Part shown: in pieces, positions 1 to 64,000 of the stretch | How positions within the stretch are numbered: position 1 is the first letter of the stretch | Layout of the letters: every line of letters begins with the position of its first letter | IMG/VR virus record: IMGVR_UViG_3300045953_000067 | Strand: one strand, 5' to 3' | Origin: an uncultured virus (IMG/VR IMGVR_UViG_3300045953_000067) | Taxonomy: Duplodnaviria; Heunggongvirae; Uroviricota; Caudoviricetes | Length of the DNA: 64,000 nucleotides | Made by a program: the position numbers and the translations under genes | Notes under the pieces: generated by a model | Told to the model about the DNA's origin: nothing | The model's input: the letters and a program-made list of their open reading frames with translations, nothing else | Database searches by the model: none

Positions 1-127
1 TCCTCGACGAGCAAAAGAAAAAGCACGAGGAGTCTGCGAAAGCGGCCGAGGACGCCTCCGCTCGAGAGCGCGCGGCGGCCGACGCCTACACGGACCGGAT
101 CAAGGCGCAGCTCGGCGAACTCGACCG
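1..127 (+). repeat. Exact 127-bp direct repeat, second copy at 47848-47974
   Basis: Base-by-base identity; first mismatch at 128 vs 47975. Confidence 0.95.
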
Positions 128-692
128 GCAGCAGCAGACGCTGATGGAGTCGATCGCTGGTGAAGCTCCAGAAGAGTTCATGGGCGCGGTTGAGGCGCAG
201 ACGCGTGCGCGCATCGCGCAGATCGAAGCCGAGAAGCAAGCCCTCCTCAAGCAGCAGGGCGACGCCATCCAGGAAGCCGAGAAGGTCCGCGACCGGGTCG
301 AGGACATCTGGGACGACCCGATCCACGTGCCGATCGTCTACGACTACCCGAACGGATCGAGTTCGCCTCTCCCGGAACCGACGGAGCGGTTCGCGTCCGG
401 TGGGATCGTCTCGCGTCCGACCGTGGCGCTCGTCGGCGAGGCTGGGCGGAAGGAGATCATCGGCGATCAGTCCTTCATGACGTCGGCGCTGATGGGCGCG
501 ATCAACCGGATCGGGTCGTCGGGACTGTCGGCGGCCGGCGTCGCCGGGAGCGACCGACCGATCGTGATCGAGAACGTGCTCGTCCTCGACGGTCAAGTGA
601 TCGACCGGCGCACGCTGAAGACGGTTCAGGCGGCCGCGCTCTCCGGCCAGGTGCAGATCCCATCGCGGGCCATCCGGGGGCCGAACGGATAG
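3..692 (+). CDS. Tape measure protein, C-terminal part (A, 5' truncated)
   Basis: Near-identical to the C-terminus of 45840-48539. Confidence 0.9.
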   Translation, partial: LDEQKKKHEESAKAAEDASARERAAADAYTDRIKAQLGELDRQQQTLMESIAGEAPEEFMGAVEAQTRARIAQIEAEKQALLKQQGDAIQEAEKVRDRVEDIWDDPIHVPIVYDYPNGSSSPLPEPTERFASGGIVSRPTVALVGEAGRKEIIGDQSFMTSALMGAINRIGSSGLSAAGVAGSDRPIVIENVLVLDGQVIDRRTLKTVQAAALSGQVQIPSRAIRGPNG

Positions 693-695
693 GTT

Positions 696-1463
696 ATGCC
701 CAATTTGCGCCTACTCCTGACGAACTTCTACGACGACGCCTCGACGGTCCTGTCGGCCTCGACGGAGGCGGCCGGTCTGCCGGTCGGGAACTCGAAGACG
801 ACCGACCGGACGGCCGTCTGGCGCTCGACCACGGGCACGGGCACGCAGACGATCGACATCGACCTCGGCTCGGCGCAGTCCATGACCTGCGTCGCGATCG
901 CGAACCCGAAGATCCTCGGGGCCGGGGCGATCGAGGTCTACGAACGCGGGAGCGCGGGCTCGCCGGGGTCGGCGAACCTCGTCGCGACGCTCCCGGCGAT
1001 CGAGGTCGAGACCCGGATGCACTACGTCTTCTTCAACGCGAACAGCAAACGGCACTGGCAATTGAAATGGACGAACCCTGGCGGCGCGAACGACTACGCC
1101 GAGGCCGGCTACGTGTTCCTCGGGACGTTCATCGAGCCGGCGGTCAACGTCCGGGCACCGTTCCAGGTGTCCCGCGTCGACCCGTCGGTCTCTCGGATGT
1201 CGGTCGACGGGCAGCAGAGCTTCGCGACGCGGACGAAGTACTACGCCGGGGCGTGGCAGTTCTATAACGCGCCGGAGGCGGACCTGACGAACCTCCGGAC
1301 GATCTTCCGGACGATCGGGGTGAACACGCCGATCTTCGCCGTGCTCGACACGTCGATCGCGTGGATGGCCTGGTTCCTCCGGATCACGAACGCGCTCGGG
1401 GTGAACCCGGAGGAACTCGTCGGACGGTACACGCCTGAGATCGCCTGGGAGGAGGCGCGGTAA
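696..1463 (+). CDS. Tail tip / distal-tail-like protein (A)
   Basis: Directly after TMP; ortholog at 48544-49311. Confidence 0.7.
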   Translation: MPNLRLLLTNFYDDASTVLSASTEAAGLPVGNSKTTDRTAVWRSTTGTGTQTIDIDLGSAQSMTCVAIANPKILGAGAIEVYERGSAGSPGSANLVATLPAIEVETRMHYVFFNANSKRHWQLKWTNPGGANDYAEAGYVFLGTFIEPAVNVRAPFQVSRVDPSVSRMSVDGQQSFATRTKYYAGAWQFYNAPEADLTNLRTIFRTIGVNTPIFAVLDTSIAWMAWFLRITNALGVNPEELVGRYTPEIAWEEAR

Positions 1464-3341
1464 ATGGCGCCGACTTTTGCAGAGTTCCTCACCTGGCCGA
1501 CGCGCGAGGAGGTCATCCTCTGCGAGCTCACACCGTCGCTGACGGTGACTGGCTGGACGCTGCAAACGGGCAGCACGTACAAGGCGGCCCTCTCGCGGTT
1601 CGACACGGCCGCGGGCTTCTCAGTGTATCGGCGCGTCGTGGCGGTCTGGCAGAACGCGACGGTCCTGACGGCGCAGACCTCGATCCCGAACGTCGACGCG
1701 AACCCCGGATCGTACTGGTGGGACGAGACGAACTCCCTCCTCTACGTGCGGACGACGAGCGGGGCCGACCCGGACACCTTCACGGCGATGCAGGCCTTCG
1801 TCACGTTCTACTGCGGCTCGAAGGGGATCGTCCTGAACCGCACGGACGGGAGCCCGGACACCGGGATCTACTATCAGCCCTGGGTCACGACGGACCTCCC
1901 GAGCGCGATCTTCACGATCGACGACCCGGTCTCAGGCGCGAAGACGGCGGCGACCGCGGAGCTTGCGCTCCTGAACGGGCACGGGTTCTTCCACTACGCC
2001 TATCGCAATTACAACTGGCGGAACAAGAAGGTCAAGCTGTTCCTCGGCGGCGACTACAACAGTCAGGCGCTCCTCCGCTCACAGTACACGTCGTGTCTGA
2101 CGATGGTCGTCGAGAACCTCGCGCCGAACGAAGACGTCTGTCGGTTCACGCTCAAGCCACAACTCCGGCTCCTCGACCAGTCGATCCCGGTGACGCCGTT
2201 CTTCACGGACTCGTATCCGAACCTCGGCGACGGGGTGCTCGGGACACGCAAGTGGATCGGCTATGGACGGGCGACGATCGCGCCTGACCTGACCGACATT
2301 CTCACGAGTTACGGGGTGTGGACTCTCGCGGATGCCGCGTATCAGACCCTCTTCGCGATCAATGCGGTCTATGCGATCAAGCGGGACAACACCGAAGGCC
2401 CGCAAGGGCTGACGGTCGGGATCCACTACACGCAAGACCTGACGGCCTGCACGATCACGATCACGGATCCGGCCTACAGCTACCAGGACTACCGGCTGTC
2501 GGTCGACGTGACCGGGAAGCCGGACGGGGGCGGGAGCTACTTCAAGACCTTCTCGGCGATCACGAAGGATCTGCTCACGACGTTCCTCGGCGTCTCCTCG
2601 ACGGACATCGACACGACGGCCTTCACGAATGCCGCGGCGGACGCGCCGCAAGAGCTATCGCTCTGGGTCAAGGACCAGCGGAGCCTCGCGTCGATCCTCG
2701 CGACGACCGAAGAGGATCAGCCGGCGCTCGAGCGGTCCGTGCTCGGCCGCATTCTCCAGACGCCGGCCGGGCTCTGGACGTGCTCGATCTTCCAGCCGGG
2801 CGGCTCGGCGACGGCATCGCTCAGGAAGGAAGACCTCGCGCGGTTCGAGTGCATTCCGGTGCTCGACGCCATTGCTCCGACGGTCGAGATCCAGTACGCC
2901 CACGACCACGACGCGGACACCTGGAAGAGCACGTCGAAGACGACGAGCCTCGTGCAATACGTCGCGGAGACGACGAACCGGATCGTCCTGAAGACGTTCC
3001 TCCGGAACCCGTCCGACGCCGAGGTGCTCTGCTCGCGGATGGCGCGGTTCCTCGCGGTCACGCCGGTGACGGCCGAGTTCGAGGAGCGCGGCACGCTCCT
3101 CGCGACGGCGCTCCCTGGTGACAAGGTGTCCGTTACGTACAGCCCGGCGCCCGGGGTCGGCGGGGCGTTCTCGGCGACGCTCTTCGAAATCGCGGAACTC
3201 GAGCGAAGCCTTCGGCCGGCGCTGACCATCAGCGGGAGACTCGTTATCAACCCGCTCGAGAGCAGTGGGGTCTACGGGAAATGGCTGACCGGGGCCGGGG
3301 CCGGACATTGGGGCGGCGGTTCGCCTACGCAGTGGTACTGA
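1464..3341 (+). CDS. Tail tip hub-like protein (A)
   Basis: 625 aa, position in tail module; ortholog at 49315-51192. Confidence 0.7.
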   Translation: MAPTFAEFLTWPTREEVILCELTPSLTVTGWTLQTGSTYKAALSRFDTAAGFSVYRRVVAVWQNATVLTAQTSIPNVDANPGSYWWDETNSLLYVRTTSGADPDTFTAMQAFVTFYCGSKGIVLNRTDGSPDTGIYYQPWVTTDLPSAIFTIDDPVSGAKTAATAELALLNGHGFFHYAYRNYNWRNKKVKLFLGGDYNSQALLRSQYTSCLTMVVENLAPNEDVCRFTLKPQLRLLDQSIPVTPFFTDSYPNLGDGVLGTRKWIGYGRATIAPDLTDILTSYGVWTLADAAYQTLFAINAVYAIKRDNTEGPQGLTVGIHYTQDLTACTITITDPAYSYQDYRLSVDVTGKPDGGGSYFKTFSAITKDLLTTFLGVSSTDIDTTAFTNAAADAPQELSLWVKDQRSLASILATTEEDQPALERSVLGRILQTPAGLWTCSIFQPGGSATASLRKEDLARFECIPVLDAIAPTVEIQYAHDHDADTWKSTSKTTSLVQYVAETTNRIVLKTFLRNPSDAEVLCSRMARFLAVTPVTAEFEERGTLLATALPGDKVSVTYSPAPGVGGAFSATLFEIAELERSLRPALTISGRLVINPLESSGVYGKWLTGAGAGHWGGGSPTQWY

Positions 3342-3345
3342 GGGT

Positions 3346-3816
3346 ATGAGCTACGACGCGACGACGACGCCTTCGTCTGGTGACGACACGCAACTCGCGG
3401 ACTACACGCGCCTCCGCGATAACGACAAGTCCCTCGCGGGCTCTGGGTCGTCGCACGACCTCGGCGGGTCGCTGAACAAGTTCGTCGAGGATACCTCCTT
3501 CGTCGACCTGCCGGACGGCTGGGATCTGGAGATTGACGGGACGCAACTCGGCGGCCGGACGGTGAAGCTTGAGTTCAACGTCATCGGCGAAACAGGGACC
3601 GCGGTCACAGTGAACGTGCGGCTCTTCAACATTACGGACGCGGGCGCGGTGGCGTCCTCGGATACTGCGGTCGTCAATCCAGGCACAACGCGGACGCGCG
3701 GGATCTCGAGTGCGCTGACGCTCCCGACGGCGGCGAAGCGATACAAGGCGCAAATCAAGGGCTCGGTCGGCGCGGCTGCGAAGGTCGCCGCGCGTGCGCG
3801 GGTGATTATCACATGA
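3346..3816 (+). CDS. Minor tail protein / fibre adaptor (A)
   Basis: N-terminal SGD..LADYTRLRDN motif typical of tail fibre anchors; ortholog at 51204-51674. Confidence 0.6.
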   Translation: MSYDATTTPSSGDDTQLADYTRLRDNDKSLAGSGSSHDLGGSLNKFVEDTSFVDLPDGWDLEIDGTQLGGRTVKLEFNVIGETGTAVTVNVRLFNITDAGAVASSDTAVVNPGTTRTRGISSALTLPTAAKRYKAQIKGSVGAAAKVAARARVIIT

Positions 3817-4973
3817 AGAAGCCTCTCATTCTGGCTGCCGTGCTCTCGTGCGTGGTCGCGGCGGCGCTCGTCGCGCAGACGATCACGGACGTCCATCTCG
3901 GGAAGGTCCGGATCAACTCGACGGCCTCGGACGCGCTCTGCGTCGGGAGCTCCGGCGGATCCTCGCCGACGTGTACGGGCGGGATCAAGGCGGATGATGC
4001 CGTGTTCGGGAATACGGTGGCGATCGGCACGTCGGCGACCGTGGCGAGTTGGGTCTCGCTGTCGTCAGGGGTGATCCGTGTCTCGAACGGGAGCACACAG
4101 GGGGTGCTGCAAGCCTTCGACGCGTCCTACCGGCCGCTGTTGATCGACGGCTCGACCCTCAATTTCTACATCAGCGGCGCGGAGAAGGGGCGGATGCACG
4201 CCTCTGGCGGCTTCTCCTGGGGCGACACGACAGATCCGGGAAGCACCAACTTTCGCGTTGCCGGCCAGCTCCGTCCGGCGGATGGATCGGTGTCCGCTCC
4301 AGCGTATAGCTTCGGCTCGGATACAAACACCGGCGTGTATTCAATTTCCGGAGACCTCCTCGGTTTCGCAATCGGTGGAATCGAGGGCGTTCGCATCGGG
4401 AAGACTGGGACCGGGAATCCCTACATCTCGATCAATCCGGCCGCGTGGGGAACCGGGGCGGTGAGCGGTGGCTACCTGTCTCTCGGGAGGAATACCTCCG
4501 GGAATGGCGCTCCCGGTGTCATTGCGTACGGCGATCAATCGGGCACGTTTTGGTACTCGTGGGCTGATACGTCTGGCAACCTCCGGATTTCGAGCGGCGG
4601 GACCTATCCAGAGGAGGACGGTACGCCCTCTGAGACCTCCGGGACCGTCGTTGGCACGCAGACGTCAACGCGGGATACGAAAAACTTGCTCGGCGCGTTC
4701 ACGGACTATCGCGGCGCGCTCGACCTGATCACGCAAGTCCCGATCTACCGGTTCACGTACAAGAGCGGCGCCTACGGCGGAACGATCTTCACGGGCATCA
4801 TCGCCGATGAACTGCCGGTCGTGATGATGGACCCGGATCCCGCGCATCCGGAGGGCCGATCGTTCTCGCCGGTCTCGGCCTTCGGCTACACGGCCGCGGC
4901 GATCAAGGCGCTTCAGGCTGAGATCGAAGAACTGCGCGCGGAAGTCCGCGACCTGAAAGCGAGGCAGCGATGA
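3813..4973 (+). CDS. Tail fibre/spike with C-terminal S74-type intramolecular chaperone and N-terminal signal peptide
   Basis: STRDTK..YRFTYK..GIIADEL..AAIKALQAEIEEL chaperone motif; MKK-hydrophobic-LVA|Q N-terminus. Confidence 0.8.
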   Translation: MKKPLILAAVLSCVVAAALVAQTITDVHLGKVRINSTASDALCVGSSGGSSPTCTGGIKADDAVFGNTVAIGTSATVASWVSLSSGVIRVSNGSTQGVLQAFDASYRPLLIDGSTLNFYISGAEKGRMHASGGFSWGDTTDPGSTNFRVAGQLRPADGSVSAPAYSFGSDTNTGVYSISGDLLGFAIGGIEGVRIGKTGTGNPYISINPAAWGTGAVSGGYLSLGRNTSGNGAPGVIAYGDQSGTFWYSWADTSGNLRISSGGTYPEEDGTPSETSGTVVGTQTSTRDTKNLLGAFTDYRGALDLITQVPIYRFTYKSGAYGGTIFTGIIADELPVVMMDPDPAHPEGRSFSPVSAFGYTAAAIKALQAEIEELRAEVRDLKARQR

Positions 4974-5221
4974 CCCCTGGCAACGGGAACGGCTGGAAGA
5001 CGCCGGCGATCGGGGCGCTCTGGGCGATCCTGCTCCTCCTCGCGGGCTGGTTTGTTCAGGACTCCGCGGCCTTCCGGTCGGAGATCACGAAGCAGATCGG
5101 CGAGAGCACGGCGCGGATCGCAGTGCTCGAGGAGGCGAACCGCAACATTCGTGAATCCCTCGCGCGGATCGAGGCGGGCGTCGCGCGGCTGAGCGAGCAG
5201 CAGCAGGAGCGGCGCCGGTGA
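4970..5221 (+). CDS. Single-TM coiled-coil protein, holin/antiholin-like (A)
   Basis: One TM segment plus coiled coil, immediately before the endolysin. Confidence 0.55.
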   Translation: MTPGNGNGWKTPAIGALWAILLLLAGWFVQDSAAFRSEITKQIGESTARIAVLEEANRNIRESLARIEAGVARLSEQQQERRR

Positions 5222-5676
5222 CGGACGAGCAGGCCGTCGCGGCGCTCGATGACGCCCAGGCCGTCGCGCTGACGCTCTGGGGCGAGGCGCGCAACCAGGC
5301 GATCGAGGGGCGCTTCGGCGTCGCGAGTGTCATCCGGAACCGGGTCCAGGCGCAGCGGCCGTCGTTCGGGCTCGGGTTCAAACAGGTCTGTCTGAAGGCG
5401 TGGCAGTTCTCGACCTGGCTCCCGCAGGGCGGCGAGCAGAACTACCGACGGACGATGGACACGGCGAAGACCGTCGTCGCGGGGCTCGAGCTCCCGGCGC
5501 TCGTGCGCGAGTGTCTGTGGATCGCCGACGGCCTCATCGCCGGGGCGTTCGGCGACACGGTGCGCGGGGCGAACCACTATCTCACGCTCGACCTGTACCG
5601 GACGACGCCGCCGAAGTGGACGCAGGGCGTCACGCCCACGATCCAGATCGGCGATCACGTGTTTTTGAAGTTATGA
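5218..5676 (+). CDS. Endolysin, SleB/Hydrolase_2 cell-wall hydrolase (A)
   Basis: LWGEARNQ..GVASVIRNRV..QFS..GANHY..IGDHVF motifs. Confidence 0.88.
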   Translation: MTDEQAVAALDDAQAVALTLWGEARNQAIEGRFGVASVIRNRVQAQRPSFGLGFKQVCLKAWQFSTWLPQGGEQNYRRTMDTAKTVVAGLELPALVRECLWIADGLIAGAFGDTVRGANHYLTLDLYRTTPPKWTQGVTPTIQIGDHVFLKL

Positions 5677-7034
5677 GTTCGACGATCCTCCCGGGCTCCT
5701 ATTGCGACGTCTGTCGCGTCCCGGGCGGGTATGCCTTCGTGCGAACCCAGGACAAGACCGTCACGTGTGACGTGAACGGCGTCTTCCTGTGGCGCGTCCA
5801 CGGGCCGGAAGTCCTGATGGAGGTCCGATGCTCGGCGCTCCCGGATGGCACCGTCGTCGCGGTCTGCAAGGGCAACGAGACCGGGACCGCGTATGTCACG
5901 GTCGATGGGCGGGCGCTCCGATCGGCGGCGCCGGTCTTCGGGGTCCAGTCGGTCGCGGTCGAGGGCGCCTGGCTGTACTTGATGCGCTCGGCGACGGTGC
6001 TCGAAGTCCTGTCGGTCAGCGGCGAGATCGTCGATATGCGCGCGGTCATGCCGACGTCGCAGGGGATCCGGGACGTCGTCGACGGCGAGGTCCGGATGGC
6101 CGATGACTGGTACGTGCGACAGGTCGGGACACTGCGACTGCATCAGGTCGTGGCGCGGCCGGGGATCATGATCGGGCAGGCGGATCCGTCGCAGATCGCC
6201 GGAGAGTGGCAGGGCGGCTACTTCACGGCGATCGAGGGCGTCGCGTTCGAGCCGCATCTCGCGGCCCTCGACAACGGCCGGTTCGCGATCTGCGCCAGGA
6301 CGCCGGCGGGCGCGGCGCTCGCGATCGTGCCGCCATATCCAGCCCTCGTGACCGGCTCGGCGCCGCTCCCTGACCCGCAACCGGAACCCAGACCTATGCC
6401 TCAGCCTGACGTCGCTCGTCTGACCGATACACAGTTCGCGACGCTCGAGCGAGAACGCGCGAAGTTCTCCGCCGAGACCCTGACGCCGGAGGAGATCGGG
6501 ATCATCCTGAACGCCACGGCATTCGCGCACCGGCACGATCCGGATCAACAGCTCGGGCTGCAACGGAAGGATCACGGCACGCGGGCGATCCAGCCGGTGA
6601 CGGGCGTCGGGATCTGGAACGGCCTCCGGATCATCCGGGACGGGACGCACTACGGCGGCGACGTGTGCGGGTCGTGTTCGATCGGGCGGTTCGTCCCGGT
6701 GCGCGCGGACTTCCTGCCGGCCGAGCCGGTCGGGCCGAACGGGTTCGTCGAGCCGGTGATGACGTCCGCCCAGCCGACGCCAGACCCGGCGCCGGCGCCG
6801 AACCCGGCGCCGCCCGCAGCGGATCTCGGGCCGGTCCTCGCGCAACTCGTCGAGATCAACAACGCGCTCGGGCTGCTCTTGCAAGGGCAGGCGCAACTGA
6901 GCGAACAGTTCGCGGCGCTGCGGGCGCTCGTGATCCGGCCGACGCCGACGCCGGCGCCGGCGGTGTCCTTCCCGGACTATCAGGCGCGCATTCTCGGACA
7001 GACGGTCACGCTCCGACCGATGGTGAAACCATGA
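5673..7034 (+). CDS. Lysis-cassette protein: beta-rich N-domain, GLQRK domain, Pro linker, coiled coil
   Basis: ATG overlaps endolysin stop; central domain homologous to 53009-53569. Confidence 0.65.
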   Translation: MSSTILPGSYCDVCRVPGGYAFVRTQDKTVTCDVNGVFLWRVHGPEVLMEVRCSALPDGTVVAVCKGNETGTAYVTVDGRALRSAAPVFGVQSVAVEGAWLYLMRSATVLEVLSVSGEIVDMRAVMPTSQGIRDVVDGEVRMADDWYVRQVGTLRLHQVVARPGIMIGQADPSQIAGEWQGGYFTAIEGVAFEPHLAALDNGRFAICARTPAGAALAIVPPYPALVTGSAPLPDPQPEPRPMPQPDVARLTDTQFATLERERAKFSAETLTPEEIGIILNATAFAHRHDPDQQLGLQRKDHGTRAIQPVTGVGIWNGLRIIRDGTHYGGDVCGSCSIGRFVPVRADFLPAEPVGPNGFVEPVMTSAQPTPDPAPAPNPAPPAADLGPVLAQLVEINNALGLLLQGQAQLSEQFAALRALVIRPTPTPAPAVSFPDYQARILGQTVTLRPMVKP

Positions 7035-7273
7035 CGCAGACGGTCCGATTCTGGCTCAAGGGGCTCCTCTCGGCGGCGATCTCCGCCGCGGCGAATAGCG
7101 TCGCGGTCGTCATCGTCGACCCGCAGGACTTCAATCTGTTCCAGGGCGGCGCGACGAAGCTCGGCGCGGTCGCGCTCGTCTTCGCCCTCGTCGCCGCGGC
7201 GGGGTTCCTGGCGAAGCATCCGCTCCCGGACGACGGAGACCCGCTCACGGGGATTACGCCGCGGCCCAAATGA
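7031..7273 (+). CDS. Holin-like two-TM protein (A)
   Basis: Two hydrophobic segments, ATGA coupling. Confidence 0.6.
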   Translation: MTQTVRFWLKGLLSAAISAAANSVAVVIVDPQDFNLFQGGATKLGAVALVFALVAAAGFLAKHPLPDDGDPLTGITPRPK

Positions 7274-7527
7274 CCGAGCATCTGTTCTCGCCGGCGGCGC
7301 TCGAGGCTCGTCCGCCGGTGACGGACCCGATCCGGCAGGCGATCCGGGACGCGTTCGCGATCGTGCCGCCGGGACGCTCGAGCGCGGTCGTCGCGATTGC
7401 CGACGAGCACGGCGCGCGGATTCACGCGGCCGTCAAGGTCGGCGGGCACTGGGAAGTCGGCGGGCAGATCGGGATCCCGATCCACGGACCTGTGATAGGG
7501 CAGGTCATCATCGCGGCGAGCTGGTGA
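7270..7527 (+). CDS. Conserved small beta-strand protein ending ASW (A)
   Basis: Ortholog at 53774-54031. Confidence 0.7.
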   Translation: MTEHLFSPAALEARPPVTDPIRQAIRDAFAIVPPGRSSAVVAIADEHGARIHAAVKVGGHWEVGGQIGIPIHGPVIGQVIIAASW

Positions 7528-7718
7528 CGATGCGCCCGTGTGCTCACTGCGGCGAGGACCAGCAGCTCGAGCCGCTCGGCGAGGGGCTGGTCCTCTGTCT
7601 GCGGAAGGGCTGCGGAAAGATCACGCGCCCGTCGTTGAGCGCGGCGCAGCAGGCGCGGGCCGATGCGCGCGTTCCATTCGACCTCCAAGGGTTCTGCGGG
7701 CAGGCTCCGGAAGACTGA
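7524..7718 (+). CDS. Small zinc-ribbon protein (A)
   Basis: CxxC..C..C motif; ortholog at 54031-54201. Confidence 0.6.
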   Translation: MTMRPCAHCGEDQQLEPLGEGLVLCLRKGCGKITRPSLSAAQQARADARVPFDLQGFCGQAPED

Positions 7719-7735
7719 GACAAAAAGGAGTGGCC

Positions 7736-8614
7736 GTGGTCTATCGACTCGGCGTGATCTCGGATCTGCACGCGCTCGGGCGCTACGCCCTCGTGCCGCC
7801 GAAGTGGTGGCCCCAGGGCGGCGAGCACGTGCATCCGGCCGCGAAGTTCTACTCGTACATGTGGGCGTGCTGGGCTGACTTCGTGAAGCGGTGTCCGTCG
7901 CTCGATGCGCTCATCGTGAACGGCGACCTCATCGAGGGCGAGTCGCCGTCGAAGCGCGACACCGTCGAGGCGCTCTCCGACAGTTTCCTCGAGCAGGGCG
8001 CTGCGGCCGAGGAAATTATCGGGATGCTGACACCGAAGGTCAGCGGCCCGATCTGGATCGTGCGCGGCACGCCATACCACGACGGGAAGCACTTCGAGAC
8101 GCTGGAGTCGGTCGCCCGGAACCTCGGCGCGGAGCAATGGTCTCCGGGTCGTTACACGGGCTACGTGCTCGAGGGCACGTGGCGCGGGCTTGCGCTGAAT
8201 GTGACCCACCACATGACGACCGGCGCGATCTACCGCGGCACGCTCGCGGACCGCTCGGCGCTCTTCTCCGCGACCGCGGAGGGACTCGGGAAGGCGAATC
8301 ACGCCGACCTGATCATTCGGTCGCATTTGCATATGAAGTACATAGGGAAGTCGCACGGGCGCTGGATCGTGCTGACGCCCGCGTGGAAACTGATCACGCC
8401 GTACGCGATCAAGAAGATGGAGTTTTATCGTGCGACGCTCAACAGCGACCTCGGGGCGATCCTCATCGAGACCGACGGGAAGGGCAAAGTCACGATCGAC
8501 GACTCGTTCCAGTACGAACCGTACAAGGCCGAGCTCCGCACGCTCGACGCCGGCTCCGACCTTCACCGCCGACGAGCTGGTCGCCGCCCTGCAAAGTCCG
8601 GCCGGAACCGCTGA
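7736..8614 (+). CDS. Calcineurin-like metallophosphoesterase (A)
   Basis: SDLH, NGDLIEG, RGTPYH, THH, SHLH motifs; AAGGAG RBS before GTG. Confidence 0.85.
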   Translation: MVYRLGVISDLHALGRYALVPPKWWPQGGEHVHPAAKFYSYMWACWADFVKRCPSLDALIVNGDLIEGESPSKRDTVEALSDSFLEQGAAAEEIIGMLTPKVSGPIWIVRGTPYHDGKHFETLESVARNLGAEQWSPGRYTGYVLEGTWRGLALNVTHHMTTGAIYRGTLADRSALFSATAEGLGKANHADLIIRSHLHMKYIGKSHGRWIVLTPAWKLITPYAIKKMEFYRATLNSDLGAILIETDGKGKVTIDDSFQYEPYKAELRTLDAGSDLHRRRAGRRPAKSGRNR

Positions 8615-8780
8615 CGGACTCTCCGTCTACGAACTGGGTAAGGTCACCGGGATCAACCTCCACCGGTTGCACTGGCGGCTCCGCGAATTGAGCCAGGCCG
8701 GACGGCTGGCCGCGATGCGCGTCATGCGTCCGGCGATCGACGGCATCCTGCGGCCGACGACGGTCTACCGGTTGAAGTAA
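8514..8780 (+). CDS. Winged-HTH protein (A; start uncertain, ACG at the position of the ATG in B)
   Basis: GLSVYELGKVTG..LRELSQAGRL; ortholog at 55002-55280. Confidence 0.65.
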   Translation, partial: TNRTRPSSARSTPAPTFTADELVAALQSPAGTADGLSVYELGKVTGINLHRLHWRLRELSQAGRLAAMRVMRPAIDGILRPTTVYRLK

Positions 8781-8784
8781 GGCG

Positions 8785-9204
8785 GTGAGAGCGAAGCGCC
8801 GCGGCATCAAGGTCGTTTCGCAGCGGAAGCCGTGGGACTGCGGCCTCGCCTGCCTCGCGATGCTGACCGGCGAACCGTACGGCGACATCGTGGTCGTCGC
8901 GCGGGATCTGGTCGATCCGATCAAGGCGCGCCGGCGCGGGTTGATCATCCCCGACATGCTGCTCGTCGCGGGCGTCTTCGGGATGCGGCTACGCCCGATT
9001 CGCAAGCAGAAGGATTACCTCGTTGGGCGGACTGGGATCCTCGGCCTGGTCGGTGGCGACCTCGACAGGTCAGGGCATTGGGTGATGTTGAAAGCCGGCG
9101 CGATCGTCGAGCCTGACGCCTCGCCGCCGGAAGTCTGGAGTGTTCTGGATTACCTCGCCGAGCACAAGGCGCGGCTGGCGACGCTACTCGTGGAGGACCG
9201 TTGA
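8785..9204 (+). CDS. Stand-alone C39-like cysteine peptidase
   Basis: QRKPWDCGLACLAML..GHWV motif. Confidence 0.75.
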   Translation: MRAKRRGIKVVSQRKPWDCGLACLAMLTGEPYGDIVVVARDLVDPIKARRRGLIIPDMLLVAGVFGMRLRPIRKQKDYLVGRTGILGLVGGDLDRSGHWVMLKAGAIVEPDASPPEVWSVLDYLAEHKARLATLLVEDR

Positions 9205-9734
9205 TCGATCGGGCTTTCGTTATAGGGCTGGGCCACAAGGCCAGACACGGGAAGGACTCGGCGGCGCGGATTCTGATGGAGCGGTTCCCGGGCGACGTGC
9301 AGCGGTTCTCGTTCGCAGATGACCTGTACGCCGTCTGTCGCGCACTCCACGGCATGACCACGAAGGATCCGGTCCTGCTGCAGCGGGTCGGCGTCGCGCA
9401 GCGCGAGAAGGATCCCGGCACATGGATTCGCTGCGTGGACACGAAGATTCGAGAGGCGCAGCCCCGGGTCGCCGTGATCACTGACGTGCGGTTCCCTAAT
9501 GAGTTCGATTTTGTGAAACGGCACGGCGGTGTCTGCTGGAAGGTCGAGCGCCGGCTGTCGAATGGATCCCTGTTTGTCGATCCGTCTCGGCCGGCCGATC
9601 ACGTGAGCGAGGTCGCGCTCGACACGGCGCCCTGGGACCGGCTCCTCGAGAATCCGGACGGTCATCCTGAGGCTTTCACCGATCGCGTGCTCTGCGCCTA
9701 CGTCGCGCAAGTGGTCGCCTGGGAGGCCGCGTGA
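9201..9734 (+). CDS. Deoxynucleoside monophosphate kinase
   Basis: GHKARHGKD P-loop, SFADDL, LLQRVG, ITDVRFPNE, HVSE. Confidence 0.85.
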   Translation: MIDRAFVIGLGHKARHGKDSAARILMERFPGDVQRFSFADDLYAVCRALHGMTTKDPVLLQRVGVAQREKDPGTWIRCVDTKIREAQPRVAVITDVRFPNEFDFVKRHGGVCWKVERRLSNGSLFVDPSRPADHVSEVALDTAPWDRLLENPDGHPEAFTDRVLCAYVAQVVAWEAA

Positions 9735-9976
9735 GCATCTACGCGCGGATGTTCCTGCGTGGCTGTCTTCAGGTGTCGCTTGTTGCGATGAACACGCGCC
9801 AGCTCGCCAAGGGACATATCGGCCCGGCGATGGTCGTCGGGTTCCTCATCTCGGCCCTCTGGTGGGCTAACAGTTCGAAGGACAGGCCGGCCGGCGCCGG
9901 CGTCGGTTGCGCGTACGCGCTCGGCGCGGCGTGCGGGACCGGCCTCGGGTACCTCATCGCCGAATGGCTGTCCTGA
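9731..9976 (+). CDS. Small three-TM membrane protein
   Basis: Hydrophobic segments, YALGAACGT motif. Confidence 0.65.
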   Translation: MSIYARMFLRGCLQVSLVAMNTRQLAKGHIGPAMVVGFLISALWWANSSKDRPAGAGVGCAYALGAACGTGLGYLIAEWLS

Positions 9977-9985
9977 GAACTGCCT

Positions 9986-10378
9986 TCAGCGTCCAGGCGG
10001 CAACCATCCGCCGTCGCGACAGGTCCAGTCCGGCCCCGGCTGAACGGTCGAGCACGTGCCGGCGGGCGGGTTCGGGTTCGGGTTCGGGACGACGAACACC
10101 GGGATCGGAACCTGCCCTTCCTTTCCCAGGTCGTGCACGTTGAAGTAGCGTCGAGCGGTGACGCTGCCATCTCCGCATGTGAAGAACACGATCAGCGTCT
10201 TGTCGTACACAATCGGGGCTGAGCTCGACACGAACCCGCCGGGGCAGGCGCGATCCAGGGCCGGCAGGCGCCGGTCGGTGTAGGCCGCGAAGATGTCAAA
10301 GACAAACGTCTGCGCGGCGAGGCCGCCGGCGCACACCACGAGCAAGCACGCAGCGACGGCGAGGAACAGGCGCTTCAT
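9986..10378 (-). CDS. Exported Cys-rich protein next to attP (A)
   Basis: GGGAGG RBS, signal peptide, C-terminal C..PGPDWTCRDGGWLPP; ortholog in B. Confidence 0.8.
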   Translation of the reverse strand: MKRLFLAVAACLLVVCAGGLAAQTFVFDIFAAYTDRRLPALDRACPGGFVSSSAPIVYDKTLIVFFTCGDGSVTARRYFNVHDLGKEGQVPIPVFVVPNPNPNPPAGTCSTVQPGPDWTCRDGGWLPPGR

Positions 10379-10410
10379 GGGATGCCTCCCGGATCGACTC
10401 CTCGCAGTTT

Positions 10411-10681
10411 GTCCCACAGATCGGACAGATTGCCGTCCCACAGGAGCCGCAAGGCGATCCGCGTTGTGAGGCCGTATTTATTGGGGATTATTGCTGGTGA
10501 GCCGCGAAGGAATCGAACCTTCAACCCGCAGATTAAGAGCTCACTCGATGCGCCCCAGTCAGGCCCCGGTTTTCCGCATCGAACCACGCGATCAACGATC
10601 CGCCGCTCTCGCAGGAGAGCGGCGAGTTTGCTTCGACATTTTCACGATCCGAGACGGACGTTCCACAGATTTTCCCACAGG
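10411..10681 (+). repeat. Putative integrase arm-type sites (TCCCACAG/TTCCACAG) flanking attP A
   Basis: Copies near 10412, 10436, 10661 and 10673, two on each side of the core. Confidence 0.6.
10495..10539 (-). other. attP core A: 3' half of tRNA-Lys(CTT)
   Basis: Reverse complement CTCTTAA-TCTGC..GGTTCGATTCC..CTCACCA; 5' half absent; next to integrase 3' end. Confidence 0.9.
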
Positions 10682-11866
10682 TCGCTTGATGACATCCGCG
10701 ACGGGCATCCGGGCGCCGAGCGCCTCGAGCGGGGCCGTCTCATCGGCCGCGACGAGGTGTGTGTATATCTGGGTCGTCGTCAGGTCAGCGTGTCCCATCA
10801 GCCGCGCGCGGAGCGCCTCCGGGAGGCCCATGCGCGCGAGCTCGGTCGCCATCGTGTGCCGGAGCGAATGAAACGTGACGCCCTTCGCTCGGCCCCACAG
10901 GAGCGCCGGCGCGACGGGCTTGCCCGTCGCCTCCGACTGGCGCTTCGCGATCGCGCCCGCGGCGGCCTGGACGGCGTGCTTCAGGGCGGTCTTGATGTCG
11001 TCGACGTGCTTGCCGCGGTAGTGCACCACGTATCGCCCGCGGCGGTGCGCCTGCGCGGTCTCGAGCACGGCCCGGAGTTCCTTCGACACGTTCACGACGA
11101 GTGGGAGGCCGGTCTGTCGATCGGTCTTGTGGTCGGGGTCGACGATCTGTGTCAGTGACTCGTCGACGTGCTCGCCCCACTTCAGGTCGAGGATGTTCCG
11201 GAGGCGGAGCTTCGGGGCGAGCGCGCCGATCCCGAGGGCGATCCCGACGTGCGCCGGCGCTTGGGTGATGATCTCGCGGAGCTGCTCCAGGGTGAAGGTC
11301 CGGATCCGCTTCGGGACGCGATCGCGGATCCCGCGCTCGAAGGGGTTCTCGCGGACCTGGCTCCGCTTCCGGTGCGTCGGCATCAGCCCGACCCGATAGA
11401 GCGCGCTGCACGCCGAGCGGTAGGCATTCCGCCGGCTGCCGCTCAACTTCCGCGCGTCCATCCAGAGTTCGAACTTCTCCAGCCATTCCGGATCGGCGAT
11501 CGGGTCGCCGAGTCGGAGGTTGTGATACGGCGCCGGCTCGTCGACGGGCTCCTCCTTCGTCGGCCGCCGGCCCCAGAACGCGAGGATCATCTTCAGGTTG
11601 ATCTTGAACTGTTCCGGGCGCTTCAACTTCTTGCGCTTGACGGCGTGTGTGTAGGTCGCGCCGGCCCATTCGGTGAAGGTGGGCGTGTCCTCGGGCCCGG
11701 CCGGGTCTAGGCCGGCTTTCCGGCGCCTGAGCTTCGCGCGGAGCGCGGCTTCGAAGGCGTCGGCGTCGGCCTCGGTCGTGACGAACGTCGACCCCGTATG
11801 CCGCTGGCCGAAGAGCCAGAAGTCATAGCGGTACGTCACGCAGTCCCGCGGGCGAAAGACGGTCAC
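10592..11866 (-). CDS. int: Tyrosine integrase (A)
   Basis: R..K..HSLRH..GH..Y catalytic set; GTG start overlaps upstream TGA. Confidence 0.92.
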   Translation of the reverse strand: MTVFRPRDCVTYRYDFWLFGQRHTGSTFVTTEADADAFEAALRAKLRRRKAGLDPAGPEDTPTFTEWAGATYTHAVKRKKLKRPEQFKINLKMILAFWGRRPTKEEPVDEPAPYHNLRLGDPIADPEWLEKFELWMDARKLSGSRRNAYRSACSALYRVGLMPTHRKRSQVRENPFERGIRDRVPKRIRTFTLEQLREIITQAPAHVGIALGIGALAPKLRLRNILDLKWGEHVDESLTQIVDPDHKTDRQTGLPLVVNVSKELRAVLETAQAHRRGRYVVHYRGKHVDDIKTALKHAVQAAAGAIAKRQSEATGKPVAPALLWGRAKGVTFHSLRHTMATELARMGLPEALRARLMGHADLTTTQIYTHLVAADETAPLEALGARMPVADVIKRPVGKSVERPSRIVKMSKQTRRSPARAADR

Positions 11867-12126
11867 GCGAGCTCCGGACGTGTCAGGTGTCGCAGGCGTG
11901 GCCCGTCTGGCGGAGCGGCGCTGTCGAACACGCGCGCGTTGGTGCGGACATCGTCGGCGACAGTTCGCGTCCACCGACGGTCCGCGAGGATGGCGACGGC
12001 GTGCTCCTCGGCCTCCCGCCGCGAGCTCGCGCTTCGGACGAAGTACGGCCCGTCGTCCATCCGCTGGCCCCGATACCCGAAGACGAAGAAGAGACCGGTC
12101 GGCTGGCCACCGTTGATGATTGTCAT
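11863..12126 (-). CDS. Hypothetical protein
   Basis: Coupled to integrase start. Confidence 0.5.
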   Translation of the reverse strand: MTIINGGQPTGLFFVFGYRGQRMDDGPYFVRSASSRREAEEHAVAILADRRWTRTVADDVRTNARVFDSAAPPDGPRLRHLTRPELA

Positions 12127-12131
12127 CCGTT

Positions 12132-13547
12132 TTACCTGCCGAGCCAGAACCCGTACTTTCGACGGTTTAGTTCGCGGTTGTTCTGAAGTTCCCCGAACGA
12201 CTGCCACCGCTGCAGCGCGTTGGTCCTCAGCGACGTCAGCGACGAGACTCGCGTCCAGGTTCCGCAGTCGCTATCGCTACTGAAGCCGACGTCAGTCGCC
12301 GAGATGACGACGGCCTGCTGGCCAGCGCCAGAGACGAAGTCGTTCGCGATGATGCTGTCGAGTGTGCCTCGGAAGTCGCGGAGCCGCTCCCAGTAGCAGC
12401 CTGCTTGCGCGTTGGTCGTGTAGATCCCGGGTGTGATTTGACCGCCCACCAACCACATGCCCCCCGGGATGACTGTTTGCAGGCCCTTCAGCGGTGTGTT
12501 GAACCAGGTCCCGCAGTCCGCGTCCGTCTGGAACGCAAGATCCGTCGGCAAGATGTCGACGATCGTCTGCGCCGCGGCGAATCCTATGAAGTTATTGGCG
12601 ATGATGTCGTTCAGGCTGCCGCTCAAGCCCGACTGACGCTCCCAGTAACAACCGCTCGCAGGGATGCTGTAGTACCGGCCCGCGGCGATCTCGCTGCCCA
12701 CTCGCCATTGACCCGCGCCAAACGTCGTATTCGGGCCGCCGTTCGCGACGGTGAAAAACCGGCTGCCGAGGCCCTGCGTGTTGCCTCGGTTGTCGGTGGC
12801 CACCCAGAAGATCGAATGCACGCCATTAGTGAGTTTCGTCGTGTCGATCTGGAAGATGCCGATCGCGCCACTGGTGTTTGCGAGGCCAGGAAAGAGCCCG
12901 GCCACGTCCGGTCGAAAGTGACCATACGATGGATTCCCACGCGGGATGCTATCGATGTAGACCGTGATGGTTGAGCCGTTGGTCGGAATCATCCCCGGTT
13001 GCGGCGTCAAGGCCCAACCGAAGTTGATGATCGTTCCGCTGACGGTCTGGCCTTGCGCAGGCGTATCGATTGTGCCGAATGGCAGGCGACTAGTGCTGTT
13101 GGTCGCCGTCACCGTCCGTTGGCCCAGTGTGACGGAGTTGCCTGAGTTGTCCGTGGCGATCGCGTGCAGGCGGAACGTGCCGTTGCCGCCGTTGGGCAGG
13201 AAGTTCGAGAGGAGCATGTAGCCCCACCCGGCCCGTGTGCTATTCGGATAGGTCGGGAACTTTGCTGCGACGTCCGGCCTGGCGCCGGCAACGAACGTCG
13301 CATCGCCGACAAAGACTAGAAGACCTGACACTTCGCCAACAACCGGATCTCGATACACCTTGACCGACACGATCCCGGAGTTGTCGAGCGCCCATCCCGT
13401 GACGGCGACCTCCCCCGCTATCCCTACGCCGTCCGAAGGTGAATCGAACGAGCCGAAGGGTGGGCCCACGGCTTGACCGTGTGTCGTGGTGTTGATGAGC
13501 ACGAGGGACACGAGGAGGAGCATCCACCCGACCAGGCGACGGAGCAT
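12132..13547 (-). CDS. Exported moron protein: two Ig-like (PFGxxDxP..GWAL) repeats plus two GCYWER repeats
   Basis: Signal peptide, internal duplications, lower GC, absent from B. Confidence 0.8.
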   Translation of the reverse strand: MLRRLVGWMLLLVSLVLINTTTHGQAVGPPFGSFDSPSDGVGIAGEVAVTGWALDNSGIVSVKVYRDPVVGEVSGLLVFVGDATFVAGARPDVAAKFPTYPNSTRAGWGYMLLSNFLPNGGNGTFRLHAIATDNSGNSVTLGQRTVTATNSTSRLPFGTIDTPAQGQTVSGTIINFGWALTPQPGMIPTNGSTITVYIDSIPRGNPSYGHFRPDVAGLFPGLANTSGAIGIFQIDTTKLTNGVHSIFWVATDNRGNTQGLGSRFFTVANGGPNTTFGAGQWRVGSEIAAGRYYSIPASGCYWERQSGLSGSLNDIIANNFIGFAAAQTIVDILPTDLAFQTDADCGTWFNTPLKGLQTVIPGGMWLVGGQITPGIYTTNAQAGCYWERLRDFRGTLDSIIANDFVSGAGQQAVVISATDVGFSSDSDCGTWTRVSSLTSLRTNALQRWQSFGELQNNRELNRRKYGFWLGR

Positions 13548-13621
13548 CGCGGTCCTTCCCTTTCAGGGTTACTGTTTCCGCCGCCGCGTGCGCTCCAGAC
13601 CTCACGGTCGCGCGTAGGTCG

Positions 13622-13900
13622 TCACCGTAGAAGTTCCTGCACGCCTCTAGCGAACACGTATGGCACGATGGCAATGAGACACGCCACGGCGGCGCCGGCA
13701 GCCTCCTGCGGGGCCCCATTGGCGAGCGTGACGGTGACGAACCCAAACAGCCCGGCGACGAGCGCCGCGAGCATGGAGACCACCCAGAAAATTTTCGCGA
13801 CCACTGGGTTCCGTTGCTGCGCGACCACGTAGGCGGCGCTCGGCGCGGCGCTCTGCCAACCCGGCGCGGGTGTATGTGCCGGTTCTTCGATGGTTGTCAT
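13622..13900 (-). CDS. Two-TM membrane protein
   Basis: Hydrophobic helices, APQEAAGAA..IVPYVFAR. Confidence 0.7.
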   Translation of the reverse strand: MTTIEEPAHTPAPGWQSAAPSAAYVVAQQRNPVVAKIFWVVSMLAALVAGLFGFVTVTLANGAPQEAAGAAVACLIAIVPYVFARGVQELLR

Positions 13901-13913
13901 CGCGTGCCCCCCT

Positions 13914-14129
13914 CTACTTCAGTGACGCGAGGCGTCGGCGGATCGCGCAATCGATCATGACTTCGACCACTCGCGCAGCTCCGGGATCCAGTCGTTCAAG
14001 ATGCGCGGCCTTTGAGGCCAGTGAGGACTGCGGCGTTGGTAACTTCGCGCGCAGCATTTCAAGCTTTCGCCCCGTGAGTTCGTCGAGCCTCCTGCCCTGG
14101 TTTGAGTACGCGAGCCGCAACGTCATCAC
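13914..14129 (-). CDS. Small conserved protein (LRLxYSN family) (A)
   Basis: Ortholog at 58391-58621. Confidence 0.7.
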   Translation of the reverse strand: MMTLRLAYSNQGRRLDELTGRKLEMLRAKLPTPQSSLASKAAHLERLDPGAARVVEVMIDCAIRRRLASLK

Positions 14130-14261
14130 CGTCGCCTCCGCGCTGCGCCTCAGAGCGCGCAGCAGCAGAGCTTCGGCGATCGGTATGACAGGTCAGGTCC
14201 ATCGCTACCCGTGGTGCGGCGGCCGGTGTCACTACCTCAACCGGTAGTGTCGACGCGACAC

Positions 14262-14579
14262 TCACCGTTTCTTGCGTCGCATCTTGACGGCGGCGCCCAT
14301 CATGTCACCCATCGCGAGCGACCAGTCGCAGACCCATTCCTTGTCCGGTTCTTCCGGCTGCGCCGCCACGATGCCGACCAGCGCGCACCCGGCGTAGTAC
14401 TCGTCGAGCGTGATCTGCAGCGTCGCTGGGACCGCGGGCGGACGGGGGTTGACCAAGAGCGTGCGCCGTCGGGATCGTTCCCATCCTGAGATTGGCGTTT
14501 CATTACGATCGCCGTCTCCACGGGCCGGTGCGCGGCGTCGAACGATGCCAGGCGTGCGGGCCTTTGATGGGCGTTTCAT
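14262..14579 (-). CDS. Conserved phage protein (LDEYYAGCAL motif) (A)
   Basis: Ortholog at 58758-59081; coupled to repressor stop. Confidence 0.75.
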   Translation of the reverse strand: MKRPSKARTPGIVRRRAPARGDGDRNETPISGWERSRRRTLLVNPRPPAVPATLQITLDEYYAGCALVGIVAAQPEEPDKEWVCDWSLAMGDMMGAAVKMRRKKR

Positions 14580-14799
14580 CGGTGGCCCGCCTTTCGCTTG
14601 GGATGTCCAGGCCGCTGTCCGCGATCCTTTCGATGGCTCGCATCTTCTCGGGGAACAGGAGCGCGAGTTCCTGGAGCTTGTCCCCCAAAGCTCTCTTCGG
14701 CTTCTCGGGCGAAGTGGTCGAGAGCGTCCTTGACGACGTTGCCGAATCCTCGAAGGTCGTTGCTAAAGGCTGTGAGTGTACGAGCCGGATCCTGGTCAC
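14503..14799 (-). CDS. Candidate ORF nested in repressor 3' end (A)
   Basis: GGGAGG RBS plus GTG conserved in B; similarity to 13914-14129. Confidence 0.55.
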   Translation of the reverse strand: MTRIRLVHSQPLATTFEDSATSSRTLSTTSPEKPKRALGDKLQELALLFPEKMRAIERIADSGLDIPSERRATDETPIKGPHAWHRSTPRTGPWRRRS

Positions 14800-15166
14800 C
14801 GATGGCCCCTCCCTTGGTTCGGTCTTGATGAGCTGGAGGGGTCTCTTTTACACCAGAGCCAGGCTGATCGCGTATGGTTTTTTTACTGGGAATTTTTCCG
14901 CGCCGCAAGATGTCGTAGTCCGCATCGACGCCAACAACAAGATCCTCGATGGTCGCGCGAAGCCGTCTCGCTAGTTTCAGCAGCGTCTCCCCTTCCGGCA
15001 CGCCGCCCTTTTCGTTGATCCAATTGCTGAACATCGACGGGGTGACGTCGAGTTCGGCAGCGATCTCCTTTTTCTTCTTTCCTGGGAACCGGGTAGAACA
15101 GAGAGCCTTCAGGTTGCGGCCGAACGCCGCTGGGTCAAGCACACCGGGACGATAGCCCGTCTCCAT
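14576..15166 (-). CDS. CI-like XRE-HTH repressor (A), no S24 peptidase domain
   Basis: EIAAELDVTPSMFSNWIN HTH; divergent from cro. Confidence 0.85.
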   Translation of the reverse strand: METGYRPGVLDPAAFGRNLKALCSTRFPGKKKKEIAAELDVTPSMFSNWINEKGGVPEGETLLKLARRLRATIEDLVVGVDADYDILRRGKIPSKKTIRDQPGSGVKETPPAHQDRTKGGAIGDQDPARTLTAFSNDLRGFGNVVKDALDHFAREAEESFGGQAPGTRAPVPREDASHRKDRGQRPGHPKRKAGHR

Positions 15167-15240
15167 ATTTTTTCGCAAGCAAGAATTTTCCGTAAGCACA
15201 AGACCCGACACCACTTGCGCCTGACCGCAATATTGCTCCG

Positions 15241-15304
15241 TGTGTTCAAGCACAAATTTATCTTGCAACACATGAACTAGGGGTGTAGCTTGTGTTTCGA
15301 CGCA
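15241..15304 (+). promoter_or_regulatory. PR-like promoter (TTGCAA-17-TAGCTT) with TGTG..CACA-type operator candidates
   Basis: -35 at 15263, -10 at 15286; tgtgttcaagcaca at 15241. Confidence 0.6.
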
Positions 15305-15571
15305 ATGCCGAAGCCGCTCAGTCCGGAACAAATCGACGCGATGCGAGCCGTCCCGCTCGGAGAAATGCCGAACAAGCTCCGGATCGCGATTGCGCTCGCG
15401 AAGGTGAAGCAGGCGGAGGTCTGCGAGGAGACCGGCCTGACGCCTTCGATGGTCAGTAACTTCGTGCTCGGCAAATACACGACGTTGACCATCGACACGG
15501 CGCGGAAGCTCGCGGAGTTCTTCGGTTGCCAGATTGAGGATTTGTTCCCGGCGCGTGAGGCCGTCGCCTGA
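15305..15571 (+). CDS. Cro-like HTH protein (A)
   Basis: QAEVCEETGLTPSMVSNF..LAEFFGCQIEDLF. Confidence 0.88.
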   Translation: MPKPLSPEQIDAMRAVPLGEMPNKLRIAIALAKVKQAEVCEETGLTPSMVSNFVLGKYTTLTIDTARKLAEFFGCQIEDLFPAREAVA

Positions 15572-15661
15572 TGTCGTGTTCATCATGCCGACGAGTCTCG
15601 CCGACGACCGTGTCTCTCGTGAACTAGGCAGTTCTCAAGAGAGGAAAAAGCGAAGGCGCGT

Positions 15662-16015
15662 ATGACTTTCACACTCTGTCCGCCGTCGTGGGCCGCGGCC
15701 CTCCGTCGCGAGGATCCGGTCGTCCGGTCGATGGCGGATCGCTTCGACGAGATGCTCCGGATCTGCGACGTCAGCCGGGAGAAAGCGGCGCTCTGGATGG
15801 AGATCAGCCGGGCGCAGCTGGATCAGCAGCTCGCGGGCGACGGACATATCTCGCTCTACAGGCTCGCGATGCTCCCCGAGGATTGTGTCTCGACGCTCGC
15901 GGCCCTCGTGCTGCGCGATATGGGTCTCCCCCGGTTCCTCTGCGGGGCGGAGAACGCGCTCGACGCGGCGGATCGCGTGGCTGGCCGCCGGAAGATGGCG
16001 AGGGCCTCGCTGTGA
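15662..16015 (+). CDS. CII-like regulator (A)
   Basis: Position after cro; HTH-like EKAALWMEISRAQLDQQL. Confidence 0.55.
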   Translation: MTFTLCPPSWAAALRREDPVVRSMADRFDEMLRICDVSREKAALWMEISRAQLDQQLAGDGHISLYRLAMLPEDCVSTLAALVLRDMGLPRFLCGAENALDAADRVAGRRKMARASL

Positions 16016-16137
16016 TCACGGTGCTCTGGGTGTCGTGCGTGGCGATCGGGTCGGTGCTCGCGGTGCGCTGGGTGGTTCGGCAACCGTGGCGGCGGTACTG
16101 GCACCTCTTCCTAATCGCGCTGTTCGAGGAGCGGTAG
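16012..16137 (+). CDS. Small membrane peptide
   Basis: GTGA coupling; TM plus basic tail. Confidence 0.5.
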   Translation: MITVLWVSCVAIGSVLAVRWVVRQPWRRYWHLFLIALFEER

Positions 16138-16395
16138 ATGTTCTGGATTGAATTGCTGGTCTGGTCGTTCGGCTCGGTCTACGCGGTCCGCGGGTTGTAC
16201 CGCGCGACGTCCGGGCGCGGGCGCGTGCTCTGGCGCACGGCGCAGGTGCTCTGCTGCCTGGGGCTGCTCGGCCTCGCGACGGCGGCGGGCGCGGATGTGA
16301 TCATCGGCGATCCCGATCAAGCTCGCTGCGCGCTCTGCGCGACGCTCGAGCCGTACTCCTTCTGGTGGTTCTTCAACGCGTGCTTCGCCTGCTGA
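16138..16395 (+). CDS. Exported Cys-x14-Cys peptide precursor (A)
   Basis: TM, signal-like segment, AGA|D, conserved CxxLEPxSFxWxFxxCF. Confidence 0.75.
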   Translation: MFWIELLVWSFGSVYAVRGLYRATSGRGRVLWRTAQVLCCLGLLGLATAAGADVIIGDPDQARCALCATLEPYSFWWFFNACFAC

Positions 16396-16408
16396 GCTGG
16401 GTGAGCGT

Positions 16409-16684
16409 GTGTCGACCTGGCGCCTTCTGTCGATCGGAGAGACGGCCGCGAAGCTCGGGCGGTCCGAGCGTGAAGTGCGCGGCATGGTCTCACGCGGAGA
16501 GTTTCCGGCGCCGTGCGTGAAGCGGATCGGGCGCCGGATCTTCCTGCGCGAAGTCGCTGTCGAGGCGTGGCTCTCCGAAGACGACATGCACCCGCCGCCG
16601 TCGCAGGCCAGCGCGTTCGAGGAAGCCGAGCGGATCGCGGAGTGCGCCCGGCTCGGGATCGAACCGGATCACGTGTTTAGTTGA
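16409..16684 (+). CDS. Excisionase-like HTH_17 protein (A)
   Basis: LLSIGETAAKLG..RIGRRIF..VEAWL. Confidence 0.8.
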   Translation: MSTWRLLSIGETAAKLGRSEREVRGMVSRGEFPAPCVKRIGRRIFLREVAVEAWLSEDDMHPPPSQASAFEEAERIAECARLGIEPDHVFS

Positions 16685-16692
16685 GGCTCCCG

Positions 16693-16764
16693 ATGAAGAA
16701 GTTGATCCCGTGGATCTTCGTTGTCGCGTCGGCCGGCTTTCTCGCGGGGGTGTTCACGTCATGA
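16693..16764 (+). CDS. 23-aa single-TM microprotein (A)
   Basis: MKKLIPWIFVVASAGFLAGVFTS; ortholog at 61008-61082. Confidence 0.65.
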   Translation: MKKLIPWIFVVASAGFLAGVFTS

Positions 16765-17189
16765 GAGAGAACCCGATCGACCCGCCTACTCCACCCGGAC
16801 CCGAGACGGATCCCGGCTACTACGAGCGGCCGTTTCTCCCGGAGCTTCCGCTCTGGGTGTGGCTCGTCTGGGGGCTCATCGTCGGCGCGTCGCTCGCGGT
16901 CCTGATCTACCTCGGCGTCGAGACGGCGAGGGCGCAGGAGGCGCCGGCGCGGCCGATGAAGTCCTGGCAACTCGGATGGTTGCCCGGGATCGACAACGCG
17001 GACACCGAGAACATGGACCGGCGCTTCAGGGTGGACGTGTACGACACCGAGGGCGTCTGTCTCTATGTCGTGAGCGGCTATCAGCGAACAGAGCCGATCA
17101 GGTTGGACGTTCCGATCGCTCTCGGAATGACGTCGGCGATCGCGGCCGTCCCGAAGACGCAACTCCCGAAAGGCGCGGGCTGTCAGTGA
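16761..17189 (+). CDS. Membrane-anchored/exported protein
   Basis: TM, ARA|Q, two Cys. Confidence 0.6.
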   Translation: MRENPIDPPTPPGPETDPGYYERPFLPELPLWVWLVWGLIVGASLAVLIYLGVETARAQEAPARPMKSWQLGWLPGIDNADTENMDRRFRVDVYDTEGVCLYVVSGYQRTEPIRLDVPIALGMTSAIAAVPKTQLPKGAGCQ

Positions 17190-17379
17190 CGCGCTGGTCA
17201 CGGTTCCTCATCGCGATCGGTTGGACGCCGGATCTCCGTCTGGACACGGCGCGCAAGTTTGCGGCGTGGGGCGGCGAGCCGGTGCGGTACCGACAGACGC
17301 AGAAAGGCGACGAGGCTCGGCACCAGATCCGAAAGCCGATGTCGTTCGCCGAGTGGCTGAAGCGGTACGGCAAGGCGTC

Positions 17380-17646
17380 ATGAGCCGACCGCGCGGCGCG
17401 CAGTTCGTTCGCATGTGGAAGGTGCTCGTCCTGCTCCGACAACGGTCCTGGCGTCTCTCGGAGTTGGCCGAGGAACTCGGATGCAGTACGCGGACGGTGC
17501 GTCGGGATCTGCGGGTGCTCGAGGCGGTCTCGTTCCCGGTGATCCGGGCGCGGAGTTGGCAGCCGAGCGACGTGACGATCCGGCTCGGGTCAATGCCGGA
17601 ATGGCCTCGACGGGAAGACGCGCCGATTCGAGAACTGAGGGCCTGA
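17380..17646 (+). CDS. Stand-alone HTH_11 (WYL-regulator-type wHTH) (A)
   Basis: LSELAEELGCSTRTVRRDLRVL. Confidence 0.8.
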   Translation: MSRPRGAQFVRMWKVLVLLRQRSWRLSELAEELGCSTRTVRRDLRVLEAVSFPVIRARSWQPSDVTIRLGSMPEWPRREDAPIRELRA

Positions 17647-17810
17647 TGCGGAACGGGATGAAACAGATCGTCGGGATGCTCTGCGTCGCGGGTCGCTGGC
17701 GAGCGGTGCTCTCGTGCGGGCACGAAGAGGACGCGCGGCACGACACGAAGCTCGGGGGGTTCCGGTTCTGTGCGATCTGTCGGCTGGTGACGTGGAAGAG
17801 GACGGCCTGA
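17646..17810 (+). CDS. Small Zn-binding protein (LSCGH..CxxC) (A)
   Basis: Ortholog at 61948-62112. Confidence 0.65.
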   Translation: MRNGMKQIVGMLCVAGRWRAVLSCGHEEDARHDTKLGGFRFCAICRLVTWKRTA

Positions 17811-17853
17811 AAAGGAAAAGGCCCGGGCTGCAAAACCGGGCCAGAAAGGAAAA
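17811..17853. terminator. GC hairpin flanked by A-tracts (terminator-like, minus-strand polarity)
   Basis: ggcccgg..ccgggcc stem; analogous hairpin near 62121 in B. Confidence 0.45.
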
Positions 17854-17855
17854 CC

Positions 17856-18344
17856 GTGTCCTTACACAAGATACCCGTTACCCATTCGATGAGTCAACCT
17901 CCGACCGCCCGGTGCGCCTGTGGCGTCTCCCGGGCGAATCACTTCGCGCTTGGCGGCGTGCGCCTGTCCTGTGAAGACGCGCAGTCGGTCGTCCTCGAGA
18001 AAGCCACGCGCGACTTGGAACAGGTCGAGGGGATCGCGAACGTGCTCGCGTCGATCGTCTCGACCCGGCACGAGTTGCCATTCTCCGACATCCGGGCGCT
18101 CGCGACGCAGGGGGTCGCAGGGCTCGAGGAAGCCTCCGTCTATCGCGGCGTCGCACGGCGGGCGATCGCGTCCTGCCTGCCCTCACGGTGCGCGGAGGCG
18201 CGGCTCGAGGCGCGGCGTGCGGCGGTCGGGAAGGCGCTCGAAGCCTTCGGCGTCCGGATGATGACGACGAACGAGCGGATCTTCTTCGAGACCCTCGCCG
18301 ACGCCGCGGTCATGGCCTACGGCCGATCCTTGGAGGCGCTCTGA
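17856..18344 (+). CDS. Conserved hypothetical protein (A)
   Basis: Ortholog at 62167-62649. Confidence 0.75.
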   Translation: MSLHKIPVTHSMSQPPTARCACGVSRANHFALGGVRLSCEDAQSVVLEKATRDLEQVEGIANVLASIVSTRHELPFSDIRALATQGVAGLEEASVYRGVARRAIASCLPSRCAEARLEARRAAVGKALEAFGVRMMTTNERIFFETLADAAVMAYGRSLEAL

Positions 18345-18345
18345 C

Positions 18346-19335
18346 ATGTCCGCGATCGAGCTCGTCCAGAAGTCGGATCTCCCGGAACCCGTCATCAAGC
18401 GCGGCATCACCGAACCGCAGTGGCGGACGCTCTTCAACCTATATCCGGGCGCGCGTCCGGACTCGGCGCTGATGGTCTGGGACTACTGCAAATCGCGGCA
18501 GCTCGACCCCATGAAGAAGCCGTGCCATATCGTGCCGATGCGCGTGAAGGTCAACGGCGAATGGGCCTGGCGCGACGTCGTGATGCCGGGGATCTACGAA
18601 TATCGGACGACGGCGCAGCGGACCGGGCTCTATCTCGGACACACCGAGCCGGTGTTCGGGGAGCCCCTCGAGCTTCTCGGCGTCAAGGCCCCGGCCTGGT
18701 GCGCGATGACCTTTTACCGGTGGAACGAGAAGGCGCAGGAAAAAGTCCCGTTCCCGGTCAAGGTCTGGTTCGCCGAGTGCGTCGGGACGAAGGTCAAGAA
18801 CGACGTCGAGACGGTCAACGAGCGATGGACGAAGGCGCCGATCCAGATGCTCACGAAGTGCACGGAGGCCGCCGGCCTGCGTGAAGCGTTCCCGGAAGAA
18901 TTCGGCGGCGAGCCGACGGCCGAAGAGATGGACGGCCAGCGCGCCTACGACGACGCGCCGGTCGTGTCGGTCGTCTCGAGCCCGAAGCCGTCCGTCCGGA
19001 AATCCGAGCAGTCGTCCCAGCCTGTCCCGGTCGTCAACCCTCAGCCCCCTGCAACGTCGGCGGCTCCGGAGCCTCAACCCGAGCCGCCGGCTACGGCGCC
19101 GGCGAATGCGCCGGCCTGGGTGGGGATGATCGTGACGGTCGACGAGCGTCCGGGCGGGACGCTGATCACGCTCAGTAGCGGGTTCAAGTGCGCGACGCGG
19201 AACGCGGACTTGATTGCCGCGGCGAAGGGGCTCAGGGACACGCAGGCCGTCGTCGAACTCTCGACGCGGGCCGCGAAGCAGGCCGGCAACGCGCCGATCC
19301 TGGAATCGATCGAGCCCGTCGGCGAGGACGCATGA
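18346..19335 (+). CDS. bet: RecT/Bet-family single-strand annealing protein
   Basis: LDPMKK..GIYEYRTTAQRTG..WTKAPIQMLTKCTEAAGLREAFP. Confidence 0.88.
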   Translation: MSAIELVQKSDLPEPVIKRGITEPQWRTLFNLYPGARPDSALMVWDYCKSRQLDPMKKPCHIVPMRVKVNGEWAWRDVVMPGIYEYRTTAQRTGLYLGHTEPVFGEPLELLGVKAPAWCAMTFYRWNEKAQEKVPFPVKVWFAECVGTKVKNDVETVNERWTKAPIQMLTKCTEAAGLREAFPEEFGGEPTAEEMDGQRAYDDAPVVSVVSSPKPSVRKSEQSSQPVPVVNPQPPATSAAPEPQPEPPATAPANAPAWVGMIVTVDERPGGTLITLSSGFKCATRNADLIAAAKGLRDTQAVVELSTRAAKQAGNAPILESIEPVGEDA

Positions 19336-19994
19336 GGGCCGCCGTGCTCACGGGCGCCGACCTCGCCTTCGAAGCGGAGACGCACACGTATCGCCGGCCG
19401 GACGGCGTCATCGTGCCGAGCGTCACGCAGATCCTTCGCGCGGTCGGGATCTCGGCGGACTTCGAGCACCTGAAGAGCCTCTCGGGCCGGCTCGGCGATC
19501 GCATCGACTACCGGCGCGATCTCGGGACCGCGGTGCACGCGGACTGCCATGCCTTCGACGACGACGACATCGTCTGGGGCAACGTGCATCCGGACGTCGC
19601 GCCGTTCGTCGAGGCCTGGGCGGCGTTCCTCGAGAACACCGGCCTCGTGCCGTCGACCAGGGAACGGCGTCTCTTTCACGCCGGCCTCGGCGTGTGCGGC
19701 ACGCTCGACGGGATCTTCTCGCGGTTCCCGGCGCCGGAACATCGCATCTTGATCGACATCAAGATCGGCGACCCGCGCGACGCCGGCGCCGACGTCCAGA
19801 CGGCGGCCTATCAACTCCTATGGGACGAAGAACATCCGGGCGAGCCGATCGCGGAACGCTGGAGCGTGCAGCTCACGCCCGAACTCGGCGTGCCGTATCG
19901 GATCCACCCCTACACCGACTGGACGGACGCCGCGGCTTTCCGTGCGTGCGTCTGCGTGTACCAGCGCCAGGCGGCGCGGAGGACTGCCCGATGA
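19332..19994 (+). CDS. PD-(D/E)XK exonuclease
   Basis: PSVTQIL..GTAVH..CGTLD..IDIK..QTAAY. Confidence 0.85.
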   Translation: MRAAVLTGADLAFEAETHTYRRPDGVIVPSVTQILRAVGISADFEHLKSLSGRLGDRIDYRRDLGTAVHADCHAFDDDDIVWGNVHPDVAPFVEAWAAFLENTGLVPSTRERRLFHAGLGVCGTLDGIFSRFPAPEHRILIDIKIGDPRDAGADVQTAAYQLLWDEEHPGEPIAERWSVQLTPELGVPYRIHPYTDWTDAAAFRACVCVYQRQAARRTAR

Positions 19995-20935
19995 TGCCCG
20001 AGACGCTCGAACTCGACGACGAGCCCGCGATCCCGCTCGACGAGGAGCCGGAGATCCCGCTGACGGACGAACCGGCGACGGAGACGAGGCAACCTCCCGC
20101 GCCGCCGGCCGAGCCGCCCGCAGTCTCGCTGATGGAGATCCTCCCGCCGGACTTCCCGCTCCCTGGCCTGATCCGGTTCGTGCCGAATGTGGCACTTCGG
20201 GCGGCGCTCGACGAGGCGGCTCGCTACGCGCTCGCGGTCGACATCAAGGGGGGAGACGGCCTGAAACGCGCCGACGTGGCTCTGACGGCTGTCAGGGCAA
20301 GCCAGAAGGCCGTCGAGGAGCACTTCGCGGACCCGCGGGAGATCGCGAACCGGCTGCACAAGGGGATCACCTCGACGCTTGCCGAGTGGCTCGAGCCCGG
20401 ACGTCAGGCGCTCGCGACGGTCGGCGAGCGGATAAAGGGCGAGCATCGTCGGCTCCAGGCGATCGAGGCCGAGGCTCGACGGAAGGCGCAGGAAGAAGAG
20501 AACCGGAAGGCGCGGGAAGAGTTCGCCGCGCGCGCGCGGGAAGCCGAACAAAGCAAAGCCCCGGCCGCCGTCGTGCAGCAGCTCCAGCGCGAAGCCGAGA
20601 CGGCCGTCGCGCCGCCGGTGCAGGCGCCGCCGACCGCGGCCGCGCCGGTGCTCAAGGGCTCGACGGTCGTCGAGAACTGGACGGCCACGATCGCCGGCAC
20701 GCCGCGCGACGCCGACCAGGCGCCAGACATCGAGGCCCTGAGCGACGCGCAGAAGGTCGAAGTCCTGAAGCTGTTGAAGGCCATCCTCGACACCCGCGCG
20801 CCGCTGGCGTGCATCGCGCTCAACTGGAGTTACCTCCGGAAGCGGGCGAAGGCGGACAAGTCGACGCTGGCGATCCCTGGCGTCGAGTCGTACGACGCCG
20901 GGGGCGTGCGGGCGAAGGCGACGCGGACGAAGTAG
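19991..20935 (+). CDS. Coiled-coil recombination-module protein
   Basis: Long coiled coil, C-terminal IPGVE motif. Confidence 0.7.
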   Translation: MMPETLELDDEPAIPLDEEPEIPLTDEPATETRQPPAPPAEPPAVSLMEILPPDFPLPGLIRFVPNVALRAALDEAARYALAVDIKGGDGLKRADVALTAVRASQKAVEEHFADPREIANRLHKGITSTLAEWLEPGRQALATVGERIKGEHRRLQAIEAEARRKAQEEENRKAREEFAARAREAEQSKAPAAVVQQLQREAETAVAPPVQAPPTAAAPVLKGSTVVENWTATIAGTPRDADQAPDIEALSDAQKVEVLKLLKAILDTRAPLACIALNWSYLRKRAKADKSTLAIPGVESYDAGGVRAKATRTK

Positions 20936-21358
20936 ATGATCCGCGCCTCTGTCTCGACGGCGATCCGGGTGAAGAGCGGCCGCATCGAGTACGCCGATCT
21001 GCCGGCCTTTATCCGCTCGCTCCGTCGGCTGCCGGACTTCGACGGATCGCTGACCGTCGAGCAGACACCCCGGCAGCGGACGCACCCGCAGAACGCCTAC
21101 CTGCACGCCGTCTGCTTCCCGCTCGTGGCGGAATTCTGCGGGCAGAGCGTCGAGGAGACGAAGCGGGATCTCATGGGGGAGTGCTGGGGCTGGATGACCT
21201 CGCCGATCAGCGGCCGCGAAGTCCCCGTGCGGCCGCACACGTCGGAGATGTCGGTTGAGGAGTGCATCTACTTCATCGACTGGCTGATCCCGTGGGCCAA
21301 GACGAAGCTCGAGATCGACATCCCGTTGCCGAACGAGGACATCCGGAGGGCTTCATGA
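20936..21358 (+). CDS. NinB-like protein
   Basis: RTHPQNAYLH..TSEMSVEECIYFID. Confidence 0.7.
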   Translation: MIRASVSTAIRVKSGRIEYADLPAFIRSLRRLPDFDGSLTVEQTPRQRTHPQNAYLHAVCFPLVAEFCGQSVEETKRDLMGECWGWMTSPISGREVPVRPHTSEMSVEECIYFIDWLIPWAKTKLEIDIPLPNEDIRRAS

Positions 21359-21819
21359 AAGACGACTTCGAACGCCGATCGAAGCACTGGCAGGACGGCG
21401 ACATTGTGACGACCGTCCTCCGATCCTCCGGTGAGAAGGTCACGGCGGTCGTGAAACGGACCTATCCGCGGAAGTCGGACGGCAAGACGTTCGTCCGGGT
21501 GCAGTACCTGAGCGGCCCGAAACACGGGACGACGGACTGGGCCGGCCCGATCTGGACCTTCGGCAAGGGCGCGCACAAGCTTACGTGTCTCGATCCGGGC
21601 TGCAACCAGGTGTTCTACACGGACGACCACACGAAGGACTTCTGCCCCTGCTGCGAGCGCACGATGGAGCCGCGCACGGGATCGCGGACGAAGGTCGAGC
21701 AGCGGAGGGACACGACGCGCCAGGTCGTCACGCCGGTCGCTCGGGTGTCGCGTCCGCCGATCGATGAAGAGGCCGCCGCTCAGCAGCGGGCGATCGACGA
21801 CGCGGAGTCGAGGTTCTGA
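21355..21819 (+). CDS. Hypothetical protein with Cys cluster
   Basis: GGAGG RBS, coupled ORF. Confidence 0.6.
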   Translation: MKDDFERRSKHWQDGDIVTTVLRSSGEKVTAVVKRTYPRKSDGKTFVRVQYLSGPKHGTTDWAGPIWTFGKGAHKLTCLDPGCNQVFYTDDHTKDFCPCCERTMEPRTGSRTKVEQRRDTTRQVVTPVARVSRPPIDEEAAAQQRAIDDAESRF

Positions 21820-23750
21820 TGTCAACGCGCGCGCCGCTCATTCGGCTCTACCAGGACGAAGCCGTGGCGGACCTGTTCGCCGGCGGCGGCGGAGCCTCGA
21901 CCGGGATCGAGATGGTGCTCGGCCGTTCACCGGACATCGCGATCAACCACGACGCCGACGCGCTCGCGATGCACGAGCAGAACCACCCGGGAACCGAGCA
22001 CCTGAAGGGCGACGTCTTCAACTACGACCCTGACACCGTCGCGACGACGCACGCCGGCGGCCGGCGGTTTGCGTTCGCGTGGTTCTCGCCGGACTGCACG
22101 TACCACTCGAAAGCCAAGGGCGGGAAGCCGTTCCGCGACAAACGGAAGTCGGTCCGGATCCGCGGGCTCGCGTGGGTGATGGTGCATTGGGCCGAGTCGA
22201 CGATCGCCAAGCCCCGGTGCATCTTCATGGAGAACGTCGAGGAGCTTGAGGACTGGGGGCCGCTGATCGAAGTCGGCCGCGGCGAGTGGAAGCCCGATCC
22301 GACAAAGCGCGGCACCTACTGGAAGCGCCTTGTTCGGCGGTTGAAGAACGCCGGCTACGACCGGATCGAGTGGCGCAAGCTCCGGGCGTCGCACTATGGG
22401 GCGCCCACGTCGCGGCAGCGGATGGTGATGATCGCCAGGTGCGATGGCCTGCCGATCGTCTGGCCGGAGCCGACGCATGGACCGAAACGAACCCGGCCGT
22501 TCCGGACGGCGGCCGAGTGCATCGACTTCAACCTGCCCGTCCCGTCGATCTTCCTGACGCCTGAAGAAGCGAAGGAGTGGGGGCGGTTCTACGGGGTGCC
22601 GGCACCGAAGCGCCCGCTCGCGGACAACACGCTGCGGCGCGTCGCGCGCGGCGTCGTCCGCTACGTCATCGAGGCGGTCGACCCATTCATCATCCCGATC
22701 GGCGAGAACGGCATCATCGCGCCTTACGTCGTGCCGCCGCGTGGCTACCGGCAGGACGAAAACATGGTCGACGCGATCGGGGCTCCGCTACGGACGATCA
22801 AGGCCACCGACGCGCACGTCTTCGGGCTGGCGACGCCGTTCCTCGTCAAGCACTACGGTGGGGACCGGGGCCAGAACGCCGGCAGGTTCTCTCAGCTCGA
22901 CGACCCAATGGGCACGGTGACGACGTCGGACCATCACGCGCTCGTGGTGCCGACGCTCATCAACACCCGGAACGGCGAACGCCACGGGCGGCACGGGGAG
23001 CAGGCGCCGCGCGTGCTCGACATTCAGGCGCCATATCCGACCATCACGGCGCTCGGGAGTCAGGGCGCGCTGGTCGCGGCGTTCCTCGCGAAGCACAACG
23101 CCGGGCACGAGGCCACCGGACAGCATCCGGAGCGGCCGCTCGACACCGTCACGACCCGCGACACCAAGGCGCTTGTCACGGCGCATCTGACACGGTTCAA
23201 CACCGAGCGCACCGAGGGGAGCGTTCGCGGGCAAGGGATGCGCGAACCGCTGACGACGCTCGACACCTCGAACCGCTTCGGGCTCGTGACGTCGAACCTC
23301 GTGAAGCTCCGCGGCGGGCTGCTCGACCACGTCCACACATCGCAGGACGTGCGGGAGCCGGTCCCGACTCTGACGGCCGGCGGCACGCACCTGGCGGAGG
23401 TCAGGGCCTTCCTCGTGAAGTTCTTCGGGACCGGCGTCGCGCGCTCGCTCTGGAACCCGCTCGACACCGTGACGACGAAGGATCGCGTTGGGCTCGTCAT
23501 CGTGACGATCGCCGGTGAAGAGTACGTGCTCGTCGACATCGGGATGCGGATGCTGACGCCCCGCGAGCTGTTTCTGGCGCAGGGCTTCCCGCGCTCCTAC
23601 GTCATCGACCGAGGCAAGCGCGACGGCGTCACCCGGAAGTTCACGAAGGGCGTTCAGACGCGGCTCGTCGGGAACTCCGTGCCGCCGCATCTGGCCGCCG
23701 CGGTCATCAGCGCGAACCTCGGCTCAAACGTCATGGAGGCGATCGCCTGA
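21819..23750 (+). CDS. DNA (cytosine-5) methyltransferase
   Basis: DLFAGGGG, SPDC, ENV, RQR, GNSV motifs. Confidence 0.92.
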   Translation: MSTRAPLIRLYQDEAVADLFAGGGGASTGIEMVLGRSPDIAINHDADALAMHEQNHPGTEHLKGDVFNYDPDTVATTHAGGRRFAFAWFSPDCTYHSKAKGGKPFRDKRKSVRIRGLAWVMVHWAESTIAKPRCIFMENVEELEDWGPLIEVGRGEWKPDPTKRGTYWKRLVRRLKNAGYDRIEWRKLRASHYGAPTSRQRMVMIARCDGLPIVWPEPTHGPKRTRPFRTAAECIDFNLPVPSIFLTPEEAKEWGRFYGVPAPKRPLADNTLRRVARGVVRYVIEAVDPFIIPIGENGIIAPYVVPPRGYRQDENMVDAIGAPLRTIKATDAHVFGLATPFLVKHYGGDRGQNAGRFSQLDDPMGTVTTSDHHALVVPTLINTRNGERHGRHGEQAPRVLDIQAPYPTITALGSQGALVAAFLAKHNAGHEATGQHPERPLDTVTTRDTKALVTAHLTRFNTERTEGSVRGQGMREPLTTLDTSNRFGLVTSNLVKLRGGLLDHVHTSQDVREPVPTLTAGGTHLAEVRAFLVKFFGTGVARSLWNPLDTVTTKDRVGLVIVTIAGEEYVLVDIGMRMLTPRELFLAQGFPRSYVIDRGKRDGVTRKFTKGVQTRLVGNSVPPHLAAAVISANLGSNVMEAIA

Positions 23751-24271
23751 TGGACGAGCAGCTCCACAGTTCACTCCGCGCACAGAGCGGGGAACCGATC
23801 TGGAAGGGCGAGCCTCGGATCGTCTCGAAGAAGAAGGCGAAGCGCGACGAAGACGCGCATCAGCGGAAAGTCTACGCGGCCGTCGACAAGCGGGACGGCC
23901 TCCGCTGTCGGCTGACGGGACGGCGGGCGAACCCGCACTCGATCGAGGCGCTCGGTCGTCTGCACCATCACCACATTCTCCAGCGCGGCCGGGACTGCGG
24001 AGTTACCGAGACCTGGAACATCGTCAGCGTCGACCCGATCGTCCACGCCTTGATCGGGCTGAACAAGATCACGGTCGAGGGGAACGCGGACGTGGATCTG
24101 CTCTGGGTGGTCCGATCGGATGCGGTCGTCGAGGCGTTCGGGCATTCGAGAGTTCCGCAGTACGTCCGGGTCGTGGCCGTCGAGAATTGGGCGGCCTGGC
24201 TCCAGGAGCACGCCTGTCGGGTGCAACGGTTCACGCCGCCGACGCTGACGTTCGGGGATACGGGGGAGTAG
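23750..24271 (+). CDS. HNH-like nuclease
   Basis: KRDGLRC..HHHI..N..H. Confidence 0.6.
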   Translation: MDEQLHSSLRAQSGEPIWKGEPRIVSKKKAKRDEDAHQRKVYAAVDKRDGLRCRLTGRRANPHSIEALGRLHHHHILQRGRDCGVTETWNIVSVDPIVHALIGLNKITVEGNADVDLLWVVRSDAVVEAFGHSRVPQYVRVVAVENWAAWLQEHACRVQRFTPPTLTFGDTGE

Positions 24272-24571
24272 ATGCCCTACACCGACAGTGTCCTTCCGTT
24301 CTCTGGCGTCACGCCGCAGAGCCGACACGCGTCGCGCGCGGGCGCGGTGTCCGCCGAGCCGCGGGCACTGACGCAAACGGTTCGGTATCTCGTGGCGCTG
24401 AAGGATCGACCGGTCGGGCTCACGGACCGCGAGGCCGCGGATCTCCTCGACCTCGAGCGGAACGTGATCAACGCGCGGCGGGTGCCGCTCGTGAAGGCCG
24501 GGCTCGTCGTCGCCGACGGGTTCCGTCCGGGCTCGAGCGGCGTCCGCAATACCGTCTGGAAGGCGGTCTAG
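24272..24571 (+). CDS. Winged-HTH protein
   Basis: GLTDREAADLL..ARRVPLVKAGLV. Confidence 0.75.
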   Translation: MPYTDSVLPFSGVTPQSRHASRAGAVSAEPRALTQTVRYLVALKDRPVGLTDREAADLLDLERNVINARRVPLVKAGLVVADGFRPGSSGVRNTVWKAV

Positions 24572-24573
24572 GG

Positions 24574-25410
24574 ATGGCGCGGCCCGGTCTCACGGCGCAT
24601 CGGAAGTTCAAGCGGCTCTCACGGGCGCTCGGCTCGCCGATGCTCGCGCGGGGCGCGCTCGAGCTGCTCTGGGATGCCTGTTACGAACACGGCGACGAGT
24701 ACGTCGGAACGGCGGACGACATCGAGGCGACGGTCGGATGGACGGGCGAGCCTGGCGCACTGGCGCGGGCGCTCATCGATTGCGGGCAACCGGAAGGCCG
24801 AGGGTTCATCGAACCCGTGCCGGACGGTGTCGGCGGCTATCGCGTCCATGACCTGTGGCATCACGCGCCCGACTACGTCGCGAAGCGGCGAAAGCGCGAG
24901 CTGGAGCGGATCGCGAAAGTCGGCCCGGCGCCGAACGGCGGACAGTGTCCGCCGAGTTCGGACCGGCAGGACGGAGATCGCCGCACTCCCTCACCCTCTC
25001 CCGCTCCCTCACCCTCTCCCGGGAAGAGCGTCAGCTCGGCGCCGCCAGCGGCGCGCGAGCCGGACGACTCGCCGGTGCTCCTGGAGTTCCCCACGATCGG
25101 ACCGGACGGTCAGACCTGGTGTCTGCGCCGTCGGCAGGTCGACGAGTGGAAGGGACACTTCCCGGGGCTCGACGTGATGGGGGAAATGCGGAAGGCGCTG
25201 GTCTGGGTGACGGGCAAGTCGGGGCGCCGGAAGACGGCGCGCGGGATGACGCGGTTTCTGAGCGACTGGCTGATCCGGGCCGTCGACCGGCCGGGACGGT
25301 CCGCGTACGCCTCGGGACGGTCGCGGCCCGATGTCGTGTATCCGCAGGCCGTCGACGCGGCGCCGCTCGTCGACGAGGCCTGGGTGCGACGGAAGGATCG
25401 GGCGTCGTGA
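24574..25410 (+). CDS. Replication initiator (lambda O-like)
   Basis: HRKFKRL..LELLW N-domain, VHD, PSPSP linker, helical C-domain. Confidence 0.75.
   Translation: MARPGLTAHRKFKRLSRALGSPMLARGALELLWDACYEHGDEYVGTADDIEATVGWTGEPGALARALIDCGQPEGRGFIEPVPDGVGGYRVHDLWHHAPDYVAKRRKRELERIAKVGPAPNGGQCPPSSDRQDGDRRTPSPSPAPSPSPGKSVSSAPPAAREPDDSPVLLEFPTIGPDGQTWCLRRRQVDEWKGHFPGLDVMGEMRKALVWVTGKSGRRKTARGMTRFLSDWLIRAVDRPGRSAYASGRSRPDVVYPQAVDAAPLVDEAWVRRKDRAS
24936..25021. repeat. Inverted repeat plus direct repeats inside initiator gene (possible ori)
   Basis: cggcggaca-g-tgtccgccg at 24936-24954; ctccctcaccctctccc twice. Confidence 0.45.
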
Positions 25411-25697
25411 AGGTCTGGAAGCTCGCGACGGCGCCGCTCACGTGCGGACGGTGCGAGGGACATCAGACGATCCGTCCGGGCGACCCGTACCTCGAGGTGT
25501 CCGGGCAGGGTGACACGTCCGATCGCTGGGTGTTGCGACGGTGTCGCGATCACGCCGGGTCGCCGCCGCCGGCGGTCATCGAGGCGCCGCCGCCGCGGAA
25601 GGCTCGCACGGTCCATGGGTTCACTGGGACGCACGACCTCGCGGCGACGGCCGTGCGGGATTACAAGCTCGAGCAGGCCGGCGATACGGGGGAGTGA
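25407..25697 (+). CDS. Zn-binding hypothetical protein
   Basis: CGRC..IRPGDPY..CRDH. Confidence 0.6.
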   Translation: MKVWKLATAPLTCGRCEGHQTIRPGDPYLEVSGQGDTSDRWVLRRCRDHAGSPPPAVIEAPPPRKARTVHGFTGTHDLAATAVRDYKLEQAGDTGE

Positions 25698-26144
25698 ATG
25701 GCTGACGACCTCTACGCGCGGATGTTGACCGACCTCGAGGGGAAGCGCGAGGCGCTGACGGAGCAACTGCGGAAGGTCGAGTCGCTCATCGTCTCCGTGC
25801 GCGAGGTGCTCTGTCTGGGGCCGGAGGCGCCGCCGCGGACGGTCACGATCGCGCGCAAGGTTCCGAAGCCGCGGCGGGTCTCGATGCTCTCGACGTCGAC
25901 GGCGGTCAGCCCGCGCGAGGCGGCGATCCTGACGCGGATCGCCGGCGGCACGCGGCAGCTCGACGCGCTCCGGCGAGCGGTTCCGGTCGCCCGCGGCGCC
26001 TCGGCGGCGCAACACGACGCGGCGACGAGGAACACGCTCTCGCGGCTCCGGATCAAGGGGTGTGTTGTGCCATCGGAGCACGGCTGGACGCTCACGGACA
26101 AGGGGCGCAGTGCAGTCGGCACGCCGACGAAGGAGGCGCCCTGA
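25698..26144 (+). CDS. Coiled-coil plus wHTH-like protein
   Basis: GGAG RBS; helical N-terminus. Confidence 0.6.
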   Translation: MADDLYARMLTDLEGKREALTEQLRKVESLIVSVREVLCLGPEAPPRTVTIARKVPKPRRVSMLSTSTAVSPREAAILTRIAGGTRQLDALRRAVPVARGASAAQHDAATRNTLSRLRIKGCVVPSEHGWTLTDKGRSAVGTPTKEAP

Positions 26145-26258
26145 CGCCGCAGGCGAGGCGCTCGAGACCGTCTGGAACGGGGCGATCGGGCGACGGGTGC
26201 CGCTCACGGAAGGGCGCGGGCTGGGTTCTTCGCTCGGGTCCGTGCATCAGGTCCGGAT

Positions 26259-26486
26259 GTGACGCAGCGGCGTCTCTTCGCGGCGGACCTGGGCGAGGGG
26301 CTCGTCTGCGCGTTCGGCACGGCCTGGAGCGACCATCAGACGGCGGTCGGCTGCGCCCAGTGCGATCGGGCCGTCGCCGAGGCGATTGCGCGGTTCCAGG
26401 CCTCTGTGCGGCGAGGGGATTACATGGCGACAGGTCATAAGGTCGCGCGGCCCCGGTGGGACGGGCGGGATCCGGATCCGCTGTAG
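26259..26486 (+). CDS. Hypothetical protein
   Basis: Co-oriented ORF with Cys motif. Confidence 0.45.
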   Translation: MTQRRLFAADLGEGLVCAFGTAWSDHQTAVGCAQCDRAVAEAIARFQASVRRGDYMATGHKVARPRWDGRDPDPL

Positions 26487-26520
26487 AGGGCGCAGGACGG
26501 GAGAGAAGGAGCGATCAGGC

Positions 26521-27078
26521 ATGGAGGACACGATCCTGATGGACGAGCAGATCCGGGCGATCCGGGAGCGGGTAGCGAATGCCACGCCTGGGCCGTGGAT
26601 TTACTTTGCCGGGTCGCGATCCGTTGTCGTGCAAGCCGACTTCGCTCAGTCCGTCGCGACGGTCAGTGCGGGCGATAGGAGATTTGTCTCGAATGAGGCG
26701 CGAGCGGCGCACCAAAGTGGTAATGGTGAGTTCATCGCCCATGCCCGCACGGACGTTGCCCTGCTGCTCTCGACGCTCGACGCCGCGCAGGCGCGAGCCG
26801 ACGAAGTCAGGGCTGAGTTGATCGGCGTTGATGACGGCACGGTGAGCACGCGTGAACTGGCCCGACGCATGCGAAGCCGCGCGTATGCCGCGGAGGCCAA
26901 GGTCGCGGATCTCTCCCGGCAACTGGACGCGCTGAGAGCCGAGAAGCTGGAAGCCTCGGCGGCGGGCTTGCGTCGGCTGCTGGCAGACAGTCAGGCGAAG
27001 GTCGCGGACCTCGAAGCGCGGGCGGCTCGATACGAGAACGCGCAGTGCGTCACCTGCGGGCTGCGGGAAGCACCTTGA
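26521..27078 (+). CDS. Ead/Ea22-like protein
   Basis: ATPGPW..NGEFIAHARTDV plus coiled coil. Confidence 0.7.
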   Translation: MEDTILMDEQIRAIRERVANATPGPWIYFAGSRSVVVQADFAQSVATVSAGDRRFVSNEARAAHQSGNGEFIAHARTDVALLLSTLDAAQARADEVRAELIGVDDGTVSTRELARRMRSRAYAAEAKVADLSRQLDALRAEKLEASAAGLRRLLADSQAKVADLEARAARYENAQCVTCGLREAP

Positions 27079-27112
27079 TGCGCTGACCGCAGGCGACCGG
27101 GAGGGTAAGTAG

Positions 27113-27289
27113 ATGCCGACGTATGACGAATTACTGGATGCTCTCAAGGCTGTTCTGGCGTGTGAGACGCGCCACGACGAGCGCGGCCATGCGTATCTGG
27201 CGGTCCCGGCGCGGTCGGTATTCGATCTGGCTGCGAGCATTTCGTGCCTCGTGAAAGCGGCTGAAGCGGAGAGGACGGCCCAGCGATGA
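27113..27289 (+). CDS. Small hypothetical protein
   Basis: 58-aa ORF with RBS, coupled to next gene. Confidence 0.5.
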   Translation: MPTYDELLDALKAVLACETRHDERGHAYLAVPARSVFDLAASISCLVKAAEAERTAQR

Positions 27290-27564
27290 GCGAGCGAGAG
27301 CAGGAGCCGCACGAGGACGCAGGCAGGGAAGGAGTAGCACGCATGGCGAAATGGTTTTGGTCGCTGCGTCGGCATCGCTGGGGTCTGTGGACGATTCACA
27401 AGCGCGACAATGAGGGGCTCGCGAGAGCGTTTACTGGAGAGGTGTCGTGGGTCCAGCGTAGGCGCTGTGAGGATTGCGGCTTGATACAGGAAGTCTCGCT
27501 AGATCCGCAGTATCAAGACGTGGCGTGTTGGGCCTCCCGCGGTGATCAGGAGCAGGGAGAATAA
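27286..27564 (+). CDS. Hypothetical protein (HRW..RCEDCG)
   Basis: ORF with Zn-like motif. Confidence 0.5.
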   Translation: MSEREQEPHEDAGREGVARMAKWFWSLRRHRWGLWTIHKRDNEGLARAFTGEVSWVQRRRCEDCGLIQEVSLDPQYQDVACWASRGDQEQGE

Positions 27565-27727
27565 TGACAGACCAAGGCGCGCGCAAACTCGTCTCGTGGA
27601 TGTGGTTCGCGTCGTTGATTGGCATCGCCGGGGCTTATGGTCTCGGCGCGGCTTCGCTGGCGCTCTTTGTCGCGTTGACGTTGGACGAGCTAGTCGAAGA
27701 CTTTAGGCGCGGCGATCAGGAGCAGGC

Positions 27728-27946
27728 ATGAGCGAACCGCGCTGGATGACGCCACAAGAAGTGGCCGTCATGGCTGGGTTCTCAGACAGTTTCATCCGGG
27801 CCGAGATCAAGGCCGGTGAATTGCCGGCGGTGTTAGTGCGGTCACAGTCCAAGCCGCGGCAGCGGGGCCGGTGGCGTATCGCTCGAGCGGACGCTGTGGC
27901 GTATGTCCAGCGTCTCGGTGTCCAGCACCACACACAGCGCACATAG
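27728..27946 (+). CDS. HTH_17/Xis-like DNA-binding protein, candidate late regulator
   Basis: WMTPQEVA..IKAGELPA..WRI. Confidence 0.8.
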   Translation: MSEPRWMTPQEVAVMAGFSDSFIRAEIKAGELPAVLVRSQSKPRQRGRWRIARADAVAYVQRLGVQHHTQRT

Positions 27947-27996
27947 CGCACAGACGGCGCAACCCACTGCCGTCTAGACTGACTCTCTTTCATACT
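27931..27996 (+). promoter_or_regulatory. Tandem ~9-bp repeats plus -10 box CATACT
   Basis: cacagcgca/catagcgca/cagacggcgca then CATACT 8 nt before GTG. Confidence 0.5.
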
Positions 27997-28004
27997 GCCA
28001 GTTA

Positions 28005-28319
28005 GTGAAAACCCGCGAGTTGGGCCGTGCGGATCTCGCCCAGTTGGCGGCGATCTATGTGGCGCTCCCACTGGCGCGACGTGACGCCTGGCTGTCGAGG
28101 CTGACGCCGGAGGTGCGGATCCGCATTGCCAGCCGAGCCCGGCACGGGGTGACGTACACCGGATCCGGCCAGCAGACGGCCGAGGCGTATCTGGCCCCGA
28201 TCCATCAGGGGGCAGTGCGGGCAGCCGCGACACGGCGAGCGCGTCTGACGCAGGCCGATCGGGCGCGGGAGATTGACGACGCCATGGCCGCCAAACTGAA
28301 CGAAAGGAAACACGCGTGA
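28005..28319 (+). CDS. Hypothetical protein
   Basis: First gene of the late accessory cluster. Confidence 0.55.
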   Translation: MKTRELGRADLAQLAAIYVALPLARRDAWLSRLTPEVRIRIASRARHGVTYTGSGQQTAEAYLAPIHQGAVRAAATRRARLTQADRAREIDDAMAAKLNERKHA

Positions 28320-28798
28320 AGAAGTACTACGCTCTGGTGAGTCTGTGTCTGCTCCTGCCTGTGGTGGCGTCGGCGCAGACGTCCATTGACGCGGGCAAGG
28401 CGTTCAAAGTCATGCTGACGCACGACGGCGTGAACGCCTCCGAGTATCAGATCACCCTGGATCCCCCCGGCACGACAGCCCCGAACATTGTGCAGACGGT
28501 GCCAGCCTCGGCTCGAGATACCGCTACGGGGGATGTCACCTTTGACGTGCCGGCGCAGACGTCGGCGGGCAGTTGGACGGTCACGGGCTGTGCCCGCAAC
28601 GTGGATCCGCTGAAGGTGGCCCAGACGGCGACGGCGTGTACCACGGCGCTGGCCTTCTCGGTGGTGATCCCGAAGATGCCGAGCCCCACGCTGCCGACGA
28701 TCCGGATCTCGGGCACGCTCACCATGGCCAATGGCCAGGTGCAGCCGTTCACGGCCACGGTGGACGCTATCACGCTGGCGCTGCCGGCGGTGAAGTAA
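28316..28798 (+). CDS. Signal-peptide Fn3/Ig-like protein
   Basis: MKK..ASA|Q; beta-sandwich pattern, Cys pair. Confidence 0.7.
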   Translation: MKKYYALVSLCLLLPVVASAQTSIDAGKAFKVMLTHDGVNASEYQITLDPPGTTAPNIVQTVPASARDTATGDVTFDVPAQTSAGSWTVTGCARNVDPLKVAQTATACTTALAFSVVIPKMPSPTLPTIRISGTLTMANGQVQPFTATVDAITLALPAVK

Positions 28799-29347
28799 GT
28801 GCGCCACGCTCACCGAACCCTGCTCGTTCTCGCGCTCGCCCTGCTGGTGCTGGCCCCGCTCCATGCGCGTGGCGTCGTGCTCTCCACGGCCCAGCGCAAC
28901 GCGCTCAAGGCTGACATTCTCGCCAACTCCGACGCGCTGGCGATCTACACCGTCGGCAACCTCGAGGCTTTAGCGGCGCTCTACAACGCCAATGCCTCGC
29001 CGGCCTTCACGGTCTGGAAGTCCAACGTCAGCATCAATGCCGTCGGGAAAGCCTTCAACGGCTCCGAGCTCGCCGGCCTGACGTCGGCCAACCAGACACG
29101 GCTGCAAACCATCGCGTTGTATCTGCAGGACGGCGTGAACCCGTCCATTGCCAGCAACCGCGCGTTCTTCGATGACGTGTTCAGCGGGGCGAGTGGCGCC
29201 AACACGCGGGCGGCGCTGCTGGCGCTCTGGAAGCGGGCCGCGACACGCCTCGAGAAGCTGTTCGCGACGGGCACGGGTTCAGATGCCTCGCCGGGGCTCT
29301 TGGTGGTCGAGGGCTCGATCTCTCCCGATGATCTGATCGGGCTGTAG
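28799..29347 (+). CDS. Putative virion protein with hydrophobic leader
   Basis: Signal-like N-terminus, then helical domain. Confidence 0.65.
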   Translation: MRHAHRTLLVLALALLVLAPLHARGVVLSTAQRNALKADILANSDALAIYTVGNLEALAALYNANASPAFTVWKSNVSINAVGKAFNGSELAGLTSANQTRLQTIALYLQDGVNPSIASNRAFFDDVFSGASGANTRAALLALWKRAATRLEKLFATGTGSDASPGLLVVEGSISPDDLIGL

Positions 29348-29351
29348 ACGA

Positions 29352-29834
29352 ATGGCCGACTATCCCACCAAGCAATTCGTCGGCTCGGCGGTCACGGTCA
29401 TCAGCACCAGCACGGACATTGCCTCCGGCAACTTCTCTGGTGCGCCGGCCTCGACGTTCTCCAACGACGATGCGACCTACCCGAACGCGCCCTATGCCAA
29501 TGCAATGGCGGAGTTCCCGGATTGGGCGGCGGCTCCCGTCGCGGGCACAGTGGTCGAGCTCTGGGGGCTGCTGAAGGACACCGACGGGACGGACGACGAC
29601 ACGGACGCCCCGTCAGGCTCGGCGCCCGGTGGCGCGCGGTATTTCGGATCCTGGGTGATTGCGGCGGCCGACGCCCTCCAGCGTCGGACGATCGTGATCT
29701 CGCTGGCGGGGATCGGCAACGGCATCGACGTCGATTTCTACATCCGCAACGGCACGGCCCAGAACATGAACAACGACGGCGGCACCAGTGCGGTTGTGAA
29801 GATCACGCCCTGGACCTACGGGATCACGGTGTAA
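29352..29834 (+). CDS. Putative virion beta-sandwich protein
   Basis: Composition and position. Confidence 0.65.
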   Translation: MADYPTKQFVGSAVTVISTSTDIASGNFSGAPASTFSNDDATYPNAPYANAMAEFPDWAAAPVAGTVVELWGLLKDTDGTDDDTDAPSGSAPGGARYFGSWVIAAADALQRRTIVISLAGIGNGIDVDFYIRNGTAQNMNNDGGTSAVVKITPWTYGITV

Positions 29835-30695
29835 ATGGCGGTTATCTCTGTTCCATTCGTCCCACAGGTGACGCCCCTTCGGCCGGCGCAGCCGTCTGCT
29901 GGGGTGAAGCTGGAGGCGCAGTGGCACGACGTCTGGGATCAGACGCGCGGGCTGCTGTTCTACTGGAACGATCCGATCGCCTCAGTGAACCAGATCCGGC
30001 CGCTGACGCAACTCCCTCGGCTCGCGAGCACGGTCACGAACGGCACGCAGTTCGGTCTCGGGCTGAACTGCACGGCCAACAACCGGGGCGCTCGCGTGGC
30101 CTCGCCGGCGTATCTCAACGGCCTGCTCCCGGTGTCCTTGATGGCGGTCTGGTGGCAGGTGGCGGCGCCGGCCAACTCGTCAGAAATCTTCTGTGTCACG
30201 TACACGAACACGGACACGACGCCGTTCATGCAATACAAGATCGGCTACACCAACACGGGCGTCTACGACGGCGGATGGAATGACGGCGCGACTCTGCGGC
30301 ACGTCACGGGCTCCGGAGCCCCCGCGAACACCCGGCTGCATGTGGGCGTGTTCACGATCGTCAACGGGGCACAGTTCCTGTACCTCGACGGCGTGCAGGC
30401 GGCGTCGGACACTCGAGCGGCGAGCGCCGCCATTTCTGTGACGCCGCAGATCGGGATCGGCTGTGCGTCGTCGGACATCACCACGCGCAATCCAGGCTGT
30501 CATGTGCTCGAGGCGCGGATTTACAACCGGGCGCTGACGGCGTTTGAGGCGCGCGAGTACTCGCGGCGGTGGGCTGAACTGGCGAACCTGCCGATCCCGG
30601 AACTCTCGGTGGCGCTGTCGATCGGCTCTGGAGGGGTCACGTATCCGCGTCTCGAGCGTCGGCACGGGCGCGGCGTGTTGCGAGGAGCGGCGTAG
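29835..30695 (+). CDS. LamG/ConA-like lectin domain protein
   Basis: LHVGV..LYLDG..IGIG..EARIYNRALT. Confidence 0.8.
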   Translation: MAVISVPFVPQVTPLRPAQPSAGVKLEAQWHDVWDQTRGLLFYWNDPIASVNQIRPLTQLPRLASTVTNGTQFGLGLNCTANNRGARVASPAYLNGLLPVSLMAVWWQVAAPANSSEIFCVTYTNTDTTPFMQYKIGYTNTGVYDGGWNDGATLRHVTGSGAPANTRLHVGVFTIVNGAQFLYLDGVQAASDTRAASAAISVTPQIGIGCASSDITTRNPGCHVLEARIYNRALTAFEAREYSRRWAELANLPIPELSVALSIGSGGVTYPRLERRHGRGVLRGAA

Positions 30696-30698
30696 GCC

Positions 30699-32054
30699 GT
30701 GAACTTCCTCAGCAAGTACGGCGTCGCCAGACACATTTACGTGCCGATCGTAAAGCGCGCGGTTGTTGATTTCGCGGTCGGCGCGGACTGGACCCCTGCC
30801 GCTGGGGATTGCAAAATATCCAAGGATGGCGGCGCGGCGGCGAACGTGACGAACCTGCCGACGGCGATCACGATGGGCAATACGGCGATGTGGGATTTCT
30901 CGCTGACCGCCACAGAGATGGAGGCCGCGCAGGTCGTCGTGATGGTCGCGGATTCGGCGACGAAGGTCGTCGAGGATCAGTCGTTTCTCATTGAGACGTA
31001 CGGGAACGCGAGCGGACAGCACGCCGTCGACCTCGACGATGGGGTCCGTGCGGGACTGACGGCGCTCCCAAACGCGGCCGCAGAAGCCGCCGGCGGGCTC
31101 TACACGCGCGGGAGCGGCGCCGGCCAGATCAACCAGCCGGCGAACGGCATGATCGACGCGAACGTCGTGCGGAACGCGGGATCGGCCATCGTCGCGTCGG
31201 GCGGGCGCCAGGAAGTCAACGTCTCCCACTTTGGCGGCAGCGCGGGCACGTTTGCGTCAGGGCGGCCGGAGGTCAACACGACGCATTGGCGCGGGACCGC
31301 GGCCCCAGCGGAGCACACGGCCGGCTATCCCATCGTGACGATCAAGGACGGGACTGGAACGGGCGAGCTCGCGACGACTTCAGGGGCGATCGACACGGTC
31401 ACGACCTTGACGAATGCGCCGCCGGACTCGGCGGGCGTGACGACCCTGCTCTCGCGGATCCCGTCGGCGCTCTTCTCGGGGATCACGTCGCTCGCGCAGT
31501 GGCTCGGGCTGCTGGCTGGGAAGCAGGTCGGGAACTCGACGGCGCGCACGGAGATCCGGGCGACTGGCGCTGGGAGCGGGACGTTCGACGAGACGACCGA
31601 CTCGCTCGAGGCCACGCGGGACAACATCGGCACGACGGGCGCGGCGCTCTCGCTGGCGAAGGGCGCGCAGATCACGGGGTTCAATGACCTCTCGGCCGCT
31701 CAGGTGAACACGGAAGCGGACACGGCGCTCGCCGACGTGGGCGTGACGACGACGGTCACGGGCCGGATCGACGTGGCGGTGAGTTCCAGAGCGACGCCGG
31801 CTCAGGTGAACGCGGAAGTCCTCGACGTGCTGAACGTGGACACGTTCGCCGAGCCTGGTCAGGAAGCGCCGCCGGCGACGACGACGCTCGTGAAAAAAAT
31901 TGGGTGGTTGTACAAGGCGTTCAGGAACCGAGTCACTCAGGACGCGACCACGATGAAGATTTACGCGGATGACGGGACGACCGTCGACGCGAAAGCGACG
32001 GTCAGTGATAACGGGACTACGTACGACCGGAACGAGGTCGTTTCAGGGCCATGA
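30699..32054 (+). CDS. Putative fibre-like virion protein
   Basis: ISKDGGA N-domain, AQVNxE repeats, Gly/Thr/Ala-rich. Confidence 0.7.
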   Translation: MNFLSKYGVARHIYVPIVKRAVVDFAVGADWTPAAGDCKISKDGGAAANVTNLPTAITMGNTAMWDFSLTATEMEAAQVVVMVADSATKVVEDQSFLIETYGNASGQHAVDLDDGVRAGLTALPNAAAEAAGGLYTRGSGAGQINQPANGMIDANVVRNAGSAIVASGGRQEVNVSHFGGSAGTFASGRPEVNTTHWRGTAAPAEHTAGYPIVTIKDGTGTGELATTSGAIDTVTTLTNAPPDSAGVTTLLSRIPSALFSGITSLAQWLGLLAGKQVGNSTARTEIRATGAGSGTFDETTDSLEATRDNIGTTGAALSLAKGAQITGFNDLSAAQVNTEADTALADVGVTTTVTGRIDVAVSSRATPAQVNAEVLDVLNVDTFAEPGQEAPPATTTLVKKIGWLYKAFRNRVTQDATTMKIYADDGTTVDAKATVSDNGTTYDRNEVVSGP

Positions 32055-32443
32055 ACCTGGACACGCGATCGAAGCGGGCGTCGTCGTGCGGGATCCTCCT
32101 GGCGTTCCTGCTGCATCCGGTCGCGCCGGACGGGGCGATCGACGCGACCGACCGGCCGCACATTGCCTGGAGTTATTCGGGTGTGTCGTCGGGGATTACC
32201 CCGGCGACCTCGATGCTCGCGGGCGGGATCGTACGGACCCCGATCGTCACGGGCGGGGTCATCACTGGCACGCCGATCGCCGGTGGCATCGTGACGCCGC
32301 AGCCGACGGCGGGCGGGGTCGTGGCGCAGATGGTCGCGGGGGGCATCGTGACGCCGACACCAGTCGCGGGCGGCATTGTGACGGGAACACCGATCGCGGG
32401 CGGCATCCTGACCCCGACGCCGACGGCAGACGGAGCCTACTGA
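32051..32443 (+). CDS. Protein with ~10-aa AGGIVTxTPx tandem repeats
   Basis: About seven repeats. Confidence 0.7.
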   Translation: MNLDTRSKRASSCGILLAFLLHPVAPDGAIDATDRPHIAWSYSGVSSGITPATSMLAGGIVRTPIVTGGVITGTPIAGGIVTPQPTAGGVVAQMVAGGIVTPTPVAGGIVTGTPIAGGILTPTPTADGAY

Positions 32444-32853
32444 TGGCCGAAGAGACGAACTACACCGACGACGATCACTGGTTCATCGGGGAAGACAAAC
32501 GGCATCGGATCGGCGGCGGATCCGGGAAGCACATCCTCGTCCATCCAGGCGGCGGCGGCGCGGCGGTCGTCGACATCTCCGGATGGCTGATCCACAACGC
32601 GCAGCGGGTCAGCGTGGACGACGCGAACGCGGTCTTCACGATCCCGACGGACGGCGGGACGATCACGATCGGCGGGGTCTACAACGCGAGCCAGGGCAGT
32701 AACACGCAGTACGTCGAATCGTTCATGCCGGACAACCTGACGGGCCTTCACACGCCCGGGACGAAGGCGTGGGCCTTCAAGCGGATGGACGCCGACCAGG
32801 AGACGGTCTTCGCCTTCGGGACGGTCCCGTGGCGCAATGCGGCGGTTCACTGA
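32443..32853 (+). CDS. BppU-like Ig-fold adaptor (putative)
   Basis: FIGEDK..VDISGW pattern. Confidence 0.5.
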   Translation: MAEETNYTDDDHWFIGEDKRHRIGGGSGKHILVHPGGGGAAVVDISGWLIHNAQRVSVDDANAVFTIPTDGGTITIGGVYNASQGSNTQYVESFMPDNLTGLHTPGTKAWAFKRMDADQETVFAFGTVPWRNAAVH

Positions 32854-32854
32854 G

Positions 32855-33184
32855 ATGCAGACGATCCAGCCAGGCGAGCGCGTCGCTGTTCCTCTCGAGG
32901 GGGTCGTCCTCCGTCTACCCTCCGACGTCTGGTGGACACCTGTGAAGGTGAAGCCGCACGAGGCGGTCTCGGTTGGGGTCGGAGTGACGAAGCTCACGGA
33001 GACGGACAGTCGGCGGCCGAACATCACGGTCACGGTGGAGCAGAGCGAGGAGGCCGGCACGCTCCTCCGGGTACAGGGCGCACCAGGCGAGGCCGGGGGC
33101 GTGATCATCTCCTACGAGTACCCCAAGGGCTTTTGGACGATGAAGGGGTTCAAGGTGGAGATCGTAGGGGCGGGCCAGGCATGA
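32855..33184 (+). CDS. Small beta protein, paralog 1
   Basis: N-terminus similar to 33363-33734. Confidence 0.6.
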   Translation: MQTIQPGERVAVPLEGVVLRLPSDVWWTPVKVKPHEAVSVGVGVTKLTETDSRRPNITVTVEQSEEAGTLLRVQGAPGEAGGVIISYEYPKGFWTMKGFKVEIVGAGQA

Positions 33185-33363
33185 CCAGGCGAGCCGTGCT
33201 GTCGCTGCTCTGCGGGGCCGGGGCTCGGTCTGCGCCGACTCCTCCTGTTGCACTGAAGCCGGTCGCCGTCGTGGTGGATGGCGACCTGATGACAACCGCG
33301 TGGGCGAACGCGGTCGCCGAGGCCATCAACGCGCTCGTGCAGAGGTCAGGTGGGGCGCACTGA
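33181..33363 (+). CDS. Small protein with twin-Arg-like N-terminus
   Basis: MTRRAVL; GDLMTTAWANAVAEAINAL. Confidence 0.55.
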   Translation: MTRRAVLSLLCGAGARSAPTPPVALKPVAVVVDGDLMTTAWANAVAEAINALVQRSGGAH

Positions 33364-33734
33364 TGCGCACGGTAAACCCTGGGGAAATCGTGACGCTCCC
33401 CGCCGAAGGCGCCGTCCTCGGCCTGCCGTTCGATTTGTGGTGCGCCCCGTTCGGTGTGGAGCCCATCGGCGCGCGGGTAGACATCGAGGCGTCCGGGGTC
33501 AGGGCCTCGCTGGTGCAGCACGCCACAGGCCAGCGCGTGACCTTTGTACGGGTCGAGGGCGGGCGTCCAGGGCCAGTCTATTACGTGCACGTATCCTTCA
33601 CGCCACGGAAGGGGCAGGCCACACGACAGACGTTCCCCGTACGCGTCGAAGGCTCACACGAGAACACTCCAGCGGACACGAGCGTCGCCGGCTGGCGCAA
33701 GCGGTTCGATGAACAACGCGAACAACGGGGATAG
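33363..33734 (+). CDS. Small beta protein, paralog 2
   Basis: MRTVNPGEIVTLPAEGAVLGLP. Confidence 0.6.
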   Translation: MRTVNPGEIVTLPAEGAVLGLPFDLWCAPFGVEPIGARVDIEASGVRASLVQHATGQRVTFVRVEGGRPGPVYYVHVSFTPRKGQATRQTFPVRVEGSHENTPADTSVAGWRKRFDEQREQRG

Positions 33735-33757
33735 GGGTGGGGCGGGGTGGAGTGCCG

Positions 33758-33872
33758 TAGGTTCTTCCGGCCCAACACCTTGGGCGGGTGGTTCGGCGAC
33801 CGAAAACCAACTAGGTTCCACGGTGGTTGACGGTTGACTTTCAGAGGGTGACAGGTGAGCACGGCGGTTGAC
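33758..33872 (+). other. Putative cos region
   Basis: ggttcttccgg..gcggg..ggcgacc resembles lambda cosQ/cosN; GGTTGAC repeats at 33825, 33832, 33866; upstream of terS. Confidence 0.55.
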
Positions 33873-34466
33873 ACTCCCGGATCGGGCTCGTTCGCGGACT
33901 ACGCCAAGCATCGAGGCGTCAGTCGGAACGCGGTCTCGAAAGCCCTGAAGAAGGGCTGGCTCGCCGAGGCGCTCGGCGACCGGGGCGGGCGACCGTTCGT
34001 CCGGGACTTCGCCGCGGCGGATCGGTCCTGGGACGCGCATTCCGACAAGACCCGGGCCTCGATCCGGGAGAAGGAGCGGCCGGACTCGAGCGCGGCTCTG
34101 CCGGATGCTGACCGCACGCGTGGTCCAGAGGTGCACGTCGTCGAGCCTGAGGAGCAGCCTCCGGTCCTGTCGCCGGCGATGTCGCTGACGGACGCGACGA
34201 AGGCCGACAAGTACTGGTCGGCGATGCGGAAGAAGCAGGAGTTCGAGAAGGCCTCCGGCGAGCTCGTGCACGCAGCCGATCGGGATCTCGCGGAAACGAC
34301 CCGGATCGCGTTCGCGAAGACGAAGATCCTCGCCGTGCCGAGCCGGATCAAGGCGGGTCTGCCGCACTTGTCGCATTCGGACATCGCGACGATCGCCGGG
34401 CTGCTGCGAGAGGCGCTCGAGGAACTCGGCACGCCGTCGCCGCCCGCGAAGGGAGCGGCCGCGTGA
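33855..34466 (+). CDS. terS: Terminase small subunit (Nu1-like)
   Basis: N-terminal HTH (YAKHRGVSRNAVSKA), GELV..LAVPSRI..EALEEL. Confidence 0.85.
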   Translation: MSTAVDTPGSGSFADYAKHRGVSRNAVSKALKKGWLAEALGDRGGRPFVRDFAAADRSWDAHSDKTRASIREKERPDSSAALPDADRTRGPEVHVVEPEEQPPVLSPAMSLTDATKADKYWSAMRKKQEFEKASGELVHAADRDLAETTRIAFAKTKILAVPSRIKAGLPHLSHSDIATIAGLLREALEELGTPSPPAKGAAA

Positions 34467-36448
34467 TCCCGGCGCTCGACTCTCCCGTGATGTCGGCCTG
34501 GCTGGCGCCGCGACGGTTGAAGCTCTCGGATTGGGCTGATGAGTTCTTCTACCTGTCCGCCGAGTCGGCCGCGGAGCCGGGACGCTGGAAGACGCTCCCG
34601 TACCAGCGCGGGCCGATGGACGCGATCACGGATCCGCTCGTCGAGTCGGTCGCCTTCATGAAGTCGGCGCGGGTCGGCTACACGAAGATGCTGAACGCGA
34701 CGGTCGGGTACTACATGCACAACGATCCGTGTCCGATCATGATCGTCCAGCCGACGATCGAGGACGCGGAGGGGTATTCGAAGGAAGAGATCGCGCCGAT
34801 GCTCCGGGACTGCCGGGCGCTGACGCCGCTCGTCTCGGATCCGAAGTCGAAGGACGGCGAGAACACGATCCTGCACAAGCTGTTCCCTGGCGGGTCGCTG
34901 TCGATGGTCGGGGCGAACAGCGCGCGCGGGTTCCGGCGCGTCTCGCGAAAGGTCGTCGGGTTCGACGAGACCGACGGGTATCCTCCATCGGCCGGCACGG
35001 AAGGCGATCAGATCAAGCTCGGCATCCGCCGGACGGAGTACTACTGGGACCGCAAGATCATTTACGGGAGCACGCCGACGATCGCCGGGCTGAGCCGGAT
35101 CGAGCGGTTGTTTCAGGCGGGCGACCAGCGACGCTACTACGTGCCGTGTACGCAGTGCGGCGCGATGGACTATCTCACGTTTCGCCGCGAGACGACGGAA
35201 GACGGGGAGCCACGCGGGCATTTCATGCACTGGCCGAAGGATCAGCCGGCGCGCGCGCACTTCATCTGCCGGACCTGTGGCGGGGTTATCGATCACAAGG
35301 ACAAGCGAGCGATCGTCGAGGCCGGCGAGTGGCGGGCGTCAGCCCCGTTCAACGGGCACGCGTCGTTCCATATCTGGGCGGCCTACAGTTACTCGCCGAA
35401 TGCCACGTGGGGGCATCTCGCCGCGGAGTTCCTCGAGGCGAACGCGGGCGGACCCGAGCAACTGAAGACGTTCGTCAACACGGTCCTCGGCGAAACGTGG
35501 CAGGAGCGCGGCGAGGCGCCTGAATGGGAACGGCTCTATCACCGGCGCGAGGACTACGAGATCGGGACGTGTCCCGCGGGCGTGCTCTTCCTGACGGCCG
35601 GCGTCGACGTCCAGAAGACGCGGCTCGTGTACGAGGTCGTCGGCTGGGGGCGCGGGAAGCGGTCGTGGTCGGTCGACTACGGGATCCTCGAGGGCGACAC
35701 GTCCGACGAGTCGGAGACGGGCCCGTGGTTCGACCTGAACGCGCTCCTCGCGCGGTCGTATCAGTCGGCGCTCGGCGTCATGCTGCCGATCCTCCGGCTC
35801 GCGGTCGATTCCGGCTTCAACACGCAGGTCGTCTACAACTGGGCGCGACAGCATCCGCTCTCGCGGGTCATCGCTGTGAAGGGCGTCGACACCGGGAGCG
35901 TGCTCATCGGGACGCCGTCCGTCGTCGACGTGTCGGCGAAGGGCCAGAAGTTGAAGCGGGGGTATCGGGTCTGGCCGGTCGTCGGGAGCATCGCGAAGTC
36001 GGAGCTCTACGGCTGGCTCAAACTGGGCCGCCCGACGGACGAAGCGCGCGAGGTCGGCGCGACCGAGCCTCCCGGGTTCTGTGCGTTCCCGATGCACGGT
36101 GAGGACTACTTCAAGCAACTGACGGCGGAACAACTTGTGAAGCGGTCGACCCGCACCGGGTTCGTCAAGCTGACCTGGGAGCCGATCCCGGGCCGCGAGA
36201 ACCACGTGCTCGACTGCCGGGTGTATGCACGGGCGGCCGCGGCGGTCGTCGGGATCGATCGGTTCCAGGAGTCGGACTGGCGGAAGCTCGAGGCCGGCGC
36301 GGGCGGCGTGCAGCCGACCGTCCGTCAGGGGCAACCGACGCCGCGTCCGGCGACGCGGGACACGGCGCCGACCTCGGCGCGGGCGACACCAGGGAAAACG
36401 CAGGGCTGGCTCGGCGGCGGTCGTGGGTCGTGGCTGAAGGGACGGTAA
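34463..36448 (+). CDS. terL: Terminase large subunit, GpA family
   Basis: KSARVGYT, FDETD, GSTPT, GVDVQ, AVDSG, NHVLDCRVY. Confidence 0.95.
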   Translation: MIPALDSPVMSAWLAPRRLKLSDWADEFFYLSAESAAEPGRWKTLPYQRGPMDAITDPLVESVAFMKSARVGYTKMLNATVGYYMHNDPCPIMIVQPTIEDAEGYSKEEIAPMLRDCRALTPLVSDPKSKDGENTILHKLFPGGSLSMVGANSARGFRRVSRKVVGFDETDGYPPSAGTEGDQIKLGIRRTEYYWDRKIIYGSTPTIAGLSRIERLFQAGDQRRYYVPCTQCGAMDYLTFRRETTEDGEPRGHFMHWPKDQPARAHFICRTCGGVIDHKDKRAIVEAGEWRASAPFNGHASFHIWAAYSYSPNATWGHLAAEFLEANAGGPEQLKTFVNTVLGETWQERGEAPEWERLYHRREDYEIGTCPAGVLFLTAGVDVQKTRLVYEVVGWGRGKRSWSVDYGILEGDTSDESETGPWFDLNALLARSYQSALGVMLPILRLAVDSGFNTQVVYNWARQHPLSRVIAVKGVDTGSVLIGTPSVVDVSAKGQKLKRGYRVWPVVGSIAKSELYGWLKLGRPTDEAREVGATEPPGFCAFPMHGEDYFKQLTAEQLVKRSTRTGFVKLTWEPIPGRENHVLDCRVYARAAAAVVGIDRFQESDWRKLEAGAGGVQPTVRQGQPTPRPATRDTAPTSARATPGKTQGWLGGGRGSWLKGR

Positions 36449-36452
36449 GGCG

Positions 36453-36671
36453 ATGGCATTCACAGCGGAAGACGTCGAGGCGCTCGAGCGGGCGATCGCG
36501 GACGGGCGCGGGGCGAAGACGATGACGTTCGGCGATCAGTCGGTCACGTTCAACTCGATCGCGGACATGCTCGCCCTCCGCGACAAGATGCTCGGCATCG
36601 TGGCGGCTGAAGAAGCGGCGGCGACCGGCACGAGCCGGACCCGGTTCGCGGCGACGAGTAAAGGCGTATGA
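36453..36671 (+). CDS. Head completion protein gpW-like
   Basis: LERAIADG..V.F.S..DM; between terL and portal. Confidence 0.8.
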   Translation: MAFTAEDVEALERAIADGRGAKTMTFGDQSVTFNSIADMLALRDKMLGIVAAEEAAATGTSRTRFAATSKGV

Positions 36672-38266
36672 CACCGGCAACTTGGATCGACCGAGCGATC
36701 GGCTACCTCTCGCCGCGCCGCGGGCTCCAGCGGATGCGCGCGCGAGTGGCAACCGATCTGCTTGCACGGCATTACGAAGCGGCCTCGACAGGACGGAGGA
36801 CGCAGGGCTGGCGCCGGACGTCGGGCGATGCCAATGCCGTGATGGGGTCGAGCCTTGCGTCGCTCCGGGATCATGCGCGGGACCTCGTGCGGAACAACCC
36901 GCACGCGAGCCGAGCCGTCGGGACGATCGCGAACCAGACCGTCGGCTGGGGGATCGTGGCGAAGCCATCGGAACCGAACCGCGCCGCGGCCGAGGCCTGG
37001 AAAGCCTGGGCGCTCACGACGGCGTGCGACGCGGACGGGCGTCATGACATCTACGGGCTCCAGAAGCTCGTCATGCGGTCGATCGCGGAGTCGGGCGAGG
37101 TGCTCGTCCGTCGTCGCTGGCGGCTCCCGGAGGACGGGCTCCCGCTCCCGATGCAGTTACAACTCCTCGAGCCGGACTACATCGACACGTCGAAGACGGG
37201 GATTAAGCTCCCGAACGGCGGCCGCATCATTCACGGCGTCGAGTTCGACGCGCTCGGGAAGCGGGTCGCCTATTGGCTCTTCCCGGAGCATCCCGGATCG
37301 GCGCTCTCGATGTTTGCCTCCGGCAGTCTCAGCGGGAGTTCGGTCCGGGTCAGGGCCGAGAACATCCTGCACGTGTTCCACCAGGATCGGATCGGTCAGG
37401 TGCGCGCGGCGTCCTGGCTCGCGCCGATCATTCTGACCCTGAAGGATCACGACGAGTATGCCGACGCGCAGTTGATGAAGCAGAAGATCGCGGCGTGTCT
37501 CGCGGTCCTGACCAGCGACGCGGACAGCGCAGGAACGGCGCTCGGAACGGTCGCCGATACGGACGCCTCGCCGCAGATCGACAGCCTCGAGCCGGGGATG
37601 ATCCTGAACGTTCCCGCGGGCCGGACGATCGAGGTCGTGCAGCCTCCGAGCGTGAACGAGTTCTCGGACTATTCGGAGGTCACGCTCCGGACGATCGCGG
37701 CCGGGATCGGCGTCACGTACGAAGACCTTACGGGCTGCTACACGGATCTCCCGTTCTCGGCGGCGCGCATGTCGCGGATGGCGCATCACGCGCGGGTCGA
37801 TGACTGGCGCTGGCGGACGCTGATCCCGCAGTTCTGCGATCCGGTGTGGGGCTGGGCGATGGAAGCGGCGGCGATCATGTCGCTCGTCAAGGGTGAGGCG
37901 CCAGGCGCGACGTGGACGCCTCCACCGGTTCCCTATATCGACCCGGAGAAGGAAGGGCTCGCGTTCCAGCGGAACATCCGCGGCGGGGCGCAGACGTGGT
38001 CGGAGTCGGTCCGCGAGCGCGGGTACGACCCGGATGAAGTCCTCGCCGAGATGGTGTCGGATAACACGAAGTTCGACGAGCTCGGGATCGTGCTCGACAG
38101 CGATCCACGGAAGACGAGCCAGGCCGGACTGACGCAGGCGCGGCCGAGCGGGACCGTGTACCCGCCGACGGGGGCGCCGCCGAAGACCGCGGCCGAGACG
38201 CCGCTCAGCGGGGCGACGCAGACGCCGAGCGCAAAGGAGACCGATGATGGCAGCGACGGCAATTGA
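36668..38266 (+). CDS. Portal protein, lambda family
   Basis: RDLVRNN, GEVLVR, QLLEPD, GVEFD, FSAAR, IDPEKE. Confidence 0.95.
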   Translation: MTPATWIDRAIGYLSPRRGLQRMRARVATDLLARHYEAASTGRRTQGWRRTSGDANAVMGSSLASLRDHARDLVRNNPHASRAVGTIANQTVGWGIVAKPSEPNRAAAEAWKAWALTTACDADGRHDIYGLQKLVMRSIAESGEVLVRRRWRLPEDGLPLPMQLQLLEPDYIDTSKTGIKLPNGGRIIHGVEFDALGKRVAYWLFPEHPGSALSMFASGSLSGSSVRVRAENILHVFHQDRIGQVRAASWLAPIILTLKDHDEYADAQLMKQKIAACLAVLTSDADSAGTALGTVADTDASPQIDSLEPGMILNVPAGRTIEVVQPPSVNEFSDYSEVTLRTIAAGIGVTYEDLTGCYTDLPFSAARMSRMAHHARVDDWRWRTLIPQFCDPVWGWAMEAAAIMSLVKGEAPGATWTPPPVPYIDPEKEGLAFQRNIRGGAQTWSESVRERGYDPDEVLAEMVSDNTKFDELGIVLDSDPRKTSQAGLTQARPSGTVYPPTGAPPKTAAETPLSGATQTPSAKETDDGSDGN

Positions 38267-38480
38267 GAACGCGGAGCGCGACCTGACGGTGCAGAACCGC
38301 GAGGCGAAGACCGCGAAGAAGGTCGGGCCGGACGCCGAGGAGCGGCTGCACGAGATCCGCCGGCGGATCAAGGCCGGGCTGAACGTGGTCGGGACCGACC
38401 CTCGACCGAAGGACGCGCCGATCTGCAAAGAGTGCTTCCAACGCGGATGGATGGCCGCGCTCCGGGCGCTCGAGGAGTAA
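38244..38480 (+). CDS. Hypothetical protein
   Basis: AAGGAG RBS; CxxC near C-terminus. Confidence 0.6.
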   Translation: MMAATAIENAERDLTVQNREAKTAKKVGPDAEERLHEIRRRIKAGLNVVGTDPRPKDAPICKECFQRGWMAALRALEE

Positions 38481-38734
38481 TGGACTTTCTCCGAGCCTCC
38501 GGCGTCGACCCGGAGATCGTTCCGGCGCATCTCCTCCCGACACGGCAGCGGGTCGTCCTCGAGGCGATCCACGAATATACCGCCGTGACGGGAGAGCCCT
38601 GCCCGGGGCGGTATCTAGCGCGGCGCCTCAACTTGCATTTGACTACGGTTCAAGATCACCTGATCACGCTCCATCGTAAGGGCTGGCTCCGTTCTCCGAA
38701 CGCTCCGGCCTTCCTCCGTCGCACGCTCCGCTGA
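38480..38734 (+). CDS. Stand-alone LexA-type wHTH protein
   Basis: RQRVVLEAI..TG.P..LARRLNL..TVQDHL..LHRKGWL. Confidence 0.75.
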   Translation: MDFLRASGVDPEIVPAHLLPTRQRVVLEAIHEYTAVTGEPCPGRYLARRLNLHLTTVQDHLITLHRKGWLRSPNAPAFLRRTLR

Positions 38735-38737
38735 CCC

Positions 38738-38805
38738 CCGTCACAATGACGGCCCGTCAAGTTGACGGGTTCACAACTCTCGCCGCAGGTTCGACCATGA
38801 ACCTG
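38738..38805 (+). promoter_or_regulatory. Two CCGTCA-N3-TGACGG palindromes plus TTCACA-17-GACCAT promoter
   Basis: Sites at 38738-38752 and 38754-38768; -10 lies 6 nt before capsid GTG. Confidence 0.65.
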
Positions 38806-40811
38806 TGAAGTCTCAGACTGTCGACGTCTCGCCGCTCTGCATCCGCGCTGATGTCGCGGCTGTGAGCGACGAGAACCGGACGGTCGAGCTAATTTTCAGC
38901 ACGGGCGCGGCGGTCGAGCGGTTCGACTGGTCGACCGGTCAGAGATACCTCGAAAAGCTCTCGCTGAAGGCCGAGCACATCAAGCTCGATCGCCTGAACA
39001 GTGGGGGCGCTCCGCTCCTTGATTCGCATTCGGCCTGGAGCCTCTCCGATCAGATCGGCGTCGTCGAGCCGGACAGTGTGCGCCTGACCGCGAAGGAAGC
39101 GCGCGCGACCGTGCGTTTCTCGAAGCGCGCCGAGGTCGAGCCGATCTGGCAGGACGTTCGCGACGGGATCATCAAGAACGTCTCGATCGGCTACCGGGTC
39201 TACAAGTTCGAAGAAGAGAAGGCCAGCGGCAACCGGCTCGCGGTACGGACCGCGGTGGAATGGGAGCCGTTCGAAGTCTCAATGGTCACGATGCCGGCCG
39301 ACGCCGGCGCACGCGTCAGATCCGGCGACAAGTCCAATACCAATAGCTGCGTGATCGTCACGCACCAGGAGACGAAGATGTCCGACGAAATCCGCTCCTC
39401 CGAAACCATCGTGGAGCAGAATCCTCTCATCCCGGCGACGCCCGCGACGACCCCGGCGCCGGAGCCGAACGAGCAGGACGCCGCGCGCGACGCCGAGCGA
39501 TCGCGTATTCAGGGCATCATCGCCGGCTGCCGTGCGGCGCGACTCCCGCAGTCCTACGCCGACCGGCTCATCGCCGACGGCGTGACCCTGGTCGACGCGC
39601 AGACGCGCATCCTCCAGGAGCTCGCGGCGCGCGGCAACCAGAACAACGGCCCGACGTCGACGCCGACGGGTTCGCGCGACCTCATCGTCGGCGAAGACCC
39701 GCTCGTGCATGTCCGGGCGGGCGTCGAGAACGCGCTCCTCCACCGGATGCATCCCTACGTCCCGGCCTCCGGGAAGCTCGCCGCGCGCGGCTTCCAGTTG
39801 ACCGAGGAAGGCCGCCAGTACCGCGGGATGACCCTGCTCGATGTCGCGAAGGCGTATCTCTCGGCGCGCGGGATCCGCGTCACCGGCCTGTCGAAGATCG
39901 ACGTCGCCGGCGTCGCGCTCGGTCTGCGCGGCGGCCACCACACGACCTCGGACTTCGCGAACCTCCTCGCCGATCTGCCGAACAAGATCCTCCGTCAGGC
40001 CTACCTCGAGGCGCCGCAGACGTTCGGCCCGATCGTCCGCATGATGACCCTCGCGGACTTCAAGAAGTCGCGCCTCCTGCAGCTCGGCGAAGCGCCCGCG
40101 CTCCTCGAGGTCGGCGAGCACGGCGAGTACACCGACGGGACCATCGGCGAGAGCAAGGAAGAGATCCAGCTCAAGACCTACGGCCGGAAGTTCTCGATCA
40201 CGCGTCAGGCGCTCGTGAACGACGACACGGATGCTTTCTCGCGCGTCCCGATGGCGTTCGGCCGCCAGGCGCGGAACAAGGAAAGCGATCTGGTCTGGAC
40301 CGAGATCACGGCCAACGCGGCGATGGGCGACGGCGTGACGCTGTTCCATTCGACGCACGCGAACCTCTCGGGCACGTCGGACGCGATCGCGGTCGCCTCG
40401 ATCGGTGCCGGCCGGACGGCGATGCGCCGGCAGACCGGGATCGACGCCGTGACGCTGATGAACCTCGAGCCGAAGACGCTCATCGTCCCGGCGACGAAGG
40501 AAACGCTCGCGGATCAGTTCGTGAGCACGGCGCTCCTCGCGAGCCAGTCGAGCAACGTGAACCCGTTCGGCGGGAAGCTGGCGGTCGTCGCCGAGCCGCG
40601 CCTCGACGTGAACAGCACGGTCTCTTGGTATCTGGCGGCGTCGCCGGATCAGATCGACATCATCGTGCTCGCGACGCTCGAGGGTGAGAGCGGACCGCGC
40701 GTCGACAGCCGGATCGGCTTCGATGTCGACGGCGTGGAAATCAAGATCAGCCACGACATCGCGGCGAAGGTCGTCGACTTCCGCGGTCTCTGGAAGAACC
40801 CCGGCGCGTAA
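38805..40811 (+). CDS. Prohead protease-major capsid protein fusion
   Basis: PLLDSH, VSIGY, EVSMV.MPAD protease motifs; TTSDF, TYGR..ITRQALVNDD capsid motifs. Confidence 0.93.
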   Translation: MKSQTVDVSPLCIRADVAAVSDENRTVELIFSTGAAVERFDWSTGQRYLEKLSLKAEHIKLDRLNSGGAPLLDSHSAWSLSDQIGVVEPDSVRLTAKEARATVRFSKRAEVEPIWQDVRDGIIKNVSIGYRVYKFEEEKASGNRLAVRTAVEWEPFEVSMVTMPADAGARVRSGDKSNTNSCVIVTHQETKMSDEIRSSETIVEQNPLIPATPATTPAPEPNEQDAARDAERSRIQGIIAGCRAARLPQSYADRLIADGVTLVDAQTRILQELAARGNQNNGPTSTPTGSRDLIVGEDPLVHVRAGVENALLHRMHPYVPASGKLAARGFQLTEEGRQYRGMTLLDVAKAYLSARGIRVTGLSKIDVAGVALGLRGGHHTTSDFANLLADLPNKILRQAYLEAPQTFGPIVRMMTLADFKKSRLLQLGEAPALLEVGEHGEYTDGTIGESKEEIQLKTYGRKFSITRQALVNDDTDAFSRVPMAFGRQARNKESDLVWTEITANAAMGDGVTLFHSTHANLSGTSDAIAVASIGAGRTAMRRQTGIDAVTLMNLEPKTLIVPATKETLADQFVSTALLASQSSNVNPFGGKLAVVAEPRLDVNSTVSWYLAASPDQIDIIVLATLEGESGPRVDSRIGFDVDGVEIKISHDIAAKVVDFRGLWKNPGA

Positions 40812-40845
40812 GCGGCGGCGAGGTCGGCAGCACAGGGAGACAGAC

Positions 40846-41190
40846 ATGAAGACCTTCGTCCAGGACAGTCACCAGTTGACGTTGACGCCGACGGCGGACG
40901 TCAACAGCGGGATCGGGTTTCTCTTCGGCGCTGGGCTCTTCGGCGTCGCCGTCACGGATGCGAAGAACGGCATCGCGTCGGCCTTCAGGATCGAGGGCAT
41001 CGTGACGATCGCGAAGACCTCGGCGCTCGCGATCTCGGTCGGGGATCGGCTGTTCTGGGATCCAGGCAACAAGGTCGTGAACAAGACCTCCGCGGGTCAG
41101 CAGCAGGTCGGCGTCGCGGTCGAAGCGGCAGGCAACCCGAGCCCGACGGTCAAGATGAAGATCGGCGGCTATCTGCCGGTCGCCACGTAA
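40846..41190 (+). CDS. DUF2190-family capsid cement/decoration protein 1
   Basis: MKTFVQ..GD.L.WD..GVAV. Confidence 0.85.
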   Translation: MKTFVQDSHQLTLTPTADVNSGIGFLFGAGLFGVAVTDAKNGIASAFRIEGIVTIAKTSALAISVGDRLFWDPGNKVVNKTSAGQQQVGVAVEAAGNPSPTVKMKIGGYLPVAT

Positions 41191-41217
41191 CAGCATTCGC
41201 ATCGTCTCAGAGGCGAC

Positions 41218-41928
41218 ATGAAGAATTACGTACAGCCCGGAGAAAACCTCGACCTGACCGCGCCCGCTGGCGGGGTGACGAGCGGCGTCGGCGTGCTCAT
41301 CGGCCGGATCTTCTCGATCGCGACGGCGACGGTCTCGGCGACGTTCGCGTTCGTCGGGAGCGTCTGGGGTGTCGCGTCCGTCGCGAAGACGAGCGCGCAG
41401 GCGTGGGTCGCCGGCGAGCCGATCTATTGGGACAACGCGAACGCGCGCGCCGACAACGTCGTGACGGCGGGCTTCCGCCGGATCGGCGTGGCGGTCGCGA
41501 GCGCGGCGAACCCGTCCTCGACCGGGAAGGTGCGGCTCGACGGGGCGATCGGTCCGATCCAGGGCGAGCAGCTCCCGGCGCAGACGTCGATCACGACCGC
41601 GGGCAACGTGACGTACACCGCGGCGCAGATCCTTGGCGGGATCATCAACCGCGATCCGAACGGCGGCTCACGGTCCGACACGCTCCCGACGGCGGCGCTC
41701 CTGGTCGCGGCGATTCCTGGCGCGAAGGTCGGCGACATTGTGCGCTGCCTCATCGTGAACGGCGCGGACGCGGCCGAGGTGATCACGGTCCTCGCCGGAT
41801 CTGGTGGCACCTACGACGCGGCGCAGACGGCGGCGTCGCAGATCATCGGCCAGAACAACTCGAAGACGCTCACGCTCCGGCTGACGAACGTCACGGCGTC
41901 GTCCGAGGCGTACACGATTCACCTGTAA
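41218..41928 (+). CDS. DUF2190-family protein 2 with C-terminal extension
   Basis: MKNYVQPG..IYWD..V.L plus extra ~120-aa domain. Confidence 0.85.
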   Translation: MKNYVQPGENLDLTAPAGGVTSGVGVLIGRIFSIATATVSATFAFVGSVWGVASVAKTSAQAWVAGEPIYWDNANARADNVVTAGFRRIGVAVASAANPSSTGKVRLDGAIGPIQGEQLPAQTSITTAGNVTYTAAQILGGIINRDPNGGSRSDTLPTAALLVAAIPGAKVGDIVRCLIVNGADAAEVITVLAGSGGTYDAAQTAASQIIGQNNSKTLTLRLTNVTASSEAYTIHL

Positions 41929-41952
41929 GTCGAGCGTCGAGGCGCTCTCGAA

Positions 41953-42291
41953 ATGAACCTGTGGCCCTTGCGCGAATTGGTTCTCGACTTGAACCTCCTC
42001 GCGCATGGGGTCGCGGCGATCGTGACGCGGCCGGCTCCGAACAATACCCCCATCAACACCACCGGGATCTGGGGTCTGCCGCTCGAGGAGGGTCCGCCCT
42101 ACGGGGCGGCGATCAAGCGGCGGGAGCCGAGACGTGTGTTCTACATCCCGCGCGAGGACGTGCCGACGCTGCCGAACGGAACGACGGTGCAGGCGCCTGA
42201 GAGCACGGGCGGGACGCCGGTGAACTGGAAGGTCGACGGGTATCTCGAAGCGGTCCGGCCGGGGTTCTGGTCGGCGCTCCTGGTGCAGTGA
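41953..42291 (+). CDS. Head-tail joining protein (gpFII-like)
   Basis: Size and position. Confidence 0.65.
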   Translation: MNLWPLRELVLDLNLLAHGVAAIVTRPAPNNTPINTTGIWGLPLEEGPPYGAAIKRREPRRVFYIPREDVPTLPNGTTVQAPESTGGTPVNWKVDGYLEAVRPGFWSALLVQ

Positions 42292-42863
42292 TGGAGATCG
42301 TGATCAGCGGCGACGAGGCGCTCGAGGTCGACTTCAAGGAGAAGCCGCAGGAGGTCTCTCGTGCGCTGGTGCGTGCGCTGAACCGCGGGATCAATGCCGG
42401 CCGGACGTTCATGGTGCAGAACATCGCGAAGGATACCGGCCTGAAGTCGGGCGACGTCCGCGAGGCGATGCGGATGAAGGAGGCGACGCTCTCGAACCCG
42501 ACGGCGACGCTCGGGACGTCGCTCAAGCGGATCCCGCTGATCAAGTTCGGCGCGAAGCAGACACGGCGCGGCGTCAGTTACAACCTCGGCGGCCGGAAGG
42601 TCATCCCGGGATCGTTCCTCGCGACGATGGGCAGTGGGCACCAGGGCGTCTTCACGCGCAAGCCCGGGCCTGGTCGGCGCGGGCCGCGGCCGATGCGGTC
42701 GCAGTTGCCGATCGTCGAGCTCTTCGGGCCGTCGCTCGGGCACGTGTTCGCGAAGTTCCGGGCGGGTGGTCTGCAACGGGCGCAACAGGTCTTCGTCGAG
42801 CGGTTCGACTCCGAGCTGAAGTTCGCATCGGGTGCGGCGGGCGGGGGCGATGCCTCCGGCTGA
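42288..42863 (+). CDS. Tail completion protein (gpZ-like)
   Basis: RALNR..GSF..GVF.R..LPI.ELFGPS. Confidence 0.8.
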   Translation: MMEIVISGDEALEVDFKEKPQEVSRALVRALNRGINAGRTFMVQNIAKDTGLKSGDVREAMRMKEATLSNPTATLGTSLKRIPLIKFGAKQTRRGVSYNLGGRKVIPGSFLATMGSGHQGVFTRKPGPGRRGPRPMRSQLPIVELFGPSLGHVFAKFRAGGLQRAQQVFVERFDSELKFASGAAGGGDASG

Positions 42864-43341
42864 CCCGATTGAATACCGGATCCTGATCAACCTGCAAGAC
42901 GCCTTACAGACGATCACGGCCGGAGCGAATTACCACTACACGGTCACGTCGACGGCCGTGAAGCTGGATCCGAACTCGGATGTCGACGCGCTCATTGCGC
43001 CTGGCGGGACACGGCCGTTCGTGATCATCCAGGCGCTCGCGGAAACGTGGGAGTACCCGGAGAAGCCGAACGGATGCCGGATCGTGCTGCCGTTCCGGAT
43101 CGTCTGGGTGCATGAGTCAGACATCACGGTCGACGAGCGCGGGGTGCAGACGTACTTCAAGGGGATCGCGGACGTCGAGCGGGCGATCGCGCAAGACCCC
43201 GGACGAAACGGGCTGGCGGTCGACACCTTGATTCGACAGCGGCAACGGTTCGAAGACGAGCAGCAACCGGGATCGCAGGTCGTCGCGATCGTGGATGTGA
43301 TGATTCCGGTCCGCCGGACCTACGGACTGCCGAACGGATAG
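42850..43341 (+). CDS. Tail terminator-like protein
   Basis: Position before tail tube. Confidence 0.65.
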   Translation: MPPADPIEYRILINLQDALQTITAGANYHYTVTSTAVKLDPNSDVDALIAPGGTRPFVIIQALAETWEYPEKPNGCRIVLPFRIVWVHESDITVDERGVQTYFKGIADVERAIAQDPGRNGLAVDTLIRQRQRFEDEQQPGSQVVAIVDVMIPVRRTYGLPNG

Positions 43342-43352
43342 AGGGCGAGGAC

Positions 43353-43571
43353 ATGAAGGAACCGGCGATCTGTCAGCTCTCGGAAGTGATGGTGCGGACG
43401 ACGACGAAAGGCCTCGCCATTGTGGCCGGCCAGACGGTCGACCTCGCGCTGGAGCTCGCGCCTGGGTTCACGCTGCGCGAGGCGCTCGGCAAGTACGTCG
43501 CGGGGTTCGTGCCGGTGGGGAAAGACGTGAAGGCATCCAGACGGCCGACGCCGGCTGTCGCTGAGGAGTAG
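43353..43571 (+). CDS. Small hypothetical protein
   Basis: RBS, position. Confidence 0.55.
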   Translation: MKEPAICQLSEVMVRTTTKGLAIVAGQTVDLALELAPGFTLREALGKYVAGFVPVGKDVKASRRPTPAVAEE

Positions 43572-43573
43572 AC

Positions 43574-44740
43574 ATGGCGGTTCAACTCGGTCGACAGGGG
43601 CAGCTCTACGTTGTTCCCGAAATCACGCAGGGCACGATCCCGGCGTTCGCTTCGGCCGATGCCGTGCGGCACATCAACTTCGGGATCACGTACGACCCGA
43701 AACAGCGACGCCATTCGCCGGAGAAGACCATCGGCCCGGGCCGGAACGTCCGGTTCGACAGCCGCGAGATCGCGGCGTGGAACCTCGAGTGCCTGATCCG
43801 GCCGAGTGGCGTGATCAACACGCTCCCGGAAGCGTCCGAAATCTTCGAGGCGGCCTTCGGCGCGAAGAGTAACGTCGTCCTGTCGACGACGGTCGCGTCG
43901 GGCGGAACGGTCAACGGCTGCACGCTGACGAGCGGTGCCGGCCTCGTCGCCGATCAGTCGGCGCTCCTGATCACCTGTCCGGACGGGAAGAAGCGCGTCC
44001 GGGTGGTCGACACGGTCGCCGGCGCGGTCGTGACGTGGACGCCCGCGCTCCCGGTCAGCCAGCAGCCGAGCAACGGCGCCGCGGTCAAGTCCTGCCTGAC
44101 CTACTACCCGACGACGGTCCTGACGGCGACGCTCTCGATCGCCCACTACCTCAAGAAGATCGACCTCTCGGCCGGGCTGTCGCGCGTGATCAATATGGCG
44201 ATGGTCGAGAAGTTCGCCTTCATGGCGGATGCGAACGAAGAGCCACGGTTCACGGCCAGCGGCCCGGGGCAGCGGCTCGGGACCGCGGCGGCGCAGCCGG
44301 GGTCGTTCACGACGGTCGGCGGCAACCCGCCGAACGGGACCGTCGGCGAGATCGCGATCGGGGCGACGGCGCTCGCGCCGAAGTTCCTGAAGCTTGCGAT
44401 CGAGATGTCGAACGGTACCCGCCTCCGCAATGAGAGCTACGGCTTCTCGGCGCCGGAAGAAGGCTATCGGTCCGCCCGCCGTGATTGCACGGTCGCGCTC
44501 GACATGCGAGCGGAAGATCAAACGCAGTTGTACGACCTGGCGATCGCCGGGACGAACGTGCAGCTCGGGCAACAGACGGGCTTCACGGAAGGGAACATCG
44601 TGTACGTGCACTGCCCGAACGTGGAATTCAAAGTGCCGGACACGGACGACCCTGACGAAGAGGTCAACTGGCCGTTCAAGGGGATCGCGCTGGAGTCGGC
44701 GATCGGCCTGAATGACGAGTTTCGTCTCTGTTTGGCGTAG
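43574..44740 (+). CDS. Major tail tube protein
   Basis: Position; tube-like pattern; no sheath gene present. Confidence 0.8.
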   Translation: MAVQLGRQGQLYVVPEITQGTIPAFASADAVRHINFGITYDPKQRRHSPEKTIGPGRNVRFDSREIAAWNLECLIRPSGVINTLPEASEIFEAAFGAKSNVVLSTTVASGGTVNGCTLTSGAGLVADQSALLITCPDGKKRVRVVDTVAGAVVTWTPALPVSQQPSNGAAVKSCLTYYPTTVLTATLSIAHYLKKIDLSAGLSRVINMAMVEKFAFMADANEEPRFTASGPGQRLGTAAAQPGSFTTVGGNPPNGTVGEIAIGATALAPKFLKLAIEMSNGTRLRNESYGFSAPEEGYRSARRDCTVALDMRAEDQTQLYDLAIAGTNVQLGQQTGFTEGNIVYVHCPNVEFKVPDTDDPDEEVNWPFKGIALESAIGLNDEFRLCLA

Positions 44741-44865
44741 GTTTCTCTCGGGTCTCTCGGCGCTCGTCGCCGGCCTCCTCGTACTCTCCATGAGAACGAA
44801 GGCCGGCGCCCTCCTCGGGCGCTTCCTGGTGCGTGCGTGGCTCGTTCACTCAACCCAGGAGGCGT

Positions 44866-45555
44866 ATGTCTGCAAAGCTCTCAATTCAGCCCTATCACCC
44901 GGCGCACGTGCTCATCGAGACGGCCTTCGTGCGGATCCGCGTCGCGCGGTTCACGCTCGAGCAATTCAAGGTGTTCAAGCGCGAGTTCGACCAGATCAAC
45001 AGCGAAGCCCATAAGCGGGCGCTCCTCATCAGGACGCCGGGCGACGAGGAGCAGGTCGGCGACGACGGGAAGACGTTCGTCATCCCGGACGCCGAGATCA
45101 TGCGGCGCCGGCTGGCAGAACTCGCGCCGGATGCGCGCCTCGCGTTCGACAAAGCCGAGCAGGCCGCAGAGGACTTCGCCGAGGGCTTCATTCGGCGGTC
45201 GCTGACCGACTACGTCACGGTCGAAGAGGGCGAGATCGAGATCACGGAGAACGGCGTCGCGCGCTGGCTCACGAAGGGCGCTGAGCTCGTCGAGTTCTTC
45301 GGCGCCCGGCAGGAGGTCTTGCGGAACGTGCTCGCCGAGGTCTACCTGCAAAACACGGCGAGCGACGCCCTAAAAAACGTCTGGCGGTCGCAGCTCGATT
45401 CCGGCGATTCCTCGCTCGAGCGCGACCCGGAAGCCAATGGAGCGAGACCGGAGCCTCCTGCCGAAAGTGTCAAGAGCGAGGGCTCTGCCGGCAGAGAAGC
45501 TGCGACGGCGTCGAACGGGGCGATCTCGTCTGGGTCGACGGCGACCTTGCACTGA
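44866..45555 (+). CDS. Tail assembly chaperone (G-like)
   Basis: AGGAGG RBS; between tube and TMP. Confidence 0.75.
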   Translation: MSAKLSIQPYHPAHVLIETAFVRIRVARFTLEQFKVFKREFDQINSEAHKRALLIRTPGDEEQVGDDGKTFVIPDAEIMRRRLAELAPDARLAFDKAEQAAEDFAEGFIRRSLTDYVTVEEGEIEITENGVARWLTKGAELVEFFGARQEVLRNVLAEVYLQNTASDALKNVWRSQLDSGDSSLERDPEANGARPEPPAESVKSEGSAGREAATASNGAISSGSTATLH

Positions 45556-45839
45556 CGACCTGCCCGGTACGGGTGTTGACCGGCGAGGTGCTCGAGGCCT
45601 TCGAGTGGTTCGAGTGGACGCACGAGATCACGGTGAGCGGGTTCGGGGCGGCCTGGTGGTCGCTGGTGCGGTTGCCCGGTGAGGGGTCGATCGGGGCGCA
45701 GGACGCGCGGCTGATGGCGACGCTCGAGGCCGTTCGGGAGATCGAGAACGGTCTCCTCCGGGAGAAGTCGACGAAGGGCGACCCGGACGCCGAGCGAGAA
45801 GCCTGGCACGAGGAAGTGAAGAACCGAGACCGAGGATAG
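45372..45839 (+). CDS. -1 frameshift extension (GT-like chaperone)
   Basis: A AAA AAC slippery heptamer in frame; -1 frame open to 45839. Confidence 0.8.
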   Translation, partial: KKRLAVAARFRRFLARARPGSQWSETGASCRKCQERGLCRQRSCDGVERGDLVWVDGDLALTTCPVRVLTGEVLEAFEWFEWTHEITVSGFGAAWWSLVRLPGEGSIGAQDARLMATLEAVREIENGLLREKSTKGDPDAEREAWHEEVKNRDRG

Positions 45840-48539
45840 ATGGCTGACGACCGAGAAATTCAGATTCGGATCACGGCGAAGAACCTGACCTCGGACGAGT
45901 TCGAGAAGGTTCGGAAGAACGTCGCCGCGGTCGCGAACGAGACGAAGACCTCGACGGATCGGATGTCCGGATGGGCGAACTCCGTCAAGGGTGCGGCCGG
46001 TCTGGTGGGGCTCACGTTCTCTGTCGGCGCCGTCGTCGAGTTCGGGAAGAAGGTATTCGACACGGCGAGCCAGATCCACGATATGGCGCTCAAGCTCGGC
46101 GTGTCTGCCGAGGCGGCGCAGGGGTTCAAGTTCGCCGCCGAGCAGGGGGGCTCGTCGATCGAGGCCGTCGGGAAAGCGATCACGAAGATGAACGGCCTTC
46201 TCGTGGAGGGCGACAAGGGCACGGTCAAGGCGCTCGAGAAGCTCGGGCTCAAGTTCTCCGACATCCGCGGGATGAAACCGGAGGACGCGTTCCTCGCGAT
46301 CGCGGACGAGATCAAGAAGATCCCGGATCCGATGGAGCAGTCGCGGGTCGCGGTGGAACTCTTCGGGAAGACAGGCGCCGAACTCCTGCCGGCCATCAAG
46401 GAAGGGTTCCGGGAAGTCTCTGACGGCGCGTCGAAGATGTCGAACGACACGATCGACAGCCTCGAGGCGGCGCAGGACGCCTGGTCCTCGCTGTCGAACA
46501 GTGTCGTCATTGCGACCGGGACGATCATCGGGCACACGATCAGCGCGGCGAAGGAGATGACCTCGAGCGCGAGCGGGTTCGCGACGTGGGTCCAGAACGC
46601 GATCAAGCACGGACCGGCGGTCGCGTTCACGTTCGCCGACGCGGCGACGCAGGCGAAGAAGGCCGCGAAGGAACTGACCGAGGAGCAGAAGACCGGGATC
46701 CAACATCTGATCAAGATCGGCAATTCCGCGGAGGCCGTCTCGGAACTGTTCGGCGAGGCGTCCGAGGCGGCGCTGAAGTACGGCCGGTCGCTCTCGGAAG
46801 CCGCGAAGCCGACCGCGAAGACGAAGGAAGAGACCGAGGCGCTCGAGAAAGCTCAGAAGAAGGCGCAGCAGGCCGCCGAGCAACACGCGGCCGCGATCAC
46901 GAGTCTGCGGGATTCGATGTTCGGGAACGGCGCGATCAAGGCAGCGAACGACCTGACGCAGGCGCTCGGCTCCGTGACGAACATCTCGAAGCTCAGTAAG
47001 GAGCAGCAGGCCGAGGTCAACGTCAAGATCGGCGAGGCGACTGAAGCCCTGACCCGGCTCGGGAAGAAAGCCCCGGAGACCTATCGCGCCTGGTTCGAGG
47101 CGACGGCGCCGGCCGCGGCCGAACTGAAGAAGCTCGACCTCGGGCTGATCAACCTGAAGGGGACAGTCGAGACCCTCCCGTCGCGGCCGATCCAGGAACT
47201 CTCCGAGCGGACGCTGTCGCTCGTCGAGAACCTGAAGCTCCTGCCGATCGGGAAGCGGGCGATCGATGGACTGGCTGACGCGACCGAGGAGTTCAGTCGC
47301 GAGGCGAAGGAGGCCGAGGAGCGGCAGAAACGCTGGAACGACGCCACGAAGGTGGCCGAGGAACGGTCGAAGAGGTTCGATCAGAGCATCGGCGAGCTCG
47401 CGTCGTCGCTGTCGAACCTCGCCAACATTGCCGGCGGGACGTTCGGCGGGATCGTTCGGGACATCGGCACGATGATCTCGGCGCTCGACACGGCCAAGAA
47501 GTCACAGAAGGCGTTCTCCGAAGGTCTGGGCGACTTCCGCTCGGGCGACACGCTGACCGGGATCCTCGGGATGGCGTCCGGGATCGGCGGGATCGCGTCC
47601 GCGGCGATCTCGGCGGGCAAAGCGATCTGGGGGATGTTCTCGAAGACGGAGTCGAAGAAGGTCAACGACCTCCGGGACGAGTTCCTCCTCACGTTCGGCG
47701 TGACCGGGACGCAGATCGGGAGCGGGTTCGCGACGCTCGCGGCGAAGCTCGCCGAGATGGGCCAGGCCGGCGTCGACGCCTTCGACCGGCTGGTCCGGGC
47801 GAAGAAACAGGCCGAGTACGACAAGGCGCTCGCCGAAGTGAACAGGCTCCTCGACGAGCAAAAGAAAAAGCACGAGGAGTCTGCGAAAGCGGCCGAGGAC
47901 GCCTCCGCTCGAGAGCGCGCGGCGGCCGACGCCTACACGGACCGGATCAAGGCGCAGCTCGGCGAACTCGACCGCCAGCAGCAGGCGCTCGTCGACTCGA
48001 TCGCCGGCGAGGCGCCCGAAGAAGTGATGGGCGTCGTTGAGGCGCAGACCCGAGCGCGCATCGCGCAGATCGAAGCCGAGAAGCAGGCCCTCCTCAAGCA
48101 GCAGGGCGACGCCGTCGCGGAAGCCGAGAAGGTCCGCGACCGGGTCGAGGATATTTGGGACGACCCGATCCACGTGCCGATCGTCTACGACTACCCGAAC
48201 GGCACGAGCTCGCCTCTGCCGGAACCGACGGAGCGGTTCGCGTCCGGTGGGATCGTGTCGCGGCCGACGGTGGCGCTGGTCGGAGAGGGCGGCCGGAAGG
48301 AGATCATCGGCGATCAGTCCTTCATGACGTCGGCGCTGATGGGCGCGATCAACCGGATCGGGTCGTCGGGACTGTCGGCGGCCGGCGTCGGCGGGAGCGA
48401 CCGACCGATCGTGATCGAGAACGTGCTCGTCCTCGACGGTCAAGTGATCGACCGGCGCACGCTGAAGACGGTTCAGGCGGCCGCGCTCGCCGGCCAGGTG
48501 CAGATCCCGTCACGAGCCATCCGGGGGCCGAACGGATAG
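45840..48539 (+). CDS. Tape measure protein
   Basis: 899 aa, Ala-rich helical, LFGK.G.ELLP. Confidence 0.92.
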   Translation: MADDREIQIRITAKNLTSDEFEKVRKNVAAVANETKTSTDRMSGWANSVKGAAGLVGLTFSVGAVVEFGKKVFDTASQIHDMALKLGVSAEAAQGFKFAAEQGGSSIEAVGKAITKMNGLLVEGDKGTVKALEKLGLKFSDIRGMKPEDAFLAIADEIKKIPDPMEQSRVAVELFGKTGAELLPAIKEGFREVSDGASKMSNDTIDSLEAAQDAWSSLSNSVVIATGTIIGHTISAAKEMTSSASGFATWVQNAIKHGPAVAFTFADAATQAKKAAKELTEEQKTGIQHLIKIGNSAEAVSELFGEASEAALKYGRSLSEAAKPTAKTKEETEALEKAQKKAQQAAEQHAAAITSLRDSMFGNGAIKAANDLTQALGSVTNISKLSKEQQAEVNVKIGEATEALTRLGKKAPETYRAWFEATAPAAAELKKLDLGLINLKGTVETLPSRPIQELSERTLSLVENLKLLPIGKRAIDGLADATEEFSREAKEAEERQKRWNDATKVAEERSKRFDQSIGELASSLSNLANIAGGTFGGIVRDIGTMISALDTAKKSQKAFSEGLGDFRSGDTLTGILGMASGIGGIASAAISAGKAIWGMFSKTESKKVNDLRDEFLLTFGVTGTQIGSGFATLAAKLAEMGQAGVDAFDRLVRAKKQAEYDKALAEVNRLLDEQKKKHEESAKAAEDASARERAAADAYTDRIKAQLGELDRQQQALVDSIAGEAPEEVMGVVEAQTRARIAQIEAEKQALLKQQGDAVAEAEKVRDRVEDIWDDPIHVPIVYDYPNGTSSPLPEPTERFASGGIVSRPTVALVGEGGRKEIIGDQSFMTSALMGAINRIGSSGLSAAGVGGSDRPIVIENVLVLDGQVIDRRTLKTVQAAALAGQVQIPSRAIRGPNG

Positions 48540-48543
48540 GGGT

Positions 48544-49311
48544 ATGCCGAACCTGCGGTTATTGGTCACGAACGTCTACGACGACGCCTCGACGGTGCTC
48601 ACGGCCTCGACGGAGGCCGCCGGGCTCCCGGTCGGGAACTCGAAGACGACCGACCGGACCGCGGTCTGGCGCTCGACGACTGGCACGGGCACGCAGACGA
48701 TCGACATCGACCTCGGCTCGGCGCAGTCGATGACCTGCGTCGCGATCGCGAACCCGAAGATCCTCGGCGCCGGGGCGATCGAGGTCTACGAACGCGGCTC
48801 GGCCGGCTCGCCTGGCGCCGCGAACCTCGTCGCGACGCTACCGGCGCAGGACAGCGATACCCGTCTGACCTACGTCTTTTTCAACGCGAACAGCAAACGG
48901 CACTGGCAACTGAAATGGACGAACCCGACGGCGGCGAACGACTACGCCGAGGCCGGGTACGTGTTCCTCGGGACGTTCATCGAACCGACGGTCAACGTCC
49001 GGGCGCCGTTCCAGGTGGCGCGCGTCGACCCGTCGATCTCGCGGATGTCGGTCGACGGGCAGCAGAGCTTCGCGACGCGGACGAAGTACTACGCCGGGGC
49101 GTGGCAGTTCTACAACGCGCCGGAGGCGGACCTGACGAACCTCCGGACGATCTTCCGGACGATCGGGGTGAACACGCCGATCTTCGCCGTGCTCGACACG
49201 TCGATCGCGTGGATGGCCTGGTTCCTCCGGATCACGACCGCGCTCGGGGTGAACCCGGAAGAACTCGTCGGGCGCTACACGCCCGAGATCGCCTGGGAGG
49301 AGGCGCGCTGA
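48544..49311 (+). CDS. Tail tip / distal-tail-like protein (B)
   Basis: Ortholog of 696-1463. Confidence 0.7.
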   Translation: MPNLRLLVTNVYDDASTVLTASTEAAGLPVGNSKTTDRTAVWRSTTGTGTQTIDIDLGSAQSMTCVAIANPKILGAGAIEVYERGSAGSPGAANLVATLPAQDSDTRLTYVFFNANSKRHWQLKWTNPTAANDYAEAGYVFLGTFIEPTVNVRAPFQVARVDPSISRMSVDGQQSFATRTKYYAGAWQFYNAPEADLTNLRTIFRTIGVNTPIFAVLDTSIAWMAWFLRITTALGVNPEELVGRYTPEIAWEEAR

Positions 49312-49314
49312 CCT

Positions 49315-51192
49315 ATGGCGCCGACCTTCGCTGAGTTCCTGACCTGGCCGACCCGCGAGGAGGTCATCCTCTGCGAGTTGACGCCGTCGCTCACGGTGAC
49401 GGGCTGGACGCTGCAAACGGGCTCGACCTATAAGGCGACCCTCTCGCGGTTCGACACGGCGGCGGGGTTCTCGGTCTACCGGCGCGTCGTGGCGGTGTGG
49501 CAGAACGCGACGGTCCTGACGGCGCAGACCTCGATCCCGAACGTCGACGCGAACCCCGGATCGTACTGGTGGGACGAGACGAACTCCCTCCTCTACGTCC
49601 GGACGACGAGCGGGGCCGACCCGGACACCTTCACGGCGATGCAGGCCTTCGTCACGTTCTACTGTGGATCGAAGGGGCTCGTCCTCAACCGGACGGACGG
49701 GAGCCCGGACACGGGGATCTACTATCAGCCCTGGGTCACGGCGGATCTCCCGAGCGCGATCTTCACGATCGACGACCCGGTCTCAGGCGCGAAGACGGCG
49801 GCGACCGCGGAGCTCGCGCTCTTGAACGGGCACGGGTTCTTTCACTACGCCTATCGGACCTACAACTGGCGCTCGAAGAAGGTCAAGCTCTTCCTCGGCG
49901 GCGACTACAACGGACAGAGCCTTCTCCGGTCGCAGTACACGTCGTGTCTGACGCTGGTCGTCGAGAACCTGGCCCCGAACGAGGACGTCTGCAAGTTCAC
50001 GTTGAAGCCTCAACTCCGGCTCCTCGACCAGTCGATCCCGGTGACGCCGTTCTTCACGGACGCGTACCCGAACCTCGGCGAGGGCGTGCTCGGGACGCGG
50101 AAGTGGATCGGCTATGGGCGCGCGACGATCGCGCCGGACCTGACCGACACCCTCACGAGCTATGGGGTCTGGACGCTCGCCGACGCAGCCTACCAAACCC
50201 TCTTCGCGATCAACGCCGTCTATGCGATCAAGCGGGATGACACCGAAGGCCCGCAAGGGCTGACGCTCGGGATCCACTACACGCAAGACCTGACGGCGTG
50301 CACGATCACGATCACGGATCCGGCCTACGCCTGGCAGGACTACCGGCTGTCGGTCGACGTGACCGGGAAGCCGGACGGCGGCGGGAGCTACTACAAGACC
50401 TTCTCGGCGATCACGAAGGATCTGCTCACGACGTTCCTCGGGGTCTCCTCGACGGACATCGACACGACGGCCTTCACGAACGCCGCGGCTGACGCGCCGC
50501 AAGAGCTGAGTCTCTGGGTGAAGGATCCGCGGAGCCTCGCGTCGATCCTCGCGACGACCGAAGAGGATCAGCCGGCGCTCGAGCGGTCCGTGCTCGGGCG
50601 GATCCTTCAGACGCCGGCGGGCCTGTGGACGTGCTCGATCTTCCAGCCGGGCGGCTCGGCGGTTGCCTCGCTCCGGAAGGAAGACCTCGCGCGGTTCGAG
50701 TGCATCCCCGTGCTCGATGCGATCGCGCCGACGGTCGAGATCCAGTATGCCCACGATCACGACGCGGACACCTGGCAGAGCAAGACGAAGACGACGAGCC
50801 TTGTGCAGTACACCGCGGAGTCGACGAACCTGGTCGTCCTGAAGACGTTCCTCCGGAACGCCTCAGACGCCGAGGTGCTCTGCTCGCGGATGGCGCGGTT
50901 CCTCGCGGTCACGCCGGTGACGGAGGAGTTCGAGGAGCGCGGGACGCTGCTCGCGACGGCGCTCCCGGGCGACAAGGTCTCGGTCACGTACAGCCCGGCA
51001 CCAGGGGTCGGCGGGGCGTTCTCGGCGACGCTCTTCGAGATCGCGGAACTCGAGCGGAGTCTGCGGCCGGCGCTGACGATCAGCGGGCGGCTCGTCGTGA
51101 ACCCGCTCGAGAGCAGCGGGGTCTACGGGAAATGGCTGACCGGGGCCGGGGCCGGGCATTGGGGCGGCGGTTCGCCGACGCAGTGGTACTGA
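49315..51192 (+). CDS. Tail tip hub-like protein (B)
   Basis: Ortholog of 1464-3341. Confidence 0.7.
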   Translation: MAPTFAEFLTWPTREEVILCELTPSLTVTGWTLQTGSTYKATLSRFDTAAGFSVYRRVVAVWQNATVLTAQTSIPNVDANPGSYWWDETNSLLYVRTTSGADPDTFTAMQAFVTFYCGSKGLVLNRTDGSPDTGIYYQPWVTADLPSAIFTIDDPVSGAKTAATAELALLNGHGFFHYAYRTYNWRSKKVKLFLGGDYNGQSLLRSQYTSCLTLVVENLAPNEDVCKFTLKPQLRLLDQSIPVTPFFTDAYPNLGEGVLGTRKWIGYGRATIAPDLTDTLTSYGVWTLADAAYQTLFAINAVYAIKRDDTEGPQGLTLGIHYTQDLTACTITITDPAYAWQDYRLSVDVTGKPDGGGSYYKTFSAITKDLLTTFLGVSSTDIDTTAFTNAAADAPQELSLWVKDPRSLASILATTEEDQPALERSVLGRILQTPAGLWTCSIFQPGGSAVASLRKEDLARFECIPVLDAIAPTVEIQYAHDHDADTWQSKTKTTSLVQYTAESTNLVVLKTFLRNASDAEVLCSRMARFLAVTPVTEEFEERGTLLATALPGDKVSVTYSPAPGVGGAFSATLFEIAELERSLRPALTISGRLVVNPLESSGVYGKWLTGAGAGHWGGGSPTQWY

Positions 51193-51203
51193 GGGGCTGA
51201 GAC

Positions 51204-51674
51204 GTGAGCTTCGATTCAACGACGACGCCGGCATCCGGGGACGACACGCAACTCGCGGACTACACGCGCCTCCGGGACAACGACCGCTCGCTCGCCGGCG
51301 CGGGGCAGTCGCACGACCTGGGCGGGTCGCTCGACAAGTTCGTCGAGGATACGACCGAGGTCGACCTGCCGGACGGGTGGGATCTAGAGATCAACGGGGC
51401 CGAGCTCGGCGGCCGGACCGTCAAGCTCGAAGTGAATGTCATCGGCGAGACGACGACGAACGTGACCGTCACGGTGCGCCTGTGGAACATCACGGACGCT
51501 GGCGCGGTCGCCTCATCGGCCGTTGCGGTCGTGAACCCCAGCACGACCCGCACGCGCGGAGTCTCAGGCGCTCTGACGCTGCCGGCGGCGGCGAAGCGGT
51601 ACAAGGCGCAAATCAAGGGCTCTGTCGGCGCGTCGGCGAAGGTCGCGGCGCGCGCGAGGGTGATCATCACATGA
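51204..51674 (+). CDS. Minor tail protein (B)
   Basis: Ortholog of 3346-3816. Confidence 0.6.
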   Translation: MSFDSTTTPASGDDTQLADYTRLRDNDRSLAGAGQSHDLGGSLDKFVEDTTEVDLPDGWDLEINGAELGGRTVKLEVNVIGETTTNVTVTVRLWNITDAGAVASSAVAVVNPSTTRTRGVSGALTLPAAAKRYKAQIKGSVGASAKVAARARVIIT

Positions 51675-52201
51675 AGCGACATTTCCTCCCGTTGGCGGTC
51701 GTCTGTGCGTTCTTCGTTGCGACGGCGCTCGTCGCGCAGACGGCGACGGATCTCCATCGCGGCAAGGTCCGGATCGGATCGACGGCGACGGATGCGCTCT
51801 GCGTGGGGAGTTCCGGCGGGGCCTCGCCGACCTGCACGGGCGGGGTGAAGGGCGGCACGCTCGCGATCTCGAATATCGGGGTCAACTCGACAAGCGACGT
51901 CACGCTCTCCAATAACCTGATGGACGCGACCGGGACGCCCTCTAGGCAGTCGGGGTGCGGCGGCGGAGGCGCGACGGCTGGACGTGATTATGCCTTCACG
52001 CAGTCCAGAGGGGGCGGCACGGACACGAATTGCGTGATGCTCTTCGGGCATACGTGGAGCACGGCGCCAGTGTGCGTCGCCTCCATCCAGAACGGGAACG
52101 TCCCGGTCACGACCATCAACGCGTCGACGACGGGTGTCACGCTGTCGTACGCCAGCACATCCAGTTCGGAGACGTTCCAGGTGCTCTGCCGGAGTTATTG
52201 A
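51671..52201 (+). CDS. Signal-peptide receptor-binding-like protein with Cys-rich lectin-like C-domain (B)
   Basis: N-terminus shared with 3813-4973; F..W..APVCVAS tip. Confidence 0.75.
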   Translation: MKRHFLPLAVVCAFFVATALVAQTATDLHRGKVRIGSTATDALCVGSSGGASPTCTGGVKGGTLAISNIGVNSTSDVTLSNNLMDATGTPSRQSGCGGGGATAGRDYAFTQSRGGGTDTNCVMLFGHTWSTAPVCVASIQNGNVPVTTINASTTGVTLSYASTSSSETFQVLCRSY

Positions 52202-52204
52202 GCC

Positions 52205-52450
52205 ATGTCGACGACCACGAACGGCAACGGCTGGAAGACGCCGGCGATCGGCGCGCTCTGGGCGATCCTCCTCCTGCTCGCGGGCTGGTTCGTGCAGGAC
52301 TCTGCGGCCTTCCGCTCGGAGATCACGAAGCAGATCGGGGAGAGCACGGCGCGGATCGCAGTCCTCGAGGAGGCGAACCGGAATATTCGTGAATCCCTCG
52401 CGCGGATTGAGGCCGGCGTCGGCGAGCTCCGGCAGGAGCGCCGTCGGTGA
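52205..52450 (+). CDS. Single-TM coiled-coil lysis protein (B)
   Basis: Ortholog of 4970-5221. Confidence 0.55.
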   Translation: MSTTTNGNGWKTPAIGALWAILLLLAGWFVQDSAAFRSEITKQIGESTARIAVLEEANRNIRESLARIEAGVGELRQERRR

Positions 52451-52911
52451 CGGACGCCGAGATCGTCGCGCGCCTCGACCATGGCCACACTGTGGGGATC
52501 ACGATCTATGGCGAGGCTCGGGACCAAAGCATCGAAGGCCGGGTCGCCGTCGCGAACGTCATCCGGCATCGCGTCCTGGCGAATCGCGCATCGTTCGGCT
52601 ACGGGTTCCGAGAGGTCTGCCTGAAGGCGAAGCAGTTCTCGTGCTGGCTCCCGAGCGGCGGGCCGGCAAACTACCAGGCGGTGATGGAGGCGGCGCGCGG
52701 CATCGTCGACGGCCACGCACCCACGTCCATCTTGCGCGAGTGCCTGTGGATCGCCGACGGCCTGATGGTGAACGCGTTCGGCGACAACGTTCGGAATTCG
52801 ACGCATTACCTAACGCTCGCGCTCTTCCGGGTCGAGCCGCCCGCGTGGGCGAAGGGTCGCGAGCCGACGGTTCGGGTCAAGGACCACGTCTTCTTTGCGG
52901 ACGTGGCCTGA
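52447..52911 (+). CDS. Endolysin, SleB/Hydrolase_2 (B)
   Basis: IYGEARDQ..VANVI..QFSCW..THY. Confidence 0.88.
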   Translation: MTDAEIVARLDHGHTVGITIYGEARDQSIEGRVAVANVIRHRVLANRASFGYGFREVCLKAKQFSCWLPSGGPANYQAVMEAARGIVDGHAPTSILRECLWIADGLMVNAFGDNVRNSTHYLTLALFRVEPPAWAKGREPTVRVKDHVFFADVA

Positions 52912-52916
52912 GCGAA

Positions 52917-52997
52917 GTTGCGGGGCGGATCGTAGCTGGTACTCGGCGGCGGACAACTGAGGGGTTTTCCGGTGTCGGGTTCACCCCGCCCCGCAAC
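52917..52997 (+). ncRNA. tRNA-like structured element (degenerate)
   Basis: 12-bp terminal stem; ends resemble initiator tRNA; no canonical anticodon arm or CCA. Confidence 0.45.
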
Positions 52998-53008
52998 GCT
53001 TTCGGAGG

Positions 53009-53569
53009 GTGATGATGTTTCTGATTCTGCTCCTGTCCGCGGCGCTCTCGGCGCAGGCGTCGCTGCTGCCTGACCTGCAGGCGGCGCGCGCGAAGTATCC
53101 GACGCCGATCGTCGACGCGGGCCCGCTCCTGAACGAGGTCGCGCTGAAGCACCCCGGGTGGGGCCTCCAGCGCAAGGCCGGCGGAACCGTGTGCCACCAG
53201 CCGGTCACGAATGTCACGGTCGCCTGCGACATCCTCGTGCATCGGGCGAGCGCCCTGGGCTTCGACGTCCTGATCGACTCCGAGAACCGGGCGGTCCCGA
53301 CCTGGCCGTCCGGGGGCCCGGCGGACCTGGCGCTGTTCGTCGAGCCCGTCGGCGCGCCGCCGCCGGCGCCGGACCCTGGGCCAACCCCTTCACCGATCGA
53401 GCCGGTCGCGACCGCGGCGCTCCAGCGCGACGAGATCGCGCTCCTCCTGAAGATGCTCGAACAGCTCGAAAAGCTCGCGGCGCAGCAGCAGGACCAGACC
53501 GGGAAGCTCGAGCAGGCAATCAAGGACCTCAAGGCGGAAATCGCCAAGGGGATCCGGGTGCGGTGGTAA
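53009..53569 (+). CDS. Exported GLQRK-domain protein with coiled coil (B)
   Basis: Signal peptide; homologous to centre of 5673-7034. Confidence 0.7.
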   Translation: MMMFLILLLSAALSAQASLLPDLQAARAKYPTPIVDAGPLLNEVALKHPGWGLQRKAGGTVCHQPVTNVTVACDILVHRASALGFDVLIDSENRAVPTWPSGGPADLALFVEPVGAPPPAPDPGPTPSPIEPVATAALQRDEIALLLKMLEQLEKLAAQQQDQTGKLEQAIKDLKAEIAKGIRVRW

Positions 53570-53571
53570 CG

Positions 53572-53781
53572 ATGCGCGGATCACACGTCGCCGTCGTCAT
53601 CTCCGCCGCCATCGCGTTCCTGACGACGTTGTCGAGTATCCCGGATGGTCAGCCGATCGGGCGGCGCCTCTGGATCGGCGCGACGCTCGCGGCGCTCACG
53701 AACATCGGCGGCGTGTTCACGAGGAAAGCGAAGTTCGGGAAGCCGAACCCCGCCATCCCGCAGCGGCGGCGCGATGACTGA
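53572..53781 (+). CDS. Holin-like two-TM protein (B)
   Basis: Two hydrophobic segments, basic tail. Confidence 0.55.
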   Translation: MRGSHVAVVISAAIAFLTTLSSIPDGQPIGRRLWIGATLAALTNIGGVFTRKAKFGKPNPAIPQRRRDD

Positions 53782-54031
53782 GCACCTGTTCGCGCCGGAG
53801 GCGCTCGCGTCCAGGCCGCCGGTCACGGAGCCGATCAAGCAGGCGATCCGGGACGCCTTCCTGATCGTTCCGCCCGGCCGGTCGAGTGCGGTCCTGGCGA
53901 TCGCCGACGAGCACGGGGCGCGCATTCACGCCGCGGTGAAGCTCGGCGGACATTGGGAGGTCGGCGGCCAGATCGGGATCCCGATCGACGGGAAGCCGTC
54001 CGGCTGGGTCGGAGTGCTCGCGAGTTGGTGA
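53774..54031 (+). CDS. Conserved small beta protein ending ASW (B)
   Basis: Ortholog of 7270-7527. Confidence 0.7.
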   Translation: MTEHLFAPEALASRPPVTEPIKQAIRDAFLIVPPGRSSAVLAIADEHGARIHAAVKLGGHWEVGGQIGIPIDGKPSGWVGVLASW

Positions 54032-54201
54032 TGCGCCCCTGTATTCACTGCGGCAACACGGAACGCCTCGAACCGCTCGGCGAGGGCGTCTTCCTGTGTC
54101 CGTGCGGGCGGATCACGAAGCCCTCCGGGCCGCCCGTGAAACCTGACCCGCGCGTCCCGTACGACGTGCAGGGGTTCGTCGGCGGCGTTCCTGAAGACTG
54201 A
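54031..54201 (+). CDS. Small zinc-ribbon protein (B)
   Basis: CIHCG..CPCG. Confidence 0.6.
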   Translation: MRPCIHCGNTERLEPLGEGVFLCPCGRITKPSGPPVKPDPRVPYDVQGFVGGVPED

Positions 54202-54214
54202 CGAAAGGACGATT

Positions 54215-55111
54215 GTGGCTGAACCGATCTACCGGCTCGGCGTGATCAGTGATCTTCACGCGCTCGGCCGCTATGCCCTTGTGCCGCCGCGCTGGTGGCC
54301 GCAAGGCGGCGAGCACGTGCATCCGGCGGCGAAGTTCTACGGCTATATGTGGCAGTGCTGGTGCGACTTCGTGAAGCGGTGTCCACCGCTCGACGCGCTC
54401 ATCGTGAACGGGGATCTCATCGAGGGCGAGTCGCCGTCGAAGCGGGACACCGTCGAGGCGCTCTCCGACAGCTTCCTCGAGCAGGGGGCCGCGGCCGAAG
54501 AAATTATCGGGATGCTCACGCCTAAAGTGAGCGGACCGATCTGGATCGTTAGGGGGACGCCCTGGCACGATGGTAAGCACTTCGAGACGATCGAGTCGAT
54601 CGCCCGGAACCTCGGCGCCGAGCAGTGGAGCCCTGGACGCTACACCGGCTATGTGCTCGAGGGCACCTGGCGCGGGCTCGCGCTGAACGCGACGCACCAC
54701 ATGACGACCGGGGCGATCTACCGCGGCACACTGGCGGACCGCTCGGCGCTCTTCTCCGCGACGGCCGAGGGGCTCGGGAAGGCGAATCACGCCGACGTCA
54801 TCATCCGGTCGCATCTGCACATGAAGTACTTCGGGAAGTCGCACGGTCGCTGGATCGTGCTGACCCCGGCCTGGAAACTGATCACGCCCTACGCGATCAA
54901 GAAAATGGAGTTCTACCGTGCCACGCTCAACAGCGACCTCGGCGCGATCCTCATCGAGACCGACGGGAAGGGCAAAGTCACGATCGATGATCGATTCAGT
55001 TATGAGCCCTTCAAGGCCGCGCTCCGGTCGCTCGACGCCGGCGCCGACGTTCTCGGCGGACGAGCTCGTCGCGGCGCTCGAGGCCGCGGCGGGAAACGCG
55101 CGGACCGCTAA
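54215..55111 (+). CDS. Metallophosphoesterase (B)
   Basis: Highly similar to 7736-8614. Confidence 0.85.
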   Translation: MAEPIYRLGVISDLHALGRYALVPPRWWPQGGEHVHPAAKFYGYMWQCWCDFVKRCPPLDALIVNGDLIEGESPSKRDTVEALSDSFLEQGAAAEEIIGMLTPKVSGPIWIVRGTPWHDGKHFETIESIARNLGAEQWSPGRYTGYVLEGTWRGLALNATHHMTTGAIYRGTLADRSALFSATAEGLGKANHADVIIRSHLHMKYFGKSHGRWIVLTPAWKLITPYAIKKMEFYRATLNSDLGAILIETDGKGKVTIDDRFSYEPFKAALRSLDAGADVLGGRARRGARGRGGKRADR

Positions 55112-55280
55112 CGGTCTCACGACGCAGGAACTCTGTGCGGCGACCGGCCTCAGTCAGCGGGTCGTGCAGGAACGACTCGGCGTTCTGCATCGGGCCGGGC
55201 GGCTCCTCAGTCAGCGCATCATGCGGGTCGCGATCGATGGCGCGTACCGGCCGGTCTCAGCCTACCGGTTGAATGGATGA
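55002..55280 (+). CDS. Winged-HTH protein (B)
   Basis: GLTTQELCAATG..LHRAGRL. Confidence 0.65.
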   Translation: MSPSRPRSGRSTPAPTFSADELVAALEAAAGNARTANGLTTQELCAATGLSQRVVQERLGVLHRAGRLLSQRIMRVAIDGAYRPVSAYRLNG

Positions 55281-55558
55281 CTAAGCCTCCTCTCATCGCT
55301 CTGCGTTGGACGGACGCACACGGCGACGCGACCTCGACGTACGAGATGCACGACCTTCCGCACAAGGCGCTCGAGATCGTGACCTACGGGCTCCTCCTCC
55401 GGGATGACCACGACGGGATCACGGTCGCCTCCGAAGACTGCGGATCCGGATGCTATCGGGGCGTGACGTTCGTCCCGCGGAACATGATCGTTGGGGTGAA
55501 ACGGATCCACCCGGGCGGGCGGAAGGCCTCGAAGCCGGCGGCGGAAGCGGACGCATGA
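55277..55558 (+). CDS. Small phage protein (WxDA..TYG..VP..I)
   Basis: Common phage motif; replaces C39/kinase genes of A. Confidence 0.65.
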   Translation: MTKPPLIALRWTDAHGDATSTYEMHDLPHKALEIVTYGLLLRDDHDGITVASEDCGSGCYRGVTFVPRNMIVGVKRIHPGGRKASKPAAEADA

Positions 55559-55804
55559 AGGGCCGAGGCGCCGACGATCATCGGCAATGCCGATTCTGTG
55601 ACGCGGTCGACTCTCTCGAGGAGATCGGGCGGGTCTTGGTCTGCTGGTGCTGCGGTCGGACGCAACCGCAGAAACTCCAGCCGAAGAACTGACGCGCGGC
55701 CGGCGCTCGCGCTGGGGAACCGCTGACGCCCCTGTCTGCGGAGCGGGTGCCGGTCGCCGTCAGGTGTGCCCCGTCTTGGCGCGGTGATTACCACGCCGTC
55801 AGAT

Positions 55805-56188
55805 TTACCGGAAATCCGGCGGCAACCATCCGCCGTCTTTGCAGATCCAGTCGACGCCCGGCTTCGTGGTTAGGCACTGCGCCGCCTGGTTCGGGTCCGG
55901 GACCACGAACACCGGGATCGGCACGTCGCCAGTGCCGCGGCCGTCGCGGACGTTGAACCAGCGACGAGCGATCACGTCGCCATTCGCACAAGTGAAGAAC
56001 CCGATCAGCGTCTTGTCGTACACGATCGGCGCCGTCGAGACGACGAAACTACCGGGGCACACCTTATGAAGATCCGGCACGCGGTGATCGGTGTACGCCG
56101 CGAAGATCGGGAAGACGTAGTCCTGGGCGACCGCGCCGGCGGCGAAGACGAGGACGAGCGCGACGGCGGCCGCGGAGGCGCGTAGAAT
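55805..56188 (-). CDS. Exported Cys-rich protein (B; no canonical start, ATT candidate)
   Basis: Ortholog of 9986-10378, intact frame. Confidence 0.6.
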   Translation of the reverse strand: MLRASAAAVALVLVFAAGAVAQDYVFPIFAAYTDHRVPDLHKVCPGSFVVSTAPIVYDKTLIGFFTCANGDVIARRWFNVRDGRGTGDVPIPVFVVPDPNQAAQCLTTKPGVDWICKDGGWLPPDFR

Positions 56189-56194
56189 GCCAGC

Positions 56195-56764
56195 ATGGCG
56201 AACCCGTACAGCACCGTCATCGCCGCCGGCATCCGTCGCACGAAGGACGGAATCAAGGTCTCGGTGCGCGCGGCCGAACAGTACGCCAGCCAGATGTTTC
56301 CAGTAGACACACCGCTCGAGACGCTGAAGGCGTGGCGTCGCGACGCGCGGGCGAGGCTCGTGTCGACGGCGCGGCGCGGCTGGCGTGACAGTATTCCGCC
56401 GGCGGATACGCCCTATCTCTACTTCATCGGCGATGGGACCTACGTCAAGATCGGCATTGCTGGAAACCCGGAGCACCGGCTGATTGAGCTGCAGTGCGGA
56501 CAGCCGAGAGACCTGACTATTCTCGCCGTGCTCCCATGTCGGCACGCGGCTCGCCTCGAGCGTCTGGTGCATGGCGCCATGACGGACCATCGCGCGCGCG
56601 GGGAGTGGTTCAGACTCGCGCCAGAAGTTCGGCGGTTGATCCGGGCGGTGAAATCCGGCGAGGCGACAGAGCGCCGGCTGTTCGACGAGCCCGACTTTTT
56701 GATCGGGACTGTCGCCGCTACACAAGCCGCGAGTACCGCCGCCGTCGCGAGGCCGATCCGATAA
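56195..56764 (+). CDS. GIY-YIG (T5orf172-type) nuclease-domain protein with extra N-domain
   Basis: YLYFI..VKIG..P..RL.ELQ..E..H..GEWF; TAGAAT 6 nt before ATG. Confidence 0.8.
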   Translation: MANPYSTVIAAGIRRTKDGIKVSVRAAEQYASQMFPVDTPLETLKAWRRDARARLVSTARRGWRDSIPPADTPYLYFIGDGTYVKIGIAGNPEHRLIELQCGQPRDLTILAVLPCRHAARLERLVHGAMTDHRARGEWFRLAPEVRRLIRAVKSGEATERRLFDEPDFLIGTVAATQAASTAAVARPIR

Positions 56765-56790
56765 TGCGCCTGATTTCAGTAGTTTAAGTG

Positions 56791-56847
56791 TGGTGCGGAA
56801 GAGAGGATTTGAACCTCCACGACCTTGCGGCCACAAGCTCCTGAGGC
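56791..56847 (-). other. attP core B: 3' part of tRNA-Leu(CAG)
   Basis: Reverse complement CTCAGGA loop, long variable arm, GGTTCAAATCC, CGCACCA. Confidence 0.88.
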
Positions 56848-56892
56848 GTCCGGGTCTGACGCAGTTCAGGCCCGTATTCATTGGCGAAACCT

Positions 56893-58164
56893 TCAATTGA
56901 CCCTCCTCCGCGGCGTCTTCCTGATCGCGTGTTTTCCTGAGTGTTTTTGCGTGGGTCGCGAGTGGGGTACCTCCGAAAGTACCTCCGGCCGCCGGCCGAA
57001 CGCCTCGCGCATGATCGTGTCGAGTTTGAGCCGAGCGGCGAGCTTTCGCAACACGGGGCGCTGATGCGCGGGCCGGAGGTGCGTGTATCGCTGCGTCGTC
57101 TCGATGTCCTGGCCCATCGTCTCGGCGCGGAGCTTTTCGTTCAGGCTCGGGACTTCCGCGAGGAGCGTCGCGCAGGAGTGGCGGATCGTGTGAAACGTGA
57201 CGCCGTCCTCGACGTCGCGGCCGTAGGTCAGGCCGGCGGACTTCGCGGCTTCGCGGACGCTCGCCCGGATCGACGTGACCGGCTCGCCGCGGTAGGTCAC
57301 GACCCACGGACCCCGCTGTTCGTCTCGAGCGGCTTTCAGGATCGTCCGGAGCGCCGGCACGATCGGGATCACGAGCGGCGCTCCGTGACGATCCTGTTCC
57401 TTATGGTCGGCGACCGTGATGAACCGGAGGCCGGCGTCGAGGTCGCGGTCCCATCGAAGGGCGAGGACGTTCGCGAGGCGCAACTTCGGGGCGAGACTCG
57501 CGATCGACATCGCAAGCTGCGCGTGGAGCGGGGCCTCCCGGAGCCAGCGACGGAGCTCGGCGGGCGTGACCGTGACGGTGCGGCCCTTCGTGCGCGGCCG
57601 CTCGAGGTCGGCGAAGGGGTTCGTCTGGACGCCGGTCTGTTTCACGTACTGCGGGAGCTTCGCGACCCGATACATGCGAGACAAGACGGACAGATAGTGC
57701 TTTTTCGTCTGGTTCCCGATCGGGCGGTTTCCGACGCGGGTCCGCCGGGCGTCCATCCAGGCTTCGAACTTCAGGATCCAGGACGGATCCCGGATCGGGT
57801 CGGCGAGTGTCAGGTCGTGGTACGGCTCGCCCTCGACGGGCGGGTTCTCGGCGTTCGGTGGGGGCTTCTCGCCCCAGAACCGGAGGACGACGCGGAGCAA
57901 CTCCTCGACGCGGTCGATCCGGCGGACGCGGCCCTTCTGTTTCAGGTGTCGGAGGTAGATCGTCGACCAATCCGTGAAGCTCGGCGCGTGCTCCGGGAGG
58001 ACGTCGAGCCCGCCGGCGAGCCGGGAGATCCGGCGTTGCTCGGTCGCCTCCCACTCCTTCGCGTCGACCTCGGTCCGCTGTCCCGTGTTCCCTTGGTACC
58101 GCTGGCCGAGGTGATAGAACCGGTAGCGGTAGGTCGCACGGTCGCCGGAGCGCCAGACGGTCAT
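56893..58164 (-). CDS. int: Tyrosine integrase (B)
   Basis: R..K..HTIRH..Y; ortholog of A integrase. Confidence 0.92.
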   Translation of the reverse strand: MTVWRSGDRATYRYRFYHLGQRYQGNTGQRTEVDAKEWEATEQRRISRLAGGLDVLPEHAPSFTDWSTIYLRHLKQKGRVRRIDRVEELLRVVLRFWGEKPPPNAENPPVEGEPYHDLTLADPIRDPSWILKFEAWMDARRTRVGNRPIGNQTKKHYLSVLSRMYRVAKLPQYVKQTGVQTNPFADLERPRTKGRTVTVTPAELRRWLREAPLHAQLAMSIASLAPKLRLANVLALRWDRDLDAGLRFITVADHKEQDRHGAPLVIPIVPALRTILKAARDEQRGPWVVTYRGEPVTSIRASVREAAKSAGLTYGRDVEDGVTFHTIRHSCATLLAEVPSLNEKLRAETMGQDIETTQRYTHLRPAHQRPVLRKLAARLKLDTIMREAFGRRPEVLSEVPHSRPTQKHSGKHAIRKTPRRRVN

Positions 58165-58394
58165 CCGCGGCCGAAACTCGCGAGGGCGGCCATCAGGAAA
58201 AACGCGATCGCGCCGATCGCGAGTAGGGCGGGGATCGACGCCAGTGTCCACTTGAAGATGAAACTGACCATCGACCCGAAGGGCATGTCGAGGTCGACGA
58301 CGACGACCCGCTGAGCGCCGGCCGTCCTGAGCGCGGCGCTCTGGTCGGCGAGGAGATCGCGGCCGCTCTTTTGCACGGTGTCTATTCCTGTCAT
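58161..58394 (-). CDS. Small membrane protein
   Basis: VVDLDMPFGSMV..KW..ASIP. Confidence 0.7.
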   Translation of the reverse strand: MTGIDTVQKSGRDLLADQSAALRTAGAQRVVVVDLDMPFGSMVSFIFKWTLASIPALLAIGAIAFFLMAALASFGRG

Positions 58395-58621
58395 CCGTCG
58401 CCTCCTCCTGGTGGTGACGCGAGCCGCCTCCGGATCGCGCCGTCGATCATGACTTCGAACACGCGCGCCGCGCGCGGGTCCAAGCGTTCAAGCTGCGCGG
58501 CCTTCGCCGCCAGCACGGAAGGCGCCGAGAGTTCCGCGCGTAGCATCTCGAACTTGCCGGCTGGGAGCTCGGCGAGTCTCCTGCTCGCCTTCGGGTTGGA
58601 GTACACGAGCCGCAGTGTCAT
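58391..58621 (-). CDS. Small conserved protein (LRLVYSN) (B)
   Basis: Ortholog of 13914-14129. Confidence 0.7.
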   Translation of the reverse strand: MTLRLVYSNPKASRRLAELPAGKFEMLRAELSAPSVLAAKAAQLERLDPRAARVFEVMIDGAIRRRLASPPGGGDG

Positions 58622-58757
58622 TCATCGGTGCCTCCGCGCCGCGCCTACGATCGCGCAGCAGAAGAGCATCGGCGAACGGACTGACGGACTAGGTCAACAA
58701 CAACCCATAGCGTGAGACGCTGCGGTGCTACCGCAACCGGTAGCATGGTCGCGCGTG

Positions 58758-59081
58758 TCATCGTTTCCGACGGCGACGCTTGACGGCGGCGCCCATCATG
58801 TCGCCGACGTCGAGCGACCAGTCGCAGACCCATTTCTTGTCGGGCTCCTCCGGTTGCGCGGCGACGATCCCGACGAGGGCGCATCCGGCGTAATACTCAT
58901 CGAGGCCTATGTCCAGCGTCGCCGGCACCGACGGCGCGCGGGGGTTGATGAACAGCGTGCGGAGCGCGGCGAGCCGACGCGCGCGCTCCCACCCGGACAT
59001 GGGCTTACGTTCGGCGGCGCCACGGGCCGCCACGCGGCGTCGAGCGGTACCAGGCGTGCGGGCCTTTCTCGGCGGCTTCAT
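58758..59081 (-). CDS. Conserved phage protein (B)
   Basis: Ortholog of 14262-14579. Confidence 0.75.
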   Translation of the reverse strand: MKPPRKARTPGTARRRVAARGAAERKPMSGWERARRLAALRTLFINPRAPSVPATLDIGLDEYYAGCALVGIVAAQPEEPDKKWVCDWSLDVGDMMGAAVKRRRRKR

Positions 59082-59301
59082 CGCGGCCCCGCCTTCCGCT
59101 TGGGATGCCCAGGCTGCTGTCCGCGATCCTTTCGATGGCTCGCATCCTCTCCGGAATCAGGAGTGCGATCTCTTGGAGCTTGTCGCCCAAAGACCTGGTC
59201 GGCCTCGTCGGCGAAGTGGTCGAGGGCGTCCTTGACGGTGTTGGCAAATCCTCTGAGGTCGTGGCTAAAGGCTGCGAGTGTACGAGCCGGAGTCTCTGCA
59301 C
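59005..59301 (-). CDS. Candidate ORF nested in repressor 3' end (B)
   Basis: Same length (98 aa), RBS and start as in A. Confidence 0.55.
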   Translation of the reverse strand: MQRLRLVHSQPLATTSEDLPTPSRTPSTTSPTRPTRSLGDKLQEIALLIPERMRAIERIADSSLGIPSGRRGRDEAAEKGPHAWYRSTPRGGPWRRRT

Positions 59302-59629
59302 CGTTGGCCCCTCCCGTGGTTCGGTCCTGTAGATAAGTCGGAGGGGTATCTTTTACCTCATCTGTGGCGTTTTTGCTGGAAATTTTGCCACGCCACAACC
59401 TGTCGTAGTCGGCGTCCTCACCGGCCACAAGTTCTTCGATCCGGCATGGGATGCCCTTGGCAAACATTAGGAGCGTGTCCAGGCGCACGGTCCTGTTCCG
59501 TCCGTGCTCCCAGTCGCTCAGTTGCTGCGCTGAAATATTCAGGTGTCTGGCGAAATCCGCTGGCTTGGTGTGGCCGGCGGCGATCCGCAGCCGTTCGATG
59601 TTCTTCCCGATCTGCTCTCCTGGGCGCAT
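59078..59629 (-). CDS. CI-like XRE repressor (B)
   Basis: DFARHLNISAQQLSDWEHG HTH. Confidence 0.85.
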   Translation of the reverse strand: MRPGEQIGKNIERLRIAAGHTKPADFARHLNISAQQLSDWEHGRNRTVRLDTLLMFAKGIPCRIEELVAGEDADYDRLWRGKISSKNATDEVKDTPPTYLQDRTTGGANGAETPARTLAAFSHDLRGFANTVKDALDHFADEADQVFGRQAPRDRTPDSGEDASHRKDRGQQPGHPKRKAGPR

Positions 59630-59639
59630 TCGAGCCGTC

Positions 59640-59668
59640 ACTATATCGGACCGAATAGCTACGCGCAA
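59640..59668 (-). promoter_or_regulatory. Repressor promoter TTGCGC-17-TATAGT (near-leaderless)
   Basis: -10 lies 10 nt before ATG at 59629. Confidence 0.6.
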
Positions 59669-59732
59669 ACGCGTAAGGTCTTGATGCATCGCGACTTCGG
59701 TCGCAACCGAAGTACCCGCTGAAACTTTCGGC

Positions 59733-59762
59733 TTGACACGTATACGGTTACAGCCGTAGTAT
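59733..59762 (+). promoter_or_regulatory. PR-like promoter TTGACA-18-TAGTAT with palindromic operator
   Basis: tacgg-ttacag-ccgta at 59743-59758. Confidence 0.7.
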
Positions 59763-59776
59763 TCGCGTTGTTCCGT

Positions 59777-60031
59777 ATGACGGCCAAGCAGATCAAAGCC
59801 CTCCGCAGCATCCCTGTTGGCGAGACCGGCAATCGCCTCGCTGACGCGTTCCAGATCAGCGGTCTTCCACAGATGGCCTGCGTCAGGAGGACCAGGTTCA
59901 CGGCGCAGTACGTCAGCGACGTAAAGAACGGGCGCTTCCGGGACATCTCTGTCGAGAACGCGCGGGAGTTCGCGTCGTTCTTCGGCTGTCAGATTGAGGA
60001 CTTGTTCCCGGCGCGTGAGGCGGTCGCCTGA
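59777..60031 (+). CDS. Cro-like protein (B)
   Basis: HTH; C-terminus FFGCQIEDLFPAREAVA identical to A. Confidence 0.85.
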   Translation: MTAKQIKALRSIPVGETGNRLADAFQISGLPQMACVRRTRFTAQYVSDVKNGRFRDISVENAREFASFFGCQIEDLFPAREAVA

Positions 60032-60089
60032 TGTCGTGTTCATCATGGCGTCGAGTGTCGCCGGTATTCGGGATGGAAGGAAGTCCACG

Positions 60090-60446
60090 ATGAGGACTGC
60101 GCTCCTGTTCATGTGCGCGTTCGTGATCGTCCAGGTGGATCCCGACATCGTGTGGCGCGGCGCGCAACGGTGGCGCGCGGCGATCTATCGGGCGCTCTGG
60201 TCGATCGAAAAGCTCGCCATTCACTGCGGCGTCGACAAGTCGCAGCTCCGACGAGAGATCGACGAGGGCAGGCTCCCGATGAAGCGGATCGAGCAATTCC
60301 CTCCAGACGTTCGCGGCTGGCATTCGGTGCTGACGCTCGAAGAAGTCGGCGTGCCGGACGTGCTCCTTCGTGCGGAACCCGTGATCAAGATGGCGAAGAT
60401 GACGCTCGCTCCGATCAACCCGGAAGAGAAGAAGAGGCTCGCATGA
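60090..60446 (+). CDS. CII-like regulator (B)
   Basis: Position; EKLAIHCGVDKSQLRREI. Confidence 0.55.
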   Translation: MRTALLFMCAFVIVQVDPDIVWRGAQRWRAAIYRALWSIEKLAIHCGVDKSQLRREIDEGRLPMKRIEQFPPDVRGWHSVLTLEEVGVPDVLLRAEPVIKMAKMTLAPINPEEKKRLA

Positions 60447-60721
60447 TGACGCTCGCCGTACAGGTAATGCTCCCGCGGTGGATGCCGGATCACGTGTTGA
60501 CGATCCTCGCGTTCGCGGCGGTCCTGGTGGTGCTTCAGTTCACGGCGTCGCAGTCTGCTGAGGCGAGGCGCGTCGTGCGTCGCGTCGCCGTCGCCGTGAC
60601 GCTGTCCGTGCTCGCGGCGCTCGGCGTGACGTACGCCGCCGATCTCCCGATCGGGAACGTCTGCAAGGACATCGAGCCCGGGACGTTCCTTTGGTACTTC
60701 ATGGGCTGCTTCCTCGGGTAG
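60443..60721 (+). CDS. Exported Cys-x14-Cys peptide precursor (B)
   Basis: TM, signal-like segment, TYA|AD, CKDIEPGTFLWYFMGCF. Confidence 0.75.
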   Translation: MMTLAVQVMLPRWMPDHVLTILAFAAVLVVLQFTASQSAEARRVVRRVAVAVTLSVLAALGVTYAADLPIGNVCKDIEPGTFLWYFMGCFLG

Positions 60722-60726
60722 ATCCG

Positions 60727-61011
60727 ATGTCAGCCCTCACGGAGAAGGTTCCGCTCCCTGAACTCGCCCGTCGCTGGGGCTGGTCGCAGGACGCGCTCCG
60801 CTGGCTCGTGCGGCGGAAGGCGATCCCGTTCCTCAAGATCGGCGGTCGGATCTACTTCGAGGTCGAGGCGCTCGAGCCGTGGCTCGCGGCGAGACGTGGC
60901 GGGGATCCCGTGGCGCTCGCGGCGCAGTCGAAAGCGGCGGCGCGTGCGGCCTCGCGGCGGGCGCTCGGTCTGCCGGCGAACCATTACTTCGGGATGAAGG
61001 AGACCGCATGA
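60727..61011 (+). CDS. Excisionase-like HTH_17 protein (B)
   Basis: ELARRWG..IPFLKIGGRIYF..LEPWL. Confidence 0.8.
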   Translation: MSALTEKVPLPELARRWGWSQDALRWLVRRKAIPFLKIGGRIYFEVEALEPWLAARRGGDPVALAAQSKAAARAASRRALGLPANHYFGMKETA

Positions 61012-61082
61012 TGCGCCGTCTCGTTCCGTGGGTTTTTGTCCTGCTCTCGGCGCTGTTCCTGGCGGGGGTGTTCACGTCATGA
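61008..61082 (+). CDS. 24-aa single-TM microprotein (B)
   Basis: MMRRLVPWVFVLLSALFLAGVFTS. Confidence 0.65.
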   Translation: MMRRLVPWVFVLLSALFLAGVFTS

Positions 61083-61373
61083 GGGACAACTTCGACGCCG
61101 ACGACTTCCTGACGCCTGAACCTGAACGGGCGGCGTGCCGCGCGCTGTATGTCGCGCTGTCGCTCGGGATCGTCGCGCTGGCGCTCGTGATCCTCTGGGC
61201 GCAGGGGATCCCGGCGGACGTCGAGGTCGCGCGGGCGGTCATCCGGTGATGCGCGAACTGATCGACGTGCTGCTCGTGCTCGGCGCGCTCGTGGCCGTCG
61301 TCATTCTCGGGTGGGCCGTGATCGTCTGGGCGGCCTGGTGTCTCGCGAAAGCGTTCACGCGGAGGGATGAGGA

Positions 61374-61568
61374 ATGAGCATCAAGGATCGTGGGTTTGCG
61401 TCGATGGCCCCTGAGAAGGTGCGCCGGATCTCGTCAATGGGCGGGAAGGCGGCGCACGTCAAGGGCACCGCGCACGAGTGGACGAGCGCGGAGGCGCGGG
61501 AGATCGGGCGTAAGGGCGGGCTGGCGTCGGCCCGCGCGAAGGCGCGGAAGCTGGCGAAGGCGTCGTGA
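61374..61568 (+). CDS. KGG-repeat stress-induced protein
   Basis: RGFASM..GGKAAH.KG.AHEWT..EAREIGRKGG. Confidence 0.88.
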   Translation: MSIKDRGFASMAPEKVRRISSMGGKAAHVKGTAHEWTSAEAREIGRKGGLASARAKARKLAKAS

Positions 61569-61674
61569 CGCGCTGGTGTCGGTTCTTGATCCGGATCGGC
61601 TGGCTCCCGGAGCGGCTCCCGATGGATCTCGACTGGCGTCGGCAGGCCTGGGGCCTCGAAGAGAAGAAGGGCGC

Positions 61675-61947
61675 GTGAATACCTGTCGAGACAAGCGCTG
61701 CGAGGGCTTCCGTCGACAGTGGAACCTCCTGTTCTTACTTCGTCAGCGGGCGTGGACGCTCCGAGAGTTGTCGCAGGCGTTGAACGTCAGCGGGCGCACC
61801 GTGCGGCGGGATCTGTCGGTGTTCGACGCCTTGCAGTTCCCGCTGATGAAGTCGGATCCGGACTGGAAGGAAGTCCGCTGGTGGCTCGGGGCGATGGCGG
61901 AGTGGCCGCGACGGGAAGACGCGCCGGTTCGAGAACTGAGGGCGTGA
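61675..61947 (+). CDS. Stand-alone HTH_11 protein (B)
   Basis: TLRELSQALNVSGRTVRRDL. Confidence 0.78.
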   Translation: MNTCRDKRCEGFRRQWNLLFLLRQRAWTLRELSQALNVSGRTVRRDLSVFDALQFPLMKSDPDWKEVRWWLGAMAEWPRREDAPVRELRA

Positions 61948-62112
61948 ATGCGGAGCGGGATGAAGCAGATCGTCGGGATGCTCTGCGTCGGCGGTCGCTG
62001 GCGTGCGGTGCTCTCGTGCGGGCATGAAGAGGACGCGCGGCACGACACGAAGCTCGGGGGCTATCGGTTCTGTCCGATCTGTCGGTTGGTGAGTTGGAAA
62101 AACGGCGCGTAA
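61948..62112 (+). CDS. Small Zn-binding protein (B)
   Basis: Ortholog of 17646-17810. Confidence 0.65.
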   Translation: MRSGMKQIVGMLCVGGRWRAVLSCGHEEDARHDTKLGGYRFCPICRLVSWKNGA

Positions 62113-62166
62113 CAAACGAAAGGCCCTGGTAGCAGCCAAGGCCTCTAACGAAGGGAGCGATGAGCG

Positions 62167-62649
62167 ATGAGTCCAATACCCGTCACCAGCCCTATGAGTC
62201 AACCTCCGACCGCTCGCTGCGCCTGTGGCGTCTCGCGGGCGATGCACTTCGCGCTCGGCGGCGTCCGCCTGTCCTGCGAGGATGCACAGTCCGCCGTCCT
62301 CGAGCGGACCGCACGCGACCGTGAGCAGGTCGAGGGGATCGCGAACGTGCTCGGCGCGATCGTCTCGACCCGGCACGAGTTCCCCTTCTCAGACCTCCGC
62401 GATCTCGCGGCGCAGGGGGCCGCAGGGTTCGAGGAGGCCGCGGTCTACCGCGGGGTCGCACGGCGGGCGATTGCCTCCTGTCTGCCGACCCGGTGCGCGG
62501 ATGCCCGGCTCGAGGCGCGTCGGGCCGCGGTCGGGAAGGCGCTCGACGCCTTCGGCGTCCGGATGATGACGACGAACGAGCGGATCTTCTTCGAGACCCT
62601 CGCCGATGCCGCGGTCATGGCCTACGGCCGATCCCTGGAGGCCCTGTGA
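62167..62649 (+). CDS. Conserved hypothetical protein (B)
   Basis: Ortholog of 17856-18344. Confidence 0.75.
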   Translation: MSPIPVTSPMSQPPTARCACGVSRAMHFALGGVRLSCEDAQSAVLERTARDREQVEGIANVLGAIVSTRHEFPFSDLRDLAAQGAAGFEEAAVYRGVARRAIASCLPTRCADARLEARRAAVGKALDAFGVRMMTTNERIFFETLADAAVMAYGRSLEAL

Positions 62650-62963
62650 TCGACAAGTGCTACTCCTGCGCGCATCGTCGGGATTTTCCCGGCTCCTGTC
62701 ACTCGTCCTGTCAGCATCCGGCGACGGCGCGCGCTCACCTGACAGGCGAAGCCGAGACGGCGCGGTTGCTCGGTAAGCGCAGTGGCTACACCAGCCTCCC
62801 GCTTGATCGTCAAGCGGCCGATCTCCGTGTCACTGGCGCCCCGATCGGCGTCCGTAATGGCTGGTTCCTCTGGCCGGTCAACTTCGATCCCGTCTGGCTC
62901 GAATCCTGCGATGGGTTCACGCCGGTCGGTGCGGCGCTCGCGGCAGAGAGCGAGGCGCGGTAA
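62646..62963 (+). CDS. Cys-rich phage protein
   Basis: CYSC..H..C..GWF.WP.NFDP.W..CDGF. Confidence 0.7.
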   Translation: MIDKCYSCAHRRDFPGSCHSSCQHPATARAHLTGEAETARLLGKRSGYTSLPLDRQAADLRVTGAPIGVRNGWFLWPVNFDPVWLESCDGFTPVGAALAAESEAR

Positions 62964-64000
62964 TGGGACTCCTCCAGAAAGCACGCGTCGAACAGTCGGC
63001 GGCGAAGGTCGGGATCTTCGGCCGTCAGGGCTCAGGCAAAACGACGACGAGCGCGCTCATCGCGATCGGGCTGTCGAAGACCTTCCACAAGAACGCGCCG
63101 GTCGCGTTCATGGACACGGAGAACGGCTCCGACTACCTGGTTCCGATCTTCGAGGCCGAGGGCGTCGAGCTCGTCGTCGTGAAGTCGCGGGCGTTCTCAG
63201 ACATGAAGGCGGCGCTCCGGGAAGCCGAGAAGGCCGGCTGCTGCGCCTACCTGGTCGACTCCTACTCGCATCCCTGGCAGGAATTGACCGGCACGTTCAA
63301 GGAGAAGTCGAAGCGGAAGAAGCTCGAGTTCCACCACATGGACGCGCTCAAAACTATGTGGCGGGTCTGGACCGATCAGATGCTCAACTCGTCCCTGCAC
63401 GTCATCCTCGCCGGCCGGCTCGGCTTCGAGTGGGGCGAGGAGGAGACCGACGAAGGTCGGAACCTCGTGAAGCTCGGGACGAAGATGAAGTCGGAATCGG
63501 AGGCCGGGTACGAGCCGTCGCTGCTGATCGAGATGGAAGGCCTCCAGTCGACCGACGCGCGGGAGAAAGCCTCCCGCACGAAGAAGGGCTCGATCGTCCA
63601 TCACGCCTACGTCCTGAAGGACCGCTGGCGGACCCTGAACGGGCGCGTGTTCCCGTTCAAGGACATGAACGAATACAAGCCAGGCGCCTACCAGGCGGTC
63701 TTCAAGGCCTTCCTGCCGCACTGGTCGAAGTTGGTCATTGGCGGGCAGCAGCGGGCCGTCGACGGCGCCCGGACGAGCGGGCACGAGTTCAGCGAAGCCG
63801 GCGAGAACACGGGTCAGCAGATCGCGACCCGGAAGACGATCGCCTCGGAGGAGATCGCCGGCGTCCTGGCGCATCTCTGGGGCGGTCAGACAAAAGACGA
63901 GAAAGCCATCCGTCAGGGGCTCCTCCATCATCTCTTCGGCACGTTCTCATGGACGGCCGTCGAGACCTCGCCGGTTGACAAACTGGAATCCGCCGTCACG
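62963..64000 (+). CDS. AAA_24/Sak4-like ATPase (3' truncated)
   Basis: GRQGSGKT Walker A, DTENGS, VDSYSH. Confidence 0.8.
   Translation, partial: MGLLQKARVEQSAAKVGIFGRQGSGKTTTSALIAIGLSKTFHKNAPVAFMDTENGSDYLVPIFEAEGVELVVVKSRAFSDMKAALREAEKAGCCAYLVDSYSHPWQELTGTFKEKSKRKKLEFHHMDALKTMWRVWTDQMLNSSLHVILAGRLGFEWGEEETDEGRNLVKLGTKMKSESEAGYEPSLLIEMEGLQSTDAREKASRTKKGSIVHHAYVLKDRWRTLNGRVFPFKDMNEYKPGAYQAVFKAFLPHWSKLVIGGQQRAVDGARTSGHEFSEAGENTGQQIATRKTIASEEIAGVLAHLWGGQTKDEKAIRQGLLHHLFGTFSWTAVETSPVDKLESAVT

What the first reader, a model, noticed from the sequence alone, without database searches (positions are those of the whole stretch)
3813..4973. Tail-fibre/receptor-binding proteins with Sec-type signal peptides and a conserved Cys pair
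Seen: the last tail gene starts MKKPLILAAVLSCVVAAALVA|Q in A and MKRHFLPLAVVCAFFVATALVA|Q in B (51671). The leader sequences differ but keep signal-peptide character, followed by a conserved DALCVGSSGGxSPTCTGG. Known: tailed-phage virion proteins normally fold in the cytoplasm without signal peptides. Inference: the fibre is exported, oxidised in the periplasm and joins the virion at or after lysis, or acts as a receptor-masking protein.
Basis: partly seen in the sequence, partly recalled or inferred. Interest (0 to 1): 0.8.

Follow-up and report, generated by a model that had tools for sequence, protein, structure and literature searches.

The report
Secretion-signal-bearing phage tail fibre
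The only tail-fibre gene of these soil prophages starts with an ordinary bacterial secretion signal and carries paired cysteines, so the fibre probably folds outside the cytoplasm and joins the virus particle only when the cell bursts, which is not how tailed phages are thought to be built.

Summary
ORF 3813-4973 (386 aa, fibre A) and ORF 51671-52201 (176 aa, fibre B) are the last tail genes of two related lambda-like prophages. Both start at an ATG that overlaps the stop of the upstream 156-aa gene. Both open with a Sec-type leader ending LVA|Q, then share a conserved 40-residue module with a Cys pair, then have unrelated C-termini.

Four results argue that the leader is a real, cleaved signal:
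- All 24 true members of the N-module family carry a leader ending in Q.
- Three other N-module types exist with and without a leader; the leaderless proteins start at the predicted cleavage site.
- Leader-bearing relatives have even cysteine counts (37 even, 4 odd); leaderless ones do not (14 even, 39 odd).
- Unrelated secreted proteins of the phage use the same A-Q ending, which is enriched in leaders of a related Acidobacteriota genome.

Fibre A ends in an S74-type self-cleaving chaperone domain. A complex model docks the new N-terminus onto a trimer of the leaderless 156-aa protein (0.79 against 0.00 in controls).

Best reading: an exported, disulfide-bonded distal fibre that plugs into a cytoplasmic adaptor at lysis. 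The timing is inferred. My searches found no paper on this; the scan noted it before on other DNA.

The parts
3813..4973 (+). Fibre A, 386 aa: leader, N-module, shaft and distal beta domain, self-cleaving chaperone domain
   Evidence: ORF. phrog_1980 tail fiber, E 1.1e-5. 105 homologs. AF2 model with mean pLDDT 76.7.
3813..3875 (+). Sec/SPase I-type leader of fibre A, residues 1-21 (MKK, a 16-residue hydrophobic core, LVA|Q)
   Evidence: Sequence. Modelled as helix 3-19. Leader kept in 24 of 24 family members. Its codons are the most diverged stretch between A and B.
3876..3989 (+). Conserved N-module of the mature fibre, residues 22-59, with the Cys43-Cys54 pair; predicted docking surface
   Evidence: Q22, T37 and A38 invariant in 31 sequences. 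Interface residues 23-29, 33, 35, 47-50 in the complex model. A/B DNA similarity ends at 3990.
3990..4664 (+). Shaft and distal beta-rich domain of fibre A, residues 60-284; the variable host-range part
   Evidence: Unrelated to fibre B. Beta strands 115-261 at pLDDT 64-93. Weak VIA matches to the T4 gp34 and S16 gp37 fibre regions, Z 4.0-4.3.
4665..4973 (+). S74-type intramolecular chaperone/autoprotease domain, residues 285-386, with Ser285 and Lys290, plus the stop codon
   Evidence: G281, Q283, S285 and K290 invariant in 54 sequences. VIA matches: MyRF ICA Z 7.5, endosialidase chaperone 3gw6 Z 6.3, T5 fibre 4uw8 Z 5.1, 3gud Z 5.1. Pfam PF13884 at 17 bits, below the 22-bit cut-off.
3346..3816 (+). 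156-aa leaderless protein A: proposed trimeric adaptor on the tail tip that receives the fibre N-terminus
   Evidence: ORF. 85% identical to copy B and 55% to L007. Complex model 0.79 against 0.00 in controls. No Pfam or PHROG family. Its own AF2 model is poor (pLDDT 54).
51204..51674 (+). 156-aa adaptor, copy B
51671..52201 (+). Fibre B, 176 aa: leader (residues 1-22), the same N-module (23-60), then a small Cys-rich head domain with no S74 domain
   Evidence: Head-domain relatives P0100 and P0108-P0113 share GTDYAF...FGHTW.TAPVC...LCR[SG]Y. Six Cys in the mature part.
696..1463 (+). 255-aa tail-tip protein (distal-tail-protein position), copy A
   Evidence: Follows the tape measure protein. 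phrog_8610, E 5e-16. Homologs in L007, L056 and L088.
1464..3341 (+). 625-aa tail-tip protein (tail-associated/hub position), copy A
   Evidence: phrog_8917, E 1.7e-15. 42-45% identical homologs in L056, L088 and L007.
4970..5221 (+). 83-aa protein with one TM segment and a coiled coil (holin- or spanin-like); its start overlaps the fibre stop
   Evidence: Weak hit to phrog_214 Rz-like spanin, E 0.004.
5218..5676 (+). Endolysin (cell wall hydrolase, Hydrolase_2) without a leader
   Evidence: PF07486, E 2.8e-11. phrog_938 endolysin.

Best explanation
Fibre A and fibre B are the distal, receptor-binding parts of a two-piece tail fibre of two related lambda-like siphovirus prophages.

Proposed pathway:
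1. Each fibre is made from the late tail/lysis operon as a precursor with a Sec signal peptide.
2. It is exported across the inner membrane and cut by signal peptidase I between Ala and Gln, leaving an N-terminal Gln.
3. It folds and trimerises in the oxidising periplasm, where its paired cysteines form disulfides.
4. In fibre A, trimerisation is helped by a C-terminal S74-type chaperone domain that then cuts itself off at Ser285.
5. The new N-terminus (QT.TD.H.GKVRI.STA.DALC...C.TGG) plugs into a trimer of the leaderless 156-aa protein, which sits on the cytoplasmically built tail tip.
6. Because the two compartments meet only when the holin opens the inner membrane, the fibre would be added to the particle during or just after lysis.

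Shown here (in silico): the leader and its retention, the Q at +1, the cysteine pattern, the chaperone fold and its Ser/Lys dyad, the operon context, and the modular swap of the C-terminus.
Modelled: the docking to the 156-aa trimer.
Inferred only: actual export and cleavage, disulfide formation, presence in virions, and the time of joining.
For: Start and operon.
- The ATG overlaps the stop of the 156-aa gene in both copies and has GGTGAT 6 nt upstream.
- The next gene overlaps the stop of fibre A.
- No promoter-like site, and no terminator-like site between tail gene and fibre, in 3000-5800 or 50800-53700.

Leader.
- 24 of 24 true hits of the exhaustive N-module search carry it. Five of them (P0125, P0126, P0127, P0130, P0133) matched only from profile position 26-30 onward, so they were found without the leader columns.
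- Q22 is invariant in 31 sequences.
- Between A and B the leader core diverged while the flanks stayed about 90% identical.

The leader is a discrete add-on.
- Three other N-module types occur in both forms, and the leaderless proteins start 1-2 residues from the aligned cleavage site. Examples...LAAQ|STITRTTW against MAASTITRTTW...AQ|SWTAPRTW against MAWTTPRTW...AQ|ITAPYTF against MSITVPYTF.

Oxidative folding.
- Script-flagged leader-bearing proteins have mature Cys counts of 0 (11), 1 (1), 2 (22), 3 (3), 4 (11), 6 (4).
- Leaderless proteins have 0 (27), 1 (31), 2 (10), 3 (6), 4 (4), 5 (1), 7 (1).
- Even against odd is 37/4 and 14/39, Fisher p = 3e-10.
- The Cys in DLLCASS of 5 of 5 leader-bearing proteins is F or Y in the 4 aligned leaderless relatives.
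- Extra Cys pairs in the fibre B head family appear or vanish together.

Host-style signal.
- The same A-Q ending occurs on unrelated secreted ORFs of the window: 9986-10441(-) and 53009-53569.
- It occurs in 18 of 56 flagged leaders of a 300-kb sample of Acidobacteriota genome G394, against 12% of control windows.
- It matches the Q-rule of SPase I substrates (PMC5837995, abstract and passages).

Fibre identity.
- PHROG tail fiber.
- The chaperone domain matches MyRF ICA (Z 7.5), 3gw6 (Z 6.3), 4uw8 (Z 5.1) and 3gud (Z 5.1). S285 and K290 are invariant.
- A/B similarity breaks at about residue 59.

Virion link.
- The complex of 3 x 156-aa protein with 3 x fibre residues 23-100 scored 0.79, best of 3 controls 0.00. 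That mark was reached by 116 of 157 solved complexes and 2 of 215 mismatched pairs. The runs share at least 73% of contacts and the partner pLDDT is at least 79. The interface uses fibre residues 23-29, right after the cleavage site.
- The calibration holds only roughly here, because my own alignments and three copies of each chain were used.
- Among phages with 42-54% identical 255-aa and 625-aa proteins, the 156-aa gene is present with a leader-bearing type-I fibre in 3 of 3 (A, B, L007). It was not found by tblastn in the 2 with leaderless fibres (L056, L088).
- No other fibre-like gene was found in the complete prophage B.
Against: - Nothing here shows export, cleavage, disulfides or presence in particles; all evidence is sequence-based or modelled.
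- No signal-peptide predictor could be run.
- Position -3 is Leu, which is tolerated but not the commonest residue there.
- Three leader-bearing relatives have odd mature Cys counts (P0114, P0117, P0133).
- The Cys statistics count related sequences as independent.
- Eleven leader-bearing relatives have no Cys at all, so disulfides cannot be the only reason for export.
- A fibre in the periplasm and a tail in the cytoplasm pose a real assembly problem, and I know of no experimental precedent for it in tailed phages.
- The co-occurrence with the 156-aa gene rests on five loci.
- The AF2 model of the 156-aa protein alone is poor (pLDDT 54), and its fold matches to fibre N-termini are weak.
- The Pfam hit to Peptidase_S74 is below the curated cut-off (17 against 22 bits).
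- The host is not identified. Acidobacteriota is a lead from one phylum sample (8 of 401 genomes hit, best 45% identity), with no other phylum searched for comparison.
Confidence: 0.6

Rival explanations
1. The protein is exported but is not a virion part. It would be a fibre-derived periplasmic or surface protein that binds the phage's own receptor, or its precursor, in the producing cell. That would block superinfection, or keep progeny from sticking to debris, in the way of T5 Llp or phi80 Cor (both recalled). The 625-aa tip would be the real adsorption device.
For: - All the evidence for export fits this reading equally well.
- It avoids the topological problem of joining a periplasmic fibre to a cytoplasmic tail.
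- Genes for exported proteins can sit among tail genes, for example lambda lom (recalled).
Against: - The gene is translationally coupled to the 156-aa tail gene and to the lysis genes, with no promoter-like site, so it is made late and not in the lysogen.
- It is the only fibre-like gene of the complete prophage B.
- The mature N-terminus is modelled to dock on the leaderless 156-aa protein, 0.79 against 0.00.
- Related phages carry a leaderless fibre at the same place.
- The conserved N-module with a swapped C-terminus is the signature of virion host-range cassettes.
- The sigma-70 scan may not fit this host.
Confidence: 0.2
2. The hydrophobic N-terminus is not a secretion signal. The fibre stays in the cytoplasm, and the three N-terminal helices of the trimer form an uncleaved hydrophobic plug or membrane-active tip within the tail.
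For: - It keeps assembly in one compartment, as in all studied tailed phages.
- AF2 models residues 3-19 as a helix.
- No predictor or experiment shows cleavage.
Against: - The leader sequence is poorly conserved while its partner and the following module are 85% identical. A docking helix should co-vary with its partner and not drift.
- Gln is invariant right after a small residue in 31 of 31 sequences.
- Leaderless relatives start exactly behind the leader.
- Cys parity is even only in leader-bearing proteins.
- The same ending occurs on unrelated secreted proteins.
- The modelled docking uses residues 23-29 and needs no leader.
Confidence: 0.08
3. The protein is a cell-surface fibre of the lysogen, an adhesin in the manner of the Bdellovibrio MAT fibres, carried as cargo by the prophage.
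For: MAT fibres combine a signal peptide, a conserved N-terminal domain, variable tips, and both S74 and non-S74 C-termini (PMC10769870, passages read). That is the same plan as fibres A and B.
Against: - Coupling to late genes.
- The N-module here is about 40 residues, not the roughly 130-residue beta-rich domain of MATs.
- No route across the outer membrane is evident.
- The modelled partner is a leaderless phage protein.
Confidence: 0.05
4. The start codon is wrong: translation begins downstream of the leader.
For: In-frame GTG codons occur at residues 10 and 14 of fibre A (read).
Against: - These GTG codons are absent from fibre B.
- The ATGA overlap and the GGTGAT motif are conserved in both copies.
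- Every one of 24 family members, called independently on other contigs, has its own start upstream of a leader.
- There is no ATG, GTG or TTG near Gln22.
Confidence: 0.02

Closest known systems
Tail fibres and spikes with a C-terminal intramolecular chaperone (Peptidase_S74): K1F endosialidase (3gw6), T5 L-shaped fibre pb1 (4uw8), GA-1 gp12 (3gud)
   Same: Fibre A has the same C-terminal fold (Z 5.1-6.3) and an invariant Ser...Lys pair with S+5 spacing. It sits in the fibre position of a tail module.
   Different: These proteins have no signal peptide and are taken to fold in the cytoplasm (recalled). Fibre A has a leader, a Gln at +1 and a Cys pair. The Pfam score is below the cut-off.
Bdellovibrio bacteriovorus MAT fibres (PMC10769870)
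   Same: Sec signal peptide, a conserved N-terminal anchoring part, swapped C-terminal tips, and both S74 and non-S74 members (passages). Fibre A is the S74 type and fibre B the non-S74 type.
   Different: MATs are chromosomal genes of a predator and sit on its own surface. Their conserved N-domain is about 130 residues. Here the genes lie inside a prophage tail/lysis operon, and the 40-residue N-module is modelled to bind a phage protein. Only weak shaft matches were seen to the Bd fibres (Z 3.0-3.5).
Q-rule substrates of signal peptidase I in Bacteroidetes (PMC5837995, PMC10653852), and Q-rule proteins of Porphyromonas gingivalis phages (PMC10367356)
   Same: Cleavage that exposes an N-terminal Gln. 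The Porphyromonas phage paper reports five phage genes of unknown function with such signals (passage).
   Different: The abstract of PMC5837995 calls the rule specific to Bacteroidetes. The relatives of this phage found here lie in Acidobacteriota genomes. The Porphyromonas phage genes are not described as tail fibres in the passages I read.
Adaptor-borne, two-piece receptor-binding fibres of tailed phages, with a conserved N-terminal anchor and a swapped distal part
   Same: The conserved N-module with exchangeable C-termini, the break of similarity at about residue 59, and a separate small protein as the docking partner.
   Different: In known cases both pieces are cytoplasmic (recalled). 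Here only the distal piece carries a secretion signal.
Exported phage proteins that mask receptors (T5 Llp, phi80/N15 Cor) or sit among tail genes (lambda Lom, Bor); all recalled
   Same: Phage-encoded, exported, and encoded next to receptor-binding genes.
   Different: Those are small lipoproteins or outer-membrane proteins with no fibre architecture. Fibre B has no lipobox, and the position of the leader Cys is not conserved in the family.

Membership tests
Sec / signal peptidase I signal peptide | Positively charged n-region, an uninterrupted hydrophobic h-region of about 10-16 residues, and small residues at -1 and -3 | tested here: met
   A: MKK, then 16 uncharged residues, then L-V-A|Q. 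B: MKRH, then 16 uncharged residues, then L-V-A|Q. -1 is Ala; -3 is Leu, which is tolerated. Judged by eye and by a hydropathy script, not by SignalP.
Sec / signal peptidase I signal peptide | Not a lipoprotein (no lipobox) and not a Tat signal (no twin arginine) | tested here: met
   A has V-L-S-C in the middle of the h-region. B has A-V-V-C, which does not fit the lipobox as I recall it. A leader Cys is present in only some relatives and at varying positions. There is no RR in either n-region.
Sec / signal peptidase I signal peptide | Actual translocation and cleavage | not testable with these tools
   Needs reporter fusions or N-terminal proteomics.
Q-rule substrates (N-terminal Gln after cleavage) | Gln at +1 | tested here: met
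   Q22 invariant in 31 of 31 aligned sequences. All 24 true N-module hits end the leader with Q.
Q-rule substrates (N-terminal Gln after cleavage) | A host glutaminyl cyclase and cyclisation to pyroglutamate | not tested
   The host genome is not held. No search for a cyclase was made.
Peptidase_S74 / intramolecular chaperone domain (fibre A only) | Sequence match above Pfam's gathering score | tested here: not met
   PF13884: 17 bits against a cut-off of 22, E 0.0075, residues 300-336 only.
Peptidase_S74 / intramolecular chaperone domain (fibre A only) | Fold of the chaperone domain | tested here: met
   The four best VIA rows are all chaperone domains: 7dc3 (Z 7.5, rmsd 2.4, 91 aligned), 3gw6 (Z 6.3), 4uw8 (Z 5.1) and 3gud (Z 5.1), over model residues 293-386 at pLDDT above 90. 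The Z values are middling by the tool's own note.
Peptidase_S74 / intramolecular chaperone domain (fibre A only) | Catalytic Ser and Lys five residues apart (SDxxxK-type motif, PMC10769870) | tested here: met
   S285-T-R-D-T-K290. S285 and K290 are invariant in a 54-sequence alignment.
Peptidase_S74 / intramolecular chaperone domain (fibre A only) | Self-cleavage after trimerisation | not testable with these tools
   Needs expression and SDS-PAGE, with a Ser285 mutant as control.
Virion tail fibre / receptor-binding protein | Encoded in the tail module, downstream of the tape measure and tip proteins and upstream of lysis genes | tested here: met
   The same order is seen in L007.
Virion tail fibre / receptor-binding protein | Physical attachment to a tail protein | tested here: inconclusive
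   The model supports binding to the 156-aa trimer (0.79 against 0.00), but a model is not a measurement. The place of the 156-aa protein on the tail is itself inferred.
Virion tail fibre / receptor-binding protein | Presence in purified particles and a role in adsorption | not testable with these tools
   Needs induction of the prophage and virion proteomics.
Bdellovibrio MAT fibre family | [quoted passage not shown] | tested here: inconclusive
   The conserved module here is about 40 residues. No sequence comparison with MAT N-domains was made. Only shaft-level VIA rows were seen for the Bd fibres (Z 3.0-3.5).
Superinfection-exclusion lipoproteins (Llp/Cor type) | Lipobox and small size | tested here: not met
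   No lipobox in B. The mature proteins are 365 and 154 residues long with fibre architecture.

The most novel reading that the evidence does not exclude
Tailed-phage particles can be finished across two compartments. The tail, with a small adaptor trimer, is built in the cytoplasm. The receptor-binding distal fibre is exported by Sec, trimmed by the host signal peptidase, and oxidised in the periplasm. It snaps onto the adaptor only when the holin opens the membrane.

The switch between the cytoplasmic and the exported route is evolutionarily easy: add or drop a leader at the exact N-terminus. It has happened repeatedly in at least four N-terminal module types of one large family of soil-phage fibres.
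Probability: 0.5. Interest if true: 0.85.

Novelty: new variant of a known kind. Interest (0 to 1): 0.74.

Why it matters
Textbook morphogenesis of tailed phages takes place wholly in the cytoplasm. A receptor-binding fibre that matures in the periplasm would add a new assembly step, joining at lysis.

It would also:
- explain how phages of diderm hosts can use disulfide-stabilised adhesins;
- mean that host export, signal peptidase and disulfide-bond enzymes are host factors for infectivity;
- change how such fibres should be expressed for structural work or engineered host range, namely in the periplasm and without the leader.

The paired leader-bearing and leaderless relatives make the question directly testable.

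Tried and rejected
- Isolated phages: tblastn of fibre A against 50,697 records found no match.
- N-module region search (residues 23-70) in the word-indexed protein collection found only the protein itself among 7 candidates. The exhaustive profile search was needed.
- The 54-sequence alignment had no stretch conserved enough for locus scans (error). A 12-sequence alignment was used instead.
- N-module locus scans found nothing confirmed in viral contigs or in metagenome contigs.
- The genome-contig scan gave only 6 loci, from mixed MAGs, all leaderless or 5'-incomplete. It did not name the host.
- The window's own assembly is not held. No tRNA gene was found in the window to mark an attachment site.
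- Homology between the 156-aa protein and the N-terminus of the leaderless G394 fibre: hhalign probability 0.2%, not supported.
- The profile of the 156-aa protein found nothing among PDB sequences at E <= 1. Its AF2 model is poor, so the BFVD rows (fibre and depolymerase N-termini, E 2e-4 to 1e-3) are only a weak lead.
- Foldseek on the whole fibre A model gave no row at E <= 0.001. The chaperone match became clear only with VIA.
- Lipoprotein, Tat and internal-start readings were considered and rejected (see Membership tests and Rival explanations).
- The papers PMC12923769, PMC12210884 and PMC5723332 were opened for signal-peptide passages and hold nothing on exported fibres.
- A lead from earlier scan notes, leader-bearing virion proteins of Cellulophaga phages, was not followed up. 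One paper search with the phage's name failed on a syntax error and the next found nothing relevant.
Full report
**What is there**

The window holds a tandem series of related lambda-like siphovirus genomes.
- Copy A is partial: its tail end runs to the integrase at 10592-11974 (-).
- Copy B is complete, about 12132-58251.
- A third copy starts near 59078.

Copy B encodes these proteins:

| Protein | Coordinates |
|---|---|
| Terminase | 34463-36448 |
| Portal | 36668-38266 |
| Protease-capsid fusion | 38805-40811 |
| Tape measure | 45840-48539 |
| 255-aa protein | 48544-49311 |
| 625-aa protein | 49315-51192 |
| 156-aa protein | 51204-51674 |
| 176-aa fibre B | 51671-52201 |
| 81-aa TM/coiled-coil protein | 52205-52450 |
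| Hydrolase_2 endolysin | 52447-52911 |

Copy A has the same order, with the 386-aa fibre A at 3813-4973. The nearest held record is a 47,974-bp virus contig with direct terminal repeats that carries fibre A at 100% identity.

Both fibres start at an ATG that overlaps the stop of the 156-aa gene (ATGA). GGTGAT lies 6 nt upstream.

Both open with two or three basic residues, 16 uncharged hydrophobic residues, and L-V-A followed by Gln. The next 38 residues are nearly identical and include the Cys pair in DALCVGSSGG.SPTCTGG.

After about residue 59 the proteins are unrelated. At DNA level the 89.7% identity between the copies runs from the tape measure gene to position 3990 and resumes at 4982. 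That is the pattern of a host-range cassette swap.

Within the conserved block, the leader codons 3-17 are the most diverged stretch, yet they stay hydrophobic.

**Is the leader a real signal?**

Four independent lines say yes.

*1. Retention.* A profile of the first 70 residues was run over 1.84 billion representatives and found 25 proteins at E <= 0.001.
- One (P0119, 1183 aa, 70 Cys) matched only the leader columns and is spurious.
- The other 24 all carry an N-terminal leader that ends in Gln.
- These include five that matched only from profile position 26-30 onward, so they were found without the leader columns.
- In a 31-sequence alignment Gln22 is one of three invariant positions.

*2. 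The leader is a discrete add-on.* Among the 105 homologs of fibre A, three other N-terminal module types occur in both forms. The leaderless proteins begin one or two residues from the position aligned with the cleavage site:
- ...LAAQ|STITRTTW against MAASTITRTTW;
- ...AQ|SWTAPRTW against MAWTTPRTW;
- ...AQ|ITAPYTF against MSITVPYTF.

*3. Cysteines.* A script flagged 52 of 132 collected proteins as leader-bearing. By eye P0079 is a false positive, and P0115, P0121 and P0127 are missed.

| Set | Cys counts (number of proteins) |
|---|---|
| Flagged as leader-bearing, mature part | 0 (11), 1 (1), 2 (22), 3 (3), 4 (11), 6 (4) |
| Not flagged | 0 (27), 1 (31), 2 (10), 3 (6), 4 (4), 5 (1), 7 (1) |

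- Even against odd is 37/4 and 14/39, Fisher p = 3e-10.
- With the four hand corrections it becomes 40/3 and 13/38. No new test was run on these.
- Related sequences are counted as independent, so the p-value overstates the case.
- The effect is seen in several unrelated modules. The Cys of DLLCASS in 5 of 5 leader-bearing proteins is Phe or Tyr in the 4 aligned leaderless relatives. In the fibre B head family a second Cys pair is present or absent as a pair.
- An even-count bias is the known signature of exported, DsbA-oxidised proteins (recalled).

*4. The ending is the local style of secreted proteins.*
- Unrelated ORFs of the window with leaders end the same way: 9986-10441 (-) ...GGLAAQ|T and 53009-53569 ...LSAQ|A.
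- In a 300-kb sample of Acidobacteriota genome G394, which carries a related prophage, 18 of 56 heuristically flagged leaders have [AGS]Q in the c-region, against 12% of control windows.
- This is the Q-rule described for Bacteroidetes SPase I substrates (PMC5837995, abstract and passages; PMC10653852, abstract).

No signal-peptide predictor was available.

**What kind of protein is it?**

- Fibre A hits PHROG tail-fibre families. Its Atlas neighbours are viral Peptidase_S74 clusters.
- The AF2 model (mean pLDDT 76.7) has a leader helix at residues 3-19, an unconfident stretch at 21-110, a beta-rich part at 115-261, and a confident C-terminal domain.
- The four best VIA rows are all intramolecular chaperone domains: MyRF ICA (Z 7.5), K1F endosialidase chaperone (Z 6.3), T5 L-shaped fibre (Z 5.1) and 3gud (Z 5.1).
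- Ser285 and Lys290 are invariant in 54 sequences. They have the spacing of the SDxxxK motif (PMC10769870, passage).
- The Pfam score is below the curated cut-off. I therefore call it S74-type by fold and dyad, not by Pfam.
- Fibre B lacks this domain. It ends in a small head shared with P0100 and P0108-P0113 (GTDYAF...FGHTW.TAPVC...LCR[SG]Y). Its Atlas neighbours are small viral proteins, including tail-fibre tips.

**Is it a virion part?**

- The gene is coupled on both sides, to the 156-aa gene upstream and to the lysis genes downstream. No promoter-like site, and no terminator-like site between tail gene and fibre, was found. The sigma-70 model may not fit this host.
- It is the only fibre-like gene of the complete copy B.
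- A complex of three 156-aa chains with three copies of fibre residues 23-100 scored 0.79; the best of three controls scored 0.00. That mark was reached by 116 of 157 solved complexes and 2 of 215 mismatched pairs. The runs share at least 73% of contacts and the partner pLDDT is at least 79. The counts hold only roughly, because my own alignments and several copies were used.
- The interface uses fibre residues 23-29, 33, 35 and 47-50, which is the stretch exposed by cleavage.
- Phages with 42-54% identical 255-aa and 625-aa proteins fall into two sets. A, B and L007 have a 156-aa homolog followed by a leader-bearing fibre of this N-module type. G394 (L056) and L088 have no 156-aa homolog by tblastn at E <= 1e-5 and carry a leaderless fibre.
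- That is five loci, so it is a lead and not a rule.

**Mechanism proposed**

The fibre is exported by Sec and cleaved before Gln. It folds oxidatively and trimerises in the periplasm, and fibre A then self-cleaves at Ser285. The mature fibre docks on the 156-aa adaptor of the finished tail once the holin has breached the inner membrane.

The last step is inference from topology alone. The main rival is an exported fibre-like protein that never joins the particle and instead masks the receptor (0.2). Minor rivals are an uncleaved hydrophobic N-terminus (0.08), a lysogen surface fibre like the Bdellovibrio MATs (0.05), and a wrong start codon (0.02).

**Comparison and novelty**

- The closest known exported fibres are the Bdellovibrio MAT proteins: signal peptide, conserved N-domain, and S74 or non-S74 tips (PMC10769870, passages). 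They are cellular surface proteins.
- Phage genes that obey the Q-rule were noted in Porphyromonas gingivalis phages, but as genes of unknown function (PMC10367356, passage).
- Five full-text searches found no paper describing a Sec-exported tail fibre of a tailed phage. I saw listings and abstracts, and opened three papers for passages. Subscription journals are largely outside the library.
- This scan has noted the same phenomenon before on other DNA: 106 notes in at least 98 genomes, one with an adaptor stub like the one here. I read those notes after forming my own view, and they are mostly unchecked.
- I file the finding as a new variant of a known kind: an S74-type or modular tail fibre routed through the periplasm.

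**Limits**

- The host is not identified. Acidobacteriota is a lead from one phylum sample (8 of 401 genomes hit by the 625-aa protein, best 45% identity), with no other phylum searched.
- All evidence is computational.
- The complex job used residues 23-100, one residue short of the predicted mature N-terminus at Gln22.

Noticed in passing
window 1-64000; junctions near 11975-12131 and 58252-59077: Three related phage genomes lie head to tail, with integrases at 10592-11974(-) and 56893-58251(-). Copies A and B are 73-90% identical in the aligned stretches. The nearest virus record is a 47,974-bp contig with terminal repeats. This is either a tandem polylysogen or an assembly that strings population variants together. 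No tRNA gene marks an attachment site.
   Followed up: partly
window 9986-10441 (-) and about 55805-56250 (-): Next to each integrase lies a small secreted protein with a leader ending LAAQ|T or AVAQ|D and conserved cysteines (...ACPGGF..., ...FFTC.DG..., ...C..V.PG.DW.C.DGGWLPP). The copies are 73% identical in DNA between A and B. It looks like a lysogeny-side cargo gene of unknown function.
   Followed up: no
loci L059-L073 (genome G394, Acidobacteriota sample): Many SPase I-type leaders in this genome end with A/G/S followed by Gln: 18 of 56 flagged leaders against 12% of control windows. The paper that defined the Q-rule calls it specific to Bacteroidetes in its abstract. The rule may reach further than described.
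   Followed up: partly
window 51851-52198; proteins P0100, P0108-P0113: The head of fibre B belongs to a small C-terminal tip family (GTDYAF...FGHTW.TAPVC...LCR[SG]Y). The family is found on fibres with at least two different N-modules. It has one conserved Cys pair and a second pair that is present or absent as a pair.
   Followed up: partly
window 53009-53569 (copy B) against 5673-7034 (copy A): After the endolysin, copy B has a 186-aa protein with a leader (…LSAQ|A) and a C-terminal coiled coil, which is spanin-like. Copy A has an unrelated 453-aa ORF with no family hit at that place.
   Followed up: no
loci L114, L143, L124/L125: More distant S74-type fibre relatives from low-GC contigs also start with leaders, but these do not end in Gln (…GVVSA|AN, …PMAEA|AC). 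Leader-bearing fibres are therefore not confined to hosts with the Q ending.
   Followed up: no

Follow-up and report, generated by a model that had tools for sequence, protein, structure and literature searches.

A 98-codon open reading frame that lies in the +1 frame of a phage repressor gene is best explained overall as a separately translated gene overlapping the 3′ third of the repressor gene, a reading to which, judging from sequence comparisons, we assign a probability of about 0.8. That the frame is a genuine overlapping gene appears very likely from the same comparisons.

Organization of the nested frame and its start signals

The window, by which we mean the whole stretch of 64,000 nucleotides analysed, contains two phages, here called A and B; virus record G001 is identical to it over positions 13006-16299. 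The gene for the Cro/C1-type repressor of phage A is located on the minus strand at 14576..15166 (196 codons, counted from the ATG of METGY, with matches to Pfam HTH families; the gene caller's version, P0001, starts further upstream). The nested gene is located on the same strand at 14503..14799 and has a GTG start. It shares positions 14576-14799 with the repressor ORF and 14503-14579 with the next ORF, and is covered along its entire length by these two. The next gene (14262..14579, minus strand, 105 codons, no known family) begins with an ATG at 14579 that overlaps the repressor stop codon (ATGA), and its first 25 codons overlap the tail of the nested gene. According to the ORF listing the architecture of phage B is the same: the nested gene (59005..59301, minus strand, 98 codons, GTG start) is flanked by and overlaps the repressor gene (59078..59629, minus strand, 183 codons as called, P0002) and the next gene (58758..59081, minus strand, 107 codons). 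The nested copies of A and B align without gaps and are 82% identical in nucleotides and 74% in protein. An initial annotation of this DNA had described a 98-residue ORF opened by GGGAGG and GTG inside the repressor gene of both phages; the ORF listing and the sequence bear this out, and the coordinates in A and B agree with its further claim that the ORF is wholly overlapped by the repressor gene and the next gene. A divergent Cro-like HTH gene is located on the plus strand of phage A at 15290..15571 (Pfam HTH_26, 6.6e-11; HTH_3, 3.7e-9). For the window, the records from both gene callers list the repressor alone; on other contigs the small gene alone was called.

In phage A a Shine-Dalgarno (SD) sequence, GGGAGG, is present at 14808..14813 (minus strand), 8 nt upstream of the GTG at 14797-14799, and phage B has the same sequence at 59310..59315 (minus strand) with the same spacing to its GTG. 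Read in the repressor frame, the SD of phage A consists of the Gly codons GGA GGG, and the nested GTG is built with a GGT Gly codon. Among Gly codons, counted over 18 long ORFs in the window, GGA accounts for 8.3% and GGT for 4.2%. The repressor-frame codons that make up SD and start are thus rare ones, and the residues they encode in the repressor are not conserved. The initial annotation had made its reading depend on the retention of these signals in homologues. This stood for seven of the nine loci with an overlap (see below), in which GGAGG precedes a nested-frame ATG or GTG by 3-9 nt, but not fully for L003, which has GAGG only, nor for L004, in which no such site is evident. The probability that at least six of eight lineages would carry GGAGG plus a start by chance is ∼5e-9, the background being 89 sites of this kind among 223,904 positions. 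SD and start are located 36-54 codons upstream of what we call the junction, the point at which constraint passes from the repressor frame to the nested frame. Public gene calls match the nested ORFs exactly in five loci, and the called start agrees in three of four overlapped ones; for L002 the public call uses a much later ATG, giving a product of 44 aa. Gene callers miss overlapping genes systematically.

In four RNA libraries, contigs identical to the window span positions 14375-15245. They lend weak support to the nested gene, because DNA carry-over is possible and neither strand nor transcript ends are shown. The same contigs leave 13656-14207 and 16416-17151 uncovered, which is no sign of silence. 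A search of Rfam with region 13500-16000 gave no match at E<=1, a promoter scan of 13500-15800 detected no sigma-70-like site, and the three terminator-like sites found are no more than shuffles yield.

The protein family and its loci

With the nested protein as query, phmmer found four matches at E<=1e-3 among 1.84 billion representatives. P0006 and P0005 are small proteins that share the nested motifs (pairwise BLASTP E 7e-10 and 7e-12, respectively); P0003 and P0004 (1077 and 998 aa, matching in 6 and 8 short stretches) were taken as compositional matches and rejected. A profile search of 5.8 billion entries returned 25 clusters, all of 44-105 aa and none with a Pfam family. The nested frame thus belongs to a family of small proteins that is rare, conserved and without a name, and whose core, SLGDKLQ.LA...P, is invariant. 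Searches of the annotated collections with the nested protein gave no family in Pfam at E<=1, no match among PDB sequences at E<=10, and phrog_8027 (E 0.49) as the sole match in PHROGs; the best score in the ESM Atlas was 0.84, and a wide fold search with VIA-align reached at best a Z of 3.0, against generic helical hairpins. A distant relation to a described family may escape such searches. The SLGDKLQ motif does not occur in the literature searched, and a keyword search of the literature found no gene nested in a phage repressor gene.

Searches for related DNA gave 14 loci, of which 10 are distinct; with the two window phages this makes 12 distinct loci. The related loci were located via nested-frame patterns and confirmed by tblastn in the nested frame. 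Nine of the 12 (both window phages and seven others) have the gene overlapping a long ORF, always in the +1 register; the remaining three have a free-standing copy just downstream of a repressor (HTH) gene. In every one of the 12 the gene keeps to a repressor gene of a phage immunity region, at or inside its 3′ end, whereas the cargo beyond it differs. Pfam recognized a Cro/C1-type HTH in seven of the nine overlapping ORFs and in the genes upstream of all three free-standing copies; it found no HTH in the overlapping ORFs of L002 and L003. Neighbouring genes include divergent Cro-like HTH genes and tyrosine or serine integrases, and the slot downstream of the repressor gene is occupied across loci by a Big_7 secreted protein, an HSDR_N-like protein or a lipoprotein-like ORF. 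At least one locus is located in a genome of the Vicinamibacterales (Acidobacteriota). The proposal of a dual-coding locus, which initially rested on two phages, is now strongly backed by 12 distinct loci and a protein family of 25 clusters. Searches based on the surrounding genes returned little: the repressor homologue search gave the window's own two proteins and nothing else, the related-locus scan with the repressor was blank, related-locus scans of viral, genome and metagenome collections with the next gene found nothing, and the region had no blastn match in the phage collection.

Members of the family often have a short hydrophobic/basic N-terminal motif (LRLVHS-like), followed by a Ser/Thr/Pro-rich linker and the invariant core. 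In phage A the N-terminal motif is RIRLVHS (14773..14793, minus strand), and the corresponding h-[RHQK]-h pattern is present in 19 of the 32 rows of alignment A6. The conserved core comprises residues 38-64, LGDKLQELALLFPEKMRAIERIADSGL (14608..14688, minus strand), and is predicted to form two helices. The AlphaFold2 model of the core (pLDDT 85-96) places these helices at residues 38-48 and 50-64, beginning at the junction. The two-helix pattern of the family reads R-S-L-G-D-K-L-Q-x-L-A-x3-P-x6-E-x2-h-D, and residues G39, D40, K41, L42, Q43, A46, P50 and D61 show no variation in the family. The codons for RSLGDKLQ are free to vary at synonymous positions across loci. No transmembrane segment is predicted in the nested protein, the model being that of a soluble two-helix unit. 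A ribbon-helix-helix fold (one strand plus two helices) was considered and dropped: a disordered linker of 25-40 residues parts the strand motif from the helices, and family members without the strand also exist.

A free-standing small gene is located further downstream in both phages (13914..14129, 71 codons, in A; 58391..58621, 76 codons, in B; both on the minus strand), and may be a distant paralogue of the nested gene. The likeness claimed initially was upheld in part. The motif resemblance is visible, and hhalign gave E values of 1.1e-3 and 2.9e-3 for the comparison of nested and free proteins; the probabilities were however 21% and 11%, BLASTP gave no match between the two, and kinship is not established. 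Shuffling gave p ∼0.02 for the likeness (0.006 for the first 63 residues), and when 2055 six-frame pieces were ranked with the family HMM the two free ORFs came first and fifth of the non-family pieces (E 0.76 and 1.9). Overall, the case for kinship (P about 1e-3) is suggestive only. A related-locus scan with the free small gene found nothing.

Frame-specific constraint and the repressor tail

The initial annotation had named stops in the nested frame of homologues as an observation that would speak against it. None was found: the +1 frame contains no stop in 687 overlap codons versus 69 in 1697 codons upstream (naive P 7e-13), the upstream density being taken over stop-to-stop ORFs and possibly including some non-coding leader. 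Synonymous shuffling of the repressor ORFs gave a joint P of 1.6e-8 for zero stops in eight lineages. In addition, each of the nine overlapped loci has 46-88 stop-free nested-frame codons ahead of the junction, an outcome with a chance probability of ∼1e-9 by simple arithmetic over eight lineages.

Substitution patterns point to the same frame. For the stretch 14580-14699, comparison of phages A and B gave a dN/dS of 0.44 when read in the nested frame; the repressor frame gave 1.07 and the third frame 2.03. The frame-specific check on more homologues that had been suggested gave a pN/pS across loci for the core of 0.54 in the nested frame versus 1.66 in the repressor frame (1.11 in the third frame). 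Upstream, over the repressor helix, it is the repressor frame that has the lowest pN/pS (0.76 vs 1.01). Cross-locus identity is 0.54 for the nested frame versus 0.29, a figure that applies to overlapped loci whose core was found via the nested frame; the conservation of the core across loci is partly by construction, because the loci were found through nested-frame patterns. The open frame, the upstream SD plus start and the phmmer matches are free of this search bias.

Codon-usage and GC3 profiles show the change of frame as well. In phage A, over 14615-14690, the nested frame has a GC3 of 0.80-0.85 and a GC2 of 0.25-0.55, and the repressor frame, with a GC3 of 0.25-0.55, is non-coding in appearance. 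In phage B the profiles switch frame at the same place with a weaker signal.

The AlphaFold2 model of the phage A repressor comprises an HTH region (residues 10-78), a linker, a single long helix (127-160) that ends at the junction, and a structureless tail from residue 161. The last 35 codons of the gene, past the junction, encode this Arg/Pro-rich tail. The C-terminal helix of the repressor overlies the nested linker, and the nested core overlies the repressor tail. The models agree with the earlier remark that helical segments alternate between the two frames, since the repressor helix stops and the nested helices start at the junction. According to these models, the structured part of each protein is encoded opposite an unstructured stretch of the other frame. 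The repressor tail opposite the nested core is basic and poorly conserved, and looks like a by-product.

As had also been noticed initially, the repressors lack an S24 autocleavage domain: Pfam output for the window's two repressors (E<=1) contains Cro/C1-type HTH families only and no Peptidase_S24, and the same was found for the related ORFs scanned at E<=0.01. The repressors do not match the self-cleaving LexA or lambda CI type: these scans gave no C-terminal Peptidase S24 domain, and in the phage A model the linker is followed by one long helix.

Possible roles, alternatives and known systems

The role that we tentatively prefer for the nested protein, at rather less than even odds, is that of a repressor accessory factor. 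On the reading of a separately translated gene, ribosomes would start at the nested SD and GTG or ATG within the repressor coding sequence. The protein would be made in lysogens alongside the repressor, because both are encoded on the repressor mRNA. Its invariant helix-Pro-helix core may dock on a conserved partner and in this way tune the repressor, which lacks an S24 self-cleavage domain, in activity or stability. The initial annotation had suggested an antirepressor or co-regulator for non-RecA induction, which is a possible role; one point speaks against a classical antirepressor, namely that gene and repressor share one mRNA and their products would be expected together.

Somewhat less probable, in our view, is that the gene is real but constitutes lysogen-expressed cargo, directed not at the repressor but at a conserved component of the host or of an incoming phage, for example in defence or superinfection exclusion; it would ride on the repressor transcript, where many genes of this sort are found. 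Although the repressors differ widely from locus to locus, the core motif does not vary, so that a conserved host target fits better than direct binding to the repressor, and variable cargo fills the slot downstream of the repressor gene in these loci. A report on a Pseudomonas phage describes overlapping genes beside the repressor gene, one of them giving exclusion (PMC9936078). However, all 12 distinct loci show linkage to the repressor 3′ end, which is tighter than usual for cargo, and the soluble two-helix model without a predicted transmembrane segment also argues against such a role.

We consider it unlikely, though worth stating, that the nested protein is a built-in component of the switch for repressors without RecA-type self-cleavage, in which the core would dock on a conserved host machine (such as a protease or RNA polymerase) and form with the repressor a genetically inseparable repressor/adaptor unit that permits RecA-independent induction. 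If this were so, the repressor/adaptor pair would set the stability of the repressor, and the free small gene downstream, as a paralogue, could compete with the nested gene or serve as its backup.

A programmed +1 ribosomal frameshift at the junction, which would provide the repressor with a second C-terminus consisting of the LGDKLQ two-helix unit, would dispense with a separate start; we regard it as very improbable. It would account for the observation that coding signal and conservation, and hence constraint, leave the repressor frame for the nested one at a single junction in all nine overlapped loci, and the AlphaFold2 models are compatible with a fused product of one helix plus two helices. 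The junction reads TTT GGG GGA in phage A and TTT GGG CGA in phage B, and the rare codon CGA is present there in B and seven other loci; the run of five Gs is found in A alone. Yet no nucleotide pattern is kept beyond what the nested amino acids need, synonymous positions being variable, and the long open stretch before the junction (nine of nine), the GGAGG with start (seven of nine) and the conserved N-terminal motif speak against it. Moreover, free-standing copies with starts of their own exist at three loci and as several database proteins; at those loci a TGA or TAA closes the repressor frame at the junction. A +1 frameshift is thus unlikely because there is no conserved shift site, because the nested frame has its own upstream starts and because free-standing homologues exist. 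Least probable of all is a chance open frame in DNA of 62-70% G+C, which because of this composition is full of long off-frame ORFs, with GGGAGG merely encoding Gly-Gly and the A/B conservation reflecting constraint on the repressor and next genes: the near-length homologue search with the nested protein was blank and the A/B comparison by itself gives weak frame statistics, but homologues of the nested frame are found as small proteins in their own right and at 10 other loci, its openness, SD plus start and substitution pattern far exceed chance, and the repressor frame looks non-coding over the core.

The separately translated overlapping gene that we favour has several implications. By the comparative evidence from a dozen loci, the master regulator of lysogeny in a group of uncultured soil phages would contain a second gene. 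The family of small proteins to which this gene belongs is new and has an unusually invariant motif, and the natural series from free-standing to fully overlapped copies offers clean material for studying the origin of an overlap. For phages with repressors devoid of a self-cleavage domain, the gene also points to an additional component of the lysis-lysogeny switch.

A close architectural counterpart is the Rz/Rz1 pair of lambda, lysis proteins that bind each other. The smaller gene lies wholly or almost wholly inside the larger one, on the same strand, in the +1 frame and with its own ribosome-binding site, and in related phages the pair may be embedded, partly overlapped or separate. The nested gene is likewise encoded on the same strand in the +1 frame with its own SD, and is found in nine overlapped and three separate loci. 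It differs in that the host gene encodes an immunity repressor and in that its predicted product, a soluble protein of two helices, belongs to no known family.

Overprinted genes such as MS2 L and phiX174 E and K, which mostly cause lysis, occur in very small genomes under size pressure. As in those cases, a second frame is used where the first protein tolerates it, with disordered opposite structured segments; unlike them, the nested gene is present in phages of about 45-48 kb and forms part of a lysogeny module.

With respect to a possible mode of action, P1 Lxc, TP901-1 MOR and lambda CIII are small (50-100 aa), largely helical proteins of the lysis-lysogeny circuit without a DNA-binding domain of their own, and the conserved amphipathic core of lambda CIII acts on a host protein that is itself conserved. 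The nested protein resembles them in being small, predicted to be helical and encoded in the lysogeny circuit, which we offer as a comparison of how it may work and not as a claim of membership: searches of Pfam, PHROGs and the PDB showed no sequence or profile similarity to a described family. To our knowledge, none of these three is encoded within a repressor gene.

Finally, olg1 and olg2 of Pseudomonas phage Fc02 form an alternate-frame overlap on the lysogenic transcript beside the repressor gene, and one of them acts in superinfection exclusion (PMC9936078). As described there, olg1 and olg2 are located upstream of the repressor gene and overlap each other, whereas the nested gene presented here overlaps the repressor gene itself.

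Two repressor genes and their nested ORF

The window, of 62-70% G+C, contains, one behind the other, two related phage genomes (A and B), and 18 direct-repeat families with a spacing of 44.3-47.9 kb and 74-93% identity. Across 13006-16299 phage A is identical to a virus record of 47,974 bp that has terminal repeats. The two repressor proteins are also found on public contigs, the longest of 77,201 bp; A and B could therefore be tandem prophages or genomes joined in one record. The order repressor, next gene, free small gene and small membrane protein is common to both phages on the minus strand, and a Cro-like helix-turn-helix (HTH) gene diverges from the repressor on the plus strand. The Cro/C1-type HTH repressor ORF spans 14576-15586 in A and 59078-60148 in B. 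The ATG of the next gene (14262-14579 and 58758-59081; 105 and 107 codons) overlaps the repressor stop, and the free small gene (13914-14129 and 58391-58621; 71 and 76 codons) lies downstream of it. The initial annotation had the repressors lacking an S24 domain, and a Pfam scan of both at E<=1 reported HTH families only and no Peptidase_S24.

The ORF described as nested in the repressor 3′ end is present in both phages, at 14503-14799 (A) and 59005-59301 (B) on the minus strand. Each copy has 98 codons and a GTG start 8 nt downstream of a GGGAGG, and the repressor together with the next gene covers its whole length. Alignment of the two copies needs no gaps and shows 82% nucleotide identity. 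Just past the nested stop (14460-14503), indels of 6 and 12 nt separate A from B; each length is divisible by three, which fits coding by the basic, poorly conserved N-terminal region of the next gene. The repressors share 55% identity over 85% of the protein and 82% nucleotide identity over the final 300 nt, and their HTH halves (14800-15300 vs 59300-59700) are far more diverged than their 3′ parts; they look like mosaics with differing immunity specificities on a common 3′ module. Further along, phage A encodes a 471-aa protein (12132-13547, minus strand) that has a Big_7 domain and an N-terminus resembling a signal peptide, probably lysogen-expressed cargo, at the position occupied in phage B by a tyrosine integrase (56893-58251).

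A family of small proteins and its loci

Word-based searches gave no match for the nested protein and only the window's own two proteins for the repressor, and scans for related loci with the repressor or the next gene as query gave none. An exhaustive phmmer comparison of the nested protein with 1.84 billion representatives yielded four matches at E<=1e-3. Two are long proteins matched in 6 and 8 short stretches, which we assume to be compositional. The remaining two are small: P0006 (82 aa; pairwise E 7e-10) has an N-terminal QLRLVHS, a Ser/Thr-rich linker and then RSLGDKLQLLAL...IERIVD, and in P0005 (85 aa; pairwise E 7e-12) RSIGDKLQEIALVAPEKLRAIEAMAD precedes a second copy of the two-helix core unit, which has diverged. 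A profile of these proteins retrieved 25 clusters among 5.8 billion. All are 44-105 aa long, none has a Pfam domain, and the most specific name given to any is "hypothetical protein". The same profile identified eight metagenome loci, five viral loci and one genome locus, the last in a Vicinamibacterales MAG; after removal of identical records ten distinct loci remained, which together with A and B make 12.

In the 32-row family alignment G39, D40, K41, L42, Q43, A46, P50 and D61 are invariant and S37, L38 and E57 nearly so. An N-terminal h-[RHQK]-h motif (RIRLVH, QLRLVH, PLHLAH, KLRL...) is present in 19 of the 32 rows. The hexapeptide QLxLxh binds the bacterial sliding clamp and lies near the N-terminus in some proteins; the family motif (14773-14793 in A; QLRLVH, QIRLVF and QLRLIV in other rows) is reminiscent of it, Q being its first residue in a minority of rows only.

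At nine of the 12 loci (A, B, L002, L003, L004, L015, L009, L010 and L011) the family ORF and a long ORF of the same strand overlap, the former lying in the +1 frame of the latter each time. Pfam detected a Cro/C1-type HTH in seven of the nine overlapping ORFs, weakly in L010, and none in those of L002 and L003; the L003 ORF has an HTH-like stretch as in L004, judged by eye. In the L002 ORF (2748-3170; 140 codons stop-to-stop) the C-terminal helix and LGRQ junction are as elsewhere but no HTH is detectable; the ORF could be a repressor that has decayed or is built differently. At every overlapped locus the nested RSLGDKLQ reads x-G/R-R/G-Q-A/T/V in the repressor frame, which past the junction, where the coding signal changes frame, encodes a variable Arg/Pro/Ser-rich tail. 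At the other three loci (L005, L006 and L007) the family gene is free-standing, ~50-100 nt downstream of an HTH repressor gene, and a TGA or TAA at the junction closes the would-be repressor frame. Divergent Cro-like HTH genes adjoin in L009, L015, L010 and L005, and integrases are neighbours in L009, L002 and phage B (tyrosine type) and in L015 and L011 (serine type). Since layout and neighbours recur, the nested gene constantly accompanies the repressor within the immunity region; genes further downstream vary. In L009 the tyrosine integrase ORF starts 70 nt before the nested stop, right at the repressor stop, so that three genes share a short stretch (3122-3192).

Coding in the nested frame

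Off-frame ORFs are common in such G+C-rich DNA, and the nested ORF alone thus proves nothing. Within the window, A-vs-B substitutions over 14580-14699 gave dN/dS values of 0.44 for the nested, 1.07 for the repressor and 2.03 for the third frame (only 19 differences). With 18 long window ORFs as training set, the codon-usage and GC3 profile of phage A scores the repressor frame positive across the HTH and once more at ~14705-14750; at 14615-14690 the nested frame is positive (GC3 0.80-0.85, GC2 0.25-0.55) and the repressor frame strongly negative (GC3 0.25-0.55). Phage B displays the same switch more weakly. Both results point to coding by the nested frame.

Across loci the nested frame is again the most constrained: over codons -3 to +27, anchored at the junction, pN/pS for eight lineages (B dropped as close kin of A) is 0.54 in the nested, 1.66 in the repressor and 1.11 in the third frame. 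Mean pairwise identity over these codons is 0.54, 0.29 and 0.31. Both sets of values carry some bias, since the core served to find the loci. Over the 25 codons before the junction pN/pS is lowest in the repressor frame (0.76, vs 1.01 nested and 1.39 third; four loci aligning gap-free).

Stops in the nested frame of homologues, which would have spoken against the gene, were looked for and are absent from all 687 overlap codons of the nine loci, compared with 69 in 1697 codons of the same frame upstream of the nested start (naive Poisson P = 7e-13). Synonymous-codon shuffles of each repressor ORF left the overlap open with a probability of 0.011-0.82 per locus, and jointly of 1.6e-8 for the eight lineages. 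Upstream of the junction, a region that had no part in finding the loci, the frame is open for 54, 55, 76, 49, 46, 63, 64, 52 and 88 codons; at the upstream stop rate the chance of this, calculated from the counts, is ~1e-9 for eight lineages.

The start signals are largely retained: GGAGG lies 3-9 nt upstream of an in-frame ATG or GTG in seven of the nine overlapped loci, L003 having GAGG and L004 nothing clear. Such sites number 89 in 223,904 positions when all these sequences are counted with their true gene starts; against this background the probability of at least six in eight lineages is ~5e-9. In A and B the Shine-Dalgarno (SD) sequence is spelled by the Gly codons GGA GGG and the GTG is formed with a GGT codon; among all Gly codons of long ORFs in the window, GGA accounts for 8.3% and GGT for 4.2%. 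Across loci the repressor residues at this site vary (GG, LE, EEE, FGG, LEG, KED) and GGAGG is constant. Public gene calls are identical to nested ORFs in five loci and agree on the start in three of four overlapped loci; the exception, L002, is called from a later ATG (44 aa).

Were the repressor to gain the two-helix unit by a +1 frameshift, the frame switch would be accounted for, but such a shift is very improbable, as synonymous sites at the junction vary freely, SD and starts are conserved, the frame is open 36-54 codons upstream and homologues exist free-standing. A chance ORF is excluded for practical purposes. At the level of sequence, these comparisons show a conserved small-protein gene that has a start of its own and lies, in the same orientation, inside the repressor coding sequence.

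AlphaFold2 models agree with the proposal that helical segments alternate between the two frames. The nested protein (32-row alignment; mean pLDDT 73, residues 31-60 at 85-96) is predicted to form helices at 38-48 and 50-64, the remainder being unstructured. For the repressor (6 rows; mean pLDDT 62) the model places a confident HTH at 10-78, then a disordered linker and a low-confidence long helix (127-160), with no structure past residue 161. On the DNA, the predicted end of this helix is exactly where the nested helices begin, so that in these models the structured part of each protein lies over the unstructured part of the other. Fold and sequence searches with the nested protein (PDB sequences, ESM Atlas, fold comparison) gave nothing informative.

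The suggested paralogy with the free small gene received partial support. Alignment of the A/B pairs by hhalign gave E 1.1e-3 and 28% identity over 57 columns beginning at residue 1 of both, and shuffling gave p 0.02 (0.006 for the first 63 residues); against this, the hhalign probability was 21% and BLASTP found no match. The 32-row profile matched the free pair over the core (E 2.9e-3, probability 11%). When the family HMM was run over 2055 six-frame pieces from the window and the loci, the free gene of A ranked first (E 0.76) and that of B fifth (E 1.9) among the non-family pieces, both aligning collinearly with HMM positions 4-64. The locus scan and these pieces contained no homologue of the free gene elsewhere. 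On balance the comparisons are suggestive, and kinship of the two genes seems somewhat more likely than not. P0005 and P0022 carry an internal duplication, the second, diverged core (…NKLHRILV.HP.AIHTIEALLDRLL) being closer in pattern to the free small gene than the first.

Possible role and comparison with known systems

Lying within the repressor coding sequence, the nested gene is present on every mRNA that encodes full repressor, and its product would be made in lysogens alongside the repressor. Four soil RNA libraries yielded contigs that match the window exactly and span 14375-15245 and the cro side, as well as the Big_7 region (12132-13547); their strand and transcript ends are not discernible and they may be DNA carry-over, so they lend weak support to a transcript over the nested gene. 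Fixed linkage to several repressor sub-types, and repressors without S24 domain, suggest from gene position a role in the lysogeny switch. A co-factor or modulator of repressor activity or stability, also proposed from position, has in our estimate a probability of roughly 0.35. The core is invariant and the repressors very diverse, which argues for a conserved host partner instead; an exclusion or host-targeting role is on this ground conceivable, with a slightly lower probability. The same invariance could point to an adaptor linking repressor and host factor, which we consider improbable. A classical antirepressor made only upon induction fits poorly, because the gene sits on the repressor transcript.

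In keyword searches of the literature, not exhaustive and without subscription journals, neither the nested-protein motif nor a gene nested in a phage repressor was found. The nearest item among those listed was olg1/olg2 of phage Fc02 (PMC9936078), a pair that lies upstream of a repressor.

Lambda Rz/Rz1 and the overprinted genes of small phages have the same layout; the host gene here is an immunity repressor. Gene overlap itself is thus of a known kind, and what is new is the small-protein family and the site of the conserved overlap.

Follow-up and report, generated by a model that had tools for sequence, protein, structure and literature searches.

Divergent small genes for predicted membrane proteins with a conserved cysteine-bracketed tail in the early operons of two tandem prophages

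Two small genes and their setting

The window, that is the whole stretch of 64,000 nucleotides analysed here, has a GC content of 66.6%, and its Pfam matches include a lambda-type terminase, portal, capsid, RecT and integrases. Self-BLAST matches between its regions indicate that pieces of three related prophages, called X, A and B, lie within it in tandem, head to tail (Table 1). The tail regions of X and A match over about 4 kb (1-3990 and 47848-51851, 89.7% identity), and shorter blocks, 73-87% identical, connect A and B around the immunity region. The immunity block and the cII-ORF-xis block of A and B, in turn, have drifted apart to roughly 30% identity in protein. Two junctions are visible, each with its own tyrosine integrase (460 and 452 aa). 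A virus record of 47,974 bp with terminal repeats, G001, shares 79% of words with the window. The nearest genomic relatives of the large terminase reside in MAGs of Vicinamibacterales (63%), an uncultured Acidobacterium (61%), Anaeromyxobacteraceae (59%) and Kofleriaceae (52%). Since these are genomes of Acidobacteriota and Myxococcota, a diderm host is likely. Window DNA was found in soil metagenome runs, and the host is probably a diderm soil bacterium, likely one of the Acidobacteriota.

Some genes of these prophages deserve mention in their own right. The cargo block at the right end of prophage X includes a stand-alone Peptidase_C39-like protein of 139 aa (8785-9204, plus strand; Pfam E 1.2e-6, scoring 28.8 bits where the cut-off is 22), followed downstream by a 177-aa ORF and then by an 81-aa membrane ORF; by tblastn, neither prophage A nor the part of B within the window has a copy of the C39-like gene. 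Between its integrase and its repressor, phage A encodes a 471-aa protein (12132-13547, minus strand) whose N-terminus carries a signal-like segment and which contains bacterial Ig-like domains (Big_7, E 3.9e-7); this is likely a lysogenic-conversion cargo gene, and B has no counterpart at that position. Phage A further encodes, at 21819-23750 (plus strand), a protein of 643 aa that includes a C-5 cytosine DNA methylase domain.

The early operons of A and B have the same gene order. A divergent repressor is followed by a cro-like gene, a gene in the cII position, a small ORF, called here ORF A or ORF B, and an excisionase-like gene matching HTH_17 and phrog_66. A promoter-like site, TTGACA-18-TAGTAT, lies just before cro of B, and no terminator-like site was found between cro and the ORF in either phage. 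ORF A and ORF B, noticed in a first-pass annotation made from the sequence alone, are real genes. Their GC3 is 0.91 and 0.90, where the window as a whole has 0.67, and it is still high in the N-terminal third of each (0.93 in A, 0.86 in B), which argues that the frames are coding over their full length. GC at second positions (0.56 in A and 0.43 in B, against 0.71 in the antisense shadow frame) points to the sense frame. SD-like sites precede both starts (GAGGAG in A, AAGAGG in B), and the starts are coupled to the upstream stop, which they adjoin in A (TAGATG) or overlap in B (ATGATGA); SD sites and stop-start overlap together fix the start positions.

Table 1. Features of the three prophages and of the early operons of phages A and B, in positions of the window (amino acid residues for the parts of the two products)
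Feature	Position	Strand	Remarks
Prophage X, right end	1 to ~10500		
Prophage A, complete	10592 to ~56800		integrase 10592-11974
Repressor frame, A	14576-15586	-	divergent; Phage_CI_repr + HTH_3; true start probably internal
cro-like HTH gene, A	15290-15571	+	first gene of the operon; HTH_26 + HTH_3
cII-position gene, A	15662-16015	+	117 aa; without family match; 27% identity to B counterpart
Extra membrane ORF, A only	16012-16137	+	41 codons; GC3 0.93; assigned by hydropathy
ORF A	16138-16395	+	85 aa; identical copy in G001
Parts of ORF A product	residues 1-85		segment 1 ~1-21 (weak, aromatic); Arg-rich loop; segment 2 ~34-52; acidic aromatic tail 53-85
Tail motif, A	16336-16386	+	C-x3-E-P-x-[ST]-F-x-W-[FY]-F-x2-C-F; flanked by C64 and C85
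Excisionase-like HTH_17 gene, A	16409-16684	+	PF12728 E 2.8e-10, phrog_66; 13 nt after ORF A
Prophage B, left end	56893-64000		integrase 56893-58251
Repressor frame, B	59078-60148	-	divergent; HTH_26 + HTH_3; true start probably internal
cro-like HTH gene, B	59768-60031	+	promoter-like site upstream at 59733-59762
cII-position gene, B	59994-60446	+	start uncertain in frame; stop overlaps ORF B start
ORF B	60443-60721	+	92 aa
Parts of ORF B product	residues 1-92		segment 1 ~17-33 (strong); Arg-rich loop; segment 2 ~48-66; tail 67-92
Tail motif, B	60662-60712	+	C74 to C89, C-x14-C
Excisionase-like HTH_17 gene, B	60727-61011	+	PF12728 E 2.8e-7, phrog_66 + phrog_1840; 5 nt after ORF B

The slot assigned to the two ORFs, between a CII-like gene and xis, holds with two amendments. 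In phage A an additional membrane ORF of 41 codons intervenes; it begins with a GTG that overlaps the stop codon of the preceding cII-position gene (GTGA), and its own stop adjoins the start of ORF A. Gene callers easily miss such a frame. It is not a relative of A or B, as the alignment scores are reached by 154 of 3000 and 2156 of 3000 shuffles, respectively. For the label CII-like, Pfam, PHROGs and further family searches provide no family support in the upstream gene. Further small ORFs with a single predicted membrane pass lie directly after the xis-like gene (16710-17189, 61028-61249 and 61135-61377, all plus strand), and both early operons thus carry clusters of small membrane proteins. 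Other small genes occur in the same regions. A conserved Cys-rich micro-gene of 54 aa, with four Cys plus His in zinc-ribbon-like spacing, is found in both phages (17646-17810 and 61948-62112, plus strand) directly upstream of a protein of 160/162 aa (86% identity between the two phages). In phage B, a 64-aa protein (61374-61568, plus strand) with the KGG stress-induced repeat motif (PF10685, E 7e-11) is also encoded within the early operon.

Four soil metatranscriptome runs yielded short exact contigs over parts of 13500-19500, two of which reach the 5' part of ORF A (X20, 16087-16330; X21, 16108-16258); these data, being contigs only, patchy over lysogeny and early genes and without a control stretch, do not establish transcription.

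A divergent orthologous block and its conserved tail

BLASTP aligns the products of ORF A and ORF B only at the C-terminal side (27.7 bits, E 4e-6, 17 of 46 residues identical). Smith-Waterman scores were compared with those of 5000 composition-preserving shuffles. The whole proteins score 79 (25.4 +/- 4.7 in shuffles) and the tails 59 (19.1 +/- 4.1), values reached by none of the 5000 shuffles in either case; the likeness of the tails is therefore not due to their aromatic composition. The N-terminal parts score 29 (20.6 +/- 3.8), which 195 of 5000 shuffles reach. The view that only the C-terminal peptide is conserved is borne out, similarity being confined to the last ~30 residues, and calling the N-terminal parts unrelated is roughly right, although a marginal likeness is present. 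The conserved tail reads A-D-x-x-I-G-[DN], followed by the motif given in Table 1. Cysteines occupy positions 39, 40, 64, 67, 82 and 85 in A, 74 and 89 in B. These positions bear out the exact C-x14-C spacing claimed for both proteins, as well as the second, symmetric pair claimed for A, which is the outer pair C64/C85.

A and B differ at 9 of the 17 motif positions. The corresponding DNA is identical at 31 of 51 positions, evenly spread over the codon (11, 10 and 10 of 17 for first, second and third positions), which argues for conservation at the protein level rather than for a recently shared patch of DNA. Back-translated, the motif is found at two places in the window, and in none of 100 shuffles. 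The neighbouring genes have diverged to a similar extent, identity between A and B being 27% for the cII-position genes and 31% for the xis-like genes, and the block formed by the cII-position gene, the ORF and xis lies between segments 75-87% identical in DNA. Since the neighbours are equally diverged, the three genes form one old, divergent orthologous block, and not a peptide cassette.

The block is not a constant feature of related phages. A prophage in a Vicinamibacterales MAG (L005:1-2000, and L091, which is G002:C112) has clearly related cro and integrase genes, and its Cro carries the same C-terminal motif as those of A and B. Its early region is much shorter, about 10 kb separating cro from terminase, and the slot is empty, the xis-like gene (L005:427-693) following at once on the cII-position gene (L005:20-430). 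The ORF is thus dispensable for this phage type. Phages A and B carry it as an accessory, and it is not a fixed part of the switch of the phage type.

Homologues were searched for at several levels. In a word-indexed search of 5.8 billion clusters A and B each retrieved one match, itself. An exhaustive HMMER search of 1.84 billion representatives with the A+B profile, which covers proteins of all lengths and would have revealed fused forms, gave nine matches at E<=0.001, two of which are A and B themselves. The other seven are proteins of 550-3082 aa in which 3-8 stretches match; the three examined (P0003-P0005) consist of Ig-like tandem repeats, with a recurring P-Y-S/T-Y-Q-W-Y stretch in P0003 and P0004, and were discarded as homologues. 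No GenBank phage matched A or B by tblastn at E<=10, or the 2.5-kb region by blastn. Scans of IMG/VR for related loci with A, B and the conserved 162-aa neighbour retrieved none, nor did a metagenome scan with the same neighbour. The strict back-translated motif had no match in the IMG/VR, genome and metagenome collections. A looser form gave 16 matches in IMG/VR, about the number expected by chance, all in frames of 13-72 codons without the layout of A and B. A regular-expression scan of 93 sources (1.21 Mb) returned A, its two copies in G001, and B. No copy of ORF B was found in G001, where the sole match to B is ORF A, 32% identical. In the class to which the nearest MAG belongs, 401 genomes were scanned; 40 match the A+B profile at E<=0.1, but in the hydrophobic part only, none of the matches extending past position 84 of the 99 profile positions, whereas the motif spans 81-97; with three mismatches allowed the motif is found in none of the 401.

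Curated families (Pfam, PHROGs, NCBIfam, PADLOC, PDB) gave nothing above threshold. The best matches below it are EBP for A (E 0.033), and phrog_22163, which is unnamed (E 0.023), and MAB_1171c_fam (20.5 bits, cut-off 100) for B; the best PDB match has an E of 0.19, and in PHROGs the weak match of B to phrog_22163 is the only one at E<=0.1. In the ESM Atlas the best feature scores (0.77 and 0.78) fall below the chance bar, and structure matches are generic helical hairpins, among which a Dp-1 holin cluster at a TM score of about 0.5. ORFs A and B constitute an undescribed orphan family of two members, which belongs with the small early membrane proteins that are common in phages.

Membrane layout and fate of the tail

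Hydropathy and charge give the same plan in both proteins: a hydrophobic segment, a basic patch, a second hydrophobic segment, and small residues at the two positions of a small-x-small site, as described in the first-pass annotation. Arginines (R18, R22, R27, R29 and R33 in A; R42, R43, R46 and R47 in B) are confined to the loop between the segments, except R12 in the N-terminus of B. Segment 2, bounded by the last Arg and the first Asp, is 19 residues long, and both tails are net acidic. By the positive-inside rule an Arg-rich loop is cytoplasmic, so that the tail should be periplasmic and both termini outside. Even if the weak segment 1 of A failed to insert, segment 2 alone would still export the tail. 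We infer that A and B are inner-membrane proteins, with two hydrophobic segments around the Arg-rich loop and the tail in the periplasm. The predicted export of the tail, rather than a cytoplasmic C-terminus, is the most likely topology given the Arg-rich loop and the acidic tail. The last 13 residues are strongly interface-seeking on the Wimley-White scale (-8.8 kcal/mol in A, -7.6 kcal/mol in B). AlphaFold2, run on the two-sequence alignment, models both proteins as a helical hairpin with two short helices in the tail, interrupted at E-P; with pLDDT values as low as 53 and 55, these models lend weak support to the layout.

Several known types of cysteine-containing or exported product do not fit. 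A four-Cys zinc ribbon is contradicted by B, which keeps two of the four cysteines, the C-x2-C...C-x2-C arrangement occurring in A only, and by the predicted location of the tail in the periplasm, not in a reducing compartment. A lipobox closes a signal peptide with the pattern [LVI][ASTVI][GAS]C. A lipoprotein of the Cor or Llp type was rejected, because C39 and C40 of A are preceded by V-L and L-C, and B has no Cys before residue 74. By inspection, no motif resembling the S/T-R-R-x-F-L-K of Tat signals was seen. A RiPP precursor was dismissed because no modifying enzyme lies nearby, and processing by the C39-like peptidase mentioned above because that gene belongs to prophage X, and the ORFs have no N-terminal double-glycine leader.

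The first-pass annotation had proposed that a short peptide is released from the C-terminus. A signal peptide has a basic n-region, an h-region of 7-15 residues, and small residues at -3 and -1. By inspection, the stretch ahead of the putative site has these traits in both proteins: R27, R29 and R33, 11 hydrophobic residues and A-G-A before D in A; R42-R47, 15 hydrophobic residues and T-Y-A before A in B. The small residues claimed at -3 and -1 are indeed present, sequence conservation (A-D-x-x-I-G-[DN]) starts at the putative cut, and the length of segment 2 leaves room for signal peptidase, so that cleavage is possible. Were signal peptidase I to cut there, a disulfide-looped peptide of 33 (A) or 27 (B) residues would be freed, very hydrophobic and plausibly membrane-bound, which could inhibit or permeabilise an envelope target. 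Yet the signal-like segment is internal, being preceded by 29-43 residues that include another hydrophobic segment and are coding (GC3 0.93 in A and 0.86 in B). Ala-x-Ala is common in proteins of a 67% GC genome, the putative cut sites are shifted by one residue when A and B are aligned, and the 19 residues of segment 2 are long enough to span the membrane. Cleavage after segment 2 in A and B may be regarded as doubtful, and an active freed peptide as unlikely. An uncleaved two-helix membrane protein, whose N-terminal part is translationally coupled to the upstream gene, fits the data equally well, and the claim of a released peptide is not upheld.

Communication between phages would require that the released tail leaves the cell and reports on lysis or lysogeny, A and B carrying phage-specific variants. 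The location in the lysis-lysogeny region, the predicted export of the tail and the differences between the two motifs are in favour, and the ORFs resemble AimP in encoding a short, exported phage product with a phage-specific C-terminal sequence. In arbitrium, as described for Bacillus phages, a hexapeptide serves as the signal and is bound by a receptor of the HTH-TPR type (PMC6458997). The receptor AimR, about 386 aa long, has an N-terminal HTH and a TPR-like peptide-binding domain and is encoded next to AimP, according to the same source (PMC6458997). The Pfam scan covered 81 window ORFs of at least 60 aa that passed the GC3 filter (16 scanned at E<=0.1, 14 at E<=0.001 and 51 at E<=1e-4), and none of them belongs to a TPR or RRNPP-type family, in agreement with the earlier remark that no AimR-type receptor is visible. 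The conserved unit of A and B is not a hexapeptide, but a Cys-containing unit of ~27-33 residues with C-x14-C and a strongly hydrophobic end, too hydrophobic to diffuse, and a hydrophobic segment precedes the putative signal peptide. Arbitrium hosts are Bacillus or related monoderms, with import through Opp, whereas the terminase relatives are found in diderm MAGs, and from a diderm periplasm a peptide would have no evident way out or back in. Specificity, moreover, rests on a family of two members. Lysis-lysogeny communication, suggested in the first place, is not sustained, given that no AimR-type receptor was found among the ORFs scanned, that the host is likely diderm and that the end of the tail is interface-seeking, and its probability appears minimal. 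A related scheme, in which a cleaved tail stapled by one (B) or two nested (A) disulfides acts as a phage-type-specific periplasmic or extracellular peptide that marks infected or lysogenic cells for sister phages, or excludes these, is very improbable. If true, phages of a diderm soil phylum would use a peptide self/non-self signal with a receptor unrelated to AimR. A tail both released and phage-specific would extend phage peptide signalling beyond Bacillus, but nothing found points that way. In annotation, which is the level of this result, "exported tail with conserved Cys pair" is a reasonable description, and "released signalling peptide" is unsupported.

Candidate functions

The reading that we prefer, and to which an even chance may be given, is that A and B are divergent orthologues of one small inner-membrane protein of the phage, made early and acting on the envelope in the infected cell. 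The product of the early, cro-side operon, translationally coupled to the upstream gene, would insert with its two hydrophobic segments flanking the short, Arg-rich cytoplasmic loop, leaving a C-terminal tail of ~27-33 residues in the periplasm. There the two conserved cysteines could pair as a disulfide, and the aromatic end would be placed at the interface of the inner membrane's outer leaflet. The protein would act in cis, and its target would be an envelope component of the same infected cell. At a guess, it might keep superinfecting phages from bringing in their genome, in the manner of T4 Imm, P22 SieA and HK97 gp15. As no homologue of known function was found, function is guessed by analogy; superinfection (entry) exclusion, or a related effect on the envelope, is the best guess as to the most likely function. 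The alternatives of exclusion or an envelope target, already raised at first pass, survive in this form, by analogy.

T4 Imm, Sp and HK97 gp15 are described as small phage proteins that reside in or at the inner membrane and prevent entry of the genome (PMC11436027; PMC10883804). By analogy they would be the nearest functional counterparts of the products of ORFs A and B, in which no sequence similarity to PHROG families of known function is detectable. We know of no Cys-bracketed aromatic tail described for T4 Imm, Sp or HK97 gp15. T4 Imm is encoded by an early gene, is similar in size to A and B, and has two hydrophobic stretches. An early role of the Imm type is a better fit to the position of the ORFs on the lytic-side operon. 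This position is a counterpoint to exclusion, since prophage exclusion genes such as SieA are reported to be expressed from the prophage (PMC10883804).

The P22 SieA proteins are described as 162-164 aa long, with three predicted TM helices and a motif, FxRYPxEAxxFNK, predicted to be cytoplasmic (PMC10883804). According to the same account, SieA types show mutual identities below 30%, and have TM predictions that are alike and a single short motif that is conserved (PMC10883804). A and B show the same combination of low identity, conserved TM layout and a single short conserved motif, and resemble the SieA portrayed there as a phage inner-membrane protein without a cleavable N-terminal signal, involved at the envelope step of DNA entry (PMC10883804). 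They depart from it in size (85-92 aa), in having two segments rather than three, in the periplasmic location predicted for their Cys-bracketed motif and in the lytic-side operon, and have no PHROG match of known function that would place them in the SieA family.

Other roles for a small two-helix protein were considered. Class II (two-TM) holins are similar in size and form a two-helix hairpin, and a Dp-1 holin cluster is among the structure matches. The ORFs, in contrast, reside in the early operon, ~36 kb from the cell-wall hydrolase cassette (52205-52911), and their tail is acidic and aromatic, whereas the C-terminus of holins is usually charged. Location and tail are both wrong, and a holin was rejected. 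A modulator of the switch similar to lambda CIII would inhibit or occupy FtsH/HflKC, and in this way stabilise the product of the cII-position gene. The ORF is coupled translationally to the cII-position gene, directly in B and via the 41-codon ORF in A, and has diverged along with it. Against such a role, the cII-position gene has no family support as a CII, the active site of FtsH is cytoplasmic whereas a periplasmic location is predicted for the conserved tail, lambda CIII is not known as a membrane protein with two helices, and the Vicinamibacterales prophage, which has a different cII-position gene, lacks such an ORF; a CIII-like function is improbable. We attach equally little weight to a small early membrane inhibitor of host growth or division, comparable to phage Kil or to inhibitors of the Caulobacter SidA type. 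The block before xis is, in lambdoid phages, the typical place of Kil-type genes, and early-operon position, small size and membrane layout would suit an inhibitor of this sort, but no sequence or family link was found, and the sequence gives no hint of a division target.

Small membrane proteins are very common in phage early operons, and are mostly unstudied; the cases that have been studied, such as Imm, SieA and gp15, control which phages enter the cell. ORFs A and B offer a compact and testable case, in which the part that determines function is narrowed down to a ~30-residue tail whose Cys pair is conserved, and their carriers are phages of poorly studied soil bacteria.
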